In this document: piece after piece, positions 1 through 64,000 of the stretch
Layout: every line of letters starts with the position of its first letter
Position numbering within the stretch: position 1 is the stretch's first letter
Virus record (IMG/VR): IMGVR_UViG_3300035182_002389
Span: 96,001-160,000 of that record
DNA: 64,000 nucleotides
Source of the DNA: a virus
Lineage: Duplodnaviria > Caudoviricetes
Reading direction: 5' to 3' (one strand)
Program-made: the position numbers and the translations under genes
Notes under the pieces: model-generated
What the model was told of the DNA's origin: nothing
Databases searched by the model: none
Seen by the model: the letters and a program-made list of their open reading frames with translations, nothing else

Positions 1-33
1 GTTGATCGCGACGTCGATGGTCTGCATGGCGGC

Positions 34-363
34 CTACTTCGAGCGGCGAAGGCTGCTCTTGTGCGACATCGGAATCGAGAGCGACAGCGGAGCGTCGCCT
101 GCGCGAACATCGTACACGACAGTTCCCGGCGCGCCGACCTCGTCGTTCTTTCGCGACCAGCGAGCGAGCAACTGTCTCACCTTGCCGCGGACCTCTACGA
201 CGTCGATGCGCGTTGTGTCGTCGCCGATGTTCGACGGCTCTTGGACGTGCACGTCGAACTCTCGGTAGAGACGGGCGAGATCCGAATAGCCCGTAGCGCC
301 GGCGCCCAGATGACCGCGCGGAAAGTAGTAGAGCAGACCGTAGTTCGGAGCTTTGGGCGCCAT
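34..363 (-). CDS. hypothetical protein
   Basis: 109-aa ORF with plausible composition; no motif recognised. Confidence 0.55.
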   Translation of the reverse strand: MAPKAPNYGLLYYFPRGHLGAGATGYSDLARLYREFDVHVQEPSNIGDDTTRIDVVEVRGKVRQLLARWSRKNDEVGAPGTVVYDVRAGDAPLSLSIPMSHKSSLRRSK

Positions 364-432
364 GGGCGTCCGTCGTACGCGCTCAAGCGAGAAGCCTCAA
401 CGCCGTCCACCAACCCCCACGGTTCTCTTCCA

Positions 433-981
433 TCACGTCGCTGGAAGCGGCCGAAACCCGTACTTTCCGAGCGCGTAGAACATGAGCAACGCGCGGGCTG
501 AGAGGAACGGAATCGCTGTCCCTTCGGTGCGCAAGTACGCCTGCGCCACCGTGATCGCGGGCAGCGCAAAGACCGTCTTCGTGCGCAGCGCAAAGGCGCC
601 CGTGAGCGTCAGGTCGATCGCCCAATCAAGGTTTCCGCCCAGCTCCGAGGTCTGCCCCGTCGCCCGCGCGACTCGGCCGTCCGCTTCGTCCGCGGCGATG
701 GAAGCCAATGCCCACCACGGCGAGCCGCCCGTGAGATAGGCGAGCCCGGCCACGTAGCCCGCGACGCTGATCGCGTTCGGCAGATTGAAGGGGCTCGGGG
801 CAGGCTCGGCCGAGGATGCCGGCGGGCGCGCGGGACCGCCCACGCTCGATGTCACATCAGCGGTGGACGCGATGCCAGCGGTGGATGCGATGCCAACGCT
901 CGACGTGGGGCCTCGCGGACGCAGCCAGTCGAATCCATAGCACGCAGAAAGGTCGGGTCTCACCGGCGCCATGGCATCCAT
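433..981 (-). CDS. CDP-alcohol phosphatidyltransferase family protein
   Basis: DEADGRVARATGQTSELGGNLDWAID matches the D-x2-D-G-x2-A-R-x8-G-x3-D-x3-D signature; hydrophobic helices; start re-assigned to Met at 981 (or 972). Confidence 0.85.
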   Translation of the reverse strand: MDAMAPVRPDLSACYGFDWLRPRGPTSSVGIASTAGIASTADVTSSVGGPARPPASSAEPAPSPFNLPNAISVAGYVAGLAYLTGGSPWWALASIAADEADGRVARATGQTSELGGNLDWAIDLTLTGAFALRTKTVFALPAITVAQAYLRTEGTAIPFLSARALLMFYALGKYGFRPLPAT

Positions 982-998
982 TCTACCTGTGAAGATCC

Positions 999-1544
999 TC
1001 AGCGACCACGTCGGACTGACACGCTCTGCCACGAGCCCGCCATCGCGCGGCTCAACGGCATGCCGTGCAAGGATCCGCTCCACAAGCGCAACGGAGAGCG
1101 CTCGACGGACTCGATCGCCGAGAGGCGAAAGAGCGCGACGCTCCAGTGTCGATACCCCTCCGCACTGTCGTCGCAGATGACTGCGTCGACGCGGCGAGCG
1201 CGAAAGAACGGAGCGCCCTCGTACAAGTCGAGGTTCTCGTAGGTCGCGTGCTTCTCCCACTCCCACAGGGCCGCGCGCTCGCGCGTCGCGATGTGCTTCT
1301 GGAAGGCTCGAACCGAGGAGCGTTCGAGGTCGAGGATGTCGACGACGTTGCTGCTCGGTCGCAGCATGATCTTCCAGATCGTGCACGAGGGCTTCTGACC
1401 GTGGAACCTTGCGTACGCGTACGCGGCGATGGGGTTCGCCGTGAGCCAGAGGATGCCGTTGCCGTTGAGCGCGAGGCGGTCGTAGTCCTCGCACGTGCCG
1501 TGGTAGAGCGGTTGTCGCCAAACGCGGGAACGTGCGGAGGACAT
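999..1544 (-). CDS. ADP-ribosyltransferase-fold protein (ART-PolyVal-like)
   Basis: LYHGT ... GILWLTANPIAAYAYA pattern. Confidence 0.6.
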   Translation of the reverse strand: MSSARSRVWRQPLYHGTCEDYDRLALNGNGILWLTANPIAAYAYARFHGQKPSCTIWKIMLRPSSNVVDILDLERSSVRAFQKHIATRERAALWEWEKHATYENLDLYEGAPFFRARRVDAVICDDSAEGYRHWSVALFRLSAIESVERSPLRLWSGSLHGMPLSRAMAGSWQSVSVRRGR

Positions 1545-1575
1545 GGTCGTTCAATCTGCGTTCGAGGCCGATGAG

Positions 1576-1708
1576 CAAGACAGGAAGAGAGCGAGAACGC
1601 TCGGGGGCTGCGCGCCCCCGAACCCCGCGCCACCTGCGGTGGGGCTCCTGTTGGGGCTCTGCCCCAAACCCCGCTGAGGGGCGCTCACAGCGCGCCCCTC
1701 AGACTCCC
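1576..1708 (-). repeat. family-1 four-hairpin element, copy 1
   Basis: TCGGGGGCTGCGCGCCCCCGAACCCCGCGCCACCTGCGGTGGGGC...TTGGGGCTCTGCCCCAAACCCCGCTGAGGGGCGC...CCCCTCAGACTCC; abuts the TAG of the upstream minus-strand gene. Confidence 0.95.
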
Positions 1709-2718
1709 TACTGCTGAAGCTCTTGCAGGCGCTGGTCGGCCATCTGCGCCAGCTCGCTGCACCCATTCGCGGCAGCCGCGTCGCGCGTCTGCTGGATGGC
1801 GCCCTGATTCTGAGAGTTCATCACTTGGTCGAGGACGTTGCGGTACGCGTCCGCGACGTAACCGTTCGTGCAGCCGACCTGGCCGAACGGCGTGTTGATG
1901 AGCGAGGCCTGCATGCGCTGCTTCGCGTACGTGGCCAGCTCGCTGCAACCGTTTGCTTGGGCGACGTTGAGCGTGTCCTGGAGCTGCGTCTGGTCGGTTG
2001 CCCGACTGACCTGATCGAGCACGCCGCGATACGCGGACGCCACGAGTCCGGCCGAACAGACGACCGGGCCGAAGGGCGTGTTGAACGCGAGCGACTGAAG
2101 CCGCTGCGTCGCTGCATCCGTGAGCGCGGGGCAGTTGTGCGACTGCGCGATGTCGATGATCTGCTGGAGCGCGTCCGCGTCCTGCGAATCGTGAATCCGG
2201 TCGAGGACGTGATCCTGGTCGTCGTACGTCTCGTTGTTCGAGCAGACGATTCGGCCCATCGGCGTCTCGATGGTGAACGCGAGCATTCGGTTGTCGATGG
2301 CCTGCGTCAGATCATCGCAGCCGAGCGATTGGGAGACGTTGCGCGCGTAGTTGAGGTCTTGCATGTTCGACGACGATCGCGCCCCGTCAAGCACGCTGCG
2401 GTAGGCGTTGAGCACGCTCCCGCTCTCACACGCGACCGGCCCAAAGGGCGTGTCGGTCGTCGCCACCGGCGTGGCCGGCGTCGGTTCGGCCGGCTTGGGC
2501 GTGTTGTGGATGACGTCGGGCTGCACGACGGGCGGGACATACGCGGGCGGCGCGGGCGGCGCAGGGAGGACGGGCGTGCCCGGGAGCTTCTGCGAGGGCA
2601 CGATGGGCGGAGCGGCTGCGGGCGCCGCCGCCTTCGACGATTTCGCGATGAGGACGACCGCTGCGATGGCCGCGATGCCGCCGCCGACGAACAGAATCTT
2701 CTTGGTGTTCGGGTCCAT
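1708..2718 (-). CDS. signal-anchored protein with four ~61-aa two-Cys helical repeats
   Basis: N-terminal ILFVGGGIAAIAAVVLIAK anchor, Pro-rich linker, four TP(F/M)GxxxC...(G/N)CxxL repeats. Confidence 0.8.
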   Translation of the reverse strand: MDPNTKKILFVGGGIAAIAAVVLIAKSSKAAAPAAAPPIVPSQKLPGTPVLPAPPAPPAYVPPVVQPDVIHNTPKPAEPTPATPVATTDTPFGPVACESGSVLNAYRSVLDGARSSSNMQDLNYARNVSQSLGCDDLTQAIDNRMLAFTIETPMGRIVCSNNETYDDQDHVLDRIHDSQDADALQQIIDIAQSHNCPALTDAATQRLQSLAFNTPFGPVVCSAGLVASAYRGVLDQVSRATDQTQLQDTLNVAQANGCSELATYAKQRMQASLINTPFGQVGCTNGYVADAYRNVLDQVMNSQNQGAIQQTRDAAAANGCSELAQMADQRLQELQQ

Positions 2719-2750
2719 GTTCTTCCTCACCGCTCTCTGATGTGCGGACA

Positions 2751-2764
2751 GCTTATCACAAGCC
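2751..2764. promoter_or_regulatory. palindromic operator-like site
   Basis: GCTTATCACAAGCC, member of the G(G/A)CTT-N5-AAGYY family. Confidence 0.6.
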
Positions 2765-2766
2765 GG

Positions 2767-3390
2767 CTACCGACCAATGGACGCGTCGTAGTCCTTCTCT
2801 TCGCGCATCGGCGGCCTGTAGTGCACGTCGACCTTGATGCCGAACTTCGCGACCAGTGCTTCGACGGCCAACTGGTCGATGGACCGCGTGCGCCGATCGA
2901 TCTTCCCCCTGAGCTGACCGCCTTGCCCGAACCGGCCGAACATGAAATGCGGGTGATGTCTCGGCAGAAAATCCGGCACGATGTAACCGCGACAGAGAGA
3001 GCCGTCCTTCTCCCAGACGTACATGTGAATGTGGTCGGGATGGCTCATCGCCGTCGATGAGGAGTTCTTCGGGTACGGCCCGTGTGCGCGTCCTTGCGGC
3101 GGTCGAGGCGTCAACAAAGGCTTGCCGCCCACCTTCAACGCGCCGGCGCCGACGATGTACTGCCCGTCCTTGCGGCTCTCGACCATCATCTGATCGGTCG
3201 GTTTCGAGGATCGCATCTCCGCCGACGCGTACGGCTCGAACATGTTGATCTCGCCGAGCACCTTCACGCGCTCTTTGCCGCGGTAGGCGATGAAGGGGAA
3301 GCGTGCGCGCACGAGCGCCGCAAGCTCAGCGTCCCGCAGCTCCTTGAACCGAAGCTGCTCGGCCGCCGAGAGGTCGTCCCAATACTTCAT
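2767..3390 (-). CDS. hypothetical protein
   Basis: 207-aa ORF; TAATCT hexamer 6 nt before the ATG. Confidence 0.7.
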   Translation of the reverse strand: MKYWDDLSAAEQLRFKELRDAELAALVRARFPFIAYRGKERVKVLGEINMFEPYASAEMRSSKPTDQMMVESRKDGQYIVGAGALKVGGKPLLTPRPPQGRAHGPYPKNSSSTAMSHPDHIHMYVWEKDGSLCRGYIVPDFLPRHHPHFMFGRFGQGGQLRGKIDRRTRSIDQLAVEALVAKFGIKVDVHYRPPMREEKDYDASIGR

Positions 3391-3436
3391 GGCGCAAGAT
3401 TACTCACAAAGCCGCGTCGCGTATACGTGCCGGCGG

Positions 3437-3451
3437 GGCTTGTGACAAGCC
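3437..3451. promoter_or_regulatory. palindromic operator-like site
   Basis: GGCTTGTGACAAGCC between divergent genes. Confidence 0.65.
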
Positions 3452-3491
3452 AGCCTTGGCATGCGTCAGGGCGCGTGCGAAGCTCTCCGCC

Positions 3492-3854
3492 ATGGCCAAG
3501 ACCTCGCTGCAACCGTGGGAGCGCAAGCTGAGCCCCGAAATCCGATCCCGCATCGAGGCGGGTCGCACCCGCGACCTGAAGGACAGGCTTCGTGCGACGT
3601 CGAACGTCATGGCCTCCACCGCCTACGCGTTCTTGGAGACCGCGAAGGAAGACCGAAAGCTCTTCGAGCTTCTCGCGAACCATTTCCACGGCGACCCCTA
3701 CTACATGAGCAAAGAGCGCGCGTGGCACGCGGCCAGCCACGTGATGCAGGCGCTGCGCGCCGAAGCCAAGAAGCTCATGAAACACGCCACGTACGCCAGC
3801 TCGATGGCGCGAGGGGCCGAGCGCAAGCTCTCGAAGCTCGGCGCGCGCCAGTAG
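3492..3854 (+). CDS. hypothetical protein
   Basis: ORF starting MAKTSLQPWERK; helical, basic. Confidence 0.65.
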   Translation: MAKTSLQPWERKLSPEIRSRIEAGRTRDLKDRLRATSNVMASTAYAFLETAKEDRKLFELLANHFHGDPYYMSKERAWHAASHVMQALRAEAKKLMKHATYASSMARGAERKLSKLGARQ

Positions 3855-3916
3855 ACGTCGACGATCGCTCCCCCATTTCGCGCCCGACTTCCGACAAGCC
3901 GTGATAGAATCAGCGG

Positions 3917-4246
3917 ATGTCGAGCCTGTCGCCGCACACCTTCACCGATTCCGATCACCACGTCCTCGACCGCGCCTCGCGCGAGTGGTGGAAGCTCGGA
4001 TGGGACTGCCTCGATTTCACGCTCTCCCACATGCGATGGGTGCGCGGTCGAGAGGGCATCGAAGTGTGGTCGACCGCGCGCGGCATCGACGTCTTCCACG
4101 TGATCGACGGTTCGCGCACCACACTTCGACCTGGAGGGTTTCGCGCGGGCAAGGCCCACGAGATCCTCAAGGTGCTCGCGCCCGTCCTCCATGCGCCGAC
4201 CTCTTCCATCGCGCCGACTTCTTCGCGCCGCGGCTCGCTGCGCTGA
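3917..4246 (+). CDS. hypothetical protein
   Basis: 109-aa ORF; TAGAAT shortly upstream. Confidence 0.6.
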   Translation: MSSLSPHTFTDSDHHVLDRASREWWKLGWDCLDFTLSHMRWVRGREGIEVWSTARGIDVFHVIDGSRTTLRPGGFRAGKAHEILKVLAPVLHAPTSSIAPTSSRRGSLR

Positions 4247-4256
4247 CGCGGGCCTC

Positions 4257-4976
4257 TCACCCCTCGACGTTGCGGAGCACGGTGTTGACGACTCGCTTGC
4301 GGTCGCGCGGCGACCAGTAGGGCGAGTAGAGACGCCATGTCTCACTCTGCTTCAGCATCACGCTCAAGCCTTCGCTCTTGCCGAACAGCTTCACGAACCG
4401 CTCGTACGCGGGGAGGATGTTCGACAGCTCGTCGAGGATGTTGATCAGGTACGCGGACACCTCTTTGCGCTGCGCGTAGTGCGTGCGCGGATCGTGCTCG
4501 ACTCTCCCTCGGGCCGCAGCGAACGCAGCGTCCGCTCCAGGGCCTGCCGTGTACGTCGGTCGAATCCCAGGGTCCGAGGCGTGACCAAGCTCGTGGATGA
4601 GCGTCTTGTAGAACTGCGAGGCGATGAGATCGCTGCCCGCAGCGGAGCGGTGAAGCTCGCTTGCGGGCACGCTGCCGTTGAACAGCAGCACGACGACGGG
4701 TTTGCCGTCGGGGGCGTGGCCGTAGCCGCCCTCGTGGACGTAGGCGCGCTCGTTCATGCGCCTCGCCAAGAGGACGATGTAGACCGTCTTCGACCATCCT
4801 CGGGCGTCGAGGATCTCGTACGGCTTGCCGGCCAAGAGCGTCTGGTCGCCGAGCGCGCCCGAATGCCCCTTCGTCTTCTCTGCGACGACGTCCTGAAGCT
4901 CTTTCGCGAGCCGCCTCGCCGAAGGCTTGTGGACCGGCAGCGTGCGGGCAAACCGATCGGCGGAAGAGTTCATCAT
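4257..4976 (-). CDS. zincin-like metallopeptidase-domain protein
   Basis: LIHELGHASD HExxH motif and downstream E (KEVSAY). Confidence 0.6.
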   Translation of the reverse strand: MMNSSADRFARTLPVHKPSARRLAKELQDVVAEKTKGHSGALGDQTLLAGKPYEILDARGWSKTVYIVLLARRMNERAYVHEGGYGHAPDGKPVVVLLFNGSVPASELHRSAAGSDLIASQFYKTLIHELGHASDPGIRPTYTAGPGADAAFAAARGRVEHDPRTHYAQRKEVSAYLINILDELSNILPAYERFVKLFGKSEGLSVMLKQSETWRLYSPYWSPRDRKRVVNTVLRNVEG

Positions 4977-5000
4977 CTCGGACTCAAGCCTATCAGAGCC

Positions 5001-5137
5001 AAATCGAATCGAGAGCGAGACGCTCGGGGGCTGCGCGCCCCCGAACCCTGCGCCACCTGCGGTGGGGCTACTGTTGGGGGCTCTGCCCCCAAACCCCCGC
5101 TGAGGGCGCTTTCAGCGCGCCCTCAGACTCCCCGCCG
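5001..5137 (-). repeat. family-1 four-hairpin element, copy 2
   Basis: Near-identical to copy 1; AAATCGAATCGAGAGCGAGACG tail; overlaps the 3' end of CDS 5068-5709. Confidence 0.95.
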
Positions 5138-5709
5138 ACATACCCCCATTCGAGGATCGAGTCGCCGTTCGTGTAGAGCGTGCGCGCGGGGACGACCTTG
5201 CTCACGATGGCGTAGTGGCCGCGCATCGGGCCTTCGCCGTGTGAGGCGGCATACGCGCGGTCGAGCGCCACCCAATCGCCCGGGTTGATGGTCGCGCGCC
5301 GAACCTTCTCGGGCGGCGGCATGGCGCGCAGTTGCGCGAGCGAGGCCACGATCGAGTCGTAGAGAGCAGATTTGGAGTGCGCGCCGTAGACAGCCCTGCG
5401 CGACGGCGGGAGCTGTCCGCGACGAAGCAGAGACGCGCGGTCGGCCTCCATCTGACGGATCTGCGCATCGCGGTTCGCGGGCAGCTTGATCGTCGCGCGG
5501 TAGATGCGCACCGGGCGGTTCGGATGGCCCCGCATGCGGCGGACAATCCCCCACGTGACGAGGTCCGTGCCGTCGCCGACGCCGTAGTACCGAGGGCCAA
5601 GCGACGAGTAGACGTCCTCAGGGTAGACGCTGCCCGCCGTGAGGTCGTGCAGCGGTGCCGCCTCGCGGCCGGGCGCTCTGTGGTCGATCCGGTAGTCGTC
5701 GTTGCTCAT
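5068..5709 (-). CDS. phage protein with YRA...INPGDWV...YA..HG...EWGY motifs (ART-like fold suspected); last ~22 aa encoded by the repeat element
   Basis: Starts MSNDDYRIDH, overlapping the stop of the RHH gene; after EWGYV the frame reads through element copy 2. Confidence 0.65.
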   Translation of the reverse strand: MSNDDYRIDHRAPGREAAPLHDLTAGSVYPEDVYSSLGPRYYGVGDGTDLVTWGIVRRMRGHPNRPVRIYRATIKLPANRDAQIRQMEADRASLLRRGQLPPSRRAVYGAHSKSALYDSIVASLAQLRAMPPPEKVRRATINPGDWVALDRAYAASHGEGPMRGHYAIVSKVVPARTLYTNGDSILEWGYVGGESEGALKAPSAGVWGQSPQQ

Positions 5710-5960
5710 GACGTCTTTCGACGAAGGATCGCGAGAAAGTAGCGCACGACATAGAGCCGCGCGCTCTCGGAGAACGTTGCGACCGAGCGGCCTTGCGGAC
5801 TTTTCGGTCGGAGCATGTCGATCTCGTTCAGGACGACGTCGATGGAGACGAGCTTGTGGCGCGCGATGGTCTCGATCGCCTCCCAGAACTCGGGCTCCAG
5901 CGACACGCTGGTGCGCTTGCCGCGAAGACTCACGTTGCGGACGTTGGCAGAGCGAGGCAT
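5706..5960 (-). CDS. ribbon-helix-helix DNA-binding protein (RHH_4-like)
   Basis: RNVSLRGKRTSVSLEPEFWEAIETIA; ATGA coupling to the upstream gene. Confidence 0.8.
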   Translation of the reverse strand: MPRSANVRNVSLRGKRTSVSLEPEFWEAIETIARHKLVSIDVVLNEIDMLRPKSPQGRSVATFSESARLYVVRYFLAILRRKTS

Positions 5961-6274
5961 CAGCGACCGATCGATCTGGCCCAGAGGTAGGTGCCCTTGG
6001 AGATGGTGTAGAAGGTGTCCCCCTTCCACGCTCGGTACTCGGACTTTTCGGCCTTCTTCTTGAGGTTGGCCTCGTAGATGCGCTGCTCGTCGCCATCCAT
6101 CCGATTGAACTTCACGCGGTCGAAGAAGTCGCGCCAGTTCGGCTTGACCTCCTCCACACGATCCGCGTACTGGCCGACCCACTCCAGCTCCGTCATCACG
6201 CCTTCGGGGAAGCGAAGCAGGCGCGCCGACGTGCCGATCGAAGAGAGTGAGGAGGAGGTCTTTCTCGAAGCCAT
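5960..6274 (-). CDS. hypothetical protein
   Basis: Starts MASRKTSS after a GAGG SD-like sequence; TGA overlaps the RHH start. Confidence 0.65.
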   Translation of the reverse strand: MASRKTSSSLSSIGTSARLLRFPEGVMTELEWVGQYADRVEEVKPNWRDFFDRVKFNRMDGDEQRIYEANLKKKAEKSEYRAWKGDTFYTISKGTYLWARSIGR

Positions 6275-6286
6275 GGAAACCTCTTG

Positions 6287-6451
6287 CGAGCGAAACGAGA
6301 GCGAGACGAGACGAGAGCGAGACGAGAGCGAGACGAGAGTGGGGGCTGCGCACCCCCACACCCCGCGCCACCTGCGGTGGGGCTACTGTTGGGGGCTCTG
6401 CCCCCAAACCCCCGCTGAGGGCGCTTTCAGCGCGCCCTCAGACTCCCGCCG
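6287..6451 (-). repeat. family-1 four-hairpin element, copy 3
   Basis: Core plus a long (GAGAC/GAGAGC)n tail; supplies the stop codon of CDS 6427-6975. Confidence 0.95.
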
Positions 6452-6975
6452 TTGCGGGCCTTGAGCGTCGCGATCTTCGACACGAGCGTGTCGTAGCCGC
6501 GCGGCGTCGGGACGGCCTTCGGAGCGGTCGCCATCATCGGACCCGGCACGCTGCTGGAGGGCGCGGCGACGGGCGCGGGGGCCTGCATGAGCACCTTGAA
6601 CTCGTCGACGACGGCCTGGAGGTTCTGCACGGCCGTCATCAGGTCGGCGATGACCTTCGAGAAGTCGGGGTTGCTCTGCTTCAGGTCGGCGGCGGCCTGC
6701 ACGGAGGCCTGCAAGGCGTCGACGGCGCTGTTGACCGCGAGAACGCTCTCGTCGAACTTCGCCTGCGCGACGGCCTGCTTGTCGGCCGGGATGGCGGGCT
6801 TGATGCTGCCGAACACGACCTCGGCGATCGAGAGGATGGTGCTGATCGACTGGATCAGGCTCTCGGTCTGCGCGACCGGGTCCTTCTGGAAGTTCGACCA
6901 CCACGTCGAGCAACTGGTGAGCGAGAGCACGGGGACGATGAGCGCGATGGCGGTGAACTTGTAGAGCTTTCGCAT
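6427..6975 (-). CDS. putative lipoprotein
   Basis: MRKLYKFTAIALIVPVLSLTSC lipobox-like signal; amphipathic helices; C-terminal GGSLRAR-stop comes from element copy 3. Confidence 0.7.
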   Translation of the reverse strand: MRKLYKFTAIALIVPVLSLTSCSTWWSNFQKDPVAQTESLIQSISTILSIAEVVFGSIKPAIPADKQAVAQAKFDESVLAVNSAVDALQASVQAAADLKQSNPDFSKVIADLMTAVQNLQAVVDEFKVLMQAPAPVAAPSSSVPGPMMATAPKAVPTPRGYDTLVSKIATLKARNGGSLRAR

Positions 6976-7029
6976 GGTAGGGCAAGCCTATCCGCAAAGG
7001 CGGTGCGCATCTACGATCGCGCCGAAAAT

Positions 7030-7665
7030 CTACCTCGGCACGATCCAGAGCACGTCCGTGTACTTGACTCCGAGATCGGAGAGGACCGCAAGCCGGTGGA
7101 ACCCATCGAGGATAGCGCCCTGAACGTCCACCAGAACGGGCCAAGGCTTGCCGCCGCGCTTCAACTTGTCGGCGATGGCGTCGTATCGTTCGAGGTGGCT
7201 CATCTCGTCGGAGTCGCCGGAGTCATCAGCGCCTTCGCCGAACGCGTAGACGTTTCGAGAAGCTGGCGCAAAGAGCGCGATGGGCACGCCGCGCACGAGG
7301 TACACGCGACGCTTTGCGATCTCCTGGACGGCGCGCCATTGCACTGAACGTGCAAGTATCGCAGCGACCGATCTTGTCGCAGATGAGACCTCTCGCTTGG
7401 GCGAGTTTTGGATCCAACACAAACGAGGCCACTCCGAAGAAGCGGCGTACGCGGTCGCGCATTTGTTCGCGAGAGCGTGCGTTTTGCCCTCCCCCCGCAT
7501 GAAGGCGTACACGCCCGCATAGGCTCTCGACGGGCTCTGTGACATGCCTTCCACGCGCAGCCGACGGTACTCGGCCGAGAAATGTTCCAGCGTCACGTTC
7601 GACGCCCGGAAGAGCCCCGTCGACTTGACGAAGGCTCGGTACTCTTTGCGGATCTCGCTGAGCAT
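7030..7665 (-). CDS. ParB/Sulfiredoxin-like domain protein
   Basis: WPVLVDVQGAILDGFHRLAVL. Confidence 0.65.
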   Translation of the reverse strand: MLSEIRKEYRAFVKSTGLFRASNVTLEHFSAEYRRLRVEGMSQSPSRAYAGVYAFMRGEGKTHALANKCATAYAASSEWPRLCWIQNSPKREVSSATRSVAAILARSVQWRAVQEIAKRRVYLVRGVPIALFAPASRNVYAFGEGADDSGDSDEMSHLERYDAIADKLKRGGKPWPVLVDVQGAILDGFHRLAVLSDLGVKYTDVLWIVPR

Positions 7666-7733
7666 GAGGTCAGATTATCCGCGAAGGCGGCGCACATCCA
7701 TGGCGCGACGAGCTTGTGGTAAGTTCGAGCCCC

Positions 7734-8222
7734 ATGAACTCTGTGGTCCTCAGTTCAGGCAACAGCTTCATCGTTCACGGGCGCGGGGCGTTCCGTGAAA
7801 GGCGCTTCCACTCGGGGAGCGAAGCGGCCCTCTACGCGGCCAAGAAATCCATGGCGGGCCATGGCCTCGTCCTGATCGACGTTGTCGAGGCGCCGCGCGG
7901 CGCCGTTCAAGGATCGCTCTGGAAGACCTTCGGGCGAGGCGCGCATCGCGCCTTGCAGACCCTCAAAATCTTCGTCGAGCACCGCCCGAACGAACACCTG
8001 TCGAGCTTCCAAGGCTCCGTCGATCCTGCGGTCACGGGCTATCGCATCTCCTCGCGCAAGCTCGGATCGGGCCACCGGACCATGGTCAAGGACCTCGGCC
8101 GGGCGTTCAAGGAGGCCATCTGGGGCAGCTTGCGGACCGGCGAGGCCGCCGTCATCTGGGAGGTCAGTCGCGACGGCAACAACCGCTCCCCGTACACCGT
8201 CTCGGCCGAGCAGGTCCAATAG
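7734..8222 (+). CDS. hypothetical protein
   Basis: ORF starting MNSVVLSS; TAAGTT 8 nt upstream. Confidence 0.6.
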   Translation: MNSVVLSSGNSFIVHGRGAFRERRFHSGSEAALYAAKKSMAGHGLVLIDVVEAPRGAVQGSLWKTFGRGAHRALQTLKIFVEHRPNEHLSSFQGSVDPAVTGYRISSRKLGSGHRTMVKDLGRAFKEAIWGSLRTGEAAVIWEVSRDGNNRSPYTVSAEQVQ

Positions 8223-8231
8223 AGCTTCGCC

Positions 8232-8711
8232 TTACATTCGAGGCTCGCGGATCATGACGCCGGGAAGAAAATCCGGGGCCTTCTCCAGCTTGAAGCCGAA
8301 CCGCTCGTAGTAGGCCACGAGTCGAGCGCGCTGCTTGTGCTCTGGATAGAGCGCGATTCGATACCCTCGCTCGTCGGCGAAATCCGTGAGCGCCTGGACT
8401 GCGCGCGATCCGAGGCCTTGGCCGCGCATCTTCATCGGCACCTTGAGGTCGATGAGCATGACGATGGGCGGGCCAGCCTTGTACTCCACGAGCGCTGTCG
8501 CGAACTCGCCGCGAACACCGAGCGTTCGACGCACGGTTGCACTGAATCGAGCCAGCTCGTCGGCGCGTGCGCGAGAGGGTGAGCGGTGCACGGGAGTCAG
8601 CCTACCGGCAACGGTGATGCGCATCCACCCCCTCGCTCTCGCCCTCACAATCTGATGCCTCATCCGAGGCCGCTGCCGAGCCTGGGGCGGGCCCAGGCGG
8701 GGACGGGGCAT
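8232..8711 (-). CDS. GNAT-family acetyltransferase
   Basis: VPMKMRGQGLGSRAV acetyl-CoA motif A and LVAYYERFGF motif B; start uncertain. Confidence 0.75.
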   Translation of the reverse strand: MPRPRLGPPQARQRPRMRHQIVRARARGWMRITVAGRLTPVHRSPSRARADELARFSATVRRTLGVRGEFATALVEYKAGPPIVMLIDLKVPMKMRGQGLGSRAVQALTDFADERGYRIALYPEHKQRARLVAYYERFGFKLEKAPDFLPGVMIREPRM

Positions 8712-8733
8712 CAGATTCTACGATGAGCAGGTG
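8704..8733 (-). repeat. 30-bp direct repeat containing TAGAAT (copy 1)
   Basis: CGGGGCATCAGATTCTACGATGAGCAGGTG, identical at 9062-9091. Confidence 0.85.
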
Positions 8734-8754
8734 GTTGCGGCGGCGCGCCTCAGC

Positions 8755-9015
8755 TCACGTGAAGGTCTTGAGGTACTTCAAACCGGCGATCTCATCGGGC
8801 TCGTACTTCTCAGCTCCGAAGAGATCGAGCGTCGCATCGCGATAGTCGTGGATAGCGCCAGATGCGATTTGCTTCGCGTCGGACGCTGTTGCTACGAGAC
8901 CGTCTCGCGAGGGGGCCACCTTCGCCACCATGTCGAGGCGCTGAGCCCGCGAAAGAACGCTGCCCCACAGGATGCCGCAGAGCTTTTTCTCAATGGTCAC
9001 AGCGCGTCGGGCCAT
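8755..9015 (-). CDS. hypothetical protein
   Basis: 86-aa ORF between the two 30-bp repeats. Confidence 0.55.
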   Translation of the reverse strand: MARRAVTIEKKLCGILWGSVLSRAQRLDMVAKVAPSRDGLVATASDAKQIASGAIHDYRDATLDLFGAEKYEPDEIAGLKYLKTFT

Positions 9016-9061
9016 ACGAGCGAGGGTAGATCGTCAAAGCGGAAAGTTCAACGAAGCGGGC

Positions 9062-9091
9062 CGGGGCATCAGATTCTACGATGAGCAGGTG
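9062..9091 (-). repeat. 30-bp direct repeat containing TAGAAT (copy 2)
   Basis: Identical to 8704-8733. Confidence 0.85.
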
Positions 9092-9126
9092 AGTGCGGTG
9101 GCGCAGCTCATGGCAGATTTCTCGCC

Positions 9127-9390
9127 ATGTCCAAAGACAAGGCCAAGGCGCAGCTCGTTGACGAACTGATGCACCGTTACAAGCACATGACCGACCTCGA
9201 AGCCTACGATCTCGTCGAGCGCTTCGAGCGCGTCATCAAGCCGAACCTGCCCGCCGCCGCGAACTTCATCCGGCTCGAAGACGCGGCCCTCGCGGCGAGC
9301 TTGGATCTGGGGCTCGGCACTTCCTACGGAACGAGCTACCGACACCGCGGAACGCCGACGAGTCTCAGCGTCCCTCACCGGCGCCGCTGA
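9127..9390 (+). CDS. hypothetical protein
   Basis: 87-aa helical ORF. Confidence 0.55.
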   Translation: MSKDKAKAQLVDELMHRYKHMTDLEAYDLVERFERVIKPNLPAAANFIRLEDAALAASLDLGLGTSYGTSYRHRGTPTSLSVPHRRR

Positions 9391-9502
9391 CGTTCGACTT
9401 GCGGCAAGCCGCATGCGACGATGCGGGCCATGGCTGCCAAACGCCGCACGAAGGAGTGCGGCGGCGCAGTTCCGCCTCACGCCTCGTGATACGATCGCGA
9501 AC

Positions 9503-9865
9503 ATGGTCACGATCCGCGCCGTGCGCGCCCCTACGGACTACATCTTCTTCCATGCGACTCGGCACAAGTCGCCCAGGAAAAGCGGCCCTGTCTACCTGAC
9601 GCCAGATCGCGCGAGAGCCTCAACGTACGGCCCGAACATGTTCGTTGGCGCGCTCACGAAAAGCGTCAACCTGCTTTTCGCAACCTCCGGCGACGAGATC
9701 GTAGACGCGGTCGGCGGCGATTCCTCCGAACAGGTCGTCGGCGAGGTTGTCGACCTACTGCGCGATCGTGGGGACGTCGACGGCTTCTGGATCAAGCGCC
9801 CGAACGATCTCGAAGAGATCCTTCTGCTCGACGCGAGTCTCCTGAAGTGGAGGGCCGCCCGTTGA
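9503..9865 (+). CDS. ADP-ribosyltransferase-fold-like protein
   Basis: FFHAT...VYLTPDRARASTYG; GTGATACGAT extended -10 box 7 nt before the ATG. Confidence 0.5.
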   Translation: MVTIRAVRAPTDYIFFHATRHKSPRKSGPVYLTPDRARASTYGPNMFVGALTKSVNLLFATSGDEIVDAVGGDSSEQVVGEVVDLLRDRGDVDGFWIKRPNDLEEILLLDASLLKWRAAR

Positions 9866-10052
9866 GCGCGCAAACTCCCGACGCCCCCTTCGATTGGGAC
9901 TGCGCTGCCCGCGGACACGACATGTCCGGCGGCTGCGCGGCGTGCGGCGAAGACGCCTACGTGATTGTCGATGCCTTGCTCGCCGAAAACGCAGAGCTGC
10001 GCGCCAAGTTTGCCCGATACGAAACGCCCGAAGCATCGTAAGATTCGACATC

Positions 10053-10523
10053 ATGGCTGCCAAGCGCCGCGCGAAGTTCGGCAAAGAGGACATCGGAGCC
10101 ATCACCTACGTCAGCGCAGGGTCGCCCGCGGCGATGGAGTTCGGCCTGGTCGGCAACGTGCGGTGCACGGCGTGCGGCACGCGCATCTCACACGTCTACA
10201 TGACGGACGTCGGACCGCTCGGCGGCGATTGTCTCGCGACCATCACAGGGGACGAGACCACGCGCGCTGCCGTTCGCGGGCTCGTCACCAAACTGCGCAG
10301 TCTTCCTTGGATCGAGCTGTACAAGTTCGAGGTCGAGCAGACGGGGCCGCGCACCACATGCGTCCGCGCGTACTGGCAAGAGTCGGGACGCCTCTACGTC
10401 ATCTGGTGCGGGGCTCTTGTGCCCGACATCGCGGCGTCCATCATGCGCGACCGGATCGCCGCATGGGCCGAGGAGCGCGGCTTGATGGGACGCCCCGTCA
10501 GCATCGTCTCCGCGAAGCGGTGA
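10053..10523 (+). CDS. Zn-finger-containing hypothetical protein
   Basis: CTACGTRISHVY...LGGDCLATI; similar to 11778-12101. Confidence 0.65.
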   Translation: MAAKRRAKFGKEDIGAITYVSAGSPAAMEFGLVGNVRCTACGTRISHVYMTDVGPLGGDCLATITGDETTRAAVRGLVTKLRSLPWIELYKFEVEQTGPRTTCVRAYWQESGRLYVIWCGALVPDIAASIMRDRIAAWAEERGLMGRPVSIVSAKR

Positions 10524-10527
10524 GCCG

Positions 10528-10809
10528 TCAGCGGAACACGCGGTTTCGGCAACTGCGGATGGTCTCCTCGTAGGACGTCGCCTTCGCGGGCATGTACGCG
10601 CCGATGGACCCGTCCCAGGTCTTGCCGACGAACACGGCGTGCCACGGTTTCGCGATGCCTGCGCGGTTGTAGAGGATGACGAACGTCCCCTTCGGGCCCT
10701 TCCAGGCCTCGTAGACCGCCCACTGTTTGTCGTCGTACGCGATGCCGTGCCGACGCATGTCGGCGAGCGTGACGGTCGCGGGCTCTGCGAAGTCGGCGAT
10801 GACGGACAT
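10528..10809 (-). CDS. hypothetical protein
   Basis: 93-aa ORF; TAGGAT 6 nt before the ATG. Confidence 0.65.
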   Translation of the reverse strand: MSVIADFAEPATVTLADMRRHGIAYDDKQWAVYEAWKGPKGTFVILYNRAGIAKPWHAVFVGKTWDGSIGAYMPAKATSYEETIRSCRNRVFR

Positions 10810-10818
10810 GGGCCAATC

Positions 10819-11196
10819 CTATCGCCGAACAGAAGCGCGCGCGAGAAGCGCTTGCGCTTCGCGGATCTCGCTCGCCTTGTAGGCGTACAGCGGCTTGCTT
10901 GCGCCCATGTACTTGCGTCGCAACTTCGCCTCCGAATCGAAGTGCTCGATCGTGGGCTTCACGAGATCGAACCATCGGTCCTTGAGACTCGCGATCGTCT
11001 TGCGCCCTTCGACGTCGATGGCCTCGTTTGTCGCCGGGTCGAGGACGAACACGTGCGCGACGCTCGGCAACGAACGACTCCATCGCGAGCCTTCATCGAC
11101 CAGCGCGGCCAGCGGAAATCCTGTCCGACGATGAAGGGCAATCGCGAAGTACGCGCAGCCTTCGAGCATGTAGTAGTCAAGAACCGCGTTGCTCAT
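10819..11196 (-). CDS. papain/transglutaminase-like fold protein (Cys-His-Asp)
   Basis: GCAYFAIALH ... AHVFV ... IDVEG. Confidence 0.5.
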   Translation of the reverse strand: MSNAVLDYYMLEGCAYFAIALHRRTGFPLAALVDEGSRWSRSLPSVAHVFVLDPATNEAIDVEGRKTIASLKDRWFDLVKPTIEHFDSEAKLRRKYMGASKPLYAYKASEIREAQALLARASVRR

Positions 11197-11556
11197 TCAC
11201 CCCTCGCCGCGGCGACGCATGGACGCGTACCAGCGTGAGCCGTGCGCCGACCAATCACCACGCAGCTTGATCGAAGGGTCAATGCGCCGGGCCTCTCGAA
11301 AGAGGGCGGTCGCGACGCCGCGGCCCCGATAGGCGGGGTCGGCCTCGATGTGGGCGATGCCTCCTCCCGAGTACCACTGCAAGAGGCCGACGACCTTGCT
11401 CCCGCGCGTGATGCGTCCGAAGCCTTCGACGCCTTCGAGCGGCGTCTTCTCGGTGCCGGCCGAGCGATGCCCGGATACCGTCGCCGCGACGTGCGAATCG
11501 CTGCTCTCGTCGTACTCGTGCGAAAAGGCGACCTTCTTGCGAGCTTCCTTGGCCAT
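11197..11556 (-). CDS. GNAT-family acetyltransferase
   Basis: HIEADPAYRGRGVATALF motif A. Confidence 0.75.
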   Translation of the reverse strand: MAKEARKKVAFSHEYDESSDSHVAATVSGHRSAGTEKTPLEGVEGFGRITRGSKVVGLLQWYSGGGIAHIEADPAYRGRGVATALFREARRIDPSIKLRGDWSAHGSRWYASMRRRGEG

Positions 11557-11777
11557 GATTCGAGGTTATCTCACCCGAGCGACGAACCGTAGATGGACGT
11601 GACGAGGCGATCCGGGCTCTCGACGTCCTCTTTACGGGCGCCTCGAACGCGAGCTTCGAGCGCGCTGGCCTGCGCGGCGGCCATCGGCAAGCCCGCAGCG
11701 ACGCGCCCCGCATCCGTCAGGCGAATCCCTCGATCGATGGTCAAGAGACCTTTCTTTTCGAGCGCTTTGGCCGCTGT

Positions 11778-12101
11778 TCAGCCCGCGCCGGCGGGGTTCT
11801 GCATGCTGAAGATCAGGTCGCGACGCTCGACGAGCGCAAGATCCTCGATGACCTTCTTCTGCGCGGGCGGCAGACAGCCCTCCTTTTCGCGAAGGGCACG
11901 GCGCGCGGCGGCAAGCTCGGCGCGGAACGCTGCGAGCCCCTCGCCGCCTTCGAGCGTCGCTGCGCAGTCCATACCGACGATCATCTTGCGACCGTCCGAG
12001 TGCTCGACGTAGACGGGGACGTCGATGCGCTGGCCGCACCGCTCGCAGAACGTGCGGAACTTCTTTGCGCCGAGCGCGTGCCAGCGGCCCTTGGAGGACA
12101 T
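11778..12101 (-). CDS. Zn-finger-containing hypothetical protein
   Basis: CERCGQRI...IVGMDCAATL; TAGGAT 7 nt before the ATG. Confidence 0.65.
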   Translation of the reverse strand: MSSKGRWHALGAKKFRTFCERCGQRIDVPVYVEHSDGRKMIVGMDCAATLEGGEGLAAFRAELAAARRALREKEGCLPPAQKKVIEDLALVERRDLIFSMQNPAGAG

Positions 12102-12176
12102 GGGCGCAATCCTAGCGGCTTGTCAGAAGTCGGCGCGCTCTTTTTCGATCCAGGAGCGCGTGGCACGTTTGGCGTC

Positions 12177-12331
12177 ATGAATCGCTACAGCCGCCGAGGT
12201 GAGACGGACAAGGACGACATCATCGCGACCTCTCCTACGACGCTGCTCTTCGTCTCGCCGCCTACGAGGCGCTCTACGACCACCTCAAGCGCGATCCGGC
12301 CATGCTCGCGAAGGTGCCGAAGCGTCAGTAG
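12177..12331 (+). pseudogene. possible frameshifted small gene
   Basis: The frame with G/C-ending codons switches near 12222 (MNRYSRRGETDKDDII / RDLSYDAALRLAAYEALYDHLKRDPAMLAKVPKRQ*). Confidence 0.3.
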
Positions 12332-12514
12332 GGCGTCCCCTGGGAGCCCGAGGACGGGCCGATGGAGCCCGGCGATCGGCTCATCTACGAGCTGAAGGTC
12401 GACCCGGCGTGGCTGCATCGGGCCGCATCGAAGATCGCGAAGGGTCTCGGCGGCGTTCTCTGAGCGCAGGCAGCGCGTGGACTTGTGCCAAGTCCTCGTG
12501 ATAATCTGCTCTCC

Positions 12515-12910
12515 ATGGCCTCCAAGCATTCGATGCGCGGTTCGCTGACCTCCCTCGATCCCGTCGAACCGGCGCCGGAGGTCACGATCGAGCTGCTGCC
12601 GCAGTACAGCCGCGCGTCGAACGGCAAGAAGACGCTCTCGCGCGTCGTCTCGTCCGTTCGGGTGCACTGGCTCGGCACCGGGCAGTGGCCGTCCAAGCCG
12701 CGCGTCCAGGTACTTCGCGAGCGAAGCGTCGCCGAGCTGACGAACGTCGGTGGGACCTTCGTCGGAGACGCAACCAAGACGGAGATCAAGGCGGAGATCC
12801 TCCTGCGCGTCGAGCGCGAGCTTCGCCGCCTCCACATCGTGCCGTCTCGCGTGCGCGTGAGCTGGGTGAAGGCCATCTCCTCCATGCCGTCGAGCCTCTC
12901 GATCGGGTGA
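12515..12910 (+). CDS. hypothetical protein
   Basis: ORF starting MASKHSMRG; GTGATAATCT upstream. Confidence 0.65.
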   Translation: MASKHSMRGSLTSLDPVEPAPEVTIELLPQYSRASNGKKTLSRVVSSVRVHWLGTGQWPSKPRVQVLRERSVAELTNVGGTFVGDATKTEIKAEILLRVERELRRLHIVPSRVRVSWVKAISSMPSSLSIG

Positions 12911-13422
12911 TGGTCCACGCGCCGCGCTTCTCGTTCCGCGTCGACCCGAAGACGGGCGCTGTCCGCGGCCATCTTTCGAGCGTGCCGTCGATCAGCTCCA
13001 TCGGCTTCTACCCGGCGTCGTTCGGGCGAGACAGCTACGTGCGCGGCAAGGAGGCGCCCGAGTTCCTCCGCGTCGAGCTGGTGAAAGAAGGCGAGAAGGC
13101 GCCCGGGTTCGTCCTCGCACGCAAGCTCGACGCAAAGGACGTCAACAAGCACTGCCGGCAAGGGCTCGAAGAGCTGAGCCGCTCGCCGATCGTGTACCTC
13201 GTCTACGCTTCGGCCGTGCACCACCCGCATCGCGGCCAGGGGCTCGGCGCGCTACTCTACGCAACGGCGCTGGTCCTCGCGAGCGTGGAGGGCGCGCCCA
13301 TCGTTGCCGACGACTGCTTCGGTGGCATCACGAGCGAGCTTGCTTCACAGGTCTGGCGAAGCCGCGCGCTCGCCGAGGTCGCGCACGTGCGAGGCAACGT
13401 TGCCGTCTTGAAGCGTCAGTAG
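12910..13422 (+). CDS. GNAT-like protein, paralog family A
   Basis: SAVHHPHRGQGLGALLYATAL...ADDC...TSELASQVW; similar to 21382 and 24092. Confidence 0.7.
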   Translation: MVHAPRFSFRVDPKTGAVRGHLSSVPSISSIGFYPASFGRDSYVRGKEAPEFLRVELVKEGEKAPGFVLARKLDAKDVNKHCRQGLEELSRSPIVYLVYASAVHHPHRGQGLGALLYATALVLASVEGAPIVADDCFGGITSELASQVWRSRALAEVAHVRGNVAVLKRQ

Positions 13423-13907
13423 GTGACGCCCGCGACCTCGGCCGCGTCGACGTGCGAGCCCACGCTGTCGTGCCAGGCGATCGTGACCGTCACGGGCTTT
13501 GCGTCCATCACCGTGAAATCGGGCGCGTCGATCGGGGAGCGGTAGGCCAGCACGCCCGAGGGGCTCACGTCGATCTTGTCGACGACGGCGCCAGAGGCTG
13601 CCGGGATGAACTTCACCCCTGCGCCGATGGGCAACTGGTTCGGCGTCGCGATGCCGCCACTGAGGACCACGGGCAGGGTCGTCTCGGCATACGGGCCCGA
13701 GCCCGGCGAGGTCCCCTTGAGCGGAGGGAAGGTCGGGGGCGCGTTCTTCACCGCGCTCACGTTCGAGCCGCCGGCGGGCGCCGTGTTCGCGGTCCCGCGG
13801 TTCTTCAGGAGCAGATAGCCGACCGCGACGACGCCAGCGGCTCCGAGCAGGAGCAGCGTCGTGTTCGATCCGGGCGAGGTCTTCGGGCTGAGCGAGTCGC
13901 CGGACAT
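13416..13907 (-). CDS. signal-anchored membrane protein
   Basis: LLLLGAAGVVAVGYLLLKNR anchor; beta-rich C-terminal domain. Confidence 0.75.
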   Translation of the reverse strand: MSGDSLSPKTSPGSNTTLLLLGAAGVVAVGYLLLKNRGTANTAPAGGSNVSAVKNAPPTFPPLKGTSPGSGPYAETTLPVVLSGGIATPNQLPIGAGVKFIPAASGAVVDKIDVSPSGVLAYRSPIDAPDFTVMDAKPVTVTIAWHDSVGSHVDAAEVAGVTY

Positions 13908-13932
13908 CAGTTTGTCTTCCTTGCGACCCGCT

Positions 13933-14340
13933 TCAGGACGGCGTGTAGCCGAGCGCTGCCGCCAGATCGGCGATCTGCTTTGCGGCGGCCGTAAAACCGT
14001 TCGCGACGAGCTTGTTGTAGTACGACTCGTAGAGGAACTTGCCCGTCGATGCCGTCGCGGTCCCCGCCTTCTGCATGAGGACGGCCTTGTCGTAGTTGCC
14101 CTTCACCATGTCCCAATCGCTCGACAGATCGGCGATCGTCGTCGTCGATGGAGACGCTACGGGCGCGGCCGGCGTGGAAGGCGCGGCCGGCGTGGAAGGC
14201 GCGGCGGGCGCAGCAGGCGCAGCCGGTGTGGAAGGAGCAGCGGGCGCGATCAACGACTGCGCCGCGGTGCTCTTGCGAGTGAAGAGGTAGATCGCGGCGC
14301 CGGCAACGCCGACCCCCAACAGAAGGTGAATGGTCTTCAT
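13933..14340 (-). CDS. signal-anchored protein with APSTPAAP repeats
   Basis: N-terminal TM, tandem Pro/Ala repeats, C-terminal LVANGFTAAAKQI motif. Confidence 0.75.
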   Translation of the reverse strand: MKTIHLLLGVGVAGAAIYLFTRKSTAAQSLIAPAAPSTPAAPAAPAAPSTPAAPSTPAAPVASPSTTTIADLSSDWDMVKGNYDKAVLMQKAGTATASTGKFLYESYYNKLVANGFTAAAKQIADLAAALGYTPS

Positions 14341-14359
14341 TGGTCTGCGTTCGCCTTTC

Positions 14360-14617
14360 CTACAACCCGAGGGAGGTCTTCACGTGCTTCATTGCGGCGA
14401 GCGCGTCGTCGCGCTCTTCGCGCGGGCTCTCTTCGTCTTTCGCCGCTTCCTTGAGCCACCACCAGAAGGTCTGGAGCTGCTTTGCGTTCTTGAACGTCAC
14501 GTACGATCCGTTGCGATCGTACTCGTACTTCGCGTCCGACATGTCCACCGCGAGGGTGATGAAGTGCTTGATCGCCATCGGCGCAAAGCGGACCGTCGCC
14601 GGGAAGGTGAGGCTCAT
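14360..14617 (-). CDS. hypothetical protein
   Basis: 85-aa ORF. Confidence 0.6.
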   Translation of the reverse strand: MSLTFPATVRFAPMAIKHFITLAVDMSDAKYEYDRNGSYVTFKNAKQLQTFWWWLKEAAKDEESPREERDDALAAMKHVKTSLGL

Positions 14618-14663
14618 GGTTCGCCCAACGTATCACAGCTTGTCGCGAGCCACTCTCAAACGC

Positions 14664-15236
14664 TCAGCCCTGTGCGGTGTTGGAGGCCCAGAGGACTTCC
14701 TGCGACGGACCGTAGACGACGAGGTTGCCGTCGTCCTGCATCGCGAGGAGCGCGCCGGGATGGCCGTCTGTCCCGGTTGCCCAAAGGGCGGCTCCCGCGT
14801 CGTTGTAGACGACCGCATTGCCGTCCTCTTGCATGATGAGGAACGACTTTCCGTCGCTCCGCGTGTCCGAACTCCACAGCGCCGCGCTGCCTGCGTAGAG
14901 CACGAGGTTGCCGTCCGACTGCATCGTCAGGTGGTAGGCCCCGTTGCAGGAGGCCATGGTGCTGCCGTTGTTCACCCTTTGCATCGCCGAGATGTGCGCG
15001 CCGCCGCCCGTGCAGTACGGGTTCGTCGGCACGCCCGGCACGGGACCGGCCGGCGCAGGGGCCGGCGCAGGGGCCGGCGCAGGGGCCGGCGCGGGAGCCG
15101 GCGCAGGGGCGCTGAGCACAATCCTCTTCGTGATCGAGGGCATGGCCACGAGCGCGGGCTTCTTGTTCTTCGAGTGCAGGTAGTACCCGACGACCGCGAG
15201 CGCCACGCCACCGCCGACGAGGTAGGAGGTCTTCAT
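14664..15236 (-). CDS. membrane-anchored bulb-type (B/GNA) lectin
   Basis: Three QxDxNxVxY motifs (QSDGNLVLY, QEDGNAVVY, QDDGNLVVY), (AP)n stalk, N-terminal TM; alternative start 15245. Confidence 0.9.
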   Translation of the reverse strand: MKTSYLVGGGVALAVVGYYLHSKNKKPALVAMPSITKRIVLSAPAPAPAPAPAPAPAPAPAPAGPVPGVPTNPYCTGGGAHISAMQRVNNGSTMASCNGAYHLTMQSDGNLVLYAGSAALWSSDTRSDGKSFLIMQEDGNAVVYNDAGAALWATGTDGHPGALLAMQDDGNLVVYGPSQEVLWASNTAQG

Positions 15237-15268
15237 GGTCGCCATCGTACCACGGCGATCGCCCGCAT

Positions 15269-15283
15269 GACTTGTCGCAAGCC
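15269..15283. promoter_or_regulatory. palindromic operator-like site
   Basis: GACTTGTCGCAAGCC. Confidence 0.65.
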
Positions 15284-15311
15284 TGAGCGCGATTGAGCGT
15301 TTGACGTCATC

Positions 15312-15464
15312 CAAATCCGAATCCGAACCGCTGAACGAGACGAGCGAGAGAGCGGGGGCTGCGCACCCCCACACCCCGCGCCACCTGCGGTGGGGCCACT
15401 GTTGGGGGCTCTGCCCCCAAACCCCCGCTGAGGGCGCTCTCGGCGCGCCCTCAGACTCCTGCCG
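15312..15464 (-). repeat. family-1 four-hairpin element, copy 4
   Basis: Core plus CAAATCCGAATCCGAACC...GAGACGAGCGAGAG tail, between divergent genes. Confidence 0.95.
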
Positions 15465-15481
15465 TGATACCCTACCCTTCA

Positions 15482-16060
15482 ATGGCCAAGCGGGCGATCC
15501 TCCCCTACGTGCTCGGCGGAGCGGCGCTCCTCGGCGTCATCGTTCTTGCACGCCGAAGCAGCGCCCAGGCGCTCGCCCCAAGTCCGAGCGTGCGCACGTG
15601 GCCCGTGGTCCCCAACCGGGGCACCATCAGCGGGTTTGGGGCTCCGCGCCCTGCGGGAAAGTACCCCGCGCGCTACCACGCCGCCGTGGACGTCGGCGCG
15701 CAGGACGGGGACAAGGTCGTCGCGATCGACGACGGCGAAGTGCTCAAGCTCGTCACGGGCTACCAGATTGGCGCAGGCCTTCAAGCGGTCGCCATCCGTC
15801 ACCCCGACGCCGACTACATCTACGCCGAGATCCAGGTGACGGCGGTGCCCGGCCAGCGTGTCAAGGCGGGCGACGTCATCGGCGTCGTGCGCCAGAACGA
15901 CTCTGGTCCGGGGCACCAGATGCTTCACCTCGAAGCGTGGCAGACCGGGATGGTGCCGGACGCTTTCAAACCGTGGTACGTGGGCCAGGCCGCGCCGCCG
16001 GGCCTGCTCGACGTAGGCAAGATTCTCGCGCCCCTCGCGAACACGGGAGTGAAGCCGTGA
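15482..16060 (+). CDS. membrane-anchored M23 peptidase-like protein
   Basis: HAAVD (HxxxD), VxxGQRVKAGDVIG, MLHLE in place of HLHFE; N-terminal TM. Confidence 0.8.
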   Translation: MAKRAILPYVLGGAALLGVIVLARRSSAQALAPSPSVRTWPVVPNRGTISGFGAPRPAGKYPARYHAAVDVGAQDGDKVVAIDDGEVLKLVTGYQIGAGLQAVAIRHPDADYIYAEIQVTAVPGQRVKAGDVIGVVRQNDSGPGHQMLHLEAWQTGMVPDAFKPWYVGQAAPPGLLDVGKILAPLANTGVKP

Positions 16061-16221
16061 CCTTCATCCGAGCTGTTGAGAAGATCGCTCGGGGGGTTGC
16101 GCACCCCCCGAACCCCCGCGCCACCTGCGGTGGGACTTTTGTTGGGGCTCTGCCCCAAACCCTGCTGAGGGGCGCTTCCAGCGCGCCCCTCAGACTCCCT
16201 GCCGCGGGAGTGAAGCCGTGA
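16044..16221 (-). mobile_element. family-1 element, copy 5 (16061-16204), flanked by a 17-bp direct repeat
   Basis: CGGGAGTGAAGCCGTGA at 16044-16060 and 16205-16221. Confidence 0.85.
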
Positions 16222-16997
16222 GCCGCTCTCTTTCCGTCAAGGCCTCGCGCTGGTCAACCACGGAGATCGCCATGGCGGTCGGCGGAGGACTCCTTGCTGT
16301 CGCGGCTTTTGCGATCGCGAAGAAGACCTTCGAGCAACGCCCCCTCGCGGTCGGCAACTACTTCTTCCCGTTCCACGACGCCGAATACCTCAGCCCCGGG
16401 CAGAGTCTGGGTGGACAGGCCTTCGTCCCTCCCGGCGCGCGAGACAACGCCCGCCTCCTCGTCTACCTGCACGGCAACAACGACGGCGGCATGATGCACG
16501 GCGGGATGGGCGCGACCGACACGGCCTACGACCTTCGCAAGATCGTGCCTTCGGACACCATCGTCGCGGCGCCCAGCCAGACGCGAAACGCCTCGGGCGC
16601 GGGGCTCTGGGCGGGCTTCAACCTCGACGAGTTCGTTGCCGCGGTCGAGCGCGCGACAGGGGCCACGATCGACAAATCGCGCGTGATTCTCATGGGCCAC
16701 AGCGGCGCCGGATGCAGCTCGGTCGGCGGCCTCTTCGGCAAGCTCGGGGTCATCAAACCGCAGCTCGTCGCCGTCGTCGACGTCTGCGCGGGGCCCATGT
16801 ACGGAGAGGCATACGGCAGGCTCGCCGAACAAGTTCCCGTGCGCGTGTTCTACCAAACGCGCACGTGGTCGCGAGACTTCGCGGGCTTCCAAGCGGGCTT
16901 GAGGGGCCGCGCGACCTTCGAGGAGGTTCAGACCCCAGCCGGGCAGAGTCCCCACAGCGCCATCGTCCCCATCGTCGCGAAGATGGTGCTCACGTGA
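16218..16997 (+). CDS. membrane-anchored alpha/beta hydrolase
   Basis: YLHGN and GHSGAG nucleophile elbow; GTG start within the duplicated 17-mer. Confidence 0.7.
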   Translation: MSRSLSVKASRWSTTEIAMAVGGGLLAVAAFAIAKKTFEQRPLAVGNYFFPFHDAEYLSPGQSLGGQAFVPPGARDNARLLVYLHGNNDGGMMHGGMGATDTAYDLRKIVPSDTIVAAPSQTRNASGAGLWAGFNLDEFVAAVERATGATIDKSRVILMGHSGAGCSSVGGLFGKLGVIKPQLVAVVDVCAGPMYGEAYGRLAEQVPVRVFYQTRTWSRDFAGFQAGLRGRATFEEVQTPAGQSPHSAIVPIVAKMVLT

Positions 16998-17160
16998 GTC
17001 TCCCCCTTCCCGTTCCCGTTCCCGTTCCCAGCGTGCCGAAGGCGCGCGTTCCCCCTTCCCGAATCCCGCGCCGAAGGCGCGTCTCGGTCCTGCGAGCCCC
17101 CACAAGACGAGATCGGGAACGCTCGCTGCGCGAGCTGGCAACGGGAACGGGGACGGAAGC
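16998..17160. repeat. inverted pair of family-2 hairpin-(GGGAAC)n elements
   Basis: Minus-strand copy (TTCCCG)n...GCGTGCCGAAGGCGCGC and plus-strand copy CAAGACGAGATCGGGAAC-GCTCGCTGCGCGAGC-TGGCAACGGGAAC. Confidence 0.85.
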
Positions 17161-17511
17161 ATGAGAAAGCTCACCTTCTCGCACGACGACCCGTGGCCGG
17201 ACGGGCTCGTCGTGAAGTTCTACCTCGTGCCCTTTCCTTACCGCCGCAAGCCCGTCATCACCGTGCGCGAGGAGGCGGCAAGGCCGCAGCGCATCGCAGA
17301 CGTCCCCATGACTCTGCTCAACGCGTCACAGCGCGGCGTGACGGACACGGGGCTCGCCAAAGCCCACAAGGTGACCGCCCTTCCTCGCGCGTACGAGGAA
17401 GAGGACGGCCGCTACACCATTGCCGACGGCCACCACCGCGTCGTTGCCGCGTGGCTGCGCGGCGAAGATCAGGTCCGCATTCGCATCATCGGACTGCCTC
17501 GCAAGAAGTGA
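17161..17511 (+). CDS. ParB/Sulfiredoxin-like domain protein
   Basis: GRYTIADGHHRVVAAWLRG. Confidence 0.7.
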   Translation: MRKLTFSHDDPWPDGLVVKFYLVPFPYRRKPVITVREEAARPQRIADVPMTLLNASQRGVTDTGLAKAHKVTALPRAYEEEDGRYTIADGHHRVVAAWLRGEDQVRIRIIGLPRKK

Positions 17512-17657
17512 GACGAGATCGGGAACAGGAACGCGCCTTCGGCGCTGGGAACGGGAACGGGAACGGGCGAGACAAGACGAAAAGGACGGCCTGCGGCCGA
17601 GCACGGGCTTCGCCCGAGGACGCGCCTTCAGCGCGAGGACGGGCTTCGCCCGAGGGT
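17511..17657 (+). repeat. family-2 element followed by a family-3 tandem mini-hairpin array (4 units)
   Basis: GAGACGAGATCGGGAACAGGAAC-GCGCCTTCGGCGC-T(GGGAAC)3GGG, then AG(G/C)AC-hairpin-G units; between convergent genes. Confidence 0.9.
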
Positions 17658-18230
17658 TCAATGATAGTCGTACTCGATGCCCTGTGCGCGCATCGCGCGA
17701 CGCAGGTCTTCGATGCCCATGCGACCGGCCGCGGCGAGATTCTTCTGGAGCCACGCGTAAAAGCGCTCGGCGTCCTTCTTCTTGACGGCGTAGTAGAGGG
17801 TGTCCTGGTAGAGACTCGTGCCGCCTTGCAGAAGCGAGCTTCGATCGAGCGGCCAGCTTGACCGGATCGAGAAGCGGTGCGGGGTCGCGTCGATCGAGAT
17901 GCGGTCGCCGTTGTCGAGCTTGTGGCTCAGGTGAATCGCGGTCGACATCGGCTCGACGTCGATCGCACGAAGCTCGCGCTCCTCGACGTGGAACCCGTAG
18001 CGGTGCGCGAGAGCTTGGGCGTACGAGCGAGCGTGCGCGTACGTCGGCGCTTGCAGCAGGATGTCGCCGAGACGGTCGAGCGCCGACCCCTTCTCCGACG
18101 ACGCGGTGAGCTGCAAGATCCGCTTGCCGCGCTTGCCTGCGAGGGCCGTGTCGGTGACGACCAGCGAGTTCGCATAGCGATGGACACGCAGCGTGCCCAC
18201 GTGTGCGGTACGACCGATTTCGATGGGCAT
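17658..18230 (-). CDS. hypothetical protein
   Basis: 190-aa ORF; stop abuts the family-3 array. Confidence 0.7.
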   Translation of the reverse strand: MPIEIGRTAHVGTLRVHRYANSLVVTDTALAGKRGKRILQLTASSEKGSALDRLGDILLQAPTYAHARSYAQALAHRYGFHVEERELRAIDVEPMSTAIHLSHKLDNGDRISIDATPHRFSIRSSWPLDRSSLLQGGTSLYQDTLYYAVKKKDAERFYAWLQKNLAAAGRMGIEDLRRAMRAQGIEYDYH

Positions 18231-18239
18231 GGGGTCCTG

Positions 18240-19535
18240 TTAGATCCTGACCGGCACGAGAGCCTTGTCGGAGGGAAGCAGTGCGAGGCGCATGCCGGGC
18301 ATCTTCCCGGTCGCGACCACGTCACCATTCACGAACGTGAGGGTCTGCCCGACAACGGGAACGGGCTGCCCTGCTGCCACGGCCGCACGAAGGTCCTGGA
18401 GCAGCGCGTCCGAGATGGCCAGCGATCGGCCGCCGTCGAGCGCCGAGGCGATCTTCCCCGCGTTGAGCTGCGGGGTCTGCTGGATCAGAGGCGCGCTGCC
18501 CGTGAAGGCCCGTCCGCGCACACCGGCCGTCGCCGCGACCGGCAGGACGTTCACGCCGATGTCATAGGGAGCGCTCGGATCGACGCCCTGCACGTCGTGG
18601 AGATCGAGGAGCACGTTCAGGCTCACCAGCGCGTCGATGAGCGCCTTCTTCTCGGCGTCGGACAGCTCCGAAGCAAGAACGGTCATCGACACGGGGGGAG
18701 GCGTGTCGAGAGGAATGGGCGTCATGCCGCCGCCCGGCCCGACTCCACCCGGCCCGACAGGCGGCCTCCCAAGCCCCGGCGGCGCGGACGGCACCGGAGG
18801 CGGCGGGGGAGGCGTCGGGTTGAACGCGGGGCCCGCGCCCTTGAGCACGCTTGCGGCCTCGTTCGGGCGCAGAAAGAGCAGATCGGTCGGATCCGTCGAC
18901 GTCGGCGTCGAGGAGGTCCTGATCGTTTTCCCGTCCGCGCTCACGAACACGTACAGGCCGGGGAACGCGGGAACACTCGGCGAAGGCTTCGGGCACTGGT
19001 CAGGAGGCGTGCCCATCAGGCAGGGCGACGACGTGCTCGTCGGAATCTCTGCGCGCGGCGTGTTCGCGCTCTGGATCCAGACGAGAATCGAGTCGCTCGC
19101 ATCGGGCGCCTGCATCGCGTACGTCCGCGCCAGCGGCTGATAGCCGGGAGGAGGGGCCATCCCCATTCCCGGGGAGTAGACGGCCTTGGAAATCTGCACG
19201 GGAAGCAGCGCAAGCGGGACGCTGTTCGGCGTCTCGATGGCCCCTCTCCGGTTCGTCGCGAACGCGTTGTAGTCGCTGCCGACACCGGGAGGAGGCGGCA
19301 GGACGGGCGCGATCGAGGTCGCCTTCGAGAGCGCCTTCCACATGCCGACCTTCTCGTCGGCCGTCAGCTCGCCCGTCGCGGTCGAGGGACCGAGATTCGC
19401 GCCGCCCGGAGCCAGCACGTTGCGCATGCCTTGGGCGCCCGCTCCGCCCGACGAGGGCTGGCCCGCGTACCACTTGTAGAGCAGCACGCCGCCGACGGCA
19501 GCACCACCGAGCATCAGGAGCGAGCTTGCCTTCAT
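18240..19535 (-). CDS. signal-anchored Pro-rich protein with two LxxxEK-x-ALxxAL domains
   Basis: MKASSLLMLGGAAVGGVLLYKW anchor; ELTADEKVGMWKALS and ELSDAEKKALIDALV; related to 63285. Confidence 0.8.
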   Translation of the reverse strand: MKASSLLMLGGAAVGGVLLYKWYAGQPSSGGAGAQGMRNVLAPGGANLGPSTATGELTADEKVGMWKALSKATSIAPVLPPPPGVGSDYNAFATNRRGAIETPNSVPLALLPVQISKAVYSPGMGMAPPPGYQPLARTYAMQAPDASDSILVWIQSANTPRAEIPTSTSSPCLMGTPPDQCPKPSPSVPAFPGLYVFVSADGKTIRTSSTPTSTDPTDLLFLRPNEAASVLKGAGPAFNPTPPPPPPVPSAPPGLGRPPVGPGGVGPGGGMTPIPLDTPPPVSMTVLASELSDAEKKALIDALVSLNVLLDLHDVQGVDPSAPYDIGVNVLPVAATAGVRGRAFTGSAPLIQQTPQLNAGKIASALDGGRSLAISDALLQDLRAAVAAGQPVPVVGQTLTFVNGDVVATGKMPGMRLALLPSDKALVPVRI

Positions 19536-19559
19536 GGCGTCGAGCGTATTCTTCCGTTC

Positions 19560-19574
19560 GGCTTGCGACAAGTC
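19560..19574. promoter_or_regulatory. palindromic operator-like site
   Basis: GGCTTGCGACAAGTC between divergent genes. Confidence 0.65.
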
Positions 19575-19600
19575 GATAAGGCTCGTGATACGATCCCGGG

Positions 19601-20125
19601 ATGGCGAACACCGGGCTCATCGTCGGCGGCGTCGGCATCGCAGCGCTCGCTGCCTACGCGGCATTCGGCAAAGAGAAGCCGCGATTTGCCGACGAGCCGA
19701 TGCCGCGGCCGGGACCGCGATCTACGGGGCCGACCTCCATGCGCTTGGGCCCGTCCTCGATGCGCTCCAGCGTCGTCCAAGGCGCGCCGCGGCCTCAGCC
19801 GGCCCCCTCCGTCGAGACGCGCGAGCCGGCGTCGGGGAGGCCTACGACCCACAAGCGAGCGTTCCAGATCGGACCCTATCAGGTGTCGATTCAGGACGGC
19901 CCCTACCACTACGCTTCTCCGGGCGAAACCGTCGAGATCGGCATCTTCCTGCGAGGGTCGCTCATCAACCCGAAGCGCATCGGCCTGCACAAGTACGCGA
20001 AGTTCTGGGAGAAGGGCAACAACCCCGTGGGCGTCCACGTGCCCATCGCCGCCGCCAACCAGCTCCTTCGCGACATCGAGCGGCATGCCGGTTACAAGGC
20101 TCAGCCCCTGAAGAGGAAATCGTGA
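19601..20125 (+). CDS. signal-anchored membrane protein
   Basis: LIVGGVGIAALAAYAAFGKEK; GTGATACGAT 6 nt before the ATG. Confidence 0.75.
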   Translation: MANTGLIVGGVGIAALAAYAAFGKEKPRFADEPMPRPGPRSTGPTSMRLGPSSMRSSVVQGAPRPQPAPSVETREPASGRPTTHKRAFQIGPYQVSIQDGPYHYASPGETVEIGIFLRGSLINPKRIGLHKYAKFWEKGNNPVGVHVPIAAANQLLRDIERHAGYKAQPLKRKS

Positions 20126-20754
20126 CGCCTTCCGCGCTCTCGCTGTGGCCGTGGAAGGGGCAAGAGCGATACTGGCCCTCCGTCGCGGGGTTTCATCTCG
20201 AAGCGCGCGGGTACGGCAAGTACGGCGACGCGAGCGCCGTCGAGTACCGCTACGAGGGGCGCGGCAAGCAGTTCGCGAACCTCGTCGTCACGTTCAGCGC
20301 GCACCGCCACGAAGCGACGGACGGCAAGGCGCCGATCGCGTGGAAGGCAGAATCCTACGGGCCGAAGATCGACGGCACCGTCGCGACGCTCGAAGAGATC
20401 CCGAGGAAGCTCGCCGCGCTCGCGCGATGGGCGCTTCAACGCAAGCACGCCGCGAACGCGTACTTCGCCAAAGCTCTGCCGAGCAGCACGCACTGGAACG
20501 TGAACCACGACGTCGAGTTCTTCGGCGCGACGTACAAGAACCCGCACAGCGACGCGTACATGTCCGTCACCTTCGACGATCCCGCGAGCTTGCTCCTCGG
20601 GCAAAGGGACACGGCCCACATCCGATTCGCGCGCGGCAGCGACTATCAGGGGGCGTACGGGACGAGCCAACACATCGTCACCTACGGCACCCTCGACGAG
20701 ATGCGTGGCGTGCTGAAGATCGCCGAGACGCACTGGAAGGCGTGGAACCGATGA
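20122..20754 (+). CDS. hypothetical protein
   Basis: GTGA-coupled ORF, 210 aa. Confidence 0.7.
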   Translation: MTPSALSLWPWKGQERYWPSVAGFHLEARGYGKYGDASAVEYRYEGRGKQFANLVVTFSAHRHEATDGKAPIAWKAESYGPKIDGTVATLEEIPRKLAALARWALQRKHAANAYFAKALPSSTHWNVNHDVEFFGATYKNPHSDAYMSVTFDDPASLLLGQRDTAHIRFARGSDYQGAYGTSQHIVTYGTLDEMRGVLKIAETHWKAWNR

Positions 20755-21377
20755 CCAACCACAAAGAAGCGCTCGCCAACCTCGAATCTCGCGAGGCGAA
20801 GGTCGCGTACGCGATCAAACACAAGCTGCGCGTGTCGGTCCGTCCCACCCGAGATCGGCACAGGTTCGTCTTTCGCATCGTCACGCCCGATCGCCAGGTG
20901 CTCGACACGTTCGACTGCTCTCGGGCGAACTACGCGCGCATCTCCCGAGCCGGCGCGGACATGGACAAAATCAGCAACGAGCCCGTTCGTCGGTGGCGGC
21001 TCTACGAGACCGCCTCGGGCAACTCTCCCGTGCGCGACTACCTCCTCACGCTCACCGAAGACGAGCAGAGCCGCGTCCGCGCGAAGATGCACATCATCAA
21101 GACCCAGGGCCTCTCGAAAGCCATTCGCATGGCCGCAGAAAAGAGCGACCTCTACGAGATCCATGCCGACGCGAGCAATCGAGCCCTGCGGCTCATCTTC
21201 GCTCCCGAAGGCAAGCGGGGCCACGTTCTGCTCGGCCTCAACGCTTTTGAGAAGCGGTCGCAGAAGACGCCGCGCAGTGCCATCGACACCGCTCTCGCCC
21301 GCCTCGCCGACTGGCGCGAACGACACGAGAAGAGGCGCAGGACAAGCTCGCTCGGGCGCGTCTCTGCCCGGCGGTAG
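20751..21377 (+). CDS. RelE/ParE-superfamily (Gp49/DUF891-like) toxin with N-terminal extension
   Basis: WRLYETASGNSPVRDYL...LYEIHA...LRLIFA...LLGLNAFEKRSQKTPRSAIDTALARL. Confidence 0.8.
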   Translation: MTNHKEALANLESREAKVAYAIKHKLRVSVRPTRDRHRFVFRIVTPDRQVLDTFDCSRANYARISRAGADMDKISNEPVRRWRLYETASGNSPVRDYLLTLTEDEQSRVRAKMHIIKTQGLSKAIRMAAEKSDLYEIHADASNRALRLIFAPEGKRGHVLLGLNAFEKRSQKTPRSAIDTALARLADWRERHEKRRRTSSLGRVSARR

Positions 21378-21381
21378 GTCC

Positions 21382-21906
21382 ATGACCATTCGCTTCACCG
21401 TCGACAAGAAGAGGAAGATCGTCCGCGCTGTCTTCGCCAAAGAGAGCGAGCCGCCGACGTATGCACTCGCCTTCTTCTACAAGATCCGCCGCGCCGATCC
21501 CTACCTCGGCATGGGCGTGCGACTGCTCGTGAAGGGAGAGAGGGGTCGCATGGGGGCTATGATCCTTTCTCTCACCACGCCTGCGCCCGGGGAAATGTCC
21601 ACCGCGTGTGAGAAGGACTACCGCGCGCTGAGGCCCGCGCTCTTTCAGGCGCGCACTCCCCTCTACCGCGTTCGGTCCTCGGACGTGCGCTCGCCCTACC
21701 AAGGCTCCGGTTTTGGCGTCCTCATGTACGCCGCGGCCATCGTTCTCGCCGACCTCCAGGGCACCGGCATCGCCGCCGACGAATGCTACATGGAAAAGGG
21801 CTACGAGGGCATCACGAGCGAAGCCGCACGCCGCGTCTGGGACTCGCGACGGCTCGCGAAGATCGCCAACGTGCGCGGCAGCGTCGCGTTCCTTCGACGC
21901 TCCTAG
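21382..21906 (+). CDS. GNAT-like protein, paralog family A
   Basis: VRSSDVRSPYQGSGFGVLMYAAAI...ADEC. Confidence 0.7.
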   Translation: MTIRFTVDKKRKIVRAVFAKESEPPTYALAFFYKIRRADPYLGMGVRLLVKGERGRMGAMILSLTTPAPGEMSTACEKDYRALRPALFQARTPLYRVRSSDVRSPYQGSGFGVLMYAAAIVLADLQGTGIAADECYMEKGYEGITSEAARRVWDSRRLAKIANVRGSVAFLRRS

Positions 21907-22268
21907 CGCCTCGGCCGCTTGAGATCGACGATTTCGAGCACCTTGATGCGATTCGGATCGAACATGATCCAGTTGTCGTCGAGGTGCACGCTGTCGTAGC
22001 CGAGCTGCGTGAGCTGATCGAGCAGGTATCGATCGTACTCTTTCCAGCCCGCGGTCTTCTGCGCCCGGAGCACGACCTTCATCAGATAGTTGAGACTGCC
22101 TGCGCCGCTCTCGCCGCGCAGGATCACGTCCTTGTCCTCGCTGAACCAGAAGATCCCGCCCATCGCGGAGAAGCTCCGCTGAAAGCGTCGAATGGGGTGC
22201 GAGCCGCCATGATAGGCGATAACCGTTCGCTCGGGCGCGAGGCTCGTTCCGAGGGAGGCCTTGCTCAT
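21903..22268 (-). CDS. ADP-ribosyltransferase-fold protein (ART-PolyVal-like)
   Basis: AYHGG...GIFWFSED...LGYDSV...FDPNRIK. Confidence 0.65.
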   Translation of the reverse strand: MSKASLGTSLAPERTVIAYHGGSHPIRRFQRSFSAMGGIFWFSEDKDVILRGESGAGSLNYLMKVVLRAQKTAGWKEYDRYLLDQLTQLGYDSVHLDDNWIMFDPNRIKVLEIVDLKRPRR

Positions 22269-23350
22269 CGACCGGACCCCGGCAGAGGACGGCGCTTCCA
22301 ACCCTTCACGCGGGCGGCGTCTTCGGCGATCTCCTTCTGGATCGTCTCGATGCTGCGGTCGATCTTGCGCATCCGAGAGCCCCACTCGCCGTCGTAGCGC
22401 CGGTCCGAAGGTGTGATGACCTCCTTCTGGCCGCGGTAGTTCTCGATGGTCAGAGAGGGCTTCAGGCGCAGCTCGGCGCGGTTCTCTTGCATCCGCGCCT
22501 CGGTCGGCCGAAGGACCTTCGCGATGTACTCGATCGTGCCTTGCGGGCTCAGCTCAAAAGGCGGGCAGTGAAAACCGAAGCAGGGGCCCGTGTGCCACGA
22601 CATTCCCTGCGCGCCCTTGTAGCGCGTGCCGCTCACGCTCCACCCGTGGCGCATCATCATGCGCTCGTGGAGCTTCACGTTGCTGAAGCACGCGGGGCAA
22701 GTGCCGGTGTCTTCGAGCGAGCGCGCGCTCACGGGACGAAGGGCCGCAGCGACCGACTCTGCCCCAAGCTTCGTGATGGCTTCCGCAGCCTTTGCCTTCA
22801 ACCCGCTCTTGTACGCGAAGGTCCAGAACCTATCGGAGCCCGTTTCGGTGAGCGGCTCGACGCGGCCCGTGTAACTCAGCTTCGGCGTGAAGACGACGTC
22901 TCCCGATTCGGTGCGCACTCGATACCCGGGCATCCCGCGCCACACCTCGCGCAGCTCGACGCCGTGCCTGCCGCCCACGTACGGCCCGATACCTCGCGTC
23001 GCCATCTGCCCCGCGCCGAGCGCGATGGGAGGGCCCTTGCTGCTCCACGAGAGGAGGGTCTGCCGAAGGATCGTGACGAGGGTCGCGGCCTGCTCGCGCG
23101 TGCCGACCAGCGCGATGATCGGGTCCTTGCCGCCGAGGCCGACGAAATCCGCGGCAATGCCCGCGTGCGCGGCGACGGGTTTGAGGAACGCGCCCGCCTT
23201 CTCCCCGTCGAGCGACGCGGGCACGACCTCTTGCCCGATCGCCCAGCCGAGCAAGGGAAGCGCCTCGGCCAAGGCGGCGGGATCGAACCCGCCCTTGATC
23301 CCTTTGGCCGCTTTCGTGAGAAAAGCGAGCGCGTTCTTCGAGAGCGTCAT
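22265..23350 (-). CDS. hypothetical protein with CxxC...H...C zinc site
   Basis: GTCPACF...MRHGW...HTGPCFG. Confidence 0.7.
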   Translation of the reverse strand: MTLSKNALAFLTKAAKGIKGGFDPAALAEALPLLGWAIGQEVVPASLDGEKAGAFLKPVAAHAGIAADFVGLGGKDPIIALVGTREQAATLVTILRQTLLSWSSKGPPIALGAGQMATRGIGPYVGGRHGVELREVWRGMPGYRVRTESGDVVFTPKLSYTGRVEPLTETGSDRFWTFAYKSGLKAKAAEAITKLGAESVAAALRPVSARSLEDTGTCPACFSNVKLHERMMMRHGWSVSGTRYKGAQGMSWHTGPCFGFHCPPFELSPQGTIEYIAKVLRPTEARMQENRAELRLKPSLTIENYRGQKEVITPSDRRYDGEWGSRMRKIDRSIETIQKEIAEDAARVKGWKRRPLPGSGR

Positions 23351-23360
23351 GGCGGGTCTT

Positions 23361-24008
23361 TCAGAGGAAGGCGGCGACGGGGTAGCTGCCGAGATAGTCG
23401 CTCTGCACGGCGTCGTAGTCGATGTTGATCCCCGCCGCGATCGTTCGGTTGCCGGGGTAGAGCTGGAGCATCTGGTAGCCGCGCACGTCGACGTCGGGCG
23501 CGCGGCCGGCCGTCTTCCAGTAGCGCGAGACCGAGAGCGAGTGGTAGAGCTGGCTGCTCGTCAGCGGCACGCCGGGCTCGCAGTAGATGCCGAGGGCCGC
23601 GCCGAACATCCCGCCCGCGACTGCCCCCTTGTACCAGGCGTTCGCGTAGGCGATGCACGCCTCCGCCGTCCCTGCATTGGCCAAATCCAACCAGAGACAA
23701 CCTCCCGCGGGATAGCCCATCGAGATGGCGTACGAAGCTGCGGCTTGGCCGTCCGCGAACCCGATCGACTCGCTCCAGCCGCTCGTGCGCCCGAACTGCA
23801 CGAGCATCACGCCGAGCCCCGCTTGGGTGAGCGCGGCCAGCTCCGTTTTTCCGATCGCGAACGGCGACGACTGCCCCGCGAGCGGGACGTACCGCACGCC
23901 GAACTTCATGCCGGCCTTCACGAGCGTTGCGGCCTGGGCCGCGCTGAGCGCCTCGATCGTGTCGAACCCGAGCATGCCCACGGAGAGAGGCTTCAGGGAA
24001 AGGGTCAT
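23361..24008 (-). CDS. DUF1906-like glycoside hydrolase (GH25-related TIM barrel)
   Basis: GFDT...GMKFGVRYV...GFADGQAA...GYP..LWLDL; GGAGG SD. Confidence 0.75.
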   Translation of the reverse strand: MTLSLKPLSVGMLGFDTIEALSAAQAATLVKAGMKFGVRYVPLAGQSSPFAIGKTELAALTQAGLGVMLVQFGRTSGWSESIGFADGQAAASYAISMGYPAGGCLWLDLANAGTAEACIAYANAWYKGAVAGGMFGAALGIYCEPGVPLTSSQLYHSLSVSRYWKTAGRAPDVDVRGYQMLQLYPGNRTIAAGINIDYDAVQSDYLGSYPVAAFL

Positions 24009-24048
24009 CGTCGTTCCTCCTTCAATCCACCGCGGCCGATCGTACCAC

Positions 24049-24063
24049 GGCTTATCGCAAGCC
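24049..24063. promoter_or_regulatory. palindromic operator-like site
   Basis: GGCTTATCGCAAGCC between divergent genes. Confidence 0.65.
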
Positions 24064-24091
24064 GAGGCGATTCGTGCGACCATTGCGATCG

Positions 24092-24598
24092 ATGAACGCG
24101 TTTCGCTACACCCTCGACAAGACGAGGCGCATCGCGCGCGTACAGCTCTCGGGCGACGACCAGGCCGTCGCCCTCGCGTCGTTCGAGAAGTCGGAGGAGT
24201 TCCCGTTCGGCAAGATGTGCGTTCGGCTTCTTCGGCGCGGCAGCGCGATGTACGTCGGCGAGATGCAGCTCAACCCTCGTAGGCCTCACGTCCGCGACAT
24301 GGACCCTACCTGTCTCAACCACTACGAGCGGCTCCGGCCGGCCCTCTACCGCGCCAACGTCGCCCTCTACCGCGTGAGGTCTTCGGACATCTACCTCACC
24401 CATCTCTGGCGCCACGGCTACGGCGTGCTCATGTACGCGGCGGCGCTTCTGCTCGCCGACATGCAAGGGACCGGCATCGGATCGGATGAGTGCTTCTACG
24501 GCTCGACGAGTCGGCGCGCCGGGCGCGTCTGGGAATCGCGGCGCCTCGCTTCGATCGCCGACGTGATGGGCGACATCGCGTTTCTCAAGCGGCGCTGA
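24092..24598 (+). CDS. GNAT-like protein, paralog family A
   Basis: LRPALY...YRVRSSDI...WRHGYGVLMYAAAL..ADMQGTGIGSDEC; close paralog of 21382. Confidence 0.7.
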   Translation: MNAFRYTLDKTRRIARVQLSGDDQAVALASFEKSEEFPFGKMCVRLLRRGSAMYVGEMQLNPRRPHVRDMDPTCLNHYERLRPALYRANVALYRVRSSDIYLTHLWRHGYGVLMYAAALLLADMQGTGIGSDECFYGSTSRRAGRVWESRRLASIADVMGDIAFLKRR

Positions 24599-24616
24599 GG
24601 TGATACGGTGACCGCC

Positions 24617-24952
24617 ATGGGCAAGAGCCTCCAGAAGTACGCGTCGAGCTTGCGGCGCCCGCGGTTCGTGCACGACTGCAACCGCTGCATCTTCCTCGGA
24701 GGCTCCACGATCGAGGGCGGTCGGCCGGCCGACTTCTACTGGTGCCCCGATCGGCGCAACGAGACCATGAGCAGCATGATCGCGCGCTACGGCGACGACG
24801 GGCCCGAGTATCTCTCGTCCTCGCCGCCCGAGGCCTTCGCCGACCCGCTGTACCTGCTCCAGAAGCGGAAATGGTACAGGACTCTTCTGCGTCGCGCGCA
24901 TCGCGCGGGGCTCTACGCGAACAAGCACAACTACAACCTCTCGGAGCCTTGA
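24617..24952 (+). CDS. hypothetical protein
   Basis: HDCNRCIFLG motif; GTGATACGGT 7 nt before the ATG. Confidence 0.65.
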   Translation: MGKSLQKYASSLRRPRFVHDCNRCIFLGGSTIEGGRPADFYWCPDRRNETMSSMIARYGDDGPEYLSSSPPEAFADPLYLLQKRKWYRTLLRRAHRAGLYANKHNYNLSEP

Positions 24953-25494
24953 TGAGCGACCTCAAGCAAATCCAAGAGGCCATCTGGGGGGATCGCGAGA
25001 CCCTCTCACACCTCGAAGGCGCCTACCGAAACTTCTTTCAGACGCGCGACGTCGGCGTCTTGCGACCGTCCAAGACCCTCGTGTACGCGCTCGCGAAGAA
25101 GTACGGCGCCAGCTTCGACGTCGTCCAGGCCGCCATCGGCAAGCTCGTCGCCAACGTCCAGTACGAGATGATGGTCGACTACGTCGCGCGTCTGCCCCAC
25201 ATCCGAGGCCATCTTCGCGAACTCGCCCTTCTCACCTACTCGCCCGATGGCGCGCTCGGGTCGATGAAGAAGCTCACGCCCGAGGTCGAAGAGAGCCTCC
25301 GCTCTTTCTACGCGCCCCTTCGCTGGAAGAGCCCCATGGGCTTGGAGCTGCTCAGCGGCGCGGTCTCGAAGGAGAAGCGCAAGCTCCAAGGCCTTTCGAG
25401 CATGGGCCGAACCGCTCCTTCACCGTTCTCGGAGCCCGCGTCTCTCGGTCCCGTCACCTACCCCGCGCGCCGCAAACCTTCCAGCTCAAACTGA
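24952..25494 (+). CDS. hypothetical protein
   Basis: TGATG-coupled ORF. Confidence 0.65.
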   Translation: MSDLKQIQEAIWGDRETLSHLEGAYRNFFQTRDVGVLRPSKTLVYALAKKYGASFDVVQAAIGKLVANVQYEMMVDYVARLPHIRGHLRELALLTYSPDGALGSMKKLTPEVEESLRSFYAPLRWKSPMGLELLSGAVSKEKRKLQGLSSMGRTAPSPFSEPASLGPVTYPARRKPSSSN

Positions 25495-25505
25495 ATCGGA
25501 GTCAC

Positions 25506-25727
25506 ATGGACAAGCTCACTCTTCTCGGTCTTGGCCTCATGGGCGCAGGCGTCGCGACCAAGCTCATCGAGCCGCCCAAGATGGGACAGTCCGCAGAAGT
25601 CATGCGCGGATACGGCGCGCTCGAAATCGTTCTCATCGGCGGCGGCGCGTCGCTCGCCTTCTACGGCGCGTTCGTGAAGGGCAAGACGCCCATGCTCACG
25701 AGCGGACCGCCGTCGTCCTACCGCTGA
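25506..25727 (+). CDS. small two-TM membrane protein
   Basis: Two hydrophobic Gly-rich helices. Confidence 0.65.
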   Translation: MDKLTLLGLGLMGAGVATKLIEPPKMGQSAEVMRGYGALEIVLIGGGASLAFYGAFVKGKTPMLTSGPPSSYR

Positions 25728-25731
25728 ACCG

Positions 25732-26076
25732 TCAGTAGTTGTCGATGTAGCGCTTCGCTTCGCGCAACGTCGCCAGGTACTTGCCGCCGCCCGAGTCGGG
25801 GTAGTGAACGCACCAGCCGTGCTTGTCGTGCTCGATCTCCCACCCCTTGTAGATGGTGATCTTCCCACGCTCAGGCACAAACGTGTAGCTCGGGAGCCGT
25901 GCTGTGAGAGACGCCTTTCGGGCGGCCTCCTCACGCTCCGCGGCTTCGCGCGCAGGGCGCTCTGCCTCCCAGCGGAGGTCGGCGAGTCGATCGGCCTCAT
26001 CGGCCGCGGCCAGCTCCGCGGGCGTGTAGCGTGCCGAAGAGACGGAGCGGCTCACAGGACGCTTTCGGATCGTCAT
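25732..26076 (-). CDS. hypothetical protein
   Basis: Charged helix plus a WEIEH...WCVH...EAKRYID C-terminal domain. Confidence 0.6.
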   Translation of the reverse strand: MTIRKRPVSRSVSSARYTPAELAAADEADRLADLRWEAERPAREAAEREEAARKASLTARLPSYTFVPERGKITIYKGWEIEHDKHGWCVHYPDSGGGKYLATLREAKRYIDNY

Positions 26077-26080
26077 CGAG

Positions 26081-26440
26081 TCATCTCCCCGAGGAGTGAA
26101 CATTGAGCGTCACCATCACGACCTTCTCGCCGCCGTAGTCGTACGTGTCGACGCTCGGCGCATACTTCGCGACGGCCCCTCGCGCGTCCGTGTGGACCTT
26201 GCGCACGCCGGCGGCCCTCAGCGTTTTTGCGATCCAGTTGGCCGCGCGCAGCTCCAACTTCGCGTCGCCCGAGTCGACGCGGATGCCGCCCGCGTCGTAC
26301 CCTTCGACGTGCAGGGTCTCGGCCGAGAGTGCGACGAGGCGCACGCGGCTGCGAGGCTTCATGTAGCCGGCCTTCACCATCGCAGCGTCGAGCCTGCGTT
26401 GAAGTTCCATGCGGGCGAGGATGGTTTCGGCGCGACTCAT
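26081..26440 (-). CDS. hypothetical protein
   Basis: 119-aa ORF; TACGCT 6 nt before the ATG. Confidence 0.65.
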   Translation of the reverse strand: MSRAETILARMELQRRLDAAMVKAGYMKPRSRVRLVALSAETLHVEGYDAGGIRVDSGDAKLELRAANWIAKTLRAAGVRKVHTDARGAVAKYAPSVDTYDYGGEKVVMVTLNVHSSGR

Positions 26441-26466
26441 CCTCGAAGCGTAGACGATCCCGATCC

Positions 26467-26480
26467 GCTTGTCGCAAGCC
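26467..26480. promoter_or_regulatory. palindromic operator-like site
   Basis: GCTTGTCGCAAGCC. Confidence 0.65.
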
Positions 26481-26490
26481 GCACAGCACG

Positions 26491-26615
26491 GAGAACGAGA
26501 ATCGCTCGGGGGCTACGCGCCCCCGAACCCCGCGCCACCTGCGGCGGGGCTATTGTCGGGGCTCTGTCCCGAACCCCGCTGAGGACGCTCACGGCGCGCC
26601 CTCAGACTCCCGCCG
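26491..26615 (-). repeat. family-1 four-hairpin element, copy 6
   Basis: Most diverged copy, with compensatory stem changes (TCGGGG..TCCCGA) and a TAC loop. Confidence 0.9.
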
Positions 26616-26627
26616 TCATAACAACTC

Positions 26628-27197
26628 CTACGCGTGCGATGCGACAGCGTAAGCCGCGTCGAAGGTCGGCTGATCCCAGCCCACGTAGATCGCGCCGTTG
26701 AGGTCGATGACCGGGATCGCGGTCGCTCCGCTCGGGGGGTTGCCGAGCTTCTTGAACAGCTCGTACGACGTCGTCGGATCCGCGAGGTCGCCGAATGCGT
26801 ACGGCAGACCGCGGCCCTCGAAGTACGCCCTCGCGCGTTTGGTGCGCGGGCAGCTCGTCGTGCCGTAGATGGTCAGCGGGACGACGACCTGCGGAAGAAC
26901 GGGCGACGGAGGCGGAGGCGGAGCGGGCGCCTGAACGGGCACCGGCACGACCGCAGGGGTCAGAGAGCACGACGGCACCTTGTCGGTCGGGCCTCCCGAA
27001 GACGGCACGCCGTCCAAACCCGTGAAGGTCCAAGACCCGTCCGAGTGCACCTCGATCGAACCTCCGTCCGTGGTTGCGAGGGTCGCGACGACCCAAGGCA
27101 TCGGCGCCGGCTCGGCCCGAGGAACGAACCTTTCGTAGCTGTAGCCATACGCCCCGACGGACGCGTGGGTCTTTCCGCAAGAGGCGCAGGAGGGCAT
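26628..27197 (-). CDS. glutaredoxin/NrdH-like domain protein (monothiol C-P-R-T)
   Basis: LTIYGTTSCPRTKRARAYF...TAIPVIDLNG..YVGWD; alternative start 27209. Confidence 0.8.
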   Translation of the reverse strand: MPSCASCGKTHASVGAYGYSYERFVPRAEPAPMPWVVATLATTDGGSIEVHSDGSWTFTGLDGVPSSGGPTDKVPSCSLTPAVVPVPVQAPAPPPPPSPVLPQVVVPLTIYGTTSCPRTKRARAYFEGRGLPYAFGDLADPTTSYELFKKLGNPPSGATAIPVIDLNGAIYVGWDQPTFDAAYAVASHA

Positions 27198-27223
27198 GCG
27201 CGAGAGCATAGACGATCTTCGCA

Positions 27224-27238
27224 GACTTGTCGCAAGCC
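27224..27238. promoter_or_regulatory. palindromic operator-like site
   Basis: GACTTGTCGCAAGCC between divergent genes. Confidence 0.65.
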
Positions 27239-27293
27239 GTGTAGAAGGCGCCGCGAAGCATTCCTCGCGCCCGCGCCATGATAGGATCCGCCC

Positions 27294-27635
27294 ATGGCCG
27301 ACCCGACTGCCGATCCGACGCCCGCACCTGCCGACCCGACGCCCTCGCCCTCCGACCCTATTCCGGCCCCACTGCCCACGGTCGATCCGGCGAAGATCCT
27401 CCCCTTCGTCAACGCGCTGCGAGCGCTCGCGACGGGGCGCAAGGGCGTTATCGTGCTCGGGGCCATCGCCTTCTGCATCGTCGTCTACTTCAAGGACCCG
27501 ACCAAGCTCACGCAACTCCTCGCGTTCCTCGGCGTGCTGCTCCCTTCGTTCTTCGGCGCGCAGGCGTACGAAGACGGCAAGAAGCAAGAGGCGCTCGCCA
27601 CTGCGAAGCGGTTCGCCACACCGGGCCAAGGGTGA
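27294..27635 (+). CDS. two-TM membrane protein (holin-like)
   Basis: Two TM helices, charged C-terminus; TAGGAT 6 nt before the ATG. Confidence 0.6.
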   Translation: MADPTADPTPAPADPTPSPSDPIPAPLPTVDPAKILPFVNALRALATGRKGVIVLGAIAFCIVVYFKDPTKLTQLLAFLGVLLPSFFGAQAYEDGKKQEALATAKRFATPGQG

Positions 27636-27636
27636 G

Positions 27637-28104
27637 ATGGCTTCGCGCATGTCTGACGCCGACGCGGCTCGCGTCGTCGACGCCATCCGACGAGCCCCCT
27701 ACCGGGCCCGCATGGGAGGGTACTGCTACCCGTGGGCGATCGCGATTCGACGTGCTCTATTGCCCCAGGGCCGTCTTTGCATCGCCGTCAACGACCCCAT
27801 CTTCGTCGCGAGCCGAAACAAACGCCTCGTCGGACATGCCGCGGTTCGATTCAAAGACCGATGGTTCGACGGTGAAGGGGAGACGTCCCTCGGCGCTCTG
27901 AAGGATTGGGCCATGCTCGACGAGCATGACCCGGCCTACGCTCTCGCCGCGGGCGTCGACCTCACACGGTGGGCCTTGCTCGCGGACAAGGTCGGCGTCT
28001 ACGAGGTCACGGAGAAGGAGCTGATCGCGCTCGTTCCCAGCGCCCGAATCGACGCTGCTGACATCGAGAAGGCGATCAAGCGCGTCCGCCCTGAGATGCG
28101 CTGA
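27637..28104 (+). CDS. papain/transglutaminase-like fold protein (Cys-His-Asp)
   Basis: GYCYPWAIAI...GHAAVRF...WFDGEG. Confidence 0.5.
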   Translation: MASRMSDADAARVVDAIRRAPYRARMGGYCYPWAIAIRRALLPQGRLCIAVNDPIFVASRNKRLVGHAAVRFKDRWFDGEGETSLGALKDWAMLDEHDPAYALAAGVDLTRWALLADKVGVYEVTEKELIALVPSARIDAADIEKAIKRVRPEMR

Positions 28105-28155
28105 AGAACGAGCGAAGATGATGTAGAGTCCCACCTCGGGGAAGGCTCGGGAGAC

Positions 28156-29124
28156 ATGGCCGAACATCTCATTTTCGACGGGCACAACCTTGCCGTGCGG
28201 TGCGCGCACGCCATCGAGGCGGCAGGGCTCACGAACGCGGACGGCGTGCCGACCGGCGAAGCGTTCGCCTTCCTCAAGGCCCTCGGCGGCTTCAAGACGC
28301 GCTTCCCACTCGCGAAGGTCACCGTCGTGTGGGACGGGTCGAGCCACAAGCGCAAGGCCGTCTTCGACGGGTACAAGGCCAGCCGCGGGATGCTCCGCAA
28401 GACCTTCCCCGTCGAGTACCTGAAGGGTCTTCTGCCCTTCCTTTCCGTTCGTCAGGCCATGAGCCCGACCGACGAGGCGGACGACGTCATCGGCGTCCTC
28501 GTGCGCGTTCGCTCCAGCGCAGAGCGAGATCGGGAACGCTCGCCTTCGGCGAGCTGGGAACGGGAACGGGAACGGGAAGAAGACCGCTTCACCATCGTCA
28601 CGACCGACTGCGATCTCCTTCAAACCGTCACGCCGAAGGTCCGCGTCCTCATGCCGCCAGCGGGCGCTGCAAAAGATCGCCGCGAGACCTTGTACGGCGA
28701 GATCGAGGTGCTTGCCGAGTACGGCGTGCCTGTCGGCCAGCTCCTCGACCTTCGCGCGCTCGCGGGAGACGTCTCCGACGAGATCCCCGGCGTGCCCGAG
28801 CTGGGGCCCAAGCGCGCCGCAAAACTCCTCACCTTCCACGGATCACTCGACGCCGTCTTCGAGGAGGCGCTGCGTGACAAGGCTCGCAAGCGCAAAGGCA
28901 TCCTCGCCTCGCCGATGACGGACCTTCAGCGCAAGAACCTGCGCGAGCACGAAGGAATCGTTCGACGCAATCTTGCGATCATGCGCCTCTCGGACGTCGA
29001 CGAGATCACGTACACCGAAGGCGCTTTCAAGGCTCTTCAAGCGGCCGTGCTTCTCCAGAAGCTCGACATCAAGGTCGACCCCATCCTCGACTTGTTCTTC
29101 CCGAAGCAGACCGCGTTCGCGTAG
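28156..29124 (+). CDS. 5'-3' exonuclease / flap endonuclease (Pol I N-terminal-like)
   Basis: IFDGHNL, VVWDG...RK...YKASR, EADDVIG, IVTTDCDLLQ, LAGDVSDEIPGVPELGPKRAAKLL (H3TH). Confidence 0.95.
   Translation: MAEHLIFDGHNLAVRCAHAIEAAGLTNADGVPTGEAFAFLKALGGFKTRFPLAKVTVVWDGSSHKRKAVFDGYKASRGMLRKTFPVEYLKGLLPFLSVRQAMSPTDEADDVIGVLVRVRSSAERDRERSPSASWEREREREEDRFTIVTTDCDLLQTVTPKVRVLMPPAGAAKDRRETLYGEIEVLAEYGVPVGQLLDLRALAGDVSDEIPGVPELGPKRAAKLLTFHGSLDAVFEEALRDKARKRKGILASPMTDLQRKNLREHEGIVRRNLAIMRLSDVDEITYTEGAFKALQAAVLLQKLDIKVDPILDLFFPKQTAFA
28522..28578 (+). repeat. family-2 element inserted in frame in the exonuclease
   Basis: GAGCGAGATCGGGAAC-GCTCGCCTTCGGCGAGC-T(GGGAAC)3GGGAA; encodes ERDRERSPSASWERERERE. 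Confidence 0.9.
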
Positions 29125-29351
29125 CGGTGCTTCAGGGCGTACGCTTCCTTTCGAGGTAAGCATGCCCAACAGTCGAACGCGCATTTGCTCACTCACGTGT
29201 CCCGAGCGCGTCGATTGCGAGGTGTGCGGCAAAAAGCTCTGCCACGCGCACGAGCCTCACCACGCAGATGGCTCCGTCGCAAGTTTTTCCGACGGCCACT
29301 ACCTTACGCCGACAGGCGTCGTCTGCGTCGCGCGTCACGCGCGAGGATGAG

Positions 29352-29633
29352 TCAGTCGTCTTCATCGACGGAAATCCACCATCCCTCGGCGTGCTTGAAG
29401 CCCGCAGGGACGTGCCAGACGTAGAGCGGGTCGCCTTTGCGCGATCGCCCCGTCGTCAAAGAGGGGCGAACCGAGACGACGTAGTACGTGCGCGTCGGAT
29501 CTTTGCCGGCGACGCTCTTCGCGAGCGCTGCGAGCAGGCGCTCTTCGTTGCCTGCGCCAACCTCATGCGGACCGTCCACGATGGTCGAGTTCTTTACGCC
29601 GTGGACGACGACCGCGAGGGCTCTTTTCGACAT
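29352..29633 (-). CDS. hypothetical protein
   Basis: 93-aa ORF; TAAAAT 6 nt before the ATG. Confidence 0.7.
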   Translation of the reverse strand: MSKRALAVVVHGVKNSTIVDGPHEVGAGNEERLLAALAKSVAGKDPTRTYYVVSVRPSLTTGRSRKGDPLYVWHVPAGFKHAEGWWISVDEDD

Positions 29634-29650
29634 GGGCGTATTTTACTTTG

Positions 29651-29756
29651 AGACGAGACAAGAGCGAGACTCAGACGAAAAGAACGACCTTCGGTCGAGC
29701 ACGGGCTTCGCCCGAGGACGCGCCTGCGGCACGAGGACGCGCCTTCGGCGCGAGGA
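29651..29756 (+). repeat. family-3 tandem mini-hairpin array (4 units) with purine-rich leader
   Basis: AGAAC-GACCTTCGGTC-G, AGCAC-GGGCTTCGCCC-G, AGGAC-GCGCCTGCGGCAC-G, AGGAC-GCGCCTTCGGCGC-G; abuts the TAA of 29757-30485. Confidence 0.9.
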
Positions 29757-30485
29757 TTAGCTTAGCCAGTTCTGCACGGCCTGAAAGAGCCGAGGGGCCT
29801 TCCTCTGCATCGCGGAAGGGTCGAGCGCCCACCACGCGGCGGCATCCATCGCGCCCTCGAAGTTGCCCGCGAGCGCGTGGTAGGCCGTGATGGGCCGGTT
29901 CATCGACCCAAGGACTGCAATGACCTCTCGACCCGCCTCGGGGTTCAACGAGAAGGCGGCGTGGGCAGCTTCGTGCGCTGCGACCTTGCTGCCGCCGTGC
30001 ATCCGCGAGCCTGCGATCTCCGTCATCACGGGCAGGTGCGCGTTGATGACCGTCGCGCGGCCCGCGTGACACTCGCCAGAAGAGGTCGAAGAGCCCTCGA
30101 TGACGAGGAACTTGATGCGGATGCCGCGAAAGACGCGCCGCGCCACGATCATCGCTTCGCGTAGCAGCTCGCCGCCGCCGTCCATCGGGCGCCAGAGCCT
30201 CGCTTTTCCGAGCACTGGAGCCCACTTCTTCCAGCGCTCGACGTCGAGCGTCCACTTCGCGAGCGCGCGCGGCGGTCCGAGCACGGCGCCCACCGACCCG
30301 TTGCGACCTTGGTAGACGAGGTAGCCGTCCTTCAGGTCGTAGCCTGCGATGGCCGGCGCGAACGTGTCTTCGGTGTCGAAGGACTCCGCGTAGACCTTGC
30401 CGACGCCTTCGACGCGCACCCATCCCGCGGAGCCTTCCAGGCTCTTCTTCGCTCGCTTGCGAAGGGTGTCAGGGGTGAGCGGCAT
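29757..30485 (-). CDS. zincin-like metallopeptidase-domain protein
   Basis: AAHEAAHAAF HExxH and downstream FEG. Confidence 0.6.
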   Translation of the reverse strand: MPLTPDTLRKRAKKSLEGSAGWVRVEGVGKVYAESFDTEDTFAPAIAGYDLKDGYLVYQGRNGSVGAVLGPPRALAKWTLDVERWKKWAPVLGKARLWRPMDGGGELLREAMIVARRVFRGIRIKFLVIEGSSTSSGECHAGRATVINAHLPVMTEIAGSRMHGGSKVAAHEAAHAAFSLNPEAGREVIAVLGSMNRPITAYHALAGNFEGAMDAAAWWALDPSAMQRKAPRLFQAVQNWLS

Positions 30486-30550
30486 CTTCTGCTCATTCTG
30501 CGTACGTCAGGGCTCGCTGTCGATGACTTTCAGTAAGCCAGCCGCCCGAA

Positions 30551-30614
30551 ACAAGATCGGGAAACGCTCGCTGCGCTCGCTGGGAACGGGAACGGGAACG
30601 GGAACGGGAGCGGG
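30551..30614 (+). repeat. family-2 element (hairpin degenerate)
   Basis: ACAAGATCGGGAAAC-GCTCGCTGCGCTCGC-T(GGGAAC)4GGGAGCGGG. Confidence 0.85.
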
Positions 30615-30657
30615 CAAGGCTTTGCCTCGCCCGCGTCGATCGGCGTAGACTCACGCC

Positions 30658-31758
30658 ATGCCGTACATCAAAGGCGCCTCCGAAGAGTCCGTCGCACAAA
30701 ATGTGGATTTTGCCCTTCGCGAAGGAAAAAGCCACGATCAGGCGATGGCCATCGCGCGCTCCTACGCGAACCGCGTGCTCAAGGCACGCCGCCACGTCTG
30801 GACCCAAGAGCGCGAGCGCATCTTCCAGGTCGGCGTTCGGATGGGCGTCGCGAAGTACCACGGCAAACGAGCGCGCCGCGACGCTCCGCCGAAGCATGTC
30901 CGCAAAGCTCGCGTCTTCGTTCGCCTCTCCTACCCCCTCGGCGACGGGACGCAGAAGCAGCAAGAGGCCGTCGCGCGAAAAGCCGACATGCGCATCTACG
31001 AAGCTGCCGGGGGCCGTCTCACGACCAAATCGGGCGGCGCGTATGGCCGCCTCGGGCATCGCTCGCACTCGTTCGAGTACGCGACCCCCGACAGCGCCCA
31101 GCGCGTGCTCCACGCCATCGAGAAGCTCAAGATCAAGGGCCTGAAGATCGGCATCGTCTCGATCGTATGGGACGAATCGGGCCGCGCGCAGTCGACCTCG
31201 CTGACCTCCTTGCCGGCCGCGAAGCCAGCCAAGAAGCCGGCCAAGAAGCCGGCGAAGGCCGCGAAGAAGCCGGCCAAGAAGAAGCCGGCGAAAGCCGCGA
31301 AGAAGAGGCCCGCGAAGGCCGCGAAGAAGCCTGCGAAGGCCGCGAAGAAGAAGCCCGCGAAGGCCGCGAAGAGGCCGGCGAAGGCTGCGAAGAAGCCGGT
31401 CAAGACCTCGACCAAGACCTCGACCAAGAGGACCTCCGCCAAGAAGGTCGTCCCGACCTTCGAGGTGTGGGGCTGGAAGGGCAACAAGGGTCACAAGCTC
31501 TCGACCCACACCCGCGAGACCAACGCCATCGAAGCGGCGAAAAAGATCAAGGGCTACGACAAGGTCCGAGTGCAAGTTCACATGGGGCGCGAAACCAAGA
31601 GCTTCACCGTGCAGGGGCCGCGCGGCGGCGTCGGCCGCGTCGGCGGCACGATGCCGAAGTCGCGCGGACCTGCGAAGAAGACGACCAAGAAGACGGCCAA
31701 GAAAGCGGCAAAGAAGTCTGCCAAGACCACGCGCCGGCAGAGCGTGCCGCCGTTCTGA
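30658..31758 (+). CDS. histone H1-like Lys/Ala/Pro-rich DNA-condensing protein
   Basis: About ten PAKAAKK/PAKK repeats and a basic C-terminal tail; TAGACT 6 nt before the ATG. Confidence 0.8.
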   Translation: MPYIKGASEESVAQNVDFALREGKSHDQAMAIARSYANRVLKARRHVWTQERERIFQVGVRMGVAKYHGKRARRDAPPKHVRKARVFVRLSYPLGDGTQKQQEAVARKADMRIYEAAGGRLTTKSGGAYGRLGHRSHSFEYATPDSAQRVLHAIEKLKIKGLKIGIVSIVWDESGRAQSTSLTSLPAAKPAKKPAKKPAKAAKKPAKKKPAKAAKKRPAKAAKKPAKAAKKKPAKAAKRPAKAAKKPVKTSTKTSTKRTSAKKVVPTFEVWGWKGNKGHKLSTHTRETNAIEAAKKIKGYDKVRVQVHMGRETKSFTVQGPRGGVGRVGGTMPKSRGPAKKTTKKTAKKAAKKSAKTTRRQSVPPF

Positions 31759-31761
31759 GCT

Positions 31762-32016
31762 TCACCCTCCCGCGCCCACGCGAAGCGTGAGGAACAAGTG
31801 AGCGCCTTCGGCAAAACCGTAGGCGCTCACGAGTTTTGTGGTGCACGCAATCGTCACTCCATTTTCGTGGCGCAGCTCCCAATCCTCGCGCGGGCGCGAG
31901 GCATTCTGGCTCATGGAAAGCGCCTCTTCGATGAGGCTGTCGAGCGGCACGGCCTCGTGAAATCCAAGCGCAACTTCCTGCCCGTTCACGACGAAGGTGA
32001 GCCTCATGCGGACCAT
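31762..32016 (-). CDS. ubiquitin-like (beta-grasp) protein, DUF2604-like, ending in di-glycine
   Basis: LTFVVNGQEV...PLDSLIEEALSMSQN..RP.EDWELR.ENG...K....GF..GAHLFLTLRVGAGG*; alternative start 32007. Confidence 0.75.
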   Translation of the reverse strand: MVRMRLTFVVNGQEVALGFHEAVPLDSLIEEALSMSQNASRPREDWELRHENGVTIACTTKLVSAYGFAEGAHLFLTLRVGAGG

Positions 32017-32205
32017 TTCTACCACGAAGGGGCCTCTGACTTCTGGCAAGCCACCGAGGCGGCTTTGCACAAGTACCGGCTTTTTCTCAGCAGAAAAACG
32101 CGATGTCGATTTTGGTTTCGAGCTTGTTGACGAACGAATCGTCGTGCGTCTCAATGGACTCCTGACCGGACACGTTCGTCCGAAACCATCAGGGAGTTCC
32201 TCTTC

Positions 32206-32721
32206 ATGGCCTTCGACCTGAGCTTCGGCTCTCTCGGCTCGGCTCGCGACAAGCTGGCGAGCTGGCACGACGAAAACAAGCTCGCCATCAGCCGCGCGAC
32301 CGCCACCGCCGAGATCGGCGCTTCCGCCTTCGGCTTCGGCTGGCTCCACGGCCGCTACCCGAAGATGGACGTGTTCGGCGTCGACCTCTCGCTGCTCGCC
32401 GGCGTCGGTCTCATCGGGCTCTCCTTCCTCGACAAGAAGGAAGAGGGGGAAGGCGGCGCGTACGGCCACCACCTCGCTTCGCTCGGCCAGGGCGCCCTCG
32501 CGGTGTACCTCGCCAAGCTCGGCGCGGATTGGGGCGACAGCATGAACCCCGACTCGCCGCACTACTGCGGGATGTACACGCCGAGCGCCACGGCGCCCGC
32601 GCAGTTCCAGCCCAAGGTCCCGCCGCCCGCCGCGGTCAAGGGCTACGACTACGCCCACACGGGCTTCAACGTCTCGACGGCCGACATCGGCCAGATGGCC
32701 CAGCGCCGTAACTGGGGCTGA
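32206..32721 (+). CDS. membrane protein (putative virion membrane/assembly protein)
   Basis: GGGAG SD; several Gly/Ala-rich hydrophobic helices; directly precedes the capsid candidate. Confidence 0.7.
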   Translation: MAFDLSFGSLGSARDKLASWHDENKLAISRATATAEIGASAFGFGWLHGRYPKMDVFGVDLSLLAGVGLIGLSFLDKKEEGEGGAYGHHLASLGQGALAVYLAKLGADWGDSMNPDSPHYCGMYTPSATAPAQFQPKVPPPAAVKGYDYAHTGFNVSTADIGQMAQRRNWG

Positions 32722-32821
32722 GACCGCTTCGAGGTCGCTCTCGGGCGACCAGTGATCGATGGGACGTCGGTGGTGGTGGGGAAGCTCGCCTCGTCCAAGG
32801 CAACGTGACAGGAGAATCCAA

Positions 32822-33385
32822 ATGAACGGTCTCATCCAGAAGTTCGGCGCGCAGAAGGCTTCGGCGGCGACGGGCGCGCCCGGCGAAGGCTGCAACGTCC
32901 CCGCGCAGATGCAGCAGGCGAATGCCGCCGCGATGTACCAGCTCCGCGTCAACGGGCTGACCTCGCCGGGCCTCGCCCCCAACACGACGGGCTGCTGCCC
33001 GCCCCCGGTCGTCCTCGACGCTTCGAGCCGCGACAGCAGCGGCGCGCAGCTCACGGTCGGCGCGAACGACGTGTTCAGCGTCACCGTGCAGCTCCAGGAG
33101 CCCTTCAAGGGCAACGACTTCGTCGTGGCTGCGCAGATCGCGCAGTACTTCGAGATCATGTCGATCAAGGTCGGCCGCGACGAGCAGCTCATCTCGGAAG
33201 CCGCGATCCCCGCCGAGGTCTTCTCGTCGGCCTCGCAGCGCCAGGTCGGCCTCGACATGCTCCCCTGCCCGACGTCGAAGCAAATCTTCGTCCAGGTGCG
33301 CAACGTCGACACGCAGGCCCGCTACTTCAAGGCCGCGTTCTTCGGCTCGTGCTTCGACTGCAACACGCCGCAGATCGGCGGCTGA
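32822..33385 (+). CDS. putative single jelly-roll capsid protein
   Basis: AGGAG SD; alternating beta-strand pattern (FSVTVQ, DFVV, YFEIMSIKVG, IPAEVF, QIFVQVRN, YFKAAFFG); strongly C/G-ending codons; fold is inferred. Confidence 0.5.
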   Translation: MNGLIQKFGAQKASAATGAPGEGCNVPAQMQQANAAAMYQLRVNGLTSPGLAPNTTGCCPPPVVLDASSRDSSGAQLTVGANDVFSVTVQLQEPFKGNDFVVAAQIAQYFEIMSIKVGRDEQLISEAAIPAEVFSSASQRQVGLDMLPCPTSKQIFVQVRNVDTQARYFKAAFFGSCFDCNTPQIGG

Positions 33386-33535
33386 GCAACCGCCTCGTGC
33401 GTGAGTGGGTCGCAAGGCCCGCTCCGCTGAGATGATGCGTAGACCCTGGTTGCGCTCGACGCTCGCGAGAGTTCGAGCGTACCCGGGGCCTTCGTGTATT
33501 TGCTGCGCGCATCGACCTTTTCGCAGGAGACTTCC

Positions 33536-34462
33536 ATGACCGAAGGCTACAATCCTTTCCCCGGCTTCTTCGTCGCCGACACGATCTGCTCGCTCCAGAA
33601 CGCCGACACGAGCGGCCTCGAAGACGGCTGCCTCGCGTACGTTCGCGCGAACCAGTCCTACTACGCGTACGGCGCGTCCTTCGCGCACGCGCCCGCACCG
33701 AACGGCACGACCGTGCTCTCGACCTTCAACGGCCCGGCGGCCGTTCAGGCCGATGGCAGCCCGTGCACCGGCGAGCAGTCGCACGCACACACGGCCGGCG
33801 GCCCCGGCCGCTGGATCCTGACGACCCTCGGATACGGCGGGTTCCAGGCGCCCTTCAAGGCACGCGCCGTGCAGTCCCTCGCCGTCGCCCACCTCAACGC
33901 CGCGAGCACGAGCGCCGATGGCGTAACGCTCCTCGAAGGTGACGTCGTCCTGCTCACCGCCCAGACCCCCGGGACCGATAACGGCCCCTACGTGGTCGGT
34001 CCGGTCGTCGGCCCCGCCGCTCCGCTCACCCGCCCGTTCTGGTGGAGCCCCGACACGGTCATCCCGTCCGGGACCGTCATCGAAGTCGGCGGCGAAGGCA
34101 CGCTCTTCAAGAACAGCTCGTGGAAGGTCACGGGCGCCTCGTTCGTCGTCGAGACGGGCGGCCCCGGCCTGTTCCCGCAGAACCAGCGCTACACGGGCGC
34201 TCTCGGAGCCGGCGATCTGTTCCTCGACGGAAGCGGAGCCTCGGGCCACCACGACATCGGCCTCTACATGACCGCGGACGCCTCCGTCCAGGTCACGCGC
34301 AGGGCGTTCTCGGGCGCTCTGCTGACGGTCGAGTACGAGGTCCTCGTTCAGATGCCGGGTCAGCGCGGCGCCGCGGCGCTCCGCATCCAGGCCCAGCAGG
34401 CGGACGGGTCGCTCAGCAACTACGACGTCAGCACCCTCTCCGTCCTCGTCAACAACTGGTGA
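33536..34462 (+). CDS. EGYNPFPG paralog 1 (with long beta-rich C-terminal extension)
   Basis: MTEGYNPFPG...TICSLQNADTSGLEDGCLAYV...GGPGRWI. Confidence 0.85.
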   Translation: MTEGYNPFPGFFVADTICSLQNADTSGLEDGCLAYVRANQSYYAYGASFAHAPAPNGTTVLSTFNGPAAVQADGSPCTGEQSHAHTAGGPGRWILTTLGYGGFQAPFKARAVQSLAVAHLNAASTSADGVTLLEGDVVLLTAQTPGTDNGPYVVGPVVGPAAPLTRPFWWSPDTVIPSGTVIEVGGEGTLFKNSSWKVTGASFVVETGGPGLFPQNQRYTGALGAGDLFLDGSGASGHHDIGLYMTADASVQVTRRAFSGALLTVEYEVLVQMPGQRGAAALRIQAQQADGSLSNYDVSTLSVLVNNW

Positions 34463-34544
34463 TCGACGGAGGCGATTGCCGAAGGTGATCGCCTACGCGG
34501 CGGAGAACAAGGGTTCGTGTTCGGACCCTCGTTTTCCCCGCTGC

Positions 34545-34559
34545 GACTTGTCGCAAGCC
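34545..34559. promoter_or_regulatory. palindromic operator-like site
   Basis: GACTTGTCGCAAGCC with TAGAAT downstream. Confidence 0.65.
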
Positions 34560-34635
34560 GTGCTTCTTCATTTGCCCCAAGCGGAGTAGAATCTGCTCTA
34601 CTGAGGGCGCAACCCTTTCGACGGAGATCAGCACC

Positions 34636-34983
34636 ATGCCCAACGAAGGCTTCAATCCGTTTCCCGGCTTCGTGCACGCAGACAGCACCTGCGCGCTCCA
34701 GAACGTCAACACCGACGGCCTCGACATCGGCTGCCTCGCGAAGACGCCCCAGATCCAGCAGCGCGCTCCCGGCACGCTGGACGGCTGCACCTACTGGCGC
34801 CTCGACGAGACAGACCCGCCGCTCAGCGTCGACGGCAACGACGTGCTCGCGACCTACAACAGCGGCATGCCGCTCGACGGCGCGGCCCACCCGTGCACCG
34901 TCGTCGAGCCGAGCGCGCACAGCCTCCGCGGCACGCAGCGCTGGATTCGCCTCAACATCTACGACGTCGCGTCCGACCTCTAG
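34636..34983 (+). CDS. EGFNPFPG paralog 2
   Basis: MPNEGFNPFPG...TCALQNVNTDGLDIGCLA...TQRWI. Confidence 0.85.
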   Translation: MPNEGFNPFPGFVHADSTCALQNVNTDGLDIGCLAKTPQIQQRAPGTLDGCTYWRLDETDPPLSVDGNDVLATYNSGMPLDGAAHPCTVVEPSAHSLRGTQRWIRLNIYDVASDL

Positions 34984-35075
34984 TCCACATCCGTCAGCGC
35001 CGACGGACCCGTCGCGTCGGCGCTGGCGGACACGCTCTGCAACATCTTCATCCGGTCTTCCTCTCGGAGCGCGCC

Positions 35076-35441
35076 ATGAACGAAGGTTACAATCCGTTTC
35101 CGGGGCTCGTGTACGCGCCGGACGTTTGCACGCTCCAGAACTTCAACACCGACGGGATGATCAGCGGCTGCCTCGCGTCCACCCCCGATCCCCGAAAGAG
35201 GCTCGGGCCTTTCGGGCCGACCCTCCACAGTTGGTTCTACCGCTTCTGGTACCCGACGACCGAAGATGCGTTCATCATGCCCGAGGTAAACGGGTGGAAC
35301 GTTTTTTCGACGTACAACGGACCGGAAGGCCAGAACGACGGCGACCCGTGCCCGGTGCTGCCGAAAGGCATCAACGCGCACACGGCCTCGGGACCTGCGC
35401 GGTTCATCCGACTCAACATCTGGGACGTCTTCGGCTACTGA
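35076..35441 (+). CDS. EGYNPFPG paralog 3
   Basis: MNEGYNPFPG...VCTLQNFNTDGMISGCLA...GPARFI. Confidence 0.85.
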   Translation: MNEGYNPFPGLVYAPDVCTLQNFNTDGMISGCLASTPDPRKRLGPFGPTLHSWFYRFWYPTTEDAFIMPEVNGWNVFSTYNGPEGQNDGDPCPVLPKGINAHTASGPARFIRLNIWDVFGY

Positions 35442-35474
35442 TCGTTCAGAGCCTGCGCAGCCGAAGAAAGCACC

Positions 35475-36254
35475 ATGAGCGAAGGATACAACCCGAATCC
35501 CGGCTTCTTGTCCGTCGACACGACGTGCGAGTTGCAGGCAAAAAGCATCGACGGGCTCGATGAGGGCAGCGTCGCGTTTGTGCGCGAAGACGTCTTCGTC
35601 CCTTGGATCGACGCAAGCCCTGACAGCGGCCCCTACCACTACTACCGCCTCGCGTTCTTCACGTTCCCCGAGTTCCCGTTCTTCAAGGTCGGGCCCATCC
35701 CAAGGTCGTTCAGTCCGAAGGCGGCCGGCGCGAAGACGGCCGGCGCGAAGACCGCTCCTGCGGCTCCTTTCGTTCGGTATTCCGACTACCAGCGAGCCAT
35801 GGAGAAGGCAGCCTTCGACGTCTACAGCGCCGCTGTCGACGCCTTCGAGAAGGTCAACCCGGAAGCCGCAACCAAGATCCGTGCAAAGATGACGGCCAGC
35901 GCTGCTCTCGCTGCGACCAAGCCTTCCGCGAAGACTCCGAAGAACCCGCTGACCGCAAAGCGCGCCGCGGCCCAAGCGCCTGTCACCCCGCCCCTCGGCG
36001 CGACGGGTCCGAAGCAGCTTCTCACCAACCCCAAGCAGAGTCTCATCGATCCGCCTGCGGACCCGAGCCTCTGGACCTATGCGCCGTGGCCGGACGGATC
36101 CAGCATCCTCGCAACCTGTGCGAGCGGGCCCGCGCTTCAGCAAGACGGCGAAACCCTCTGCGGAAACGGCGTCGGCGAAGCTTCGCTGCAACGCTACGCC
36201 GGCACGAGTCGCTGGCTTCTGATCAGCGTCCAAGACGCCATCCTGTTCGACTAG
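35475..36254 (+). CDS. EGYNPNPG paralog 4 (with basic Ala/Lys/Pro insertion)
   Basis: MSEGYNPNPG...TCELQAKSIDGLDEGSVAFV...GTSRWL. Confidence 0.85.
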   Translation: MSEGYNPNPGFLSVDTTCELQAKSIDGLDEGSVAFVREDVFVPWIDASPDSGPYHYYRLAFFTFPEFPFFKVGPIPRSFSPKAAGAKTAGAKTAPAAPFVRYSDYQRAMEKAAFDVYSAAVDAFEKVNPEAATKIRAKMTASAALAATKPSAKTPKNPLTAKRAAAQAPVTPPLGATGPKQLLTNPKQSLIDPPADPSLWTYAPWPDGSSILATCASGPALQQDGETLCGNGVGEASLQRYAGTSRWLLISVQDAILFD

Positions 36255-36309
36255 GACCGCGTCGTTCGACGACGCTCACGATTCACGTTCAACCATCGGA
36301 GAAGAGAAC

Positions 36310-36705
36310 ATGCCGAACGAAGGCTTCAACCCGTTTCCCGGGTTCATCAACGCTGAGACGACCTGCGACCTCCAGGCGGCCAACACCGACGGTCTGCAAG
36401 AGGGCTGCCTCGCCTTCGTGCGCACGCCGATCATCTTCGAGAACGACCCGAACCTCGGACCGTTCCACTACTACCGCTACACCACCATCGACACCGTGCT
36501 GACCCCCGCGCTGCCCGTCGACGGCGTGCTCGTGCTCGCGGCCTACAACAGTCAGCCGGCTCGCCAGCAGCCCTCGCTGAGCCCCTACGTCCCGGGCAGC
36601 GTCGGCGCTCTCTGCGCCCCCATCCCCGATCAGGTCGACGCGCACCAGCCCGGCCCGGCCCGCTGGATCCTGGTCGACATCAGCGACTTCACCGTCGCGC
36701 CCTGA
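36310..36705 (+). CDS. EGFNPFPG paralog 5
   Basis: MPNEGFNPFPG...TCDLQAANTDGLQEGCLAFV...GPARWI. Confidence 0.85.
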   Translation: MPNEGFNPFPGFINAETTCDLQAANTDGLQEGCLAFVRTPIIFENDPNLGPFHYYRYTTIDTVLTPALPVDGVLVLAAYNSQPARQQPSLSPYVPGSVGALCAPIPDQVDAHQPGPARWILVDISDFTVAP

Positions 36706-36758
36706 TCGCCTTCGGCGACCCGCCCCTTCCACGACTCACCCGTCACGGAGAAGAAGAC

Positions 36759-37109
36759 ATGACCGAAGGCTACAATCCGTTTCCCGGCATCATCGTCGTG
36801 GAAACCACCTGCGAGCTTCAGAACACCGACACGAGCGGTCTCGATGACGGCTGCCTCGCGTACGTGAAGACCAAGGGCGCCGGCCTCGCCGTCGACTTCC
36901 ACTACTTCCGCCTCTACGACTACCGCGTCGGCGCACCGCCCCCGAACGGCACGACGATCCTGTCGACCTACAACGGTCCGCCGTCCGTTCAGCAGGGGAT
37001 CAACTGGAACACCGCCGGCGCCGTCTGCGCGCAGCAGGGCGACGCGCACCACGCGGGCGGCACGGTCCGCTGGATCCTGACCGACATCATCGACAACGCC
37101 AACGCCTGA
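36759..37109 (+). CDS. EGYNPFPG paralog 6
   Basis: MTEGYNPFPG...TCELQNTDTSGLDDGCLAYV...GTVRWI. Confidence 0.85.
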   Translation: MTEGYNPFPGIIVVETTCELQNTDTSGLDDGCLAYVKTKGAGLAVDFHYFRLYDYRVGAPPPNGTTILSTYNGPPSVQQGINWNTAGAVCAQQGDAHHAGGTVRWILTDIIDNANA

Positions 37110-37160
37110 CGTTCGGCAACGCGCTGCCTGCTTGATACCGACGCGCCTTCGGAGAAGAAC

Positions 37161-37514
37161 ATGAGCGAAGGGTACAATCCGTTTCCCGGTATCATCCAGG
37201 CAGCGAGCCGTTGCGAGCTTCAGAACACGGTCACCGACGGACTCGACGAAGGATGCCTCGCGCGCATCACGCCTGACGACGACGATCGGAACGGCTGGTT
37301 CTACTACCGCTACTACGCCCTTCGGGACGGAGAGGCTTCTCCGCAAATCGACGGGTATTTCGTGCTGTCGACGTACAACGGGCCCGAAGCCAAGTTCCGA
37401 GAGAACGGCGATTTCGCCTGGCGCACCGTTTCGTGCCCCGACCAAGGCCCCGCACACAGCGACCTCGGGCCGGGCCGCTGGATCCTGACGAACATTCAGG
37501 ATTTGGACTGGTGA
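37161..37514 (+). CDS. EGYNPFPG paralog 7
   Basis: MSEGYNPFPG...RCELQNTVTDGLDEGCLARI...GPGRWI. Confidence 0.85.
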   Translation: MSEGYNPFPGIIQAASRCELQNTVTDGLDEGCLARITPDDDDRNGWFYYRYYALRDGEASPQIDGYFVLSTYNGPEAKFRENGDFAWRTVSCPDQGPAHSDLGPGRWILTNIQDLDW

Positions 37515-37517
37515 ACG

Positions 37518-37538
37518 CGGGCGGTCTCGGGCCGCCCG
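37518..37538 (+). terminator. GC-rich hairpin after the paralog array
   Basis: CGGGCGG-TCTCGGG-CCGCCCG; no U-tract. Confidence 0.35.
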
Positions 37539-37544
37539 TCCACT

Positions 37545-37700
37545 GACGAGGGATTCTTCAAGGGGCGTCCGAGGGGTGTTTCTCCCGTCCACCCCCATCA
37601 CCCGAGACGCTCCGCGTTCGGGCAAATCGGCGGGCCTTCCGGTCCCCCGCTCTCTTGCCCGCGCGCGAAACCTCGGCCGTCCCTTGAAGGACCCCTCGCC
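37545..37700. ncRNA. candidate structured non-coding element
   Basis: 23-bp imperfect outer stem (37545-37567 / 37678-37700), continued by CCGAGG/CCTCGG and TTTC/GAAA, enclosing two hairpins. Confidence 0.45.
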
Positions 37701-37733
37701 GATCTTCCACCGCATCCGCAGGACCCCCACTCG

Positions 37734-38144
37734 ATGTTCTTCCCGCGCGTGATCCTGACGCTCTTCAACGGCGAGTACGATCGGGACCTCGGCGAGCGCG
37801 CCGTCTTGCACCTGCTCGACGCGCTCGTCGCCATCGACGAGGACTACCTCCGTCGCCACCCCGAGATCCCGAAGCTATACGCCTCGGGCGTGCGCTACGA
37901 ACGGCAGAAAGGCGACCAGGAAGACTGGCACGACATCCCGACCACCATCTCCATCGGCAAGAGCGACTGCAAGGTCCTCGCCGCGTGGAGGTGCGCCGAG
38001 CTGCGTCTGCAAGGCATCGCCGCCGTGCCGACGCTCTTGCGTCAGCCGACCAAGACCGGCCTGTACCTCTACCACATCCAGGTCCGCTACCCGAACGGGT
38101 ACATCGAAGACCCGAGCGTCATCCTCGGCATGGCGCCTCCCTGA
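37734..38144 (+). CDS. transglutaminase-like cysteine protein
   Basis: SDCKVLAAWRCAELR...YHIQV...IEDPS: Cys-His-Asp triad order. Confidence 0.7.
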   Translation: MFFPRVILTLFNGEYDRDLGERAVLHLLDALVAIDEDYLRRHPEIPKLYASGVRYERQKGDQEDWHDIPTTISIGKSDCKVLAAWRCAELRLQGIAAVPTLLRQPTKTGLYLYHIQVRYPNGYIEDPSVILGMAPP

Positions 38145-38161
38145 ACTCCCACACCGGCGCC

Positions 38162-38176
38162 GACTTACGGTAAGCT
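38162..38176. promoter_or_regulatory. palindromic operator/-10 site
   Basis: GACTTACGGTAAGCT; near-identical at 41135 and 56230. Confidence 0.6.
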
Positions 38177-38186
38177 GAGGACCGCC

Positions 38187-39848
38187 ATGAATCCCCTCCT
38201 GCTCCTGCTCGTCGCCGGTGGTGCTGCCGCGGTCTACGCCTTCACGAAGAAGAAGGCCACGCCCACGAGTCTGCCCGTCGACACGACGCCCATCGATCTC
38301 ACGTTGGGCAAGCAGGGTACGGCTCTCACGATCGATTCCCACCGGCCACCTCCGCCTCCGCCTCCGCCTCCGCCTCCGCCTCCGCCTCCGCCTCCGCCTC
38401 CGCCTCCGCCTCCGCCTCCGCCGGCCATCCTCGCGCCGCAGGCGCTCGACGACGCGCAGAAGCAGAGCCTCTTCAAGCGTCTGCCGGACATGGTCATGGT
38501 CACCGACCCTGCGAGCGGACCGCTGGCGCACAGGGTCAGCCTGCGCGACAACGCCAACAAGAGCCGAATGGGTGGCGAGCTGTTTCCGGCCGTCTTCAGT
38601 GACACGCTCGCGACCATCGTCACGCGCACGGACGATCCCGGCGGCATGGAGGTCGAGTTCGTCGATATGCCGACCGCGGCCGTGCTTGTCGCGCCCGGCA
38701 GCCGATGGTTCCTCTTCCTCAAGCCGGGCGAGGCCAAGACGCTGACCGCGCTGCCGGGCATGCCTTCGCTCGCGAAGCCTCCGACCCCGGAAGAGATCGC
38801 AGCCGCCAAAGCAGCGGCCGACAAGGAGGCCTCGGACAAGGCCGCGGCCGACAAGATCCTTGCGGACAAGGCTGCCGAGGACGCCGCTCAAGCCGCTCTG
38901 CTCGCTGCCGAGGCCGACAAGATGGCCGCCGAGAAGGCCGCCGCCGACGCCGCTGCTGCCGCCAAGGACGCCGCTGGCAAAGCAGCCGCTGCCGAGGCCG
39001 CCAAGCGCGCGTCCATGAGCTACGCGGACGCGACGCAGGACCTTCACATCAGCTCCTTCATCGTCGATGGGCTGCCCGCCGTGCCGTGGAGCGATTGGAC
39101 GAAACAGATCGCCGATCAGCTCCAGGCCGCCGGCTACACGACGGCCGCCAACGTGCTGTACGCAAAGTCTCCCGAGGCGGCTCAGAAAATCGCAGACGAG
39201 ATTGCCGCGAAAGCTGCCATGGGCGTCGGCGAAGCGGGCGACGCGCTCGGCTACCCCATCACCATCATCTTCGATCTGCTCTCCGGCAAGGACCCGGCGC
39301 AAGCCCTCGAAATCTCCAACAAGATGCGGGATGCAGGCTACACGGCCGCGGCCGACACGCTGTACGCGACGACGCCCGAATACGCCACGGCGCAGCGCGC
39401 CAAGATGTACATCATCGACGTGGGCGCCAACGAATATGCGGTCTTCCGAGGCACGAACATCGGCGCCATGCTCGCTCTCGCCGATCAGCTCGCGACCAAG
39501 GGATACGTCGAAGCTTCGGAGCAGCTTTTCGCACGGGCCGACAGTCTCGGATGGTTCCCGAAGAGCAACGACCATCCCCTGCGCATGACGGTCGACGACA
39601 TGACGGGCCGGAGCGCGCCGGCAGGACTCTTCGACGGGTCCTACGCGAGCAAGCAGCTCTCGATTGCAGGCGTCAACCTGCTCAGCCTCATCGACATCGT
39701 TGGCGCCCTGCGCAACCATCAGGACGCGGCCATCTCTTCCGGGAACAAGTACGCCGGGATGTTCGAGAACGCTGGGTATCACGTCGCGGCAAGGCAGCTT
39801 CTCGACCTGACCGCATCGCTCGTGCATCTGTTCGCTGCCGGCGCGTAG
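38187..39848 (+). CDS. signal-anchored virion membrane protein with poly-Pro stalk and LxxxGYxxAAxxL repeats
   Basis: MNPLLLLLVAGGAAAVYAFTKKK; 26 consecutive Pro; AAAK coiled coil; four GY helical motifs. Confidence 0.85.
   Translation: MNPLLLLLVAGGAAAVYAFTKKKATPTSLPVDTTPIDLTLGKQGTALTIDSHRPPPPPPPPPPPPPPPPPPPPPPPPPPAILAPQALDDAQKQSLFKRLPDMVMVTDPASGPLAHRVSLRDNANKSRMGGELFPAVFSDTLATIVTRTDDPGGMEVEFVDMPTAAVLVAPGSRWFLFLKPGEAKTLTALPGMPSLAKPPTPEEIAAAKAAADKEASDKAAADKILADKAAEDAAQAALLAAEADKMAAEKAAADAAAAAKDAAGKAAAAEAAKRASMSYADATQDLHISSFIVDGLPAVPWSDWTKQIADQLQAAGYTTAANVLYAKSPEAAQKIADEIAAKAAMGVGEAGDALGYPITIIFDLLSGKDPAQALEISNKMRDAGYTAAADTLYATTPEYATAQRAKMYIIDVGANEYAVFRGTNIGAMLALADQLATKGYVEASEQLFARADSLGWFPKSNDHPLRMTVDDMTGRSAPAGLFDGSYASKQLSIAGVNLLSLIDIVGALRNHQDAAISSGNKYAGMFENAGYHVAARQLLDLTASLVHLFAAGA
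38349..38420 (+). repeat. (CCTCCG)12 microsatellite encoding poly-proline
   Basis: Perfect hexamer repeat. Confidence 0.95.
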
Positions 39849-39884
39849 CCATCTGCGCCAGCCTTACGGTACACTGGAGACACC

Positions 39885-41042
39885 ATGAACCCCCTGCTCC
39901 TCGTTCTGATCGCTGGCGGCGCTGCTGCGGCCTACTTCCTCACGAAGAAGTCGACGCCCGTCGCCGACACGACCGGGCAGCCGGCGCAGCCCGATCAGCC
40001 TGTCACGCCCCCGGGGCCTGCTGTCAAGCCGAAGCCGGTCGCCGTGCTTCCGCAGGCGCTCGACGCGGGGCAGCGCAGCGCGCTCTACAAGTCCCTTCCG
40101 ACGATGGATCTCGTGGACGGTCCGACCAAGACGCCGTCGAACGCGTCCGGGACCATCGCCGTCTCGAAGATCAGCCTCAAGAAGAACGCCATCTCCAGCG
40201 AGGTGCGCACCGACGCGTTCCCCATCATCGCTTCGGCGAACCTCGGCGGCCCCGACGGCAAGGCGCACAAGACGACCATCCTCGCGACCATGACCAACGA
40301 ACCTGGCGGGATGGAGATCGCCGCAGTCGACGGCGCCGACCTCGCGCGCTCGATGCTGCTGCCGGGCAGCCGCTGGTTCCTCTTCATGGAACCGGGGCAG
40401 GCCACGACGCTCTCGAAGGAAGCGGGCGCGCCTGCCATCCCCGCGAACCTTCCGCCCATCGTCATGCCCGACACCGGCGCCCCGAAGCAGGCGCTCACAA
40501 ATCCGCTCACGAGCAGCAGTCACATCTCGAAGGACAACATCGTCTTCAAACCGATCTTCCTCATCCACGGACTGATCGGCGACAAGGCCAACACTCCGCT
40601 CGCTGACATCCCGGGCCCCACGGGCATCAACGCGCGCGCTGCCGCGACCCGCTCCGACTCGGCCTCGATGGTCACGTGGGCCGACCAGCTCATCTCCGAG
40701 GGCTACACCAAGGCCGCCCAGGCGCTCTTCGATCAAGCCTACGCGATCGGATGGCGGGCATCGCCGACCGATCACAAGGAGCGAATGATTCTCGGCGACA
40801 TGCTCGACGCGAGTGCGCCGAACTACGACGCGGCCTACATCGCAGACGGCGTCGTCTTCAGCAATGCGGGCGACGGATCGTTCAACCTCGACGATCTTCG
40901 CGCGCTCGTCTACGCGGCGAAGACCGTGCCTCTGCCGACGCAGGTCGGCCCGCTCAACGACGCTGCGGCGAGCTTCCTCGCTGCTGGCTACACGGGCCTC
41001 GCGGGCGAGCTGAGCAACCTCGCCAAGAGCATCGTGGGCTGA
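39885..41042 (+). CDS. signal-anchored membrane protein, paralog of 38187
   Basis: MNPLLLVLIAGGAAAAYFLTKK; PQALD...PGGME...PGSRWFLF shared with 38187. Confidence 0.85.
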   Translation: MNPLLLVLIAGGAAAAYFLTKKSTPVADTTGQPAQPDQPVTPPGPAVKPKPVAVLPQALDAGQRSALYKSLPTMDLVDGPTKTPSNASGTIAVSKISLKKNAISSEVRTDAFPIIASANLGGPDGKAHKTTILATMTNEPGGMEIAAVDGADLARSMLLPGSRWFLFMEPGQATTLSKEAGAPAIPANLPPIVMPDTGAPKQALTNPLTSSSHISKDNIVFKPIFLIHGLIGDKANTPLADIPGPTGINARAAATRSDSASMVTWADQLISEGYTKAAQALFDQAYAIGWRASPTDHKERMILGDMLDASAPNYDAAYIADGVVFSNAGDGSFNLDDLRALVYAAKTVPLPTQVGPLNDAAASFLAAGYTGLAGELSNLAKSIVG

Positions 41043-41244
41043 TTCCAACCTCTTCTGCTTGTTGGCCGCGACCGTGCTTCATAGCGCGCCGCGGCCGACT
41101 TGCATTTCGGACCGCGAGCTGGCGGATCAAGACCGACTTACGCTAAGCTCGAACCCATGGAACCGCTTCTGCTCTCGGCCGCGGACGACTGATCGTTTCG
41201 AGTCCACGATCCAAAACGATCAACCATCGAGGCGCGCCCGCACC

Positions 41245-42168
41245 ATGCCCCCCATCCTCATCGTCCTGATCGCCGGCGGCATCTTCGCCTACCTCATGTC
41301 GCGCGCTCCCAAAGGCGCGACGCCCATGGCGGGATCTACGCAAGGCTCCGCGCTCAGACGGTCCCCCGACACCGTTCGCATCGCTCCGGTGACGTACAGC
41401 GCGGCGTTCCCGCAGACGCTCACGAAGTCCGAGCAGATCCAGTTCCTCAAAGCCCTGCTCACCTACCGCATCATCGATCAGATGGGCGAGGTCACTCCCG
41501 CGCTGCCAATGGGCGTCACGGTCCCGAAGGATGGCGGGTCCGACGCTGCAACACTCTTGCCAGCAGCCTCTTCCGATGGCGTTGCGGCGCTGCCTATCGT
41601 CGCTGCCGCCAACCGCCTCGGTCACATCATCCTCGCGACCACGCCGCTCGACGGCGGCAAACGCGGACTCATCTCGCTCGGGCCGAAGGTCGACTACAAG
41701 CCCTTCGTGGCGCCCGGCTCGAACTGGTTTCTCTTCCTTCTACCAGGCGCCATCGAGCGCCTCGCAGACGAAGCCAAGATCACGCTGCCCGCGCCTTTTG
41801 GCCGCGGCGAAATCCTCGACGCATCCTTCGTTCAAGAGGCTCCGTCCTACGTCGCTCCCACCAGCACGCCCGCGTACGCGATGATGAAGGTCGAGCCTGC
41901 ACCGGCTCCGAAGACCGAAGACGACGTCGCGCAGATCGAGATCAAGGCGACCACGGCCGCCGACGATCTATCCGGGGCCGAGTTCAAGAACGAAGCCCAG
42001 GTTTGGGCTCGCGCGAAGGGGGCCTCCACCGATGAGGAGAAGGCCGCAGTCATCCCCGATCTCGTAGCCGACTCCGCGGTGCTCAAAGCCAAGGGATACG
42101 ATCTCGCGTCGAGCCAGTTCCTCACCCAAGCGACGACCTACGGGTACGTCACAACGCCGAAGGCCTGA
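41245..42168 (+). CDS. signal-anchored membrane protein, same family
   Basis: MPPILIVLIAGGIFAYLM; PGSNWFLF; LKAKGYDLASSQF. Confidence 0.8.
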   Translation: MPPILIVLIAGGIFAYLMSRAPKGATPMAGSTQGSALRRSPDTVRIAPVTYSAAFPQTLTKSEQIQFLKALLTYRIIDQMGEVTPALPMGVTVPKDGGSDAATLLPAASSDGVAALPIVAAANRLGHIILATTPLDGGKRGLISLGPKVDYKPFVAPGSNWFLFLLPGAIERLADEAKITLPAPFGRGEILDASFVQEAPSYVAPTSTPAYAMMKVEPAPAPKTEDDVAQIEIKATTAADDLSGAEFKNEAQVWARAKGASTDEEKAAVIPDLVADSAVLKAKGYDLASSQFLTQATTYGYVTTPKA

Positions 42169-42170
42169 CC

Positions 42171-42674
42171 ATGAAGGCTCTACACCTCGTCGCTGCGGGA
42201 GGCGCTGCTCTCCTTCTTTTCGGCCTCCTGAAGAAAAAGGCTTCTGCCGCTGCCGGCACGACGCTCAACCAGCCCGTCCAGACCTTCGCCACGAAGAACC
42301 AAGTCGGCTGCCTCCAGTACACGCTCAACCAACGCTACGGGCTCAAGCTCCCCGAGACCGGCATCTACGACGAGGCGACCAGGGTCGCCGTCCAGCAAGC
42401 CCAGAGCGAACTTGGCCTGCCCACGACCGGAGAGATCGATCTTCCGTTGCTCACGAAAATCGGCGGATGCGGATCGATGGAGACCTTCTACCGCTGCGTA
42501 CAGAAGGCCTTGAATGCAACCAAGCGCCCCGACGGCACAACCTACGAAAAGGTCGACGAAGACGGCCTGCTCTCTTCGCCCCTCGTGCGCGCTTTGCGTC
42601 AGTTCCAGGCGGATTACAACCTGCCCGTGACCGGCCGACTCGATCTTTTGACGCTCAACGCGGTACAATGCTGA
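42171..42674 (+). CDS. signal-anchored protein with two peptidoglycan-binding (PG_binding_1-like) domains
   Basis: LQ..LN....TGIYD..TR.AV...Q...GLP.TG..D repeated twice. Confidence 0.85.
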   Translation: MKALHLVAAGGAALLLFGLLKKKASAAAGTTLNQPVQTFATKNQVGCLQYTLNQRYGLKLPETGIYDEATRVAVQQAQSELGLPTTGEIDLPLLTKIGGCGSMETFYRCVQKALNATKRPDGTTYEKVDEDGLLSSPLVRALRQFQADYNLPVTGRLDLLTLNAVQC

Positions 42675-42720
42675 GCGCTGCGGCGACGAGCCGAAACGCA
42701 CCCTGATCTGGAGCTACACC

Positions 42721-43710
42721 ATGGGCCCTCTTCCTATCATTCTCGGCGGCGGCGCTGTGCTCCTTGCGCTCGCGTTCGGCAAGAAGTCCTCGGTTGCGTC
42801 GCTGACCAGCAACCCTCAGCCGACCCCCTACACGCCGCCGAACATCCTCCCGCCGGGGCCCACGCCGCCGAAGCCAGTCCCTCCCCAGGATTTGCCCATG
42901 GGCACTTCCGGCGGCGCGAGCAAGGCCGAGATCACCTGCTTGCAGACGCAGCTCAGCATGCTCCGGTCGCCCGACGGCGCCGGATACAACACGGGCGGCA
43001 TCGACGGCGTCTGGACGAGCGGAACGTCCTCCGCGCTCGCGAAGTTCCAGAAAGATGCCGGCCTGCCGGTCACCGGAAGCATCGACGCGGCGACCCGATC
43101 GGCCGAAGCCTTCGCCATGTGCTTCTCGGCCAGCGCGCCGCAGCCTTCGAGCGGCCCCGACATGACCGGCGGCGCCACCGCGTACCAAATCCGCTGCCTC
43201 CAAAGCGCTCTGAACAACCGCTACAACGATCAGAACGTCAAGGAAGACGGTCTCTGGTCAAGCGCGCTCGGCACCGTCGTCTCTCGCGCGCAAACCGACG
43301 CGGGGCAGGCCGTCACCGGCCGCATCACCCCCGAGCTGCTCGCGCAAGCCGGATGCTCTGCTGCCGCGCCGACCGTGTATCCGTCGACCTTCGGCGACAC
43401 CATCGCGTGCGACGTCAACGGCAACATGCCTGACGCGAAGAAGACGGCGGACCTCAAGGCCGCCATCAACGCGTCGACCAGCGAAGCCGACCTCAACGAG
43501 TTCGCGAACTTCTGCCTCTCGCTCGACAAGCCCTGCACGGGTCTGCACGACTACGCGCTCGCCCGCATCGTCGGGATGCGCGAGAACAAGACCACCGAGC
43601 AAGTCCTGCAAGAGCAGCACGACGCCGCCGTCGCTGCCGCGCAACAAGCGGGAGGCGTCGTCAAGGACGCTGCTGGCAACGTCATCGACACCTTCAAGAA
43701 CATGTTCTGA
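42721..43710 (+). CDS. signal-anchored protein with peptidoglycan-binding domains
   Basis: IDGVWTSGTSSALAKFQKDAGLPVTGSID and EDGLW...AQTDAGQAVTGRI. Confidence 0.85.
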   Translation: MGPLPIILGGGAVLLALAFGKKSSVASLTSNPQPTPYTPPNILPPGPTPPKPVPPQDLPMGTSGGASKAEITCLQTQLSMLRSPDGAGYNTGGIDGVWTSGTSSALAKFQKDAGLPVTGSIDAATRSAEAFAMCFSASAPQPSSGPDMTGGATAYQIRCLQSALNNRYNDQNVKEDGLWSSALGTVVSRAQTDAGQAVTGRITPELLAQAGCSAAAPTVYPSTFGDTIACDVNGNMPDAKKTADLKAAINASTSEADLNEFANFCLSLDKPCTGLHDYALARIVGMRENKTTEQVLQEQHDAAVAAAQQAGGVVKDAAGNVIDTFKNMF

Positions 43711-43723
43711 TCGGGAGAGTGAA

Positions 43724-43951
43724 ATGCGAGTCTCGATCGGAAATCGTGTCGCCCTCGACGTGCAGACCGGCAAGGAGGGCGAGACCCTCCTGCTCCTGCT
43801 CACGGTTCAAACCCCGTGGGGCCCCATCTCCAACGCGACGAGCGTGAGCGCGCAGACGCTTCGCGCCATGCTTGTGTGGCTCCGCTCGAACTACGGCACG
43901 CTCGCGTACGATTTCGTTGCCGCGCGCAGCGGCCTGCTCCGTCGCCGCTGA
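43724..43951 (+). CDS. hypothetical protein
   Basis: GGAG SD; 75 aa. Confidence 0.6.
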   Translation: MRVSIGNRVALDVQTGKEGETLLLLLTVQTPWGPISNATSVSAQTLRAMLVWLRSNYGTLAYDFVAARSGLLRRR

Positions 43952-43963
43952 ACCAACATTCCC

Positions 43964-43978
43964 GGCTTACCGCAAGCC
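43964..43978. promoter_or_regulatory. palindromic operator-like site
   Basis: GGCTTACCGCAAGCC. Confidence 0.6.
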
Positions 43979-43999
43979 TTCATCCAAGAAAGCACGATC

Positions 44000-44644
44000 A
44001 TGTCGCACACCCGTGAAGAAGTTCTGACCCGCGCGATGGACGTCAACGCGCAGATGCAGGAAGTCGGCAAACTCGCCTTCTCGCTCTGCTTCGACCTTCA
44101 AGGGGCGGTCGCTACGGGCATGGCAGCCATCGCCAACATGAGCCCGACGCTCACCGAGGTCGCCGCCGTTCAGGCCTCGTTGCTCGGCGACATGATCCCG
44201 CAAATCGCCGTCAGCGTTCGGCGATGCAAGTCGCTGAACACGGTTCAGGCCGGCGGCGACGCCGCTTTCGTCTCGAAGTTCACGTCGCTGCTCGCGCGCT
44301 GGAAGCTCTTCACCCGCCGCATCCAGGTGTTCAACCTCTTCGGCCAAGGTCCCGACAGCGCGTGGGACACCGTCGGCGTCTACGAGAACATCCTCGCGAA
44401 GTATCGCCAGGAAGTGCAGCTCCTCGCGCCGACGACCGTGGCCAACATCGTCGAGCAGGAGGCGACGCCTCCGAACGTCCTGCCCGAGCCCGTCGACGCG
44501 AGCGCGGCTCCTTCGACCCAGATCGTCGCAGGCGCCGCAGGCGCAAGTGTGCCGGTCGCCGGCACGCCGTGGGCTCTCATCGGCGGCGCGGCCATCGGCG
44601 GCGCAGCGCTCACCTATCTGCTGACGAAGCGTTCGTCCCGATAG
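44000..44644 (+). CDS. C-terminally anchored helical protein, trio member 1
   Basis: HTREEV...RWKLFTRRIQ.F.LFG.GPDSAW; C-terminal TM. Confidence 0.8.
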   Translation: MSHTREEVLTRAMDVNAQMQEVGKLAFSLCFDLQGAVATGMAAIANMSPTLTEVAAVQASLLGDMIPQIAVSVRRCKSLNTVQAGGDAAFVSKFTSLLARWKLFTRRIQVFNLFGQGPDSAWDTVGVYENILAKYRQEVQLLAPTTVANIVEQEATPPNVLPEPVDASAAPSTQIVAGAAGASVPVAGTPWALIGGAAIGGAALTYLLTKRSSR

Positions 44645-44684
44645 GCGACCGAAACCTCGACCCTTCACGCGAAAGAACAAGACC

Positions 44685-45401
44685 ATGCCTTTGCTCGACA
44701 CCCACTCGCGTGAAGAGGTCCGCGCCAAAGCGGCGAACGTCGACGCCTCGATGAAGGAGTTCGAGAAGATCGTCCTCTCGCGGATGGCCTTCGACCCGAG
44801 CGCCATCGGTTCGGCGGTCAATGCCGCGCTCGCTCCCGACGCTCCCAACGCCGGCGAGTCCGCCAGCATCCTCGCTGCCAACCTCTCCGATACGGCGCCG
44901 TACATCGGCCCCTCCGTTCAACGCCGCGCCACCATCAGCGCTGCCCAGGCGACCAAGGAGACCGACTTCGCCACGAAGTTCATGGCCTTCTACGCGCGAT
45001 GGAGCCTCTTCTACAAGCGCATCCAAGGGTTCGATCTCTTCGGGCCGTCCCCCGACGCCGCGTGGAAGATCGTGACCGACTACGAGACGAACCTCGGCAC
45101 CTACAAGCAGGAAGCCGCGCAGATCATGGCCGCGTCGGCCGCTACGCCCGGCCCTGTGTTCGGGCCGCCCATCAACCCGACTCCGGTCGTTCCCGGCCAA
45201 CCTGCACTGCCGGGGCAGCCTGCGACGCCCGCGCTCCCCGGGGCAGGGCCCGCCCTGTCCTCGGGCATCCCGTCGTGGCTCCTCATCGGCGGCGTGGCTG
45301 TCGGCGGCGTCCTGCTCGCCCACTACCTGACCAAGTCGAAGGGGCCGACCAGCGGCCAGTCCCTGCCTTCCGCGAGCTTCGCGAGCTACCGAGGCCGGTA
45401 G
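44685..45401 (+). CDS. C-terminally anchored helical protein, trio member 2
   Basis: HSREEV...RWSLFYKRIQGFDLFGPSPDAAW; C-terminal TM. Confidence 0.8.
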   Translation: MPLLDTHSREEVRAKAANVDASMKEFEKIVLSRMAFDPSAIGSAVNAALAPDAPNAGESASILAANLSDTAPYIGPSVQRRATISAAQATKETDFATKFMAFYARWSLFYKRIQGFDLFGPSPDAAWKIVTDYETNLGTYKQEAAQIMAASAATPGPVFGPPINPTPVVPGQPALPGQPATPALPGAGPALSSGIPSWLLIGGVAVGGVLLAHYLTKSKGPTSGQSLPSASFASYRGR

Positions 45402-45445
45402 CCCGAACTTCGCCACCGAACCTTTCGAGCCCTTCGAGGAGACCC

Positions 45446-46180
45446 ATGGCCGACTATCAGAACGCGCTCTTCAACACCCACGAACGCGGAGAGGTGAGGG
45501 CGCGAGCGTCGACCGTCGATGCGGCGATCTCGACCTACAATCGAGACCTGCTCGCGCAGATCGCGTTCGATGCGGCCGACGTCGGAACGAACCTCTCAAA
45601 GTACCTCACGAACGATCTCGGCGCGTCCGACGGCGAAGCTTCGCTCATCGTGGAAGAGAGCGTCGCCGTCGCCGCTCCCTTCCTCGTGCACGCAGGACAG
45701 CGCGTCGCCATCGTCCCGGTCGACACCGCACAGAGCGAGAAGACCTTCTACCAGGGATGGTCGAAGTTCTACGGCAAGTGGAAGCTCTTCTTCACGCGCA
45801 TCCAAAGCTTCAGCCTGCTCGGCCCGTCCCCCGACGACGCCTGGAACATGCTCATGCAGTTCGAGACCGATTTTGCCGCGTGGAAGAAGCAGGGCGAGAC
45901 CCTGCTCCACGTCAAATCGACGGCCCCCGACGTTCCCGCTCTCCCGCAGCCGGATCCGGGCGCCGTCGAGAAGTTCGGCTCCTCCGTCGAGTCGGTCGCG
46001 AAGACGGTCCTGCTCTACGGCGCGCTCGCGGGCGGCGGGTTCCTTCTCTACAAGTACCTCTCCTCGCGTGTCGAGGAGCGCAACATCGGCCTTGGCGAAC
46101 GACGCGCTGGCGGCTCCATGGGCGGCTCGATGATCGGGTCTGCCGAGCCCTACGGCTACCTTCCTTCAGGCCGGCGCTGA
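45446..46180 (+). CDS. C-terminally anchored helical protein, trio member 3
   Basis: HERGEV...KWKLFFTRIQSFSLLGPSPDDAW; TM near the C-terminus. Confidence 0.8.
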   Translation: MADYQNALFNTHERGEVRARASTVDAAISTYNRDLLAQIAFDAADVGTNLSKYLTNDLGASDGEASLIVEESVAVAAPFLVHAGQRVAIVPVDTAQSEKTFYQGWSKFYGKWKLFFTRIQSFSLLGPSPDDAWNMLMQFETDFAAWKKQGETLLHVKSTAPDVPALPQPDPGAVEKFGSSVESVAKTVLLYGALAGGGFLLYKYLSSRVEERNIGLGERRAGGSMGGSMIGSAEPYGYLPSGRR

Positions 46181-46181
46181 G

Positions 46182-46252
46182 GCAAGACGAGATCGGGAAC
46201 GCGCCTTCGGCGCTGGGAACGGGAACGGGAACGGGAACGGGAACGGGAACGG
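46182..46252 (+). repeat. family-2 element with (GGGAAC)6
   Basis: GCAAGACGAGATCGGGAAC-GCGCCTTCGGCGC-T(GGGAAC)6GG; fills almost the whole intergenic gap. Confidence 0.95.
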
Positions 46253-46257
46253 ACAAG

Positions 46258-47079
46258 ATGCTGCCAATCCTTGCCGCTGTTGGAGCTTGGGAAGGGGCCT
46301 GGTGGCTCCGTCGCCGCAACGCGCGCACGTCGATGTACGCGGAGGCCGCTGCCAAAGCGCGCCAGCTCGGCAAACCGTTGCTCGTCATCGGCGCGCCCGA
46401 CGGGGGCGTCACGGCGGGCTACGGATGCGGAGACGTCACCATCGACCTGCAAGAGTCCTCGTGCCCCGTCAGCATCAAGGCCGACATCACGAAGACGCTC
46501 CCGTTCGACGACAACTCCGCGGTCGTGTTCGTGTCCTGCGTCCTCGAATACGTGAACGACGCCGAAGCGGCCATGCGCGAGCTTCGCCGTGTCGCAGGGC
46601 CGAACCTCTACATGGTTCGTGTCGAGCCGTGGACGCTCACGGCCTACCTCTACCCAGGCGCTCAGCGCACCTTCCCACGAAACGTCACCCCCGAGTCTGA
46701 GGCCGCCGTGCTCAAGCTCCGACCTTCCGGCCACGCTCTTCTCCGCCGCCACAACGAAACACTCGCGCCCTCGCGCGAAGGCCCGACTGCCATCGTGCGC
46801 ACGGGCGCCGTCGCCGACCCTTCCGCGCCCGCCCCCGGGTTCAACTGGATGCTCGCGCTCGGCGCCCTCGGAGCCATCGGCGTCGCGCTCTACATCGTGA
46901 AGAAGAGCGGCGAGAAGGTCGAGGTCACGCACCGCCAGGCTTCGTACGAAGACCTTTGGAGCGATGCGACGCGTGCGACGCGCGACCCGCAGCGCGCCAA
47001 GAAACAGAAATCTCGCCTCGAAGCGTGGGAAGCGCGCAAGGCGATGAGCGCCATCGCGCGCCGAGAGAACGAGTGGTGA
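46258..47079 (+). CDS. membrane-associated class I SAM-methyltransferase-like protein
   Basis: LLVIGAPDGG...TIDL...ADITKTLPFDDNS...VLEYVNDAEAAMRELRRV; two hydrophobic segments. Confidence 0.65.
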   Translation: MLPILAAVGAWEGAWWLRRRNARTSMYAEAAAKARQLGKPLLVIGAPDGGVTAGYGCGDVTIDLQESSCPVSIKADITKTLPFDDNSAVVFVSCVLEYVNDAEAAMRELRRVAGPNLYMVRVEPWTLTAYLYPGAQRTFPRNVTPESEAAVLKLRPSGHALLRRHNETLAPSREGPTAIVRTGAVADPSAPAPGFNWMLALGALGAIGVALYIVKKSGEKVEVTHRQASYEDLWSDATRATRDPQRAKKQKSRLEAWEARKAMSAIARRENEW

Positions 47080-47294
47080 TGTACGCTCGGCCCATCCTCG
47101 CGCGACGGAAGACGTCTGCCGCTGTTGGCGCCGCCGCCGACGACGGCGACAAGCTGTCGACGAACACGATCGCGGTTCTCGCCGTCGTATGTCCTCTCGC
47201 GGGCTACCTTGCCTATCGGGCCTTCGGCGAGCCGCCTACAGAATCCGCGCGATCCACATCCACGCCCGCCCACCGATTGAGCTGGAACTCATGA
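47079..47294 (+). CDS. small TM protein with RPxL...VGA N-terminal motif
   Basis: MYARPILARRKTSAAVGA; one TM. Confidence 0.65.
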   Translation: MYARPILARRKTSAAVGAAADDGDKLSTNTIAVLAVVCPLAGYLAYRAFGEPPTESARSTSTPAHRLSWNS

Positions 47295-47533
47295 GCTTTC
47301 TTCGACCCTGCGGACGTTCTCTGTTGAGCGCGCCTACGTGGCCCACCGCACAAGCCCAGGTCGGCGGCACCGCCGAAACCGTCGCCGCCACCGCAACAGG
47401 TCTGCTCGTCGCAGGGTTCACCATCGCCCTTGGCGCCATGGCCGTCTACGATCGGGGTTTCACCAAGGGCTGCAACGACTGCCGAAACCAAGACCGAAAG
47501 TGGGCCCTCGAAGGCAAGTCGAAGTTCATCTGA
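47291..47533 (+). CDS. small TM protein with RP...VGG N-terminal motif
   Basis: MSFLRPCGRSLL...AQVGG; one TM; CxxC near the C-terminus. Confidence 0.65.
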   Translation: MSFLRPCGRSLLSAPTWPTAQAQVGGTAETVAATATGLLVAGFTIALGAMAVYDRGFTKGCNDCRNQDRKWALEGKSKFI

Positions 47534-47565
47534 CAAGACACATAACGAGCTGCTACTATCTTCCC

Positions 47566-47766
47566 ATGCCCCGACCGAACATCGTCCTCGAACCCGGCCA
47601 CGTTTTTCTCTACAAAGCCCTCGGCAAGACGAACGAGACCATCAAGGTCTCCGCCGAAGACGCGAAGAAGGCGAACTTCATCAAGCTCTTCGACGTGCAC
47701 GGGCGAACCTTCGCCGCGTTCTCCATCAAAGGGACGCTCTACGCGCAGCCCTACCGGCACGGATAG
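47566..47766 (+). CDS. hypothetical protein
   Basis: TACTAT 6 nt before the ATG. Confidence 0.6.
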   Translation: MPRPNIVLEPGHVFLYKALGKTNETIKVSAEDAKKANFIKLFDVHGRTFAAFSIKGTLYAQPYRHG

Positions 47767-47774
47767 GAGACGTC

Positions 47775-48617
47775 GTGGCCGAAACCCTCGCCGACACGCT
47801 TCGCCAGCTCGGCGCCCGCATGCTTCGGATTCTCACCGAAGAGAAGCATCGAAACCGATCGCCGCTCGAAGTCATTCGCGAAGAGCTGGCTCGGCAGGGG
47901 ATCGACCCGAGCGGGGAGAAGCAGAACGCGATCACGCTCTTGTTCGCTGCTTTCTGGGCGATGAGCGGGTTCGCCTACGTCGCGGTCGGCCACACGCTCT
48001 CGGCCTCGCTCATGGCCACCGATCCGCCCGAGGACGTCGAAGACCTCGACGTCCCATGGCCCGCGTTCATCGTCGGCGTGCCCAACGGCCTCATCCCGGG
48101 CGATCCTGCCGAGTTCATCGGCATCGCTCGAAGATCCGATTCCAGCGACGCCATGGTTCTGATCGGATGGCGCGCCGGCAACCGCTACTCCGCATGGTTC
48201 GGAAGCATTCGCGAACTCTCAGAGAACGCCAGGCACGCGGGCGCCGACGTCATCCTGCTCTACCGTTTGCTCATCGGCGTCATTCTGGAGCTGGACGCCC
48301 CCAAGGCCTCGGGGACCTTGCAGTCGCCACCGAAGCAGCCGAAGACTCGTCGGCAAGGGGAGCTGCCTCGCGTGTGGGTCTACCGCCTCGTGCGCGACGT
48401 CAAGGTCGACTGCCGCCCGTGGGTGCAGGCGTTCGTGCAGAGCGGAGGCAAGTCGCCGTCCGTGCAGCGCCTCACGCGAGGGCACCAACGACGCGTCGCA
48501 GTCGGACCTGGGCGCGCAGGACGGCGTTGGCAGCGCATCGAGCCCTATTGGAAGGGAAGCGTCGACGCTCCGATTGCGACGAGTCGACACGTCCTTGCGA
48601 CCAAGCGGCGTCCGTGA
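47775..48617 (+). CDS. hypothetical protein
   Basis: AGGAG SD, GTG start; C-terminal RGHQRRV..G.GR..R....I.PYWKG motif. Confidence 0.7.
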   Translation: MAETLADTLRQLGARMLRILTEEKHRNRSPLEVIREELARQGIDPSGEKQNAITLLFAAFWAMSGFAYVAVGHTLSASLMATDPPEDVEDLDVPWPAFIVGVPNGLIPGDPAEFIGIARRSDSSDAMVLIGWRAGNRYSAWFGSIRELSENARHAGADVILLYRLLIGVILELDAPKASGTLQSPPKQPKTRRQGELPRVWVYRLVRDVKVDCRPWVQAFVQSGGKSPSVQRLTRGHQRRVAVGPGRAGRRWQRIEPYWKGSVDAPIATSRHVLATKRRP

Positions 48618-48630
48618 CTTGTCGAAAGTC
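48616..48630. promoter_or_regulatory. palindromic operator-like site
   Basis: GACTTGTCGAAAGTC followed by TAGGAT. Confidence 0.6.
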
Positions 48631-48651
48631 CAAGCGTAGGATGGTGGCACC

Positions 48652-49239
48652 ATGAGTTCCAAGCTCCCGTACATCCTCGGCGGCGCCGCGGTCCTCGGCA
48701 TCGGCTACTTCCTCTACAAGAAGAGCCAGACGCCTACCGCAACCGGAGCAAAGAGCACCGCGGGAACGCCGCAGGGATCTGCTGGCACGCCGCAGGGAGC
48801 CGCCGGAACACCGCAAGGGCCTGCCGCTCCAGAGCCGACAAGACCGATTCTCGTGAGGAGCCCGGGGCCGCTCAACACGAACGCCATTCGTCTTCGCCCG
48901 GAACTCTTCGCGACGCAGCCCGAGCCGGCGCCTCAGCCGGAGCCCCAGCCCAAGCCAGAGCCGGAGCCACAGCCCAAGCCAGAGCCGGAGCCTCAGCCCC
49001 AAGAGCCGGTCGACACCGCCGATCTGGACGCGTGCTCTCAGGCCGTGGAAGACATCTCCAACAGCACCCTGCGGATGGCGGTCAAAGCCGGAATTTCTCA
49101 GGCTGCCAAACTTGGCGGTCCCAAGGGAGCTTCGGAGCTTCAGACGGCGATCTCCGCGCTTCGGATGGCCGCGTTCCTCGACGACTCCATGACCGACATC
49201 GCAGACTGCTTGCAAGCGGCGGCCGACAAGATGAAGTAA
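48652..49239 (+). CDS. signal-anchored protein with AGTPQG and EPQP repeats
   Basis: YILGGAAVLGIGYFLYKK; C-terminal two-Cys helical domain. Confidence 0.8.
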   Translation: MSSKLPYILGGAAVLGIGYFLYKKSQTPTATGAKSTAGTPQGSAGTPQGAAGTPQGPAAPEPTRPILVRSPGPLNTNAIRLRPELFATQPEPAPQPEPQPKPEPEPQPKPEPEPQPQEPVDTADLDACSQAVEDISNSTLRMAVKAGISQAAKLGGPKGASELQTAISALRMAAFLDDSMTDIADCLQAAADKMK

Positions 49240-49311
49240 GACGTCCGAACGAATGTTTCAGGCTCACGTCCACGGACCATTCGGACGCTTTTTCACCCGA
49301 GGCGCAAAAGC

Positions 49312-49833
49312 ATGAGCGCAAAAGTCCAGCTTCTTCAGCTCGGCGTGCCAGAGCGACTCGTCGAGAAGACGGGGGCGCTCATCGGCAAGGGCACCGAAGG
49401 CGTCATCTACGCGCTCTCGGAGCACCGCATCCTCAAGGTCAACCTCACCGCTCCGCGCACGCAATCCATCGCCGCCGTCGCCAAACGTGCGAACAAGAGC
49501 AAGTGGTCCGCGCACATCTACGAGTACGGCCGGTGCGAACCACGAGGGTTCTGGTACACGAGCGAGCGACTCTACAAGGTGCCTGAGAGAGCGCGCGTGC
49601 TGCTCAACGTCATCGGCCTGTCCTACGTCGCGTGGAAGCGCGGGCGGATGACCAAAGCGGAGCACGACGAGCGCGTGAAGGGGGCCATCGAACGGATGCC
49701 TCCGCAGCTTCAGAGCATCGTGAAGAGCGCTCGCAAGGCGGGGTACGTCGACGTGCACGGCGCGAACGTCATGATCACAAAAGACGGCATCTACAAGTTC
49801 ATCGACCCGGAATCGATCTCACGCGTCGTCTGA
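49312..49833 (+). CDS. protein-kinase-like (atypical) protein
   Basis: IGKGTEGVIY, ILKV, DVHGANVM, FIDP. Confidence 0.75.
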   Translation: MSAKVQLLQLGVPERLVEKTGALIGKGTEGVIYALSEHRILKVNLTAPRTQSIAAVAKRANKSKWSAHIYEYGRCEPRGFWYTSERLYKVPERARVLLNVIGLSYVAWKRGRMTKAEHDERVKGAIERMPPQLQSIVKSARKAGYVDVHGANVMITKDGIYKFIDPESISRVV

Positions 49834-49864
49834 CCGACCTTCAAACCGCACAATCGGTTCCTGC

Positions 49865-49936
49865 TGGGACGTAGCCAAGTTGGTAAGGCAGGGGATTTTG
49901 ATTCCCCCACCGCGGGTTCAAGTCCCGCCGTCTCTA
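49865..49936 (+). tRNA. trnQ: tRNA-Gln (anticodon UUG)
   Basis: Cloverleaf: TGGGACG acceptor, AGCCAAGTTGGTAAGGC D-arm, GGGGA-TTTTGAT-TCCCC anticodon arm, GCGGG-TTCAAGT-CCCGC T-arm; no encoded CCA. Confidence 0.9.
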
Positions 49937-49987
49937 CTGCCGCCGAGGCGGCTTTCCACAAGCCAACGAGAAGGGTACTCTTCCACC

Positions 49988-50245
49988 ATGTCGCCCCGCC
50001 CCATCCTTTCTCGCCGCGCCATCACCGGCGCCGTCACCACCGACGTCGCGGCTGCCGCCGCCGCAGCCGCGCCGCCCGTCGCGCCCGCGCCCATCGTCAC
50101 CACCGAGCCGTCCACCGGGCAGAAGATCGTCGGCACCGCAGGCGCGGCCGTCGGCCTCGCGGGCATCGGCGCCATGCTGCTCATCCCCGTCGCCGTGCTC
50201 GCGCTCATCGGCACCGGCGCCTACTACCTCTACAAGAAGGCCTGA
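49988..50245 (+). CDS. small TM protein with RPxL...TGA motif
   Basis: MSPRPILSRRAITGA; C-terminal hydrophobic helices ending YYLYKKA. Confidence 0.7.
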   Translation: MSPRPILSRRAITGAVTTDVAAAAAAAAPPVAPAPIVTTEPSTGQKIVGTAGAAVGLAGIGAMLLIPVAVLALIGTGAYYLYKKA

Positions 50246-50248
50246 ACC

Positions 50249-50449
50249 GTGATCGGGCGAGCGCTGCTTTCAAGGCGCGCTACGGTCGGCGCTGAATCTG
50301 CCACGCCCGCCACGCCGCAGGCTGCGAGCAGCGCGGTCTTGTGGACGTCGGCCATTACGCCCATCGCCGTTCTCGCGATCGCGGGCGGCATCGCCTACTA
50401 CATCGTCAAGAGCGAGCCGGATCGTCGCGCGGGACACACGCTCTTCTAG
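50249..50449 (+). CDS. small TM protein with RALL...VGA motif
   Basis: MIGRALLSRRATVGA; one TM. Confidence 0.7.
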   Translation: MIGRALLSRRATVGAESATPATPQAASSAVLWTSAITPIAVLAIAGGIAYYIVKSEPDRRAGHTLF

Positions 50450-50461
50450 TCGAGGCCCGTC

Positions 50462-51616
50462 ATGAATCTCGACCAAAAGCTTCGCGTCCTCGTTGCTGGG
50501 GATTCCATCGTCGCGGGCTATCCGACGACCTCCGGGTTTCGCAAGAAGCTGCGCGAGTCGCTGCCGGAGAGCGTCGTCGAGTTCGTGGGGCCGAACGTCG
50601 ACGCGGCCGGGCTCAGGCACGGCGGCTATCATGGGCACCCATCAAAGAGCCTCGTCAAAAAGCTCCCAGAGCTGCTCGCTGATCGCCCCGACATCGCCAT
50701 CATCATGGTGGGGGGCAACGGCATCCCCGATACGACCCCCGAGGACGTGGGCCAAGAGGTTTCAGCCCTCGCCAAAGGTCTCGTCGACGGAGGCGTGCGC
50801 GTCGTCTACGTCTCGAAGATTGCCGACGTCTCCCTCTTCAGCGAGCACGTGCGCGCCTACAACGAGCAGATCGCGCTTCAGTGCCTGCTGCCGAACGTGC
50901 ACGTCATCGACATTGGCGGCGCAGTCGGTCCTGCCGATCGTGGATCGCCGTACTACGCTGACGACTGCCATCCGAACGAACTCGGATACGATCGCATGGC
51001 CGACGTTCCGCTCGCTCAGGTTTTCGGGCAAACCCCGCAGCCCATCACACGCGTTGGCGCGAGCGGTGAAAGCCCGACCTCACTCCTTCAGAGAGCCGAC
51101 CAAGAACTGAAGTCTGCGTACCCCGAGATGACCTCGGAGATGCGCGCCGTCTTCATCAAGTCGTGCCACGAAATCACAGGCCTCGGCCAGTCGGGCGATT
51201 GGGCTCCGTTCGGTGTCGCGTCCAACAACGTCGGCGCCATCGTCTATCGCCCAGGCCACGACGCGACCTACTTCATGGGCCGCGACGGCGTGAAGTACGC
51301 GAAATACCCGACGCTCAAGGAAGGCCTTATCGCCGCTGTCGAAGCTTACGAGCACATCATCTCGCCCGACGTGCCCGAGCGACCGTCCTTTCGCCGTCCG
51401 GTGCTCACGCGCCCCTACCCGGAAGCGACGGCGAACTTCAACCTGCACGGCGGCAAGCCCATCCTCCGCATCAGCGTTCGAGGTTCCTCGGACGCAGAGC
51501 CCACCGGCAACCCCTTCTCCTACGCCAACCTCGGCGTTCTCGTCATCGCAGGCGCCCTGTTCGCGGGCACGCTCGCGCTTCGACCCGGGCACAACGCGCC
51601 TCCGAGCCACCGATGA
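50462..51616 (+). CDS. SGNH/GDSL esterase fused to a second domain and C-terminal TM
   Basis: GDSI (block I), HGGYHG (II), GGNG (III), DCHPN (V). Confidence 0.8.
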   Translation: MNLDQKLRVLVAGDSIVAGYPTTSGFRKKLRESLPESVVEFVGPNVDAAGLRHGGYHGHPSKSLVKKLPELLADRPDIAIIMVGGNGIPDTTPEDVGQEVSALAKGLVDGGVRVVYVSKIADVSLFSEHVRAYNEQIALQCLLPNVHVIDIGGAVGPADRGSPYYADDCHPNELGYDRMADVPLAQVFGQTPQPITRVGASGESPTSLLQRADQELKSAYPEMTSEMRAVFIKSCHEITGLGQSGDWAPFGVASNNVGAIVYRPGHDATYFMGRDGVKYAKYPTLKEGLIAAVEAYEHIISPDVPERPSFRRPVLTRPYPEATANFNLHGGKPILRISVRGSSDAEPTGNPFSYANLGVLVIAGALFAGTLALRPGHNAPPSHR

Positions 51617-51933
51617 GCACTGAGAGCTTGCGCGAGGTCTTCGCACGCGTGAAGCGCGAGAAAGCCGAACGCGAAGCGATCGTTCAAGCGTTCATCGCTC
51701 AGATCGGCGAGAGGCCCTTCTCCGTCGTCGTTCCTGCCCACGGCATATTTACGGACGACGTCACCTTCTACGTTCACCGGGACACACACGAGAAGTATCT
51801 CGGGCAGTGGCGCGTCACTCGCTTCATCAACGGCGAGCCTTGGGGCCACTACACCCACGCATCCTACGCCGACGTGCTCCGTCAGGTTGTCGGCGAGTAT
51901 CACGCCGATCTGCACAAAGCCAAACTGCGCTGA
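51613..51933 (+). CDS. hypothetical protein
   Basis: ATGA-coupled ORF. Confidence 0.65.
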   Translation: MSTESLREVFARVKREKAEREAIVQAFIAQIGERPFSVVVPAHGIFTDDVTFYVHRDTHEKYLGQWRVTRFINGEPWGHYTHASYADVLRQVVGEYHADLHKAKLR

Positions 51934-52019
51934 CATCTCCAACGAGCATGGAGATTTGACGGAGGCGTCTCTACGATGACCTCCGCCACGAGATTTCAAC
52001 CAAGAACGAGAGAAACACC

Positions 52020-52799
52020 ATGCACGACCCGAAGTCCCTTCTGCACGACCCGAGCCTCCTCCGACTCGGCAAGAAGGCCGTCCGCCACGACGACCGCACC
52101 CTGCAACTCGTCAAGTATCTCGGCGCGGCCCTTCCGCCGGCTCCCGCGAGCCTCGTCTGGTCGACGAAGACCGACAACAAGTGGCCGATGTTCCTCAACG
52201 ACTCGCTCGGCGACTGCACGTGCGCCGCGGCCGGCCACATGGAGCAGCTCTGGAGCGCCGCCGGGATCAAGAACGAGATCACTGTCGCCGACGCCGACGT
52301 GCTCGCGATGTACGAAGGCGCTGCCGGGTACAACCCGAAGGATCCGTCGACCGATCAGGGAGCCGTCGAGCTGGACGTCCTGAAGTTCTGGCAGAAGACC
52401 GGCCTCGCGGGGCGCAAGATCGGCCCGTACGCCTCGGTTTCGGTGCAGAGCAAGACCATCACGAAGGACGGCATCTACCTCTTCGGCGGCATCTACACCG
52501 GGTTCGCGCTGCCCGTCAGCGCGCAGTCGCAGGCCGTGTGGGACGTTCCCGCCCGCGGCGCCGTCGGACGCGGCGCGCCCGGGAGCTGGGGCGGCCACGC
52601 CGTGCCCGTCATCGACTACGACACGCGCGGCCTCACGTGCGTGACCTGGGGTACGCTGAAGCGCATGACCTGGGCCTTCTACCAGACCTACTGCGACGAG
52701 GCGTACGCCATCCTCAGCCCGGACTTCCTGTCCGCCGGCAAGTCCCCCGCCGGGTTCGACGCGGCGACGCTCGCGGCCGACCTCGCGAAGCTTCACTGA
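52020..52799 (+). CDS. papain-like (clan CA) cysteine peptidase
   Basis: NDSLGDCTCAA (Cys), GGHAVPVIDYD (His), VTWG. Confidence 0.8.
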   Translation: MHDPKSLLHDPSLLRLGKKAVRHDDRTLQLVKYLGAALPPAPASLVWSTKTDNKWPMFLNDSLGDCTCAAAGHMEQLWSAAGIKNEITVADADVLAMYEGAAGYNPKDPSTDQGAVELDVLKFWQKTGLAGRKIGPYASVSVQSKTITKDGIYLFGGIYTGFALPVSAQSQAVWDVPARGAVGRGAPGSWGGHAVPVIDYDTRGLTCVTWGTLKRMTWAFYQTYCDEAYAILSPDFLSAGKSPAGFDAATLAADLAKLH

Positions 52800-52868
52800 T
52801 CTCGCGAAGCTCCAACGATTCCTAGAGCGGAGGGACTCGCTATCCCTCCGTTCGCCTTTTGTGCTCTT

Positions 52869-52883
52869 GGCTTTTCACAAGCC
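52869..52883. promoter_or_regulatory. palindromic operator-like site
   Basis: GGCTTTTCACAAGCC followed by TACGAT and an ATG 6 nt later. Confidence 0.65.
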
Positions 52884-52906
52884 AGTGTCCGGGGTACGAT
52901 CTCTTC

Positions 52907-53419
52907 ATGGCCCGACGCAAGATGACGATCGAAGAGTTCTCCACCGAAGAGCGTCGCCGGCGCGACGCGAAGATCATGAGCCTTCGCGCGCAGCACGAAG
53001 CCCACGAGCGCGCGCACGAGAGCGTCCTCGGATCGCCTCGCTACCAGAAGCTTCGCGCGAAGGGCGGGAGCATCTCTGCCGAAGAGAGCGCGCGCATCTC
53101 CTCGATCGCACCCATGAGCAACGAGCAGCGCGGGGAGCTGGAGCTGGAGGAGATCCTCCGCGATCTGCCGAGCATGTTCGTCGCCTATGCAAAGGTCCAC
53201 GGGCCGTCCAAGCACGAGTCGCGGCCCCAATCGGTCACGCTGACCACCTGGCCGGGTCAGGTCATCGCCGAAGGCGTCGCTGGGAGCATCTACAAGTCGC
53301 CGGGGTTCGGCGGTCCCATCCGCCGACGTCAGGTCGTGGCCAAGATCCGCGGCGTCACCTACGTCGGCATCTGGTCGTTCGACAGCGCCGACGCGGTGCG
53401 GATGCGGCGGAGGGGCTGA
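52907..53419 (+). CDS. hypothetical protein
   Basis: ORF starting MARRKMTIEE. Confidence 0.7.
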   Translation: MARRKMTIEEFSTEERRRRDAKIMSLRAQHEAHERAHESVLGSPRYQKLRAKGGSISAEESARISSIAPMSNEQRGELELEEILRDLPSMFVAYAKVHGPSKHESRPQSVTLTTWPGQVIAEGVAGSIYKSPGFGGPIRRRQVVAKIRGVTYVGIWSFDSADAVRMRRRG

Positions 53420-53742
53420 TGGTCGGCATCCTCGCGCTCTTGCCCGCGAGCAAGCGGTACTACAGGGCTGGCGCGAGCCCCGGGTTCGCGCAGTCTTCTG
53501 CAACCACAGGGTTCTGCGCGCCGTGCATGCTCGCGCTCATTGCGGGCACCGACGCCGCCGTGCCTGCCGCGCCCGCTCCATCTGCGCCCGCGTCAGGGCC
53601 AAGCGCGCTCACCATCGTCGGCATCGCTGGCGCCGTCGGCCTCGTCGGGTTTCTTGCCTACGGCGCGCTCAACCCGCCGAGGAGCAACGAGTTCGATCGG
53701 CCGGGCCACGTTCGCGCCATGCGCAACTCCTTCGATCGCTAA
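53419..53742 (+). CDS. small TM protein
   Basis: TGATG-coupled; CxxC; one TM. Confidence 0.6.
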   Translation: MVGILALLPASKRYYRAGASPGFAQSSATTGFCAPCMLALIAGTDAAVPAAPAPSAPASGPSALTIVGIAGAVGLVGFLAYGALNPPRSNEFDRPGHVRAMRNSFDR

Positions 53743-53753
53743 CACGAGGACCC

Positions 53754-54092
53754 ATGCCCCACGACGACGACTTCATTCCTTCTTGGGCCGGCCGCACGAG
53801 CTACCGAGACATCGGCAACGCGGAACGGCAATCAGCCAGGCTTCACGAGACGACGGACGCTCTCGTGAGACTCGATCCGTCGCTGACGCCGCGCATGGCC
53901 TACGTTCTATGCAGGGCCTACGCGGGCAGCATCAGCGGTGAAGATGCCGCAGACGATGCAAAGAGCGTCCTTGGCGCCGCGCGACGGAACAAGGCTCGCA
54001 CCGAGAAGCTCCTCGACCAAGTCCGGCGCGAACCCATGTCCCTCGGTGGGCGGACGCCGAAGTCCAGCGTCGTTCGCCGCAAGAAGGCCTGA
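53754..54092 (+). CDS. hypothetical protein
   Basis: GAGGA SD. Confidence 0.6.
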   Translation: MPHDDDFIPSWAGRTSYRDIGNAERQSARLHETTDALVRLDPSLTPRMAYVLCRAYAGSISGEDAADDAKSVLGAARRNKARTEKLLDQVRREPMSLGGRTPKSSVVRRKKA

Positions 54093-54094
54093 CC

Positions 54095-54283
54095 ATGCTC
54101 ACCGTGCAGGGGCTCCTCGACGAGACCAAGCGCTATCGTGCAACCACGGCCACGGGCGCGACCATCGAAGAGGAGACCGCCAAGACGGCCATCTCCTCCG
54201 CTCTGCCGCTCATCGCTCTCGGAGGCCTGCTGCTCGTCGGTCTCTACGCGGCCAGCGCGCCGTCTGCGACCCGCCCACGCTGA
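54095..54283 (+). CDS. small TM protein
   Basis: One C-terminal TM. Confidence 0.6.
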   Translation: MLTVQGLLDETKRYRATTATGATIEEETAKTAISSALPLIALGGLLLVGLYAASAPSATRPR

Positions 54284-54286
54284 TCG

Positions 54287-54865
54287 TCAAGGCGCATTGC
54301 GACGCGCCTCGAACGTAATCAGGAGCTTGTCGAGCAGATCCTTCATGCGCTTGCGAAGGGCCCCTTCCTTGACGCCGAAGATGACCGCGATCTCCTTGTA
54401 TTCGAGGCCATCGTCGAGACGTAGGGTCAAGAGGTTGCGAGCGTCGTCGCTCAGCTCGCTCGCGATCTCACGGAGAAGCGCCACGTCGCGATGATGTTGA
54501 AGTCCCGTCCCCGGGCCTGCGAGGCTTCCGATCCAACGCTCGCTCGCGACGCCGGAGGTCGGCAAGGTGCGCCGACGCGCTCTCTTCGCCGACTCCGCCG
54601 AGTCGAGCGCCTTGTGACGAGCGATGCCGCACAGCCACGAGTGCATCGTGCTCTGCCCCGCAAAACCGCCGATCTTTTCGGACGCCGCCGCGAACGTCAC
54701 TTGCGCCACATCTCGGGCGCGCTGGTCGTCGCGCACGTAGCGCATCGCGAAGCGGACGATGCTCTTGTAGTAATGGCGGGCGGCAAGGTTCAACGCGCGA
54801 TGTCGATCGCCCGCCTGAAGCGCCTGCCGAATCTGAGCCTCGACGGCCGCGATGTCTTCCGCCAT
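54287..54865 (-). CDS. ECF-type sigma-70 factor
   Basis: Region 2 (ARDVAQVTF...F.GQST.HSWLCGIARHKALD) and region 4 (LSDDARNLLTLR..DGLEYKEIA..FGV.EGALRKR). Confidence 0.9.
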   Translation of the reverse strand: MAEDIAAVEAQIRQALQAGDRHRALNLAARHYYKSIVRFAMRYVRDDQRARDVAQVTFAAASEKIGGFAGQSTMHSWLCGIARHKALDSAESAKRARRRTLPTSGVASERWIGSLAGPGTGLQHHRDVALLREIASELSDDARNLLTLRLDDGLEYKEIAVIFGVKEGALRKRMKDLLDKLLITFEARRNAP

Positions 54866-54927
54866 GGCGTCAGCCTACTCCATCGACGATTGCGGAAGAA
54901 GAGAGAGGGCGTGCTACGATTGCCGCC

Positions 54928-55179
54928 ATGGCCTACCAGCGCCCCGCGCTCGCCGCTGCGTCTCGACACGTCGCCCCGCGCGCAGCCGTAGGAGGCATCG
55001 CCGATGCGGCGCCGCTCGGCGTTCCCGTTCCCATGTGGCTCATCGTCGCTGGCGGCGCCATCGGCGCCATCGGTGCAATCGAGCCTACCGCTGCGCCCTA
55101 TCGAACGCCCGTTCTTCTCGCCGGTCTGCTCACTGCGTGCGCCGGCGCTGGCCTGACCGTCCTCAAGGGGTTCCAATGA
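54928..55179 (+). CDS. small two-TM protein with YQRPAL...VGG motif
   Basis: MAYQRPALAA...AAVGG; GTGCTACGAT 7 nt before the ATG. Confidence 0.7.
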   Translation: MAYQRPALAAASRHVAPRAAVGGIADAAPLGVPVPMWLIVAGGAIGAIGAIEPTAAPYRTPVLLAGLLTACAGAGLTVLKGFQ

Positions 55180-55403
55180 ACTGCCGGCGTCCCGTGCTTG
55201 CCCGCATTTCTGGCGCTCCCGTCGTTCACACGGGCGGAACCTCGTCCGGCGTTCCTGCTACGGGACTCGCCGTCGCGGCAATGTTCGGAGGCATCAGCGT
55301 CCTCAGCGCTGCCAGCCTTCACGATCGGGCTACCGCCAACAGCCTCCTCTACCCGGTCGGCGGCGTTCTCGCTGTGGTCGGGGCCTTGAACCTGCTCTTC
55401 TGA
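55176..55403 (+). CDS. small two-TM protein with RRPVL...TGG motif
   Basis: MNCRRPVLARISGAPVVHTGG. Confidence 0.7.
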   Translation: MNCRRPVLARISGAPVVHTGGTSSGVPATGLAVAAMFGGISVLSAASLHDRATANSLLYPVGGVLAVVGALNLLF

Positions 55404-55412
55404 GAGGCTTCC

Positions 55413-55652
55413 ATGAGCTACCAGCGACCCTCCCTCTGTTCTTCGCCTTCTCGGCCCGCCCTTGCGAGCGTTGGAGGTTCGGACACCTCTTCCGGCGCAA
55501 GCGAATGGATCCTCCCCGTACTGCTCGTCGGAGGGGGCGCTGCACTCTACATGGAGATGCGTCGAGAACGCGCAAAGGAAGAGGCGTCTGTTGTCCAGGG
55601 CAGGGCCTTCTACGCGAGTCGCCACCCTGAGAGGTCGCGCGCCGCGCGATAG
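55413..55652 (+). CDS. small TM protein with YQRPSL...VGG motif
   Basis: MSYQRPSLC...ASVGG; WILPVLLVGGGAALYMEM. Confidence 0.7.
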   Translation: MSYQRPSLCSSPSRPALASVGGSDTSSGASEWILPVLLVGGGAALYMEMRRERAKEEASVVQGRAFYASRHPERSRAAR

Positions 55653-55655
55653 ATC

Positions 55656-56204
55656 ATGGACTACCGTCGCCCCGCCCTCTGCTCTCGGCCCGATCTCGGG
55701 CCTGCGGCTACGCATGTCGGCGCAGACGTTCCTGCGACCTCAAGCCCGACGGGGTGGATACTGCCGGTCTTGATTCTTGGCGGAGGCGCCGCGCTCTACT
55801 TCGAGATGAAGAAGGAGCGCGCGAAAGAGGATTCGCAGACGGCGCAAGGGCGCGCCTTCTACGAGAAGCGTCGCTCTGAGAAAGAGCGCGAACGCGCCCT
55901 CCGAGAAGAGCGTTTTGGCCCCACCACTCCAAGGACCGGAGCTGCCTTTCACGGACCGAAGGCGCCATCCATCGCCGATCGTCCGATGACAACTGAGGAG
56001 GCCGCCAGGGTTCAGCGCGTGCTCCACCCTGTTCCGCCGCTTCGCCCGGACGCCTTGCCCGAGGTTCAACACGTACCCCGTGAGGCTCGGGAACGGGCCG
56101 GGTTCAAACCCCTGCACATCGAGAAGATGCGCAAAGAGCTGGAGGCCCTCCGGCGCGAGTTCGGCCCTTCCACGGAAGGTCCGAAAACCGAGCGCAGGCC
56201 GTGA
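55656..56204 (+). CDS. TM protein, paralog of 55413
   Basis: MDYRRPALC...THVGA; WILPVLILGGGAALYFEM..ERAKE....QGRAFY shared. Confidence 0.75.
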   Translation: MDYRRPALCSRPDLGPAATHVGADVPATSSPTGWILPVLILGGGAALYFEMKKERAKEDSQTAQGRAFYEKRRSEKERERALREERFGPTTPRTGAAFHGPKAPSIADRPMTTEEAARVQRVLHPVPPLRPDALPEVQHVPREARERAGFKPLHIEKMRKELEALRREFGPSTEGPKTERRP

Positions 56205-56251
56205 TTGTTTGCGCGTAGGAGCAGGGCCCGACTTACGCTAAGCTGACTCGC

Positions 56252-56833
56252 ATGGCGTCTGTCCGCGGCCTGCTCGCACACAAGCCCCAAGCCCACGTTC
56301 CGCCGGCCAACGTCGGCGCACCTCTCCCGGCCGGACCTGCCCCCGCATCGAGCGGACCGAACCTGACGACTCTCCTCGTCATCGGCGTCGTCGGCGCAGG
56401 CGCGTACGTCTACTGGAAGAAAAAGAAGGAAGGCGAGAAGGCGGAAGCTAGCTATCGCAACCGCCAACCCGTCCAATACGACGCCTCCGTCGTTCGGACT
56501 CCGCACAGGCAGATGTCCGCCGTCGCCGGAACGAGCAAGAGCCCGGTTGGGTTCTTGGCACCGCCCTCGTCTGTCTCCGGGTCGACAGAGAGGGCCTCTC
56601 CGCGCCATACGGAGGGAGGCGTCATCTCTCGCGAGGCGTACTCCTACCCCGACGTGCCGCGTTTCCCCGACGCCCAAGCTTCGTCGTTCCGTTGGCGCCC
56701 ACCCGTCGACCAGCCGCCCTCTACGGTTCCGGGAACTGAGCGAGACATGCCGCCCTTCACCGTCGTCTCGGGGGACGCTCCCTTCGCACCCGAGTCCATG
56801 AGCGAGTCTCTCTCCAACCGCCGCAGCTTCTGA
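56252..56833 (+). CDS. TM protein with ...NVGA motif
   Basis: LLVIGVVGAGAYVYWKKKK; TAAGCT 7 nt before the ATG. Confidence 0.75.
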   Translation: MASVRGLLAHKPQAHVPPANVGAPLPAGPAPASSGPNLTTLLVIGVVGAGAYVYWKKKKEGEKAEASYRNRQPVQYDASVVRTPHRQMSAVAGTSKSPVGFLAPPSSVSGSTERASPRHTEGGVISREAYSYPDVPRFPDAQASSFRWRPPVDQPPSTVPGTERDMPPFTVVSGDAPFAPESMSESLSNRRSF

Positions 56834-56850
56834 GAGAACGGGGCTCGACG

Positions 56851-57573
56851 ATGGCGCAGAAGCAGTGGATCAATCTGCCGACCGGGCAGGTGCTCGTCGA
56901 CGGCGTCGCCGTCACGCCCACCGATCCGCTACGCATCAAGCAGATTCAAAACGACGTCATCGAAAAGTGGGGCGTCGTATTCGCAAAGGCGGCAATCAAG
57001 ACTGGCGTGCCGTGGTGCTGGCTCATCGGGTTCTGCGCGTCGGAGAGCTATCCTGTCGGCGATCCGAACAGCCTCTCTGGCATGGGCGCCATCGGGCTCA
57101 TGCAGCTTTTGCCGAGCAACTTTGCAAAATTCATGGGGCGCCCCGTGAGCCGCGCGGAGATGTTCAGCCCCGAGATCAACGCGTTCGTCGGCGCCTCCTT
57201 CATCGCGGACCTTCGCAAGCACAACGGCAACGATCTGGTCGCGACCGCCTCGATGTACAACGCGTGGATCGATCACAGCGACAAGTCGGGCCTCTACTAC
57301 CCGAAGACGTGTGCCAACCATCCGTGTTCAGACACGAGCTGGGGCCCCACGCCGAACGAGGCGATGTACGCGGAAGACAGCTACATCGAGAAGGTCGTGA
57401 CCGCGACCAACTTCGCCTACCCGCAGACGGCGCGGTTCATCGCCCAAGCTCAGACCGAAATCCAAACGTCCTCCACGGGACGCACACTCGCCATCGGCGC
57501 AGGATCGCTCCTGATCTGCGCCGGCGGCTATTTCGCCTACAAGCAATACGCCGCGAGGAAGAAGAACGCATGA
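56851..57573 (+). CDS. lytic transglycosylase (SLT-like) with C-terminal TM
   Basis: ASES catalytic Glu, AIGLMQLLP, ASMYNA. Confidence 0.9.
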   Translation: MAQKQWINLPTGQVLVDGVAVTPTDPLRIKQIQNDVIEKWGVVFAKAAIKTGVPWCWLIGFCASESYPVGDPNSLSGMGAIGLMQLLPSNFAKFMGRPVSRAEMFSPEINAFVGASFIADLRKHNGNDLVATASMYNAWIDHSDKSGLYYPKTCANHPCSDTSWGPTPNEAMYAEDSYIEKVVTATNFAYPQTARFIAQAQTEIQTSSTGRTLAIGAGSLLICAGGYFAYKQYAARKKNA

Positions 57574-57980
57574 ACCTCCTCATCCTCGACGACGAGCCTG
57601 CACGCCACACATTCTACGAGACGCGTTACGGCAGGATGCACCACATCCGCCACGCAACTCGCTACCTCGATTTCGCAAAAGCGCTCGGGGAGCGCCGCTG
57701 GGACTACATCTTCCTCGACCGCGATCTCGACAACCCCGAGTTCGCCCCGCGCCCCGATCGGTATCGCGGGCTTGACGGCGAAGTGCGCACGTACAACGGC
57801 GTCGACGCGGCCGTGCTCGTCGGCAAGCTGCCACGCCGTCTTCGCCCGCGCGGCGTGGTCGTCCAGTCCATCAACGAGGTCGGCTCGCACGACATCGCCG
57901 CCGTGCTCCAATCCTTCGGCGTTCGCTTCATTCGCGAGCCGTTCAACGAACTCGTCGAGCGCGTCGCCAAGACAGGGTGA
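57570..57980 (+). CDS. divergent receiver domain (cyclic-phosphate-processing REC-like)
   Basis: MNLLILDDE...YIFLDRDL...NGVDAA...VVQSINEVGSHDI. Confidence 0.7.
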   Translation: MNLLILDDEPARHTFYETRYGRMHHIRHATRYLDFAKALGERRWDYIFLDRDLDNPEFAPRPDRYRGLDGEVRTYNGVDAAVLVGKLPRRLRPRGVVVQSINEVGSHDIAAVLQSFGVRFIREPFNELVERVAKTG

Positions 57981-57985
57981 AGATC

Positions 57986-58597
57986 ATGAACAAGGAACTC
58001 CTGCTCGGAATCGGCGTCGGGAGCCTCATTGCTCTCTGCATCGTCGCAAAACGAAGCAGCGCAGCATCCTCGCTCACGCCTTTCAGCCCGCTCGCGAAGG
58101 GCTCCAAGATCCTCCTCGTCGGCGACTCGCTCGCTGTCGGTCTTCAGACTCGCCTCGGCGTCAACGCCAAGGACAACGGATACGCATTCGCTGCGGACGC
58201 CGTCGGTGGAACCAAGGCCGACCAATGGGCCCAGCGCATCGGCAGCGTTCTCGCGCGCGAGAGGCCTCAGCTCGTACTCGTCTCGCTCGGAACCAACGAC
58301 GCGCTCAACGCTCCGGTCGAGAAGGAGGCGCCCGACGTCGCAAGCCTCGTCAAGCAGATCCGTGATGCGGGCGCCGTCCCCGTCTGGATCTTCCCCATCA
58401 CGATGCCCTCGAACTTCACGAACGGCCTCACCACGTTCCGGTCTCTCGTACGCTCCCAAGGCGTCGAGGCCCTCGACTCCTCCGTCGTGCTCATTCCGAG
58501 GCCAGCCGCCGATCCCATCCATCCTGGAGGCGGCGGCTACGCCACCTGGGCCGACTGGATTTGGGGTACGCTGCAATCGCGCAACATCGTCTACTAG
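57986..58597 (+). CDS. signal-anchored SGNH/GDSL esterase
   Basis: GDSL, GGT, GTND, DPIHP. Confidence 0.9.
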   Translation: MNKELLLGIGVGSLIALCIVAKRSSAASSLTPFSPLAKGSKILLVGDSLAVGLQTRLGVNAKDNGYAFAADAVGGTKADQWAQRIGSVLARERPQLVLVSLGTNDALNAPVEKEAPDVASLVKQIRDAGAVPVWIFPITMPSNFTNGLTTFRSLVRSQGVEALDSSVVLIPRPAADPIHPGGGGYATWADWIWGTLQSRNIVY

Positions 58598-58615
58598 ACC
58601 CGCGGGAGTTCGCTC

Positions 58616-59224
58616 ATGTCGCACAGCCCCGTCCGCAACCAAATCTCCGCTGCCGATCCTGCTGCCCTCACCGCGTACGTGGGCAAGTTCCAAGCAGGCG
58701 ATACGGCCTATGTCGCGTCTCCGTCCGCCGAGTTCATCTTCAGCGCTACCAACCCATACCCTGCCGGCGCTCTCAACCTCGCCTACGTCCTCGCCAGCGG
58801 CGGCGGCTTCTGGCTCCGAAACATGCCGAACGCTGCCACGTTCCTGTGCGACGCGATCTTGCCAGCGTCTCTCGCCGTGCCGGCATTGACGTACCTGACG
58901 CCCGGATATGGAGCGACCACGGTCGATCCGCTTCCGTCTTCTGTTTCCCTCTTCGGCGTGATGCAGGCAACCAAGAGGACCGTCACGTCTCTCAGGGTTA
59001 GTCACGACTCCACCGCGGCAGAAGTCCCCACTATCCAGTACACCATCACGCTCAATGGCGCTCCCATCGTCACAACGGCGCTGTCTCTCGACGCCGGGAT
59101 GGATGCTGGCGAAATCTACTTCGGACCGCTTCCCGTCGTTCCTGGCGACGTCATCGGCGTTACGGCGCTTCCGACCGGCGTCGTCGTCAACACTCCGAGG
59201 TCCATCGTTGCCACGGTGAACTGA
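58616..59224 (+). CDS. beta-rich structural protein; N-terminus distantly resembles the EGYNPFPG domain
   Basis: AGDTAYV...YVLASGGGFWLR followed by a jelly-roll-like strand pattern. Confidence 0.6.
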   Translation: MSHSPVRNQISAADPAALTAYVGKFQAGDTAYVASPSAEFIFSATNPYPAGALNLAYVLASGGGFWLRNMPNAATFLCDAILPASLAVPALTYLTPGYGATTVDPLPSSVSLFGVMQATKRTVTSLRVSHDSTAAEVPTIQYTITLNGAPIVTTALSLDAGMDAGEIYFGPLPVVPGDVIGVTALPTGVVVNTPRSIVATVN

Positions 59225-59226
59225 AC

Positions 59227-59625
59227 ATGCACTGCAAAACCGCCGACGCTCAGCGCCTGTACATGCAGATCGCCATGACGCAAGCGGACGTGCGCGTGCT
59301 TAGTCGCATCGCGTACGAGACCAACGGCGAAGCGGGCCCCGTCGAGGCCTTCGCGCAGAAGCTCGTCGCCACGCGGTACGCCGGACTCCTTGCCCAGCGT
59401 GGAGAAGACGTCGCGCTCGATTTCTACGTCACGCCTTCGGAGCGCCAGGCGGTCGCGAAAGATGTCCGGGACATGGCCATCCAGAGCTACAAGGACGCCA
59501 CGGGACTCAGTTCCATCGCTCGCGAGAGCGTGCGGAGCGGGCAAGAGCGCCTCGCCCGAGAGAAGCTCCGCCAGAACCCGCCCAAGCTGTCGCTGATCCT
59601 CGGCGGGAAGCCGAAAACGCGATAG
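59227..59625 (+). CDS. hypothetical protein
   Basis: 132-aa helical ORF. Confidence 0.65.
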   Translation: MHCKTADAQRLYMQIAMTQADVRVLSRIAYETNGEAGPVEAFAQKLVATRYAGLLAQRGEDVALDFYVTPSERQAVAKDVRDMAIQSYKDATGLSSIARESVRSGQERLAREKLRQNPPKLSLILGGKPKTR

Positions 59626-59640
59626 GCTTCTGCTTGCACC

Positions 59641-59655
59641 GGCTTGTCGCAAGCC
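59641..59655. promoter_or_regulatory. palindromic operator-like site
   Basis: GGCTTGTCGCAAGCC, perfect consensus. Confidence 0.7.
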
Positions 59656-59677
59656 AACCAGTAAAGGAAACCACACC

Positions 59678-60148
59678 ATGAACAAGGCTCTCCCGCTCCT
59701 CGTTGGCGGCGGCATCATCCTCGCCGCCGTCCTGTTGTCCTCGAAGAAGGCCAGCGCCGCCACGACTGCGGGCGGTGGCGGCGGAGGGGGCGGCGCGCCT
59801 CCGCCCCCGAACAACGGCGGAGGCGGGGCCACGCCCTACAACGTCCCGCCGCAGCCCCAGCCGCAGCCGCAGCCTGCTCCGACGCCCGCCCCGAGGCCTA
59901 CCAACGTGGCCAACACCCCGGGCAGCGCCAGCGGCATGTACTCCGCGACGCAGATCAAGTGCGTTCAGGCCTACCTGCTCGCCAACGGGTTCTACGCCGG
60001 CAAGACCATCGACGACACGAACACCATCGTCGACGCTGCGGTTGGTCCGCAGACGGAAGCTGCCATCAAGGCCTTCCAGCTCGCGAACGGTCTCACGCCG
60101 ACCGGCTTCATCAACGCCGACGTCATGAGCGCCACGGGCTGCCCGTAG
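59678..60148 (+). CDS. signal-anchored peptidoglycan-binding protein
   Basis: LPLLVGGGIILAAVLL; VQAYL..NGFY...VGPQTEAAIKAFQLANGLTPTGFIN. Confidence 0.85.
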   Translation: MNKALPLLVGGGIILAAVLLSSKKASAATTAGGGGGGGGAPPPPNNGGGGATPYNVPPQPQPQPQPAPTPAPRPTNVANTPGSASGMYSATQIKCVQAYLLANGFYAGKTIDDTNTIVDAAVGPQTEAAIKAFQLANGLTPTGFINADVMSATGCP

Positions 60149-60403
60149 TCTCCGATGGGGTCAGGGCCAAAAGACGATCGTGAGGAGGTGCCGGATACTT
60201 TGCCGGCACCGCCGCCCGATCGCGCCCATGGTCCGGCCCCAAAGCCTTCTCGCGGAGCCAATACGAGGCCGTCCAGCCCCCACGCGATTCGCATCTCCGA
60301 CCTCTTGCGCGAAGCTCGCCAAGAGGCCGGCCTTGCGGACCTGCCGCACGAGCCGCCCCGAGCGCCCGGCGGCCCTGAACGCGACATCAGGAGGCGCCTG
60401 CAT

Positions 60404-61153
60404 ATGCCCTACATCCTCCCCACCATCGTGAAGGACAACATTCGAGGCGTCGACGTCTCGAAGTGGAACGGGCGCATCGACTGGAAGCGCCTCTATCAAG
60501 AGGCGGGGCCTTCCACCGAATCGCGCATCTGCATGGTGTCCATCCGGTGCGGAGAAGCGGCGTGGGGCACGCCCGATGACGAATGGGAGAACAACTGGAA
60601 GGGCGCGCATGACGCGGGCTTCCAGTTCATCGACGCCTACCACGCGTTTCATCCGAGCGCGGACCCCATCGTCCAGGCCGATCTCTTCGCAGAGCGCCTC
60701 GATAAAATGGGAGGCGTCACGCAGTTCGACTCCATCTCGAACGACTTCGAGGTCTTCGACATCCCTCGCCAGCAACATGCGCCTGCCGACGTCCACGACC
60801 GCGCGTGCCGATTCGCCGATCGCGTCGAAGCGAACACGAAGCGCGTCTGCAAGACGTACACGGGGACCTACTTCTGGATCGACGTCGGAAATCCCGACGA
60901 TGCCTCCCCGCTCGCTCGACGCCCGCTGTGGCTCGCGGCCTATCCCAACGCTGCAACGCAAGCCGCGGCCGACGCTGTGCAAGCCCCCATCGTGCCTCGC
61001 GCGTGGCTCGCACAAGGATGGATGTTCTGGCAGTGCATCGGCACCGACGCTGGCACACTTCCCGGGATTCCCGGCAAGGACGTCGACCGCGACGTCTTTC
61101 GGTCTTCTTCCATGACCGAGCTGGTCGACTGCTTCGCGTCCGCGAAGCTCTAG
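60404..61153 (+). CDS. GH25 muramidase (endolysin)
   Basis: GVDVSKWNGRIDW, DAYHAF, NDFE (DxE), LWLAAY, MFWQ; AGGAGG SD supports the start at 60404 (the open frame extends up to 60155). Confidence 0.9.
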   Translation: MPYILPTIVKDNIRGVDVSKWNGRIDWKRLYQEAGPSTESRICMVSIRCGEAAWGTPDDEWENNWKGAHDAGFQFIDAYHAFHPSADPIVQADLFAERLDKMGGVTQFDSISNDFEVFDIPRQQHAPADVHDRACRFADRVEANTKRVCKTYTGTYFWIDVGNPDDASPLARRPLWLAAYPNAATQAAADAVQAPIVPRAWLAQGWMFWQCIGTDAGTLPGIPGKDVDRDVFRSSSMTELVDCFASAKL

Positions 61154-61160
61154 GAGCTGC

Positions 61161-61529
61161 ATGCCCTCGTCGAGCCCGTGGATGAAGGTCTTTCTCAGGC
61201 GCCTTGCCGATCGCGACGCAAGAGCCTCGTCCATCCACAGCGTCACCGGCGCGGACATGCACCGATGGTCCTTCGCTTCGTCGACCAAACGAGCCGACTT
61301 GCGGCAAGCCTGGGCCACGTCCGAAGGCCGCGCTTTCATCCGAGAAGTCGAAGGTCCGCTGCGCGAGTACCTTGCGTGGCGCTATGAGAGACGCCGGTTG
61401 CGGCCCACGCAGGGAGACGTCAAGAGGCTCGTTGAAGACGTTCTGCTCGAACAGCTCGACGCGTTCAAGGACCCCACACTCAACTTCCATCGCCTCGCCC
61501 GACTCATCGTCGACATCTACGGAGAATGA
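61161..61529 (+). CDS. hypothetical protein
   Basis: AGGAG SD. Confidence 0.6.
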   Translation: MPSSSPWMKVFLRRLADRDARASSIHSVTGADMHRWSFASSTKRADLRQAWATSEGRAFIREVEGPLREYLAWRYERRRLRPTQGDVKRLVEDVLLEQLDAFKDPTLNFHRLARLIVDIYGE

Positions 61530-61774
61530 TCATGCGCGGCCCGTTCAAGATGTTCATGAAGCCGAAAGAGACCGCCGACGATCTCAAGGTCGGGCAGGTT
61601 CGCATCGTCACCGACGGCGCCCACTACGGCATGCCGTTCGTGATCAAAATGATCCGATCGGGCAGCAACGGAAAAAAGCAAGCGCTCATGAAGTCGTACT
61701 TCGACGGCGGCCCCACGGGATTCGTCGATCTCGAAGAGGTGCTTCGCTCCACGCGTCCGAGACACGATCACTGA
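61526..61774 (+). CDS. hypothetical protein (small SH3-like beta domain possible)
   Basis: ATGA-coupled; LKVGQVRIV. Confidence 0.55.
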   Translation: MIMRGPFKMFMKPKETADDLKVGQVRIVTDGAHYGMPFVIKMIRSGSNGKKQALMKSYFDGGPTGFVDLEEVLRSTRPRHDH

Positions 61775-61860
61775 TTTGGCACAAGAGAGTGAAGACTCTT
61801 TCATTTTCCACGTTCTGACCGCACCATGAAGAAGGGGCAGAAAGGTCTGCGGAATCGCCC

Positions 61861-62349
61861 ATGAACATCCTCGCCTTTGCTGCCGATGGGGCTCCGTCCG
61901 TTGAAGCGGCGGCTGCCGAGCTGATCAAAACAGGCGTGCTTGGAGCCGTCCTCGTTCTCGTCGGCGCGTACGCGTTCTGGGTCACTCGACAGTCGAACCA
62001 AGCGCAGGCCGACCGAGTCGCCGATCAGCAGAAGGTCACCGACACGCTCCTCAAGTTCTCCACGTCCATGGGAGACGTCATGCGCGACCTCAAGGGCGCC
62101 ATCGACAGCCTCAAGAACGCCACAGACGAAGAGCGCAAGGCCATCGGGATCATCGACGCGGGCCTCACCGAGATCGGCCGAAACGTCGACAAGGCCGTCG
62201 ATACTGCGGGCAAGGTCGCCGATCAGGTCAAGAACCTCGTCGACGATACGAAGAGGGCTCACGACGTGCATGCGGATGATAGTCGCCGCGCACACTCACA
62301 AATCCAAACCACCGTCGACGATGTCCTTCGACGGCTGCCAAAAAGCTGA
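61861..62349 (+). CDS. single-TM coiled-coil protein (holin-like)
   Basis: TGVLGAVLVLVGAYAFWV then a long coiled coil. Confidence 0.65.
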   Translation: MNILAFAADGAPSVEAAAAELIKTGVLGAVLVLVGAYAFWVTRQSNQAQADRVADQQKVTDTLLKFSTSMGDVMRDLKGAIDSLKNATDEERKAIGIIDAGLTEIGRNVDKAVDTAGKVADQVKNLVDDTKRAHDVHADDSRRAHSQIQTTVDDVLRRLPKS

Positions 62350-62370
62350 TCTCGCGCGAGGGAGGCCATC

Positions 62371-62721
62371 ATGCGCTGGTTGCGTCTCATCCCTCTGCAT
62401 CGACAGCAGCAGTCTGCTGACGATCTCGACGCTGCTCTCAAGAGCGTCGACTCCACGCAAGAGGTTTTCAACGAGCTGCGAGCCAAGCTCCAAGAAATCC
62501 AGCGAGATGTGCACGACGCTGCGCAGAGGGCGACGCCCACGCCAGAACCCTCCAAGGTTTCTGTTGCTCTCAAGACTCCCGCCCCGACCTACGTGAAGCC
62601 GACGATTCCAGGAGAGAAGACCGATGAGCGTGCCCAACGACCCGATGTCGCTCAAAATCGAGGAGACCCCGGCCGAGGAACGCCCGTCCCAGACCTCCGC
62701 CGAAAGGCAGGAGCGGCATAA
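62371..62721 (+). CDS. hypothetical coiled-coil protein
   Basis: GGAGG SD; 3' part overlaps the next ORF. Confidence 0.55.
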   Translation: MRWLRLIPLHRQQQSADDLDAALKSVDSTQEVFNELRAKLQEIQRDVHDAAQRATPTPEPSKVSVALKTPAPTYVKPTIPGEKTDERAQRPDVAQNRGDPGRGTPVPDLRRKAGAA

Positions 62722-63169
62722 AGACCTCGTCGACAGCTTCGACAGGCTCGTCAAGCCGCTCGATCAGATCCTCGCACTCATGCAGGGGCACGCGACGGCC
62801 CAACGAAGGCTTTTTGCCATCACCGCGAGCATCGCTCTGCTCGTCATCGTTGCGGCCGTCTATCAATTTCGCACCGCCCTGCGCATCAGCGCTCTCGAAC
62901 AGCAGCTCGCCTCGCTCAGCAAAACCGGCGAAGAGACCAAGACTAAGGTCGCCGAAACCGAAAAAAAGCTCGACGAGGACAAACTGCGGGCCTTGCTCGC
63001 TCCCGAAGTCCGCGTTCGCCCGGGGTCCAACGGATCTCCGAACCAAGCCGTTCTCATCGTCAAGTCGGCCCCGAGCGCTCAGGCGTCCGCACAACCATCG
63101 TCTTCCTGGACGCCCGCCTCGCACGTCCCGCACGAATACGCCTTCGAGATCGGACAAGTCGAGCCCTGA
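62624..63169 (+). CDS. TM plus coiled-coil protein (inner-spanin-like topology)
   Basis: LFAITASIALLVIVAAVYQF followed by a coiled coil. Confidence 0.55.
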   Translation: MSVPNDPMSLKIEETPAEERPSQTSAERQERHKDLVDSFDRLVKPLDQILALMQGHATAQRRLFAITASIALLVIVAAVYQFRTALRISALEQQLASLSKTGEETKTKVAETEKKLDEDKLRALLAPEVRVRPGSNGSPNQAVLIVKSAPSAQASAQPSSSWTPASHVPHEYAFEIGQVEP

Positions 63170-63179
63170 CCGTTCGACC

Positions 63180-63194
63180 GGCTTTTCATAAGCC
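63180..63194. promoter_or_regulatory. palindromic operator-like site
   Basis: GGCTTTTCATAAGCC. Confidence 0.6.
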
Positions 63195-63284
63195 GGCGCC
63201 GCTTTGATCGCCTCGAAGGTCGGAAGCGGGTAGGATGGTCGCCATCCCGCTCTTCGCGGACAACCCAAAGCAGGAAACTTCACC

Positions 63285-63854
63285 ATGAAGAACTCGACCC
63301 TCCTTCTGCTCGGCGGTACGGCCGCGATCGGCGGCTACCTCCTCTACACCAAGGTGTACAAGGCGACTCCGCCGGCAGCCGGTGCGCTCCCCGCAGGCGG
63401 CGCTCCCGTTTCCCTGGTCACCACCCCGCCCGCAAAGCCGCTGATGGCAACGGATCAGGCCGCGAAGTCGCGCACGATCTCGGGCGACGAGAAGACCGCG
63501 TGGTACGCCGCGCTCAACAAGTATTATGCGATCTCGGGCGCCGACCTGGAGAAGCAGGCTGGCACCGTGAACGGTCCGATGACGGCCGTCAGCAACGTGG
63601 ACCAGTCGCCCGCCGTCCTCATGACTGCGCCCGACGCGATCCCGGACAACATGACCCAGAACGTCGCCGGCAACGCCCTGAAGGCGCTCGTTCGCCAGGG
63701 CTTCACCGTCATGGTTCCCCTGGAGACGCAGGCCAAGTTCCTCGCCGGCACCTCCCTCAACGGCGCGCCCCTCTGGGTCGGCCGCAACAGCGGCATCTCC
63801 AACGGCATCAACGCCGGCATGGCGATCCTTCTCACGCCGGAGCTGGACGCGTGA
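63285..63854 (+). CDS. signal-anchored membrane protein related to 18240-19535
   Basis: LLLLGGTAAIGGYLLYTK; ISGDEKTAWYAALN. Confidence 0.8.
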   Translation: MKNSTLLLLGGTAAIGGYLLYTKVYKATPPAAGALPAGGAPVSLVTTPPAKPLMATDQAAKSRTISGDEKTAWYAALNKYYAISGADLEKQAGTVNGPMTAVSNVDQSPAVLMTAPDAIPDNMTQNVAGNALKALVRQGFTVMVPLETQAKFLAGTSLNGAPLWVGRNSGISNGINAGMAILLTPELDA

Positions 63855-64000
63855 ACCCCGTCCTCCTGCTCGCCCTCGGGATCGCGACCGCCGCGGCCGT
63901 CGTCGGCCTTGCAGGGGGAAAGAAGGCGAACTCTCAACCCGTCCCCGCGCCGCCGCCTCCCGCGCCCCCGACCGGCCCTCGAACCCTCACGGATTCGACA
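63851..64000 (+). CDS. signal-anchored Pro-rich protein (truncated by the window end)
   Basis: GTGA-coupled; (M)NPVLLLALGIATAAAVVGLAGGKK. Confidence 0.7.
   Translation, partial: MNPVLLLALGIATAAAVVGLAGGKKANSQPVPAPPPPAPPTGPRTLTDST

What the first reader, a model, noticed from the sequence alone, without database searches (positions are those of the whole stretch)
28522..28578. Family-2 element translated in frame inside the 5'-3' exonuclease
Seen: exactly 57 nt (19 codons, ERDRERSPSASWERERERE) lie between EADDVIGVLV..SA and EDRFTIVTTD, a loop that is short in Pol I and T5-type FEN domains. All catalytic motifs remain intact. The insert is a complete hairpin-(GGGAAC)3GGG element. Known: Rickettsia palindromic elements are the classic case of repeats tolerated inside proteins. 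Inferred: independent evidence that the element is mobile. Its host gene encodes an enzyme that processes ssDNA flaps and hairpins, which hints at a mechanistic link.
Basis: partly seen in the sequence, partly recalled or inferred. Interest (0 to 1): 0.75.

Follow-up and report, generated by a model that had tools for sequence, protein, structure and literature searches.

The report
Hairpin repeat inserted in viral exonuclease
A 57-base copy of a small repeated DNA element sits in frame inside the flap-endonuclease gene of a 202-kb uncultured bacterial virus. It adds a 19-residue charged loop that a 94%-identical relative lacks, so it is a clean viral example of a known thing: selfish repeats tolerated inside proteins.

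Summary
Window 28522-28578 is a 57-nt unit made of a GAGCGAGATC leader, GGGAAC, a 7-bp hairpin, T, (GGGAAC)3 and GGGAA. It lies in frame in a 322-aa 5'-3' exonuclease/FEN gene (28156-29124).

- **Empty site:** a 94%-identical metagenomic ortholog is 303 aa and lacks exactly these 19 residues. More distant homologs and Taq polymerase I also have the short loop.
- **Family:** about 21 units at 13 loci in the 202.5-kb virus record, mostly intergenic. The FEN copy is one arm of what elsewhere forms three-hairpin palindromic composites.
- **Second case:** a composite copy adds 52 residues in frame to a metallophosphoesterase, so I see no special link to FEN.
- **Gene still works:** the catalytic acids are intact, dN/dS between two insert-bearing alleles is 0.12, and the AlphaFold model keeps the FEN fold with the insert as a low-confidence helical hairpin.
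- **Slippage:** one allele carries an extra hexamer (+2 aa).
- **Best reading:** an RPE/REP/MITE-like repeat, read through as a tolerated Glu/Arg loop.
- **Not shown:** how it moves, and whether the insert is translated.

This scan reported the family and both coding insertions before, on another window of the same genome. Verdict: a new variant of a known kind, of moderate interest.

The parts
28156..29124 (+). Host gene: 5'-3' exonuclease / flap endonuclease, 322 aa (P0001)
   Evidence: Pfam PF02739 and PF01367. The AlphaFold model has pLDDT 86.9, and its best Foldseek match is M. smegmatis FenA 6c33, TM 0.75. Invariant acidic residues D8, D60, E107, D110, D151, D153, D205 and D208 are present.
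28522..28578 (+). 57-nt inserted unit, 19 codons, ERDRERSPSASWERERERE
   Evidence: Absent as one 19-residue gap from the 94%-identical P0002 and from all more distant homologs. GC3 is 0.58 against 0.84 for the rest of the gene.
28522..28537 (+). Leader GAGCGAGATC plus the left GGGAAC hexamer
   Evidence: The leader (G/A)AGACGAGATC is shared by the right-arm units at 17103, 17508, 30549 and 46183 of the window and by others in the genome. The L005 allele has a second GGGAAC here.
28538..28554 (+). Hairpin: 7-bp stem GCTCGCC/GGCGAGC with a TTC loop
   Evidence: Read directly from the sequence. RNAfold of the 17-mer gives -11.6 kcal/mol. It encodes the turn SPSAS of the predicted helical hairpin.
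28556..28578 (+). (GGGAAC)3 GGGAA hexamer array. Positions 28556-28576 fit the G-quadruplex motif G3N3G3N3G3N3G3.
   Evidence: TRF: period 6, 3.8 copies, 100% matches. Quadruplex-motif scan. It encodes WERERERE.
17002..17157 (.). Composite palindromic copy: a left arm (minus-strand unit 17002-17068) and a right arm (17103-17157) with a central hairpin
   Evidence: The right arm ends 6 nt before an ATG.
17508..17567 (+). Solo right-arm unit between convergent genes
30549..30619 (+). Solo right-arm unit in a divergent intergenic spacer. It is absent from a relative.
   Evidence: A contig of run X5 joins 30548 to 30620 with CCCT between. The P0002 contig has a spacer of 105 nt against 172 nt here, a difference of 71 minus 4.
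46183..46253 (+). Solo right-arm unit with six hexamers, 7 nt upstream of an ATG

Best explanation
The 57 nt are a recently acquired copy of a small, gene-less, dispersed repeat of this virus lineage. The repeat has a leader, a GC hairpin and a (GGGAAC)n microsatellite arm. This copy landed in a naturally variable loop of the flap-endonuclease gene: the helix-to-strand connection between the EADD motif and the DxD motif. Its length is a multiple of three, and the unit has no stop codon in any of the six frames. It is therefore simply read through and adds a Glu/Arg-rich helical hairpin that protrudes from the fold, while the enzyme stays functional. Shown: the insertion, the empty site, membership of the repeat family, an intact gene under purifying selection, and hexamer slippage in 6-nt steps. 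Inferred: that the insert is translated, that it lies on the surface away from the active site, and that it is selfish or neutral. Unknown: the copying mechanism. No transposase was found, so my guess is that it is copied by the replication and recombination machinery of the virus or host, or by a host enzyme acting in trans.
For: - **Empty site.** P0002 is 303 aa against 322 aa, 94% identical, with a single 19-residue gap.
- **Outgroups.** P0003, other homologs and Taq Pol I all have the short loop, so this was an insertion and not a deletion.
- **Family.** About 21 units at 13 loci share the leader, hairpin and hexamer arm.
- **Second presence/absence difference.** A copy 2 kb away is missing in a relative. 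A contig of run X5 skips 71 nt, and the spacer arithmetic of the P0002 contig (105 against 172 nt) agrees.
- **Second in-frame case.** A 52-aa insert in a metallophosphoesterase is absent from all homologs.
- **Purifying selection.** dN/dS is 0.12 between two insert-bearing alleles, and three of the four codon differences aligned within the insert are synonymous. Two of them, TCG>TCT and GAA>GAG, break the hairpin stem and a hexamer.
- **Foreign composition.** GC3 of the insert is 0.58 against 0.84 for the rest of the gene.
- **Fold kept.** The model has pLDDT 86.9, with the insert at 50-56 and predicted as helix, turn, helix. The FEN fold is confirmed.
- **Readable anywhere.** Units are open in all six frames.
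- **Tolerant loop.** Another homolog, P0012, also has extra residues at this loop.
Against: No RNA or protein data exist, so translation of the insert is not shown. The DNA of the empty-site contig could not be fetched, so the exact junction and any target duplication are unknown. At the one DNA-level empty site, 4 nt (CCCT) stand in place of the element, which fits replacement by recombination better than clean transposition. No Y1 transposase gene is present. Intergenic units point towards the adjacent gene and often abut its ribosome-binding site, which could mean a cis-regulatory role rather than pure selfishness. The folding energy of the region is no better than that of shuffled sequence.
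Confidence: 0.8

Rival explanations
1. The family is a cis-regulatory cassette: a 5'-UTR hairpin plus a G-rich or quadruplex tract next to the ribosome-binding site, or a binding array for a viral protein. On this reading the FEN copy has been co-opted as an internal control point, for example to pause ribosomes, modulate mRNA stability or start an internal transcript.
For: Five intergenic units end within 20 nt of a co-oriented start codon with a Shine-Dalgarno-like motif, and two more within 70 nt. In solo units the G-rich strand is always the sense strand. The family supplies 11 of the 32 quadruplex motifs in a genome that is otherwise depleted of them, against about 57 expected. The window allele keeps a perfect hairpin and perfect hexamers.
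Against: No sigma-70-like promoter and no terminator coincides with the units. Several units have no gene start downstream. A close relative does without both the FEN copy and the 30549 copy. In the L005 allele the hairpin and one hexamer are broken by synonymous changes. No in-frame start codon follows the FEN copy before the DxD motif. Three units lack hairpin pairing.
Confidence: 0.12
2. The insert is not part of the protein.
For: Lead only: note e1-5323166 reports a frame-breaking hairpin in the polymerase gene of this genome, which I did not test. The insert contains a stable hairpin.
Against: The insert is in frame, has no stop codon and has no matched take-off and landing codon next to a stop. 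Its length variant differs by 6 nt and keeps the frame. Substitutions between alleles are mostly synonymous in the reading frame. No Rfam family and no intron-like structure is found, and 57 nt is too short for group I or II introns.
Confidence: 0.04
3. The element targets the FEN gene or is mechanistically tied to it, either because FEN processes the element's hairpins and flaps during copying, or because the insert adapts FEN to do so.
For: Only the coincidence that the host gene encodes a structure-specific nuclease.
Against: The other coding insertion is in a CpdA/Icc-like metallophosphoesterase. 11 of 13 loci are intergenic. The close relative has a FEN without the insert. The insert lies in the connection between the helix after EADD and the strand that carries DxD, which by the topology of this fold is at the end of the sheet opposite the active site. 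That last point is inference and was not measured.
Confidence: 0.04

Closest known systems
Rickettsia palindromic elements (RPEs)
   Same: Both are small palindromic repeats dispersed in one lineage. Both are found in intergenic DNA and, in frame, inside unrelated enzyme genes, where they are read through as extra peptide segments compatible with the fold (review PMC10969869, read).
   Different: RPEs are about 100-150 bp, belong to an intracellular bacterium and mostly sit inside genes. This unit is 57 nt (composites are about 150 nt), carries a hexamer microsatellite arm, lives in a bacterial virus and is mostly intergenic (2 of 13 loci are in genes). There is no sequence similarity.
REP / REPIN elements mobilised by RAYT (Y1) transposases
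   Same: Both have short GC-rich hairpins, occur as single units and as inverted doublets, are mostly extragenic and are gene-less (PMC3733652, listed).
   Different: This family has no GTAG or CGTC tag and no Y1 transposase gene in the genome. It has hexamer arrays. Two loci lie inside genes.
Bacterial MITEs
   Same: Both are non-autonomous, dispersed, vary in presence between close relatives and are sometimes fused in frame to ORFs (PMC10969869).
   Different: No terminal inverted repeats bound a solo unit. No target-site duplication could be shown. At the one DNA-level empty site, 4 nt are replaced.
Quadruplex-forming G-rich simple repeats of Xanthomonas and Nostoc (GGGNATC, GGGGA(C/T)T)
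   Same: Both are G3-containing 6-7-nt repeats with variable copy number. They are mostly non-coding, lie close to ORF ends, and typically have four or more G-tracts (PMC4692102).
   Different: Here the array is attached to a conserved leader and hairpin, and the whole unit is what moves. Quadruplex formation has not been tested.
PeSL promoter/stem-loop cassettes of T4-type phages
   Same: Both are dispersed intergenic stem-loop motifs of a large phage that mark places where close relatives differ (PMC2839356 and PMC4122927, found).
   Different: PeSLs carry a recognisable early promoter and mediate gene shuffling, and they have not been reported inside ORFs. No promoter motif was found here.
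Phage T4 gene 60 translational bypass element
   Same: Both are short hairpin-containing inserts inside a replication-related phage gene.
   Different: Gene 60 has a stop codon, matched GGA codons and a break in the frame. The FEN insert is in frame and open, so no bypass is needed.

Membership tests
5'-3' exonuclease / FEN (the host gene) | N-terminal PIN-like domain and H3TH domain with the conserved acidic metal ligands | tested here: met
   PF02739 and PF01367 score above their cut-offs. Invariant D8, D60, E107, D110, D151, D153, D205 and D208 are present. Foldseek TM is 0.75 to FenA 6c33.
Rickettsia palindromic elements | In-frame insertion into unrelated protein genes, with the host protein kept intact | tested here: met
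   FEN (19 aa) and a metallophosphoesterase (52 aa) carry inserts. dN/dS is 0.12.
Rickettsia palindromic elements | Sequence membership in RPE families 1-10 and occurrence in Rickettsia | not tested
   No RPE sequence was compared. The GGGAAC-hairpin unit of this 65% GC virus has no Rfam match, and an exact pattern found no copy in 185,579 reference genomes.
REP/REPIN-RAYT | A cognate Y1 (RAYT) transposase gene in the same genome | tested here: not met
   PF01797 has no match in the 202.5-kb record at E up to 1. A host-encoded enzyme cannot be excluded.
REP/REPIN-RAYT | A GTAG or CGTC tag at the 5' end of the palindrome | tested here: not met
   The hairpins are flanked by GGGAAC and T-GGGAAC, with no such tag.
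MITE | Terminal inverted repeats | tested here: inconclusive
   Composite copies are long imperfect palindromes with (GTTCCC)n and (GGGAAC)n arms. Solo units such as the FEN copy have no inverted ends.
MITE | Target-site duplication | tested here: inconclusive
   Only one DNA-level empty site was seen (X5 contig), and it shows CCCT in place of the element and no duplication. The DNA of the FEN empty site is not available.
G-quadruplex-forming simple repeats | Four or more G3 tracts with short loops | tested here: met
   28556-28576 fits the motif, and 11 family arrays fit it genome-wide.
G-quadruplex-forming simple repeats | Quadruplex folding shown biophysically | not testable with these tools
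   This needs CD or NMR of the oligonucleotide.
PeSL-type mobile regulatory cassette | A promoter consensus joined to the stem-loop | tested here: not met
   No sigma-70-like site lies at any unit in 16500-31500. Promoters of other types are not covered by that scan.
Translational bypass (T4 gene 60 type) | A take-off codon followed by a stop, a matched landing codon and an interrupted frame | tested here: not met
   There is one open frame of 322 codons with no stop in the insert.

The most novel reading that the evidence does not exclude
The family may be a virus-borne element built to survive translation. Its 6-nt repeat unit keeps the frame under slippage, and its T-poor and A-poor strands keep all six frames open. 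That would let it colonise coding sequence in a genome that is about 90% coding. It would be copied by the virus's own replication and repair machinery through its hairpin or quadruplex structures rather than by a transposase. The coding copies, including the one in FEN, would then be a source of new surface loops on viral enzymes.
Probability: 0.2. Interest if true: 0.7.

Novelty: new variant of a known kind. Interest (0 to 1): 0.45.

Why it matters
This case carries the RPE phenomenon into a large bacterial virus. It rests on a filled and an empty allele at 94% identity and on a length variant made by hexamer slippage inside the gene. That pair offers a natural experiment on how much insertion a FEN scaffold tolerates, and a tractable pair of alleles for testing whether such inserts are neutral, harmful or useful. 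It also warns annotators that charged low-complexity loops in viral enzymes can be repeat DNA. The result does not open a new class of system, and this scan had already reported the family on another window of the same genome.

Tried and rejected
- **DNA of the empty-site contig.** The P0002 contig (ENA ERZ1426824) and the 324-aa allele contig have no DNA on hand. The junction is therefore known only at protein level.
- **Scans for close FEN relatives.** IMG/VR gave nothing. The JGI metagenome scan gave only the partial insert-bearing allele L004/L005.
- **Reads.** Contigs of four runs were laid. No contig skipping 28522-28578 was listed. No RNA holder is listed for this stretch, so nothing can be said about expression.
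- **Element elsewhere.** The exact pattern GGGAACGC-N7-15-GCTGGGAACGGGAAC gave two chance matches in 185,579 reference genomes and none in IMG/VR. The 14-mer leader gave 117 IMG/VR loci, none of which matches the family profile. The virus with the 41%-identical FEN (L001/L002) has no unit in 19 kb.
- **Rfam.** Nothing at gathering score except a tRNA, and only chance-level hits at E up to 1.
- **Structure significance.** The MFE of the 79-nt region is no better than shuffles for RNA (z = 0.5) or DNA (z = -0.5). I dropped my early idea of a cUUCGg tetraloop, because the pairing gives a TTC triloop.
- **Mobilising genes.** There is no Y1_Tnp and no PF05635 in the genome.
- **Target motif.** CAAGA(C)-like words flank several units, but they are absent from the one DNA-level empty site, so I treat them as part of the element and not as a duplication.
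- **Rejected readings.** Deletion in P0002 is rejected because the outgroups have the short loop. Assembly artefact is rejected because five independent contigs carry the allele. Pseudogene is rejected because dN/dS is 0.12 and the motifs are intact. Intein and intron are rejected because the insert is too short and has no motifs.

Full report
**What is there**

The window is bases 96001-160000 of a single 202,518-bp virus record from IMG/VR. The record is 65% G+C and CheckV estimates it 94% complete.

The ORF at 28156-29124 (+) encodes 322 aa. It matches Pfam 5_3_exonuc_N (E 3e-21) and 5_3_exonuc (E 5e-14). The N-domain match falls into two stretches that break at residue 120.

Codons 123-141 (28522-28578) read ERDRERSPSASWERERERE. 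The DNA consists of:
- a leader, GAGCGAGATC;
- one GGGAAC;
- a 7-bp hairpin, GCTCGCC/TTC/GGCGAGC;
- a T;
- (GGGAAC)3 and GGGAA.

The hexamer tract is a perfect period-6 array. GGGAACGGGAACGGG with up to 2 mismatches occurs 21 times in the window against 0.3 expected.

**Is it an insertion?**

Yes. The protein search returned P0002, 303 aa, from an ENA metagenome contig with the same gene order. It is 94% identical over aligned columns and differs by a single gap of exactly 19 residues at this spot.

- P0003 (41% identical), the more distant homologs and Taq polymerase I all have the short connection here. The long form is therefore derived.
- The 322-aa allele lies on four further contigs from four samples, two JGI metagenomes and two Logan runs. 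A third allele (P0036/P0037, 97% identical) carries the insert with one more GGGAAC on its left side, adding 2 aa.

**The family**

A profile built from clear copies finds about 21 units at 13 loci in the genome.
- At four intergenic loci (genome 19.9, 27.9, 81.2 and 113.0 kb) and inside the phosphoesterase gene at 54.5 kb, units stand back to back. Each forms an imperfect palindrome of about 150 nt with (GTTCCC)n and (GGGAAC)n arms and a central hairpin.
- The FEN copy is a solo right arm, like the copies at window 17508, 30549 and 46183.
- Stems differ between units (GCTCGC, GCGCC, GCGCGCC, and the hybrid GCTCGCC in FEN) yet still pair. Three units carry GCTCGC...GCTCGC, a direct repeat that cannot pair.
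- Taken as a whole, the 79-nt region around the FEN copy folds no better than shuffled sequence. Claims about structure should therefore stay modest.
- (GGGAAC)3GGG fits the G-quadruplex motif. The family supplies 11 of the 32 such motifs in a genome that has fewer than shuffles do, about 57.
- Six of the seven units checked are open in all six reading frames. This follows largely from their T-poor and A-poor strands.

**Evidence that copies come and go**

The FEN empty site is the first case. The second is the copy at 30549-30619. A contig of run X5 joins 30548 to 30620 with CCCT between. The spacer between the orthologous genes on the P0002 contig is 105 nt, against 172 nt here, which is exactly 71 minus 4.

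By the same spacing arithmetic, the P0002 lineage also lacks the mini-hairpin array at 29650-29756 (a gap of 8 nt against 123 nt) and a 58-aa ORF.

The family was not found in:
- a virus whose FEN is 41% identical;
- IMG/VR;
- 185,579 reference genomes, by an exact pattern;
- Rfam.

**A second coding insertion**

Genome 54173-55180 (L012:10173-11180) encodes a 335-aa calcineurin-like phosphoesterase. A composite copy adds 52 residues to it (...VPVPVP...ETGTGTGNG...), and these are absent from every homolog of 260-290 aa.

The hexamers are read there in frames other than the one used in FEN. This argues against any special tie between the element and FEN. It fits random insertion followed by survival of copies that keep the frame and fall in loops.

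An earlier follow-up of this scan (e1-5323167) reported the same two coding copies from another window. I reached them independently.

**Is the gene still good?**
- All conserved acidic residues are present.
- Between the two insert-bearing alleles dN/dS is 0.12 (27 synonymous and 10 non-synonymous differences).
- Within the insert, three of the four aligned codon differences are synonymous. Two of them (TCG>TCT and GAA>GAG) break the hairpin stem and a hexamer. This weakly favours selection on the peptide rather than on the DNA or RNA structure.
- GC3 of the insert is 0.58 against 0.84 for the gene, so the insert is compositionally foreign.
- AlphaFold2 on 34 sequences gives pLDDT 86.9. The insert scores 50-56 and is drawn as an extension of helix 108-128, a turn at SPSA and a helix at 133-140. 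The model matches M. smegmatis FenA (TM 0.75), ExoIX, T5 FEN and Taq.
- The insertion point is the connection from the helix after EADD to the strand that carries DxD. In this parallel alpha/beta fold that connection should lie at the end of the sheet opposite the active site. This is inference from topology and was not measured.
- One other homolog, P0012, also has extra residues here.

**How it most likely works**

The best reading (0.8) is a small non-autonomous repeat that was copied into a tolerant loop and is read through as a Glu/Arg-rich helical hairpin. Hexamer slippage now changes its length in steps of two residues.

How it is copied remains open:
- there is no Y1 transposase;
- there is no demonstrable target duplication;
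- at the one DNA-level empty site, 4 nt are replaced.

These points fit copying by recombination or template switching at least as well as transposition.

**Rivals**

*Regulatory cassette (0.12).* Five intergenic units end within 20 nt of a co-oriented start codon, and the G-rich strand is always the sense strand. Against this, no promoter or terminator pattern fits, relatives do without the copies, and no start codon follows the FEN copy before the DxD motif.

*Removal from the mRNA or ribosomal bypass (0.04).* This is unnecessary because the frame is open. It is worth a test only because another note claims a frame-breaking hairpin in this virus's polymerase gene, which I did not test.

*A mechanistic tie to FEN (0.04).* This has no support.

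**Comparison with known elements**

The insert works like a Rickettsia palindromic element (PMC10969869) and resembles REP/REPIN doublets and MITEs. It fails the REP tests (tag, RAYT gene), and the MITE tests are inconclusive.

Its arm resembles the quadruplex-forming simple repeats of Xanthomonas and Nostoc (PMC4692102). Its scattered intergenic copies recall the PeSL cassettes of T4-type phages (PMC2839356 and PMC4122927).

**Verdict**

This is a new variant of a known kind, in an unusual host: a large, probably myxobacterial, virus. The closest phosphoesterase homologs include Minicystis, and the host assignment comes from earlier notes.

Noticed in passing
L012:10173-11180 (genome 54173-55180, outside the window): A calcineurin-like phosphoesterase of 335 aa carries a composite copy of the same family in frame. 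The 52 extra residues include VPVPVP and ETGTGTGNG and are absent from all homologs of 260-290 aa.
   Followed up: yes
window 29125-29760: Gene spacing on its contig suggests that the 303-aa-allele lineage also lacks a 58-aa ORF (29189-29365, minus strand) and the mini-hairpin array at 29650-29756 (a gap of 8 nt against 123 nt). The window's lineage therefore appears much richer in repeats over 3 kb.
   Followed up: partly
window 17583-17655 and 29650-29756: Tandem arrays of 17-19-nt mini-hairpins (GC stem, TTC or TGC loop) are spaced by GAGGAC or GAGCAC. They are preceded by a GAGAC-rich leader like that of the family-2 units, so the repeat families of this virus share modules.
   Followed up: no
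window 30564-30578; genome 19996-20010 and about 81360-81374: In three units the right stem arm reads GCTCGC instead of GCGAGC. The central dinucleotide is inverted, which turns the inverted repeat into a direct repeat and abolishes the hairpin. The same change recurs at three loci.
   Followed up: partly
window 28441-28835 against L005: The divergence between the window and allele L005 is mosaic. It is roughly 7% across the insert-bearing middle of the FEN gene and about 1% over the next 2 kb, which suggests a recombination boundary inside the gene.
   Followed up: no
genome 49-66, 3788-3805, 4078-4095 and 11342-11359 (outside the window): There are four copies of another G-quadruplex-type word, GGGAGGGT(T/C)(T/C)GGGAGGGG, all on the plus strand in the left end of the genome.
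   Followed up: no
window 30475-30696: In the metagenome runs, summed contig depth over the hexamer array is 10 to 1000 times that of the virus (up to 6725 against about 4). Some loose ends carry the GACGAGATCGGG leader in contexts not present in this genome. Related strains or other genomes in these samples therefore hold similar units.
   Followed up: partly
window 15005-15099: ARAGORN calls a 95-nt tRNA-Pro(CGG) that Rfam does not confirm and that overlaps a 12-nt tandem repeat (15048-15110). It is probably a false call. The tRNA-Gln at 49865-49937 is confirmed by both tools.
   Followed up: no
window 16920-17002 (minus strand): The left arm of the composite copy is followed, after GGGGGAG and a 7-nt spacer, by a GTG and a short hydrophobic ORF of about 21 codons. 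This may be a small membrane peptide or nothing.
   Followed up: no

What the first reader, a model, noticed from the sequence alone, without database searches (positions are those of the whole stretch)
33536..37514. Seven tandem paralogs of an unnamed ~115-aa EG(Y/F)NPFPG domain right after the capsid gene
Seen: all start M(x)EG(Y/F)NP(F/N)PG and continue with (T/V/R/I)CxLQ..xxxG(L/M)xxGCLA, an aromatic strand, VL(S/A)(T/A)(Y/F)NG, a third Cys, AH and G(P/T)xRWI. The conserved core alternates with hypervariable loops. Paralog 1 has a ~200-aa beta-rich extension and paralog 4 a basic 100-aa insertion. The conserved C, C, C, H set could form a disulfide or metal site, and paralog 4 lacks the second Cys and the His. 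A distant relative may be 58616-59224. Inferred: interchangeable vertex or spike subunits sharing a capsid-docking N-terminal peptide and giving combinatorial receptor or antigenic variation. The C-terminal GRW pattern recalls tailspike head-binding modules.
Basis: partly seen in the sequence, partly recalled or inferred. Interest (0 to 1): 0.75.

Follow-up and report, generated by a model that had tools for sequence, protein, structure and literature searches.

The report
Tandem array of spike-base domain genes
An uncultured 202-kb bacterial virus carries seven neighbouring genes (ten in the whole genome) for a new version of the small three-fold "base" domain that sits at the start of phage tailspikes. 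Six of the seven have no spike and longer variable loops, so they are probably short surface knobs held on the virus particle by a shared ten-residue peptide.

Summary
Seven same-strand genes (33536-37514), each with its own GGAG ribosome site, encode paralogs that start M-x-EG(Y/F)NP(F/N)PG. The genome (202,518 bp, microbial mat and sediment) has ten copies; the other three are the N-termini of 376-, 529- and 545-residue spike-like proteins.

No Pfam, PHROG or PDB sequence match exists. In two fold searches the 15-16 best matches (Z 4.3-7.2) are all one domain, the small trimeric dome just before the beta-helix of tailspike depolymerases. A homotrimer prediction passed (ipSAE 0.90, best control 0.00). 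About ten distant metagenomic relatives carry the domain only at the N-terminus of ~500-residue beta-helix-like proteins.

The dome-only genes are confined to this virus clade. Their loops are longer (53-70 against 35-45 residues). They have orthologues in relatives (dN/dS 0.3-0.9). Gene content varies: one relative lacks paralogs 3 and 4.

My reading is a multi-spike system with one shared docking module, including six spike-less "stub" trimers. Attachment to the virion, and to the upstream jelly-roll candidate, is untested. The suggested relative at 58616-59224 is not related. The scan noted this same stretch before in another window (e1-5321716).

The parts
33536..34462 (+). Paralog 1 (P0001, 308 aa): N-terminal docking peptide and dome (residues 1-~105), then a 200-aa distal module
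   Evidence: Residues 113-206 hit phrog_2647 'head decoration' (E 9e-11) and other virion, tail-fibre and uncharacterised PHROGs. Its loop lengths are of the spike-fused type.
34636..34983 (+). Paralog 2 (P0002, 115 aa): dome only
   Evidence: Orthologues are P0011 (ENA contig) and L013:3-218. It is sister to paralog 3 in the tree (96/96).
35076..35441 (+). Paralog 3 (P0003, 121 aa): dome only; absent from relative L013
   Evidence: Orthologue P0012. Window 35050-36235 has no counterpart in L013.
35475..36254 (+). Paralog 4 (P0004, 259 aa): dome split by a basic Ala/Pro/Lys-rich insertion of about 145 aa; lacks the second Cys and the His; absent from relative L013
   Evidence: Orthologue P0013 keeps the insertion. 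It is sister to paralog 5 (94/94).
36310..36705 (+). Paralog 5 (P0005, 131 aa): dome only, with the longest loops
   Evidence: Orthologues in L013 (90% aa, dN/dS 0.48) and L011 (P0015, 61%, dN/dS 0.30).
36759..37109 (+). Paralog 6 (P0006, 116 aa): dome only; the copy that was modelled
   Evidence: Monomer model, pLDDT 65. Fold matches. Homotrimer prediction. Orthologues in L013 (86%, dN/dS 0.90, with a 5-residue indel in loop 1) and L011 (59%, dN/dS 0.38).
37161..37514 (+). Paralog 7 (P0007, 117 aa): dome only
32822..33385 (+). Context: 187-aa protein directly upstream (P0029). It is a possible but untested docking partner.
Evidence: No Pfam or PHROG hit. Member of a widespread unnamed viral protein family. 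Its fold was not tested here.
37734..38144 (+). Context: 136-aa protein directly downstream.
Evidence: No Pfam or PHROG hit. Not tested here.

Best explanation
The array encodes seven members of a ten-member family. Each member has a ~100-residue module of two parts. The first part is an almost invariant ten-residue N-terminal peptide, M-x-EG(Y/F)NPFPG. The second is a small sheet-plus-helix domain that assembles as a trimeric dome. This is the same kind of domain that sits immediately before the beta-helix in phage tailspike depolymerases.

In the wider family the module is always the extreme N-terminus of a ~500-residue spike. In this virus lineage it was copied in tandem. Paralog 1 keeps a distal module. 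Six copies have none, and one of these carries a long basic insertion. The spike-less copies have lengthened their surface loops, above all the hairpin after the GCLA block.

I infer that all ten proteins plug into the same kind of socket on the virion through the shared peptide and dome. On this view the six dome-only trimers are short 'stub spikes'. Their enlarged, fast-changing loops would be the exposed surface, for host contact or for masking. Different relatives carry different sets of them.

Shown: paralogy, architecture, loop expansion, protein-level conservation, and turnover between relatives. Predicted only: the fold class and the trimer. Inferred: virion attachment, the common socket, and the role of the loops.
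For: 1. Paralogy and number. There are ten copies at E 1e-21 to 1e-50. The peptide motif never occurs without the dome.

2. Fold. The monomer model (pLDDT 65, pTM 0.64) has a short helix and four to five strands. In a search of 48,161 PDB representatives made without Foldseek, the top 15 matches are all the pre-beta-helix domain of tailspike depolymerases (Z 4.3-6.9, rmsd 1.9-4.8 A, 57-73 residues). Examples are Fri1 gp49 204-272, CBA120 TSP2 266-330, Kp7 gp52 14-82, Depo32 202-268 and K1 lyase 10-66. The next unrelated row has Z 3.9. The second look at Foldseek's list gives the same picture: K2-2 TSP 15-85 at Z 7.2, then a fall to 2.8. Among BFVD matches that carry a name, nearly all are tail fibre or tailspike proteins.

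3. What that domain is. K2-2 residues 15-85 are described as a putative particle-binding domain, a four-stranded sheet plus a two-turn helix, three of which form a dome (PMC10936425). In Depo32 it is the neck helix plus connection domain, which trimerises (PMC10581125).

4. Trimer. Three copies of P0006 scored ipSAE 0.90 against a best of 3 controls of 0.00. That mark was reached by 20 of 30 proteins solved as pairs of one chain and by 1 of 23 solved as single chains. These counts hold only roughly, because my own alignment and three copies were used. The runs agree in at least 77% of contacts, and the partner pLDDT is at least 85. Trimeric tailspike domes have been solved, so the pass shows likeness and is not proof.

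5. Architecture of relatives. All distant relatives (P0017-P0026, E 3e-27 to 2e-4) carry the domain at residues ~5-105 of 377-618-aa proteins. A model of P0016, which is 93% identical to the genome's own 545-aa protein, best matches K1 capsule lyase, phage K64-1 S2-4, K2-2 TSP and beta-helix glycosidases (Foldseek E 8e-6, prob 0.99, but TM only ~0.2). P0014 ends in a K1-lyase_C-like stretch (E 1.9e-5, just under the cut-off). P0008 ends in phrog_20787 'virion structural protein'.

6. Shared peptide. Residues 1-10 have 82% mean pairwise identity against 37-39% elsewhere. Synonymous codon identity there (0.63) equals that of the rest of the domain (0.64), so selection acts on the protein. The peptide has pLDDT below 50 in the monomer model.

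7. Dome-only copies look functional. Each has its own ribosome site. Orthologue pairs exist in relatives and group by paralog in the tree. dN/dS is 0.30-0.38 at larger distance. The loops total 53-70 residues against 35-45 in all 13 fused copies. The A34-R51 segment is 15-21 residues in dome-only copies and exactly 9 in fused ones.

8. Turnover and modularity. A relative that is 81-91% identical in DNA lacks window 35050-36235, which holds paralogs 3 and 4. In L014 a P0014-type dome heads a P0008-type distal part.

9. Precedent. Multi-spike phages attach secondary spikes by a short conserved N-terminal peptide, and truncated copies that keep the peptide are known (PMC6872550).
Against: - No direct evidence places any of these proteins in a virion.
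- All fold matches have Z below 8. The tool warns that such values can reflect a common arrangement. The monomer model is only moderately confident.
- The predicted trimer interface is not better conserved than the rest of the domain (0.37 against 0.39, permutation p 0.58). Conservation therefore does not independently support the trimer.
- The full-length spike model has low TM to its matches.
- No socket protein has been identified. I did not search for a T4 gp10-like branching domain.
- No Terminase_6N, HK97 capsid or FtsK family hit exists in the genome, so it is unknown what kind of particle this is.
- dN/dS of the array is not clearly higher than that of the neighbouring spike genes (0.3-0.5). 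The loop comparison is not phylogenetically independent.
Confidence: 0.55

Rival explanations
1. Capsid decoration or cement trimers. The ~115-residue trimers bind the capsid lattice itself at three-fold or quasi-three-fold positions through the N-terminal peptide, as lambda gpD does with its flexible N-terminus (from my own knowledge). The seven paralogs would fill different quasi-equivalent sites of a large shell.
For: The size and the predicted trimer fit. The N-terminus is disordered and conserved. Paralog 1's extension hits phrog_2647 'head decoration'.
Against: The domain's only fold matches are tailspike domes, not decoration proteins. The same module heads beta-helix spikes, which are not lattice cement. 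Loss of paralogs 3 and 4 in a close relative is hard to square with fixed lattice positions. PHROG function labels for that extension are mixed: head decoration, tail fibre, virion structural protein and unknown function.
Confidence: 0.15
2. Remnants or landing pads. The dome-only genes are truncated spike genes kept mainly as DNA. They would be decaying leftovers, or homologous acceptor sites at which new distal modules are captured by recombination, as proposed for the 61-69-aa truncated secondary spikes of some Klebsiella phages.
For: Truncated spikes that keep the docking peptide are known and are read this way (PMC6872550). Module exchange between spike genes is seen in L014. Array content differs between relatives. 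dN/dS is 0.5-0.9 in the closest comparisons.
Against: All seven frames are intact, with their own ribosome sites and GC3 of 0.77-0.94. The duplications predate the split from relatives, and each paralog has kept its orthologue. dN/dS falls to 0.30-0.38 at larger distance. Every dome-only copy ends cleanly after the dome. All dome-only copies have gained, not lost, loop residues. Conservation of the peptide is at protein level.
Confidence: 0.12
3. Non-structural competitors or regulators. The free domes are not stable virion parts. They would act in the infected cell by occupying the spike socket, or by mixing into spike trimers, to set how many or which long spikes are mounted. Alternatively they would serve some unrelated intracellular role.
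For: They share the module that the long spikes would use to dock. They are acidic, soluble and lack a signal peptide or membrane anchor. Nothing shows they are in the particle.
Against: Six diverging copies with elaborated variable loops are more than a competitor would need. They sit in a same-strand block with the jelly-roll candidate and membrane proteins, not with early genes.
Confidence: 0.1

Closest known systems
N-terminal dome domain of tailspike depolymerases: 'particle-binding domain' of Klebsiella phage K2-2 TSP residues 15-85; 'neck helix + connection domain' of Depo32 residues 186-271; the same domain in Fri1 gp49, CBA120 TSP2/TSP4, Kp7 gp52 and K1 lyase
   Same: Small four-stranded sheet plus a short helix. 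Predicted trimer. Placed directly before a beta-helix-like spike body in the long family members.
   Different: There is no sequence similarity detectable by Pfam, PHROG or a PDB profile search. Here the domain sits at the very N-terminus behind a ten-residue invariant peptide. Six of the seven array members have no spike body at all and carry much longer loops.
Anchor-branch multi-spike systems with a conserved N-terminal docking peptide (K1-5/K1E/SP6, KP32, KP34, Menlow and PhiK64-1 groups; Latka et al. 2019, PMC6872550)
   Same: Several spike proteins in one genome share a short N-terminal peptide in front of otherwise different bodies. Truncated members that keep the peptide occur. Modules are exchanged between genes.
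   Different: No branching or adapter partner has been found here. The truncated members are not single 61-69-aa stubs. They are six full, diverging, tandemly duplicated domes conserved across relatives. The virus has no recognisable tail or head genes in the three family scans I ran.
Trimeric vertex fibres docked on a pentameric jelly-roll penton by a flexible N-terminal tail (adenovirus fibre FNPVYPY motif on penton base; PRD1 P5 on P31). Recalled from my own knowledge, not tested.
   Same: A conserved aromatic and proline-rich N-terminal peptide precedes a trimer.
   Different: The resemblance of EG(Y/F)NPFPG to FNPVYPY is from memory only. The jelly-roll fold and any binding were not tested here. 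The dome fold is of the tailspike type, not a fibre shaft or knob.

Membership tests
Tailspike pre-beta-helix dome domain (K2-2 TSP 15-85 type) | [quoted passage not shown] | tested here: met
   The model has H17-21 and strands 12-14, 33-39, 45-54, 67-69 and 103-108. The top 15-16 structural matches are all this domain, at Z 4.3-7.2, with a gap to unrelated rows. Model confidence is moderate and Z is below 8.
Tailspike pre-beta-helix dome domain (K2-2 TSP 15-85 type) | Three copies form a dome-like trimer | tested here: met
   This is a prediction only. ipSAE was 0.90 against a best control of 0.00. The mark was reached by 20 of 30 solved one-chain pairs and by 1 of 23 single chains. Runs agree in at least 77% of contacts and pLDDT is at least 85. 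The pass may reflect likeness to solved tailspike trimers.
Tailspike pre-beta-helix dome domain (K2-2 TSP 15-85 type) | Followed in the same chain by a right-handed beta-helix receptor-binding body | tested here: not met
   Met for the long relatives (P0016 model; P0017-P0025). Paralogs 2, 3, 5, 6 and 7 end after the dome, and paralog 4 has only an insertion. Paralog 1 has a different 200-aa module.
Tailspike pre-beta-helix dome domain (K2-2 TSP 15-85 type) | Sequence membership in a described family (Pfam, PHROG, PDB chains) | tested here: not met
   No Pfam or PHROG hit for the domain at E<=1. No PDB chain at E<=10 with the 22-sequence profile.
Secondary spikes of anchor-branch receptor-binding systems (conserved docking peptide) | A short N-terminal peptide shared by several spike proteins of one genome | tested here: met
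   Ten proteins share M-x-EG(Y/F)NPFPG at 82% pairwise identity against 37-39% for the rest. Conservation is at protein level.
Secondary spikes of anchor-branch receptor-binding systems (conserved docking peptide) | A primary spike or adapter with a T4 gp10-like branching domain that receives the peptide | not tested
   I made no search for such a domain. Neighbouring large proteins have no Pfam or PHROG hits.
Secondary spikes of anchor-branch receptor-binding systems (conserved docking peptide) | Physical attachment to the tail or virion | not testable with these tools
   The virus is uncultured, and no particle data exist.
Penton-fibre vertex (adenovirus / PRD1 type) | The N-terminal tail of a trimeric fibre binds a pentameric jelly-roll penton | not tested
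The single complex job went to the homotrimer.
Trimeric capsid decoration proteins (lambda gpD / Dec type) | Fold and lattice partner of a known decoration protein | tested here: inconclusive
   No decoration protein stands among the listed fold matches. An unlisted family is not excluded. PF05065 (HK97 capsid) has no match in the genome.

The most novel reading that the evidence does not exclude
The dome-only proteins are a new class of minimal virion surface protein. A tailspike base domain has been freed from its spike and turned into a receptor-binding or shielding knob by growing hypervariable hairpin loops. It has been multiplied in tandem so that one particle, or different relatives, can mount a changing mixture of knobs and long spikes on one socket, possibly as mixed trimers. 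If the particle is indeed tailless and the socket is the neighbouring jelly-roll protein, this would join tailspike modules to a non-tailed virion architecture.
Probability: 0.3. Interest if true: 0.7.

Novelty: new variant of a known kind. Interest (0 to 1): 0.55.

Why it matters
Modular spikes with a shared docking peptide let phages widen and switch host range, and they are the basis of current spike-swapping engineering. Here the docking module itself has become a multigene family with no sequence relatives in curated libraries. Most of its members have dropped the spike and diversified the base instead.

If these stubs sit on the particle, a tailspike base can evolve into a binding or masking unit in its own right. 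They would also give a handle, namely the ten-residue peptide and its unknown socket, for working out the particle architecture of a 200-kb virus group whose head, tail and packaging genes cannot yet be recognised.

Tried and rejected
- Pfam and PHROG scans of all seven paralogs found nothing for the domain.
- A PDB sequence profile search found nothing. PDB phmmer with paralog 1's extension gave only chance-level rows.
- Phage GenBank collection: no DNA or protein match.
- IMG/VR scans with the family profile, the long-spike profile and the upstream protein found no relative. Records of the own genome are left out by design.
- The GTDB genome scan found no relative.
- One metagenome scan failed because the alignment was too diverse. 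It was repeated with closer sequences.
- The ESM Atlas feature search for P0006 gave no usable hit. For paralog 1's extension it gave only sub-threshold leads.
- 58616-59224 as a distant relative is rejected.
- The idea that the conserved blocks are the trimer interface is rejected as a statistical claim: 0.37 against 0.39, p 0.58.
- Gene conversion as the cause of the invariant peptide is rejected.
- Paralog 4's insertion is not one of the genome's repeat elements. It has no second copy in the genome.
- The promoter and terminator scan of 31700-38300 was at or below chance.
- Sequencing runs: no RNA holder is listed. Laying contigs of four runs (microbial mat and sediment; two may be the source) showed the same array without informative variants. 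The other pieces laid at 33534-33642 are consistent with paralogous copies elsewhere in the genome.
- ENA and JGI contigs that carry distant relatives gave gene maps but no DNA.
- No fold match to decoration proteins, fibre knobs or jelly rolls appeared in the lists. That is no evidence of absence.

Full report
**What is there**

The window is bases 96001-160000 of a 202,518-bp virus record. It is 65% G+C, and CheckV estimates 94% completeness. Between 33536 and 37514, seven + strand genes follow one another with gaps of 33-173 bp. Each has high third-position G+C (0.77-0.94) and its own GGAG-type ribosome site.

Their products (308, 115, 121, 259, 131, 116 and 117 aa) align over a core of about 100 residues. 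All seven share E3, G4, N6, P7, P9, G10, C18, L20, Q21, G27, G31, A34 and R92/104.

Paralog 1 has a 200-aa extension. Paralog 4 has an insertion of about 145 aa that is rich in Ala, Pro and Lys, has pI 10.0 and has no second copy in the genome. It also lacks the second Cys and the His.

**The family is larger than reported**

A profile of the copies finds ten places in the genome (E 1e-21 to 1e-50). The other three are the N-termini of proteins of 376, 529 and 545 residues, at 84564-83434(-), 86220-84631(-) and 181066-182703(+). The peptide motif never occurs without the domain. The ORF at 58616-59224, suggested as a distant relative, is not one: hhalign probability is 0.3% and there is no profile hit at E<=10.

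**What the domain is**

No Pfam, PHROG or PDB sequence search recognises it. An AlphaFold model of paralog 6, built from 12 family sequences, is moderately confident (pLDDT 65, pTM 0.64). It shows a short helix and four to five strands, and residues 1-8 are disordered.

Foldseek against the PDB gave only weak E-values, but nearly all of the leading rows were tailspikes. VIA-align, run both on that list and independently on 48,161 PDB representatives, put one domain in the top 15-16 places. This is the small domain immediately before the beta-helix of tailspike depolymerases. Examples are K2-2 TSP 15-85 (Z 7.2, rmsd 3.1 A, 68 residues), Fri1 gp49 204-272 (Z 6.9), CBA120 TSP2 266-330, Kp7 gp52 14-82, Depo32 202-268 and K1 lyase 10-66. 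Unrelated rows begin at Z 3.9 and 2.8. Among BFVD matches that carry a name, nearly all are tail fibre or spike proteins.

The K2-2 paper describes residues 15-85 as a putative particle-binding domain. It is a four-stranded sheet plus a two-turn helix, and three copies form a dome (PMC10936425). The Depo32 paper calls it the neck helix and connection domain, which trimerises (PMC10581125). All Z values are below 8, which the tool flags as middling. The argument rests on the exclusiveness of the matches and on the architecture described next.

**Architecture in relatives**

An exhaustive profile search of 1.84 billion representatives found only 23 proteins. Apart from the genome's own copies and close relatives, about ten distant ones (P0017-P0026) carry the domain at residues ~5-105 of 377-618-residue proteins. 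In most of these, the domain is followed by a W(Y/F)IDxVxGxDxNxGT...P(L/V)(Q/K)T(F/V)RE stretch.

I modelled P0016, which is 93% identical to the genome's own 545-aa protein. The model (pLDDT 64) is almost all beta. Its best Foldseek matches are the phage K1 capsule lyase, K64-1 depolymerase S2-4, K2-2 TSP and beta-helix glycosidases (E 8e-6, probability 0.99), although TM is only about 0.2.

The 529-aa protein ends in a K1-lyase_C-like stretch (E 1.9e-5, just under Pfam's cut-off). The 376-aa protein ends in a PHROG 'virion structural protein' motif. Paralog 1's extension hits 'head decoration', 'virion structural', 'tail fibre' and uncharacterised PHROGs.

The module is therefore the N-terminal end of spike-like virion proteins. 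The 545-aa type, which is always next to a DUF1360 membrane-protein gene, is the widely conserved form.

**Trimer**

Three copies of paralog 6 scored ipSAE 0.90 against a best of three controls of 0.00. That mark was reached by 20 of 30 proteins solved as pairs of one chain and by 1 of 23 solved as single chains. The counts hold only roughly, because I used my own alignment and three copies. The runs agree in at least 77% of contacts, and partner pLDDT is at least 85. Trimeric tailspike domes are in the PDB, so the pass shows likeness to them and does not prove assembly.

I then asked whether the predicted interface is the conserved part. It is not: pairwise identity is 0.37 at the interface and 0.39 elsewhere (permutation p 0.58). 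Conservation gives no independent support for the trimer.

**The shared peptide**

Residues 1-10 are by far the most conserved part, at 82% pairwise identity. Where two copies have the same residue, they use the same codon as often in the peptide (0.63) as in the rest of the domain (0.64). The peptide is therefore held by selection on the protein, not by recent gene conversion.

A short, conserved N-terminal peptide that is disordered in isolation and shared by otherwise different spikes is how secondary spikes dock in K1-5/SP6-, KP32-, KP34-, Menlow- and PhiK64-1-type phages (PMC6872550). I infer the same role here. The socket is unknown.

**Why the dome-only genes look functional**

- They occur only in this virus clade.
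- In the tree the array members group together, though weakly. Neighbours 2+3 (96/96) and 4+5 (94/94) are sisters, as tandem duplication predicts. Each paralog pairs with its orthologue from a relative, so the duplications are older than those splits.
- dN/dS against a distant relative is 0.30 and 0.38. Against a close one it is 0.48, 0.76 and 0.90, on few changes that include a five-residue indel in loop 1. Neighbouring long spikes give 0.3-0.5. The array is constrained but fast-evolving, like the spikes.
- Every dome-only copy has longer loops. The A34-R51 hairpin is 15-21 residues, against exactly 9 in all 13 fused copies. The four loops total 53-70 residues against 35-45. This comparison is not phylogenetically independent.

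**Turnover and shuffling**

A relative from another metagenome (L013, 81-91% DNA identity) runs from the end of paralog 2 straight into paralog 5. Window 35050-36235, which holds paralogs 3 and 4, has no counterpart there. An ENA contig keeps 2-3-4. A more distant relative has another copy before 5-6. In L014 a dome nearly identical to that of the 529-aa protein heads the body of the 376-aa type. The module therefore moves between spike genes.

**Context**

- The gene upstream (32822-33385) has no family hit. It belongs to a widespread group of unnamed viral proteins of 175-212 aa. I did not test this.
- The gene downstream (37734-38144) is read by another note as a small Cys peptidase. I found no family hit for it.
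- Scans for Terminase_6N, HK97 capsid and FtsK families found nothing in the genome. This agrees with earlier notes that the particle type is unknown.
- The virus is present in microbial-mat and sediment runs.

**Reading**

My best-supported explanation is a multi-spike system built on one docking module, peptide plus trimeric dome. Four members are long and six are stub members whose enlarged variable loops are the likely exposed surface. I give this about 0.55.

The rivals are lattice decoration trimers (0.15), remnants or recombination landing pads (0.12) and non-structural competitors (0.10). The CCCH metal-site idea is weakened. C18 and C90 are invariant in 22 sequences and C32 nearly so. 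The His is absent from all distant relatives, from paralog 4 and from one close orthologue of paralog 5. A disulfide remains possible but is untested.

**Novelty**

The kind is known: a modular spike N-terminus with a docking peptide. What is new is a sequence family unknown to curated libraries, and a conserved, tandemly expanded set of spike-less domes with grown loops, in a virus of unrecognised particle type.

Noticed in passing
L014:4009-7288 (metagenome contig Ga0315287_10018595), compared with G000 83434-86220: In this relative the second spike gene has an N-terminal dome almost identical to that of the 529-aa protein, but the body of the 376-aa type. The two ~450-aa genes that separate the Gly-rich 905-aa gene from the spikes in G000 are absent.
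   Followed up: partly
L010:4589-5011 and L010:5067-6704 (G000 180588-182703): A DUF1360 membrane-protein gene (E 3.8e-9) sits directly before the 545-aa spike. The same pairing is seen on contigs of distant relatives P0018 and P0019, with a NUDIX gene nearby in P0019's contig. On P0021's contigs the DUF1360 gene lies just after the spike gene instead. This is a possible membrane anchor or partner of that spike.
   Followed up: partly
L009:1012-1962 (G000 82011-82961, - strand): A 316-aa protein with a weak thioredoxin/glutaredoxin-like C-terminal stretch (phrog_22 E 1e-4; Pfam Glutaredoxin E 0.007) lies next to the two long spike genes. It is of interest because the dome has two invariant cysteines.
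   Followed up: no
window 38187-39848: A 553-aa protein has an N-terminal hydrophobic segment followed by an uninterrupted run of about 28 prolines. The next gene (39885-41042) starts with a similar hydrophobic segment. Neither has a family hit.
   Followed up: no
window 30658-31758: A 366-aa protein has long PAKKAAKK repeats like histone H1. Its first 43 residues match phrog_2423 (unknown function, E 6e-9).
   Followed up: no
window 28156-29124 and 42721-43710: A 5'-3' exonuclease (PF02739 and PF01367) lies upstream of the block. A protein with PG_binding_1 repeats and endolysin-type PHROG hits lies downstream.
   Followed up: no
whole genome G000: Searches of the whole genome with Pfam Terminase_6N, Phage_capsid (HK97) and FtsK_SpoIIIE found no match at E<=0.01, while the control genomes responded.
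   Followed up: partly
window 33536-37514, first codons of each paralog: The codons of the invariant peptide often use AAT and TTT (AATCCGTTTCC in five of ten copies) in a genome with about 90% G+C at third positions. This may reflect a start-region preference for weak mRNA structure.
   Followed up: no
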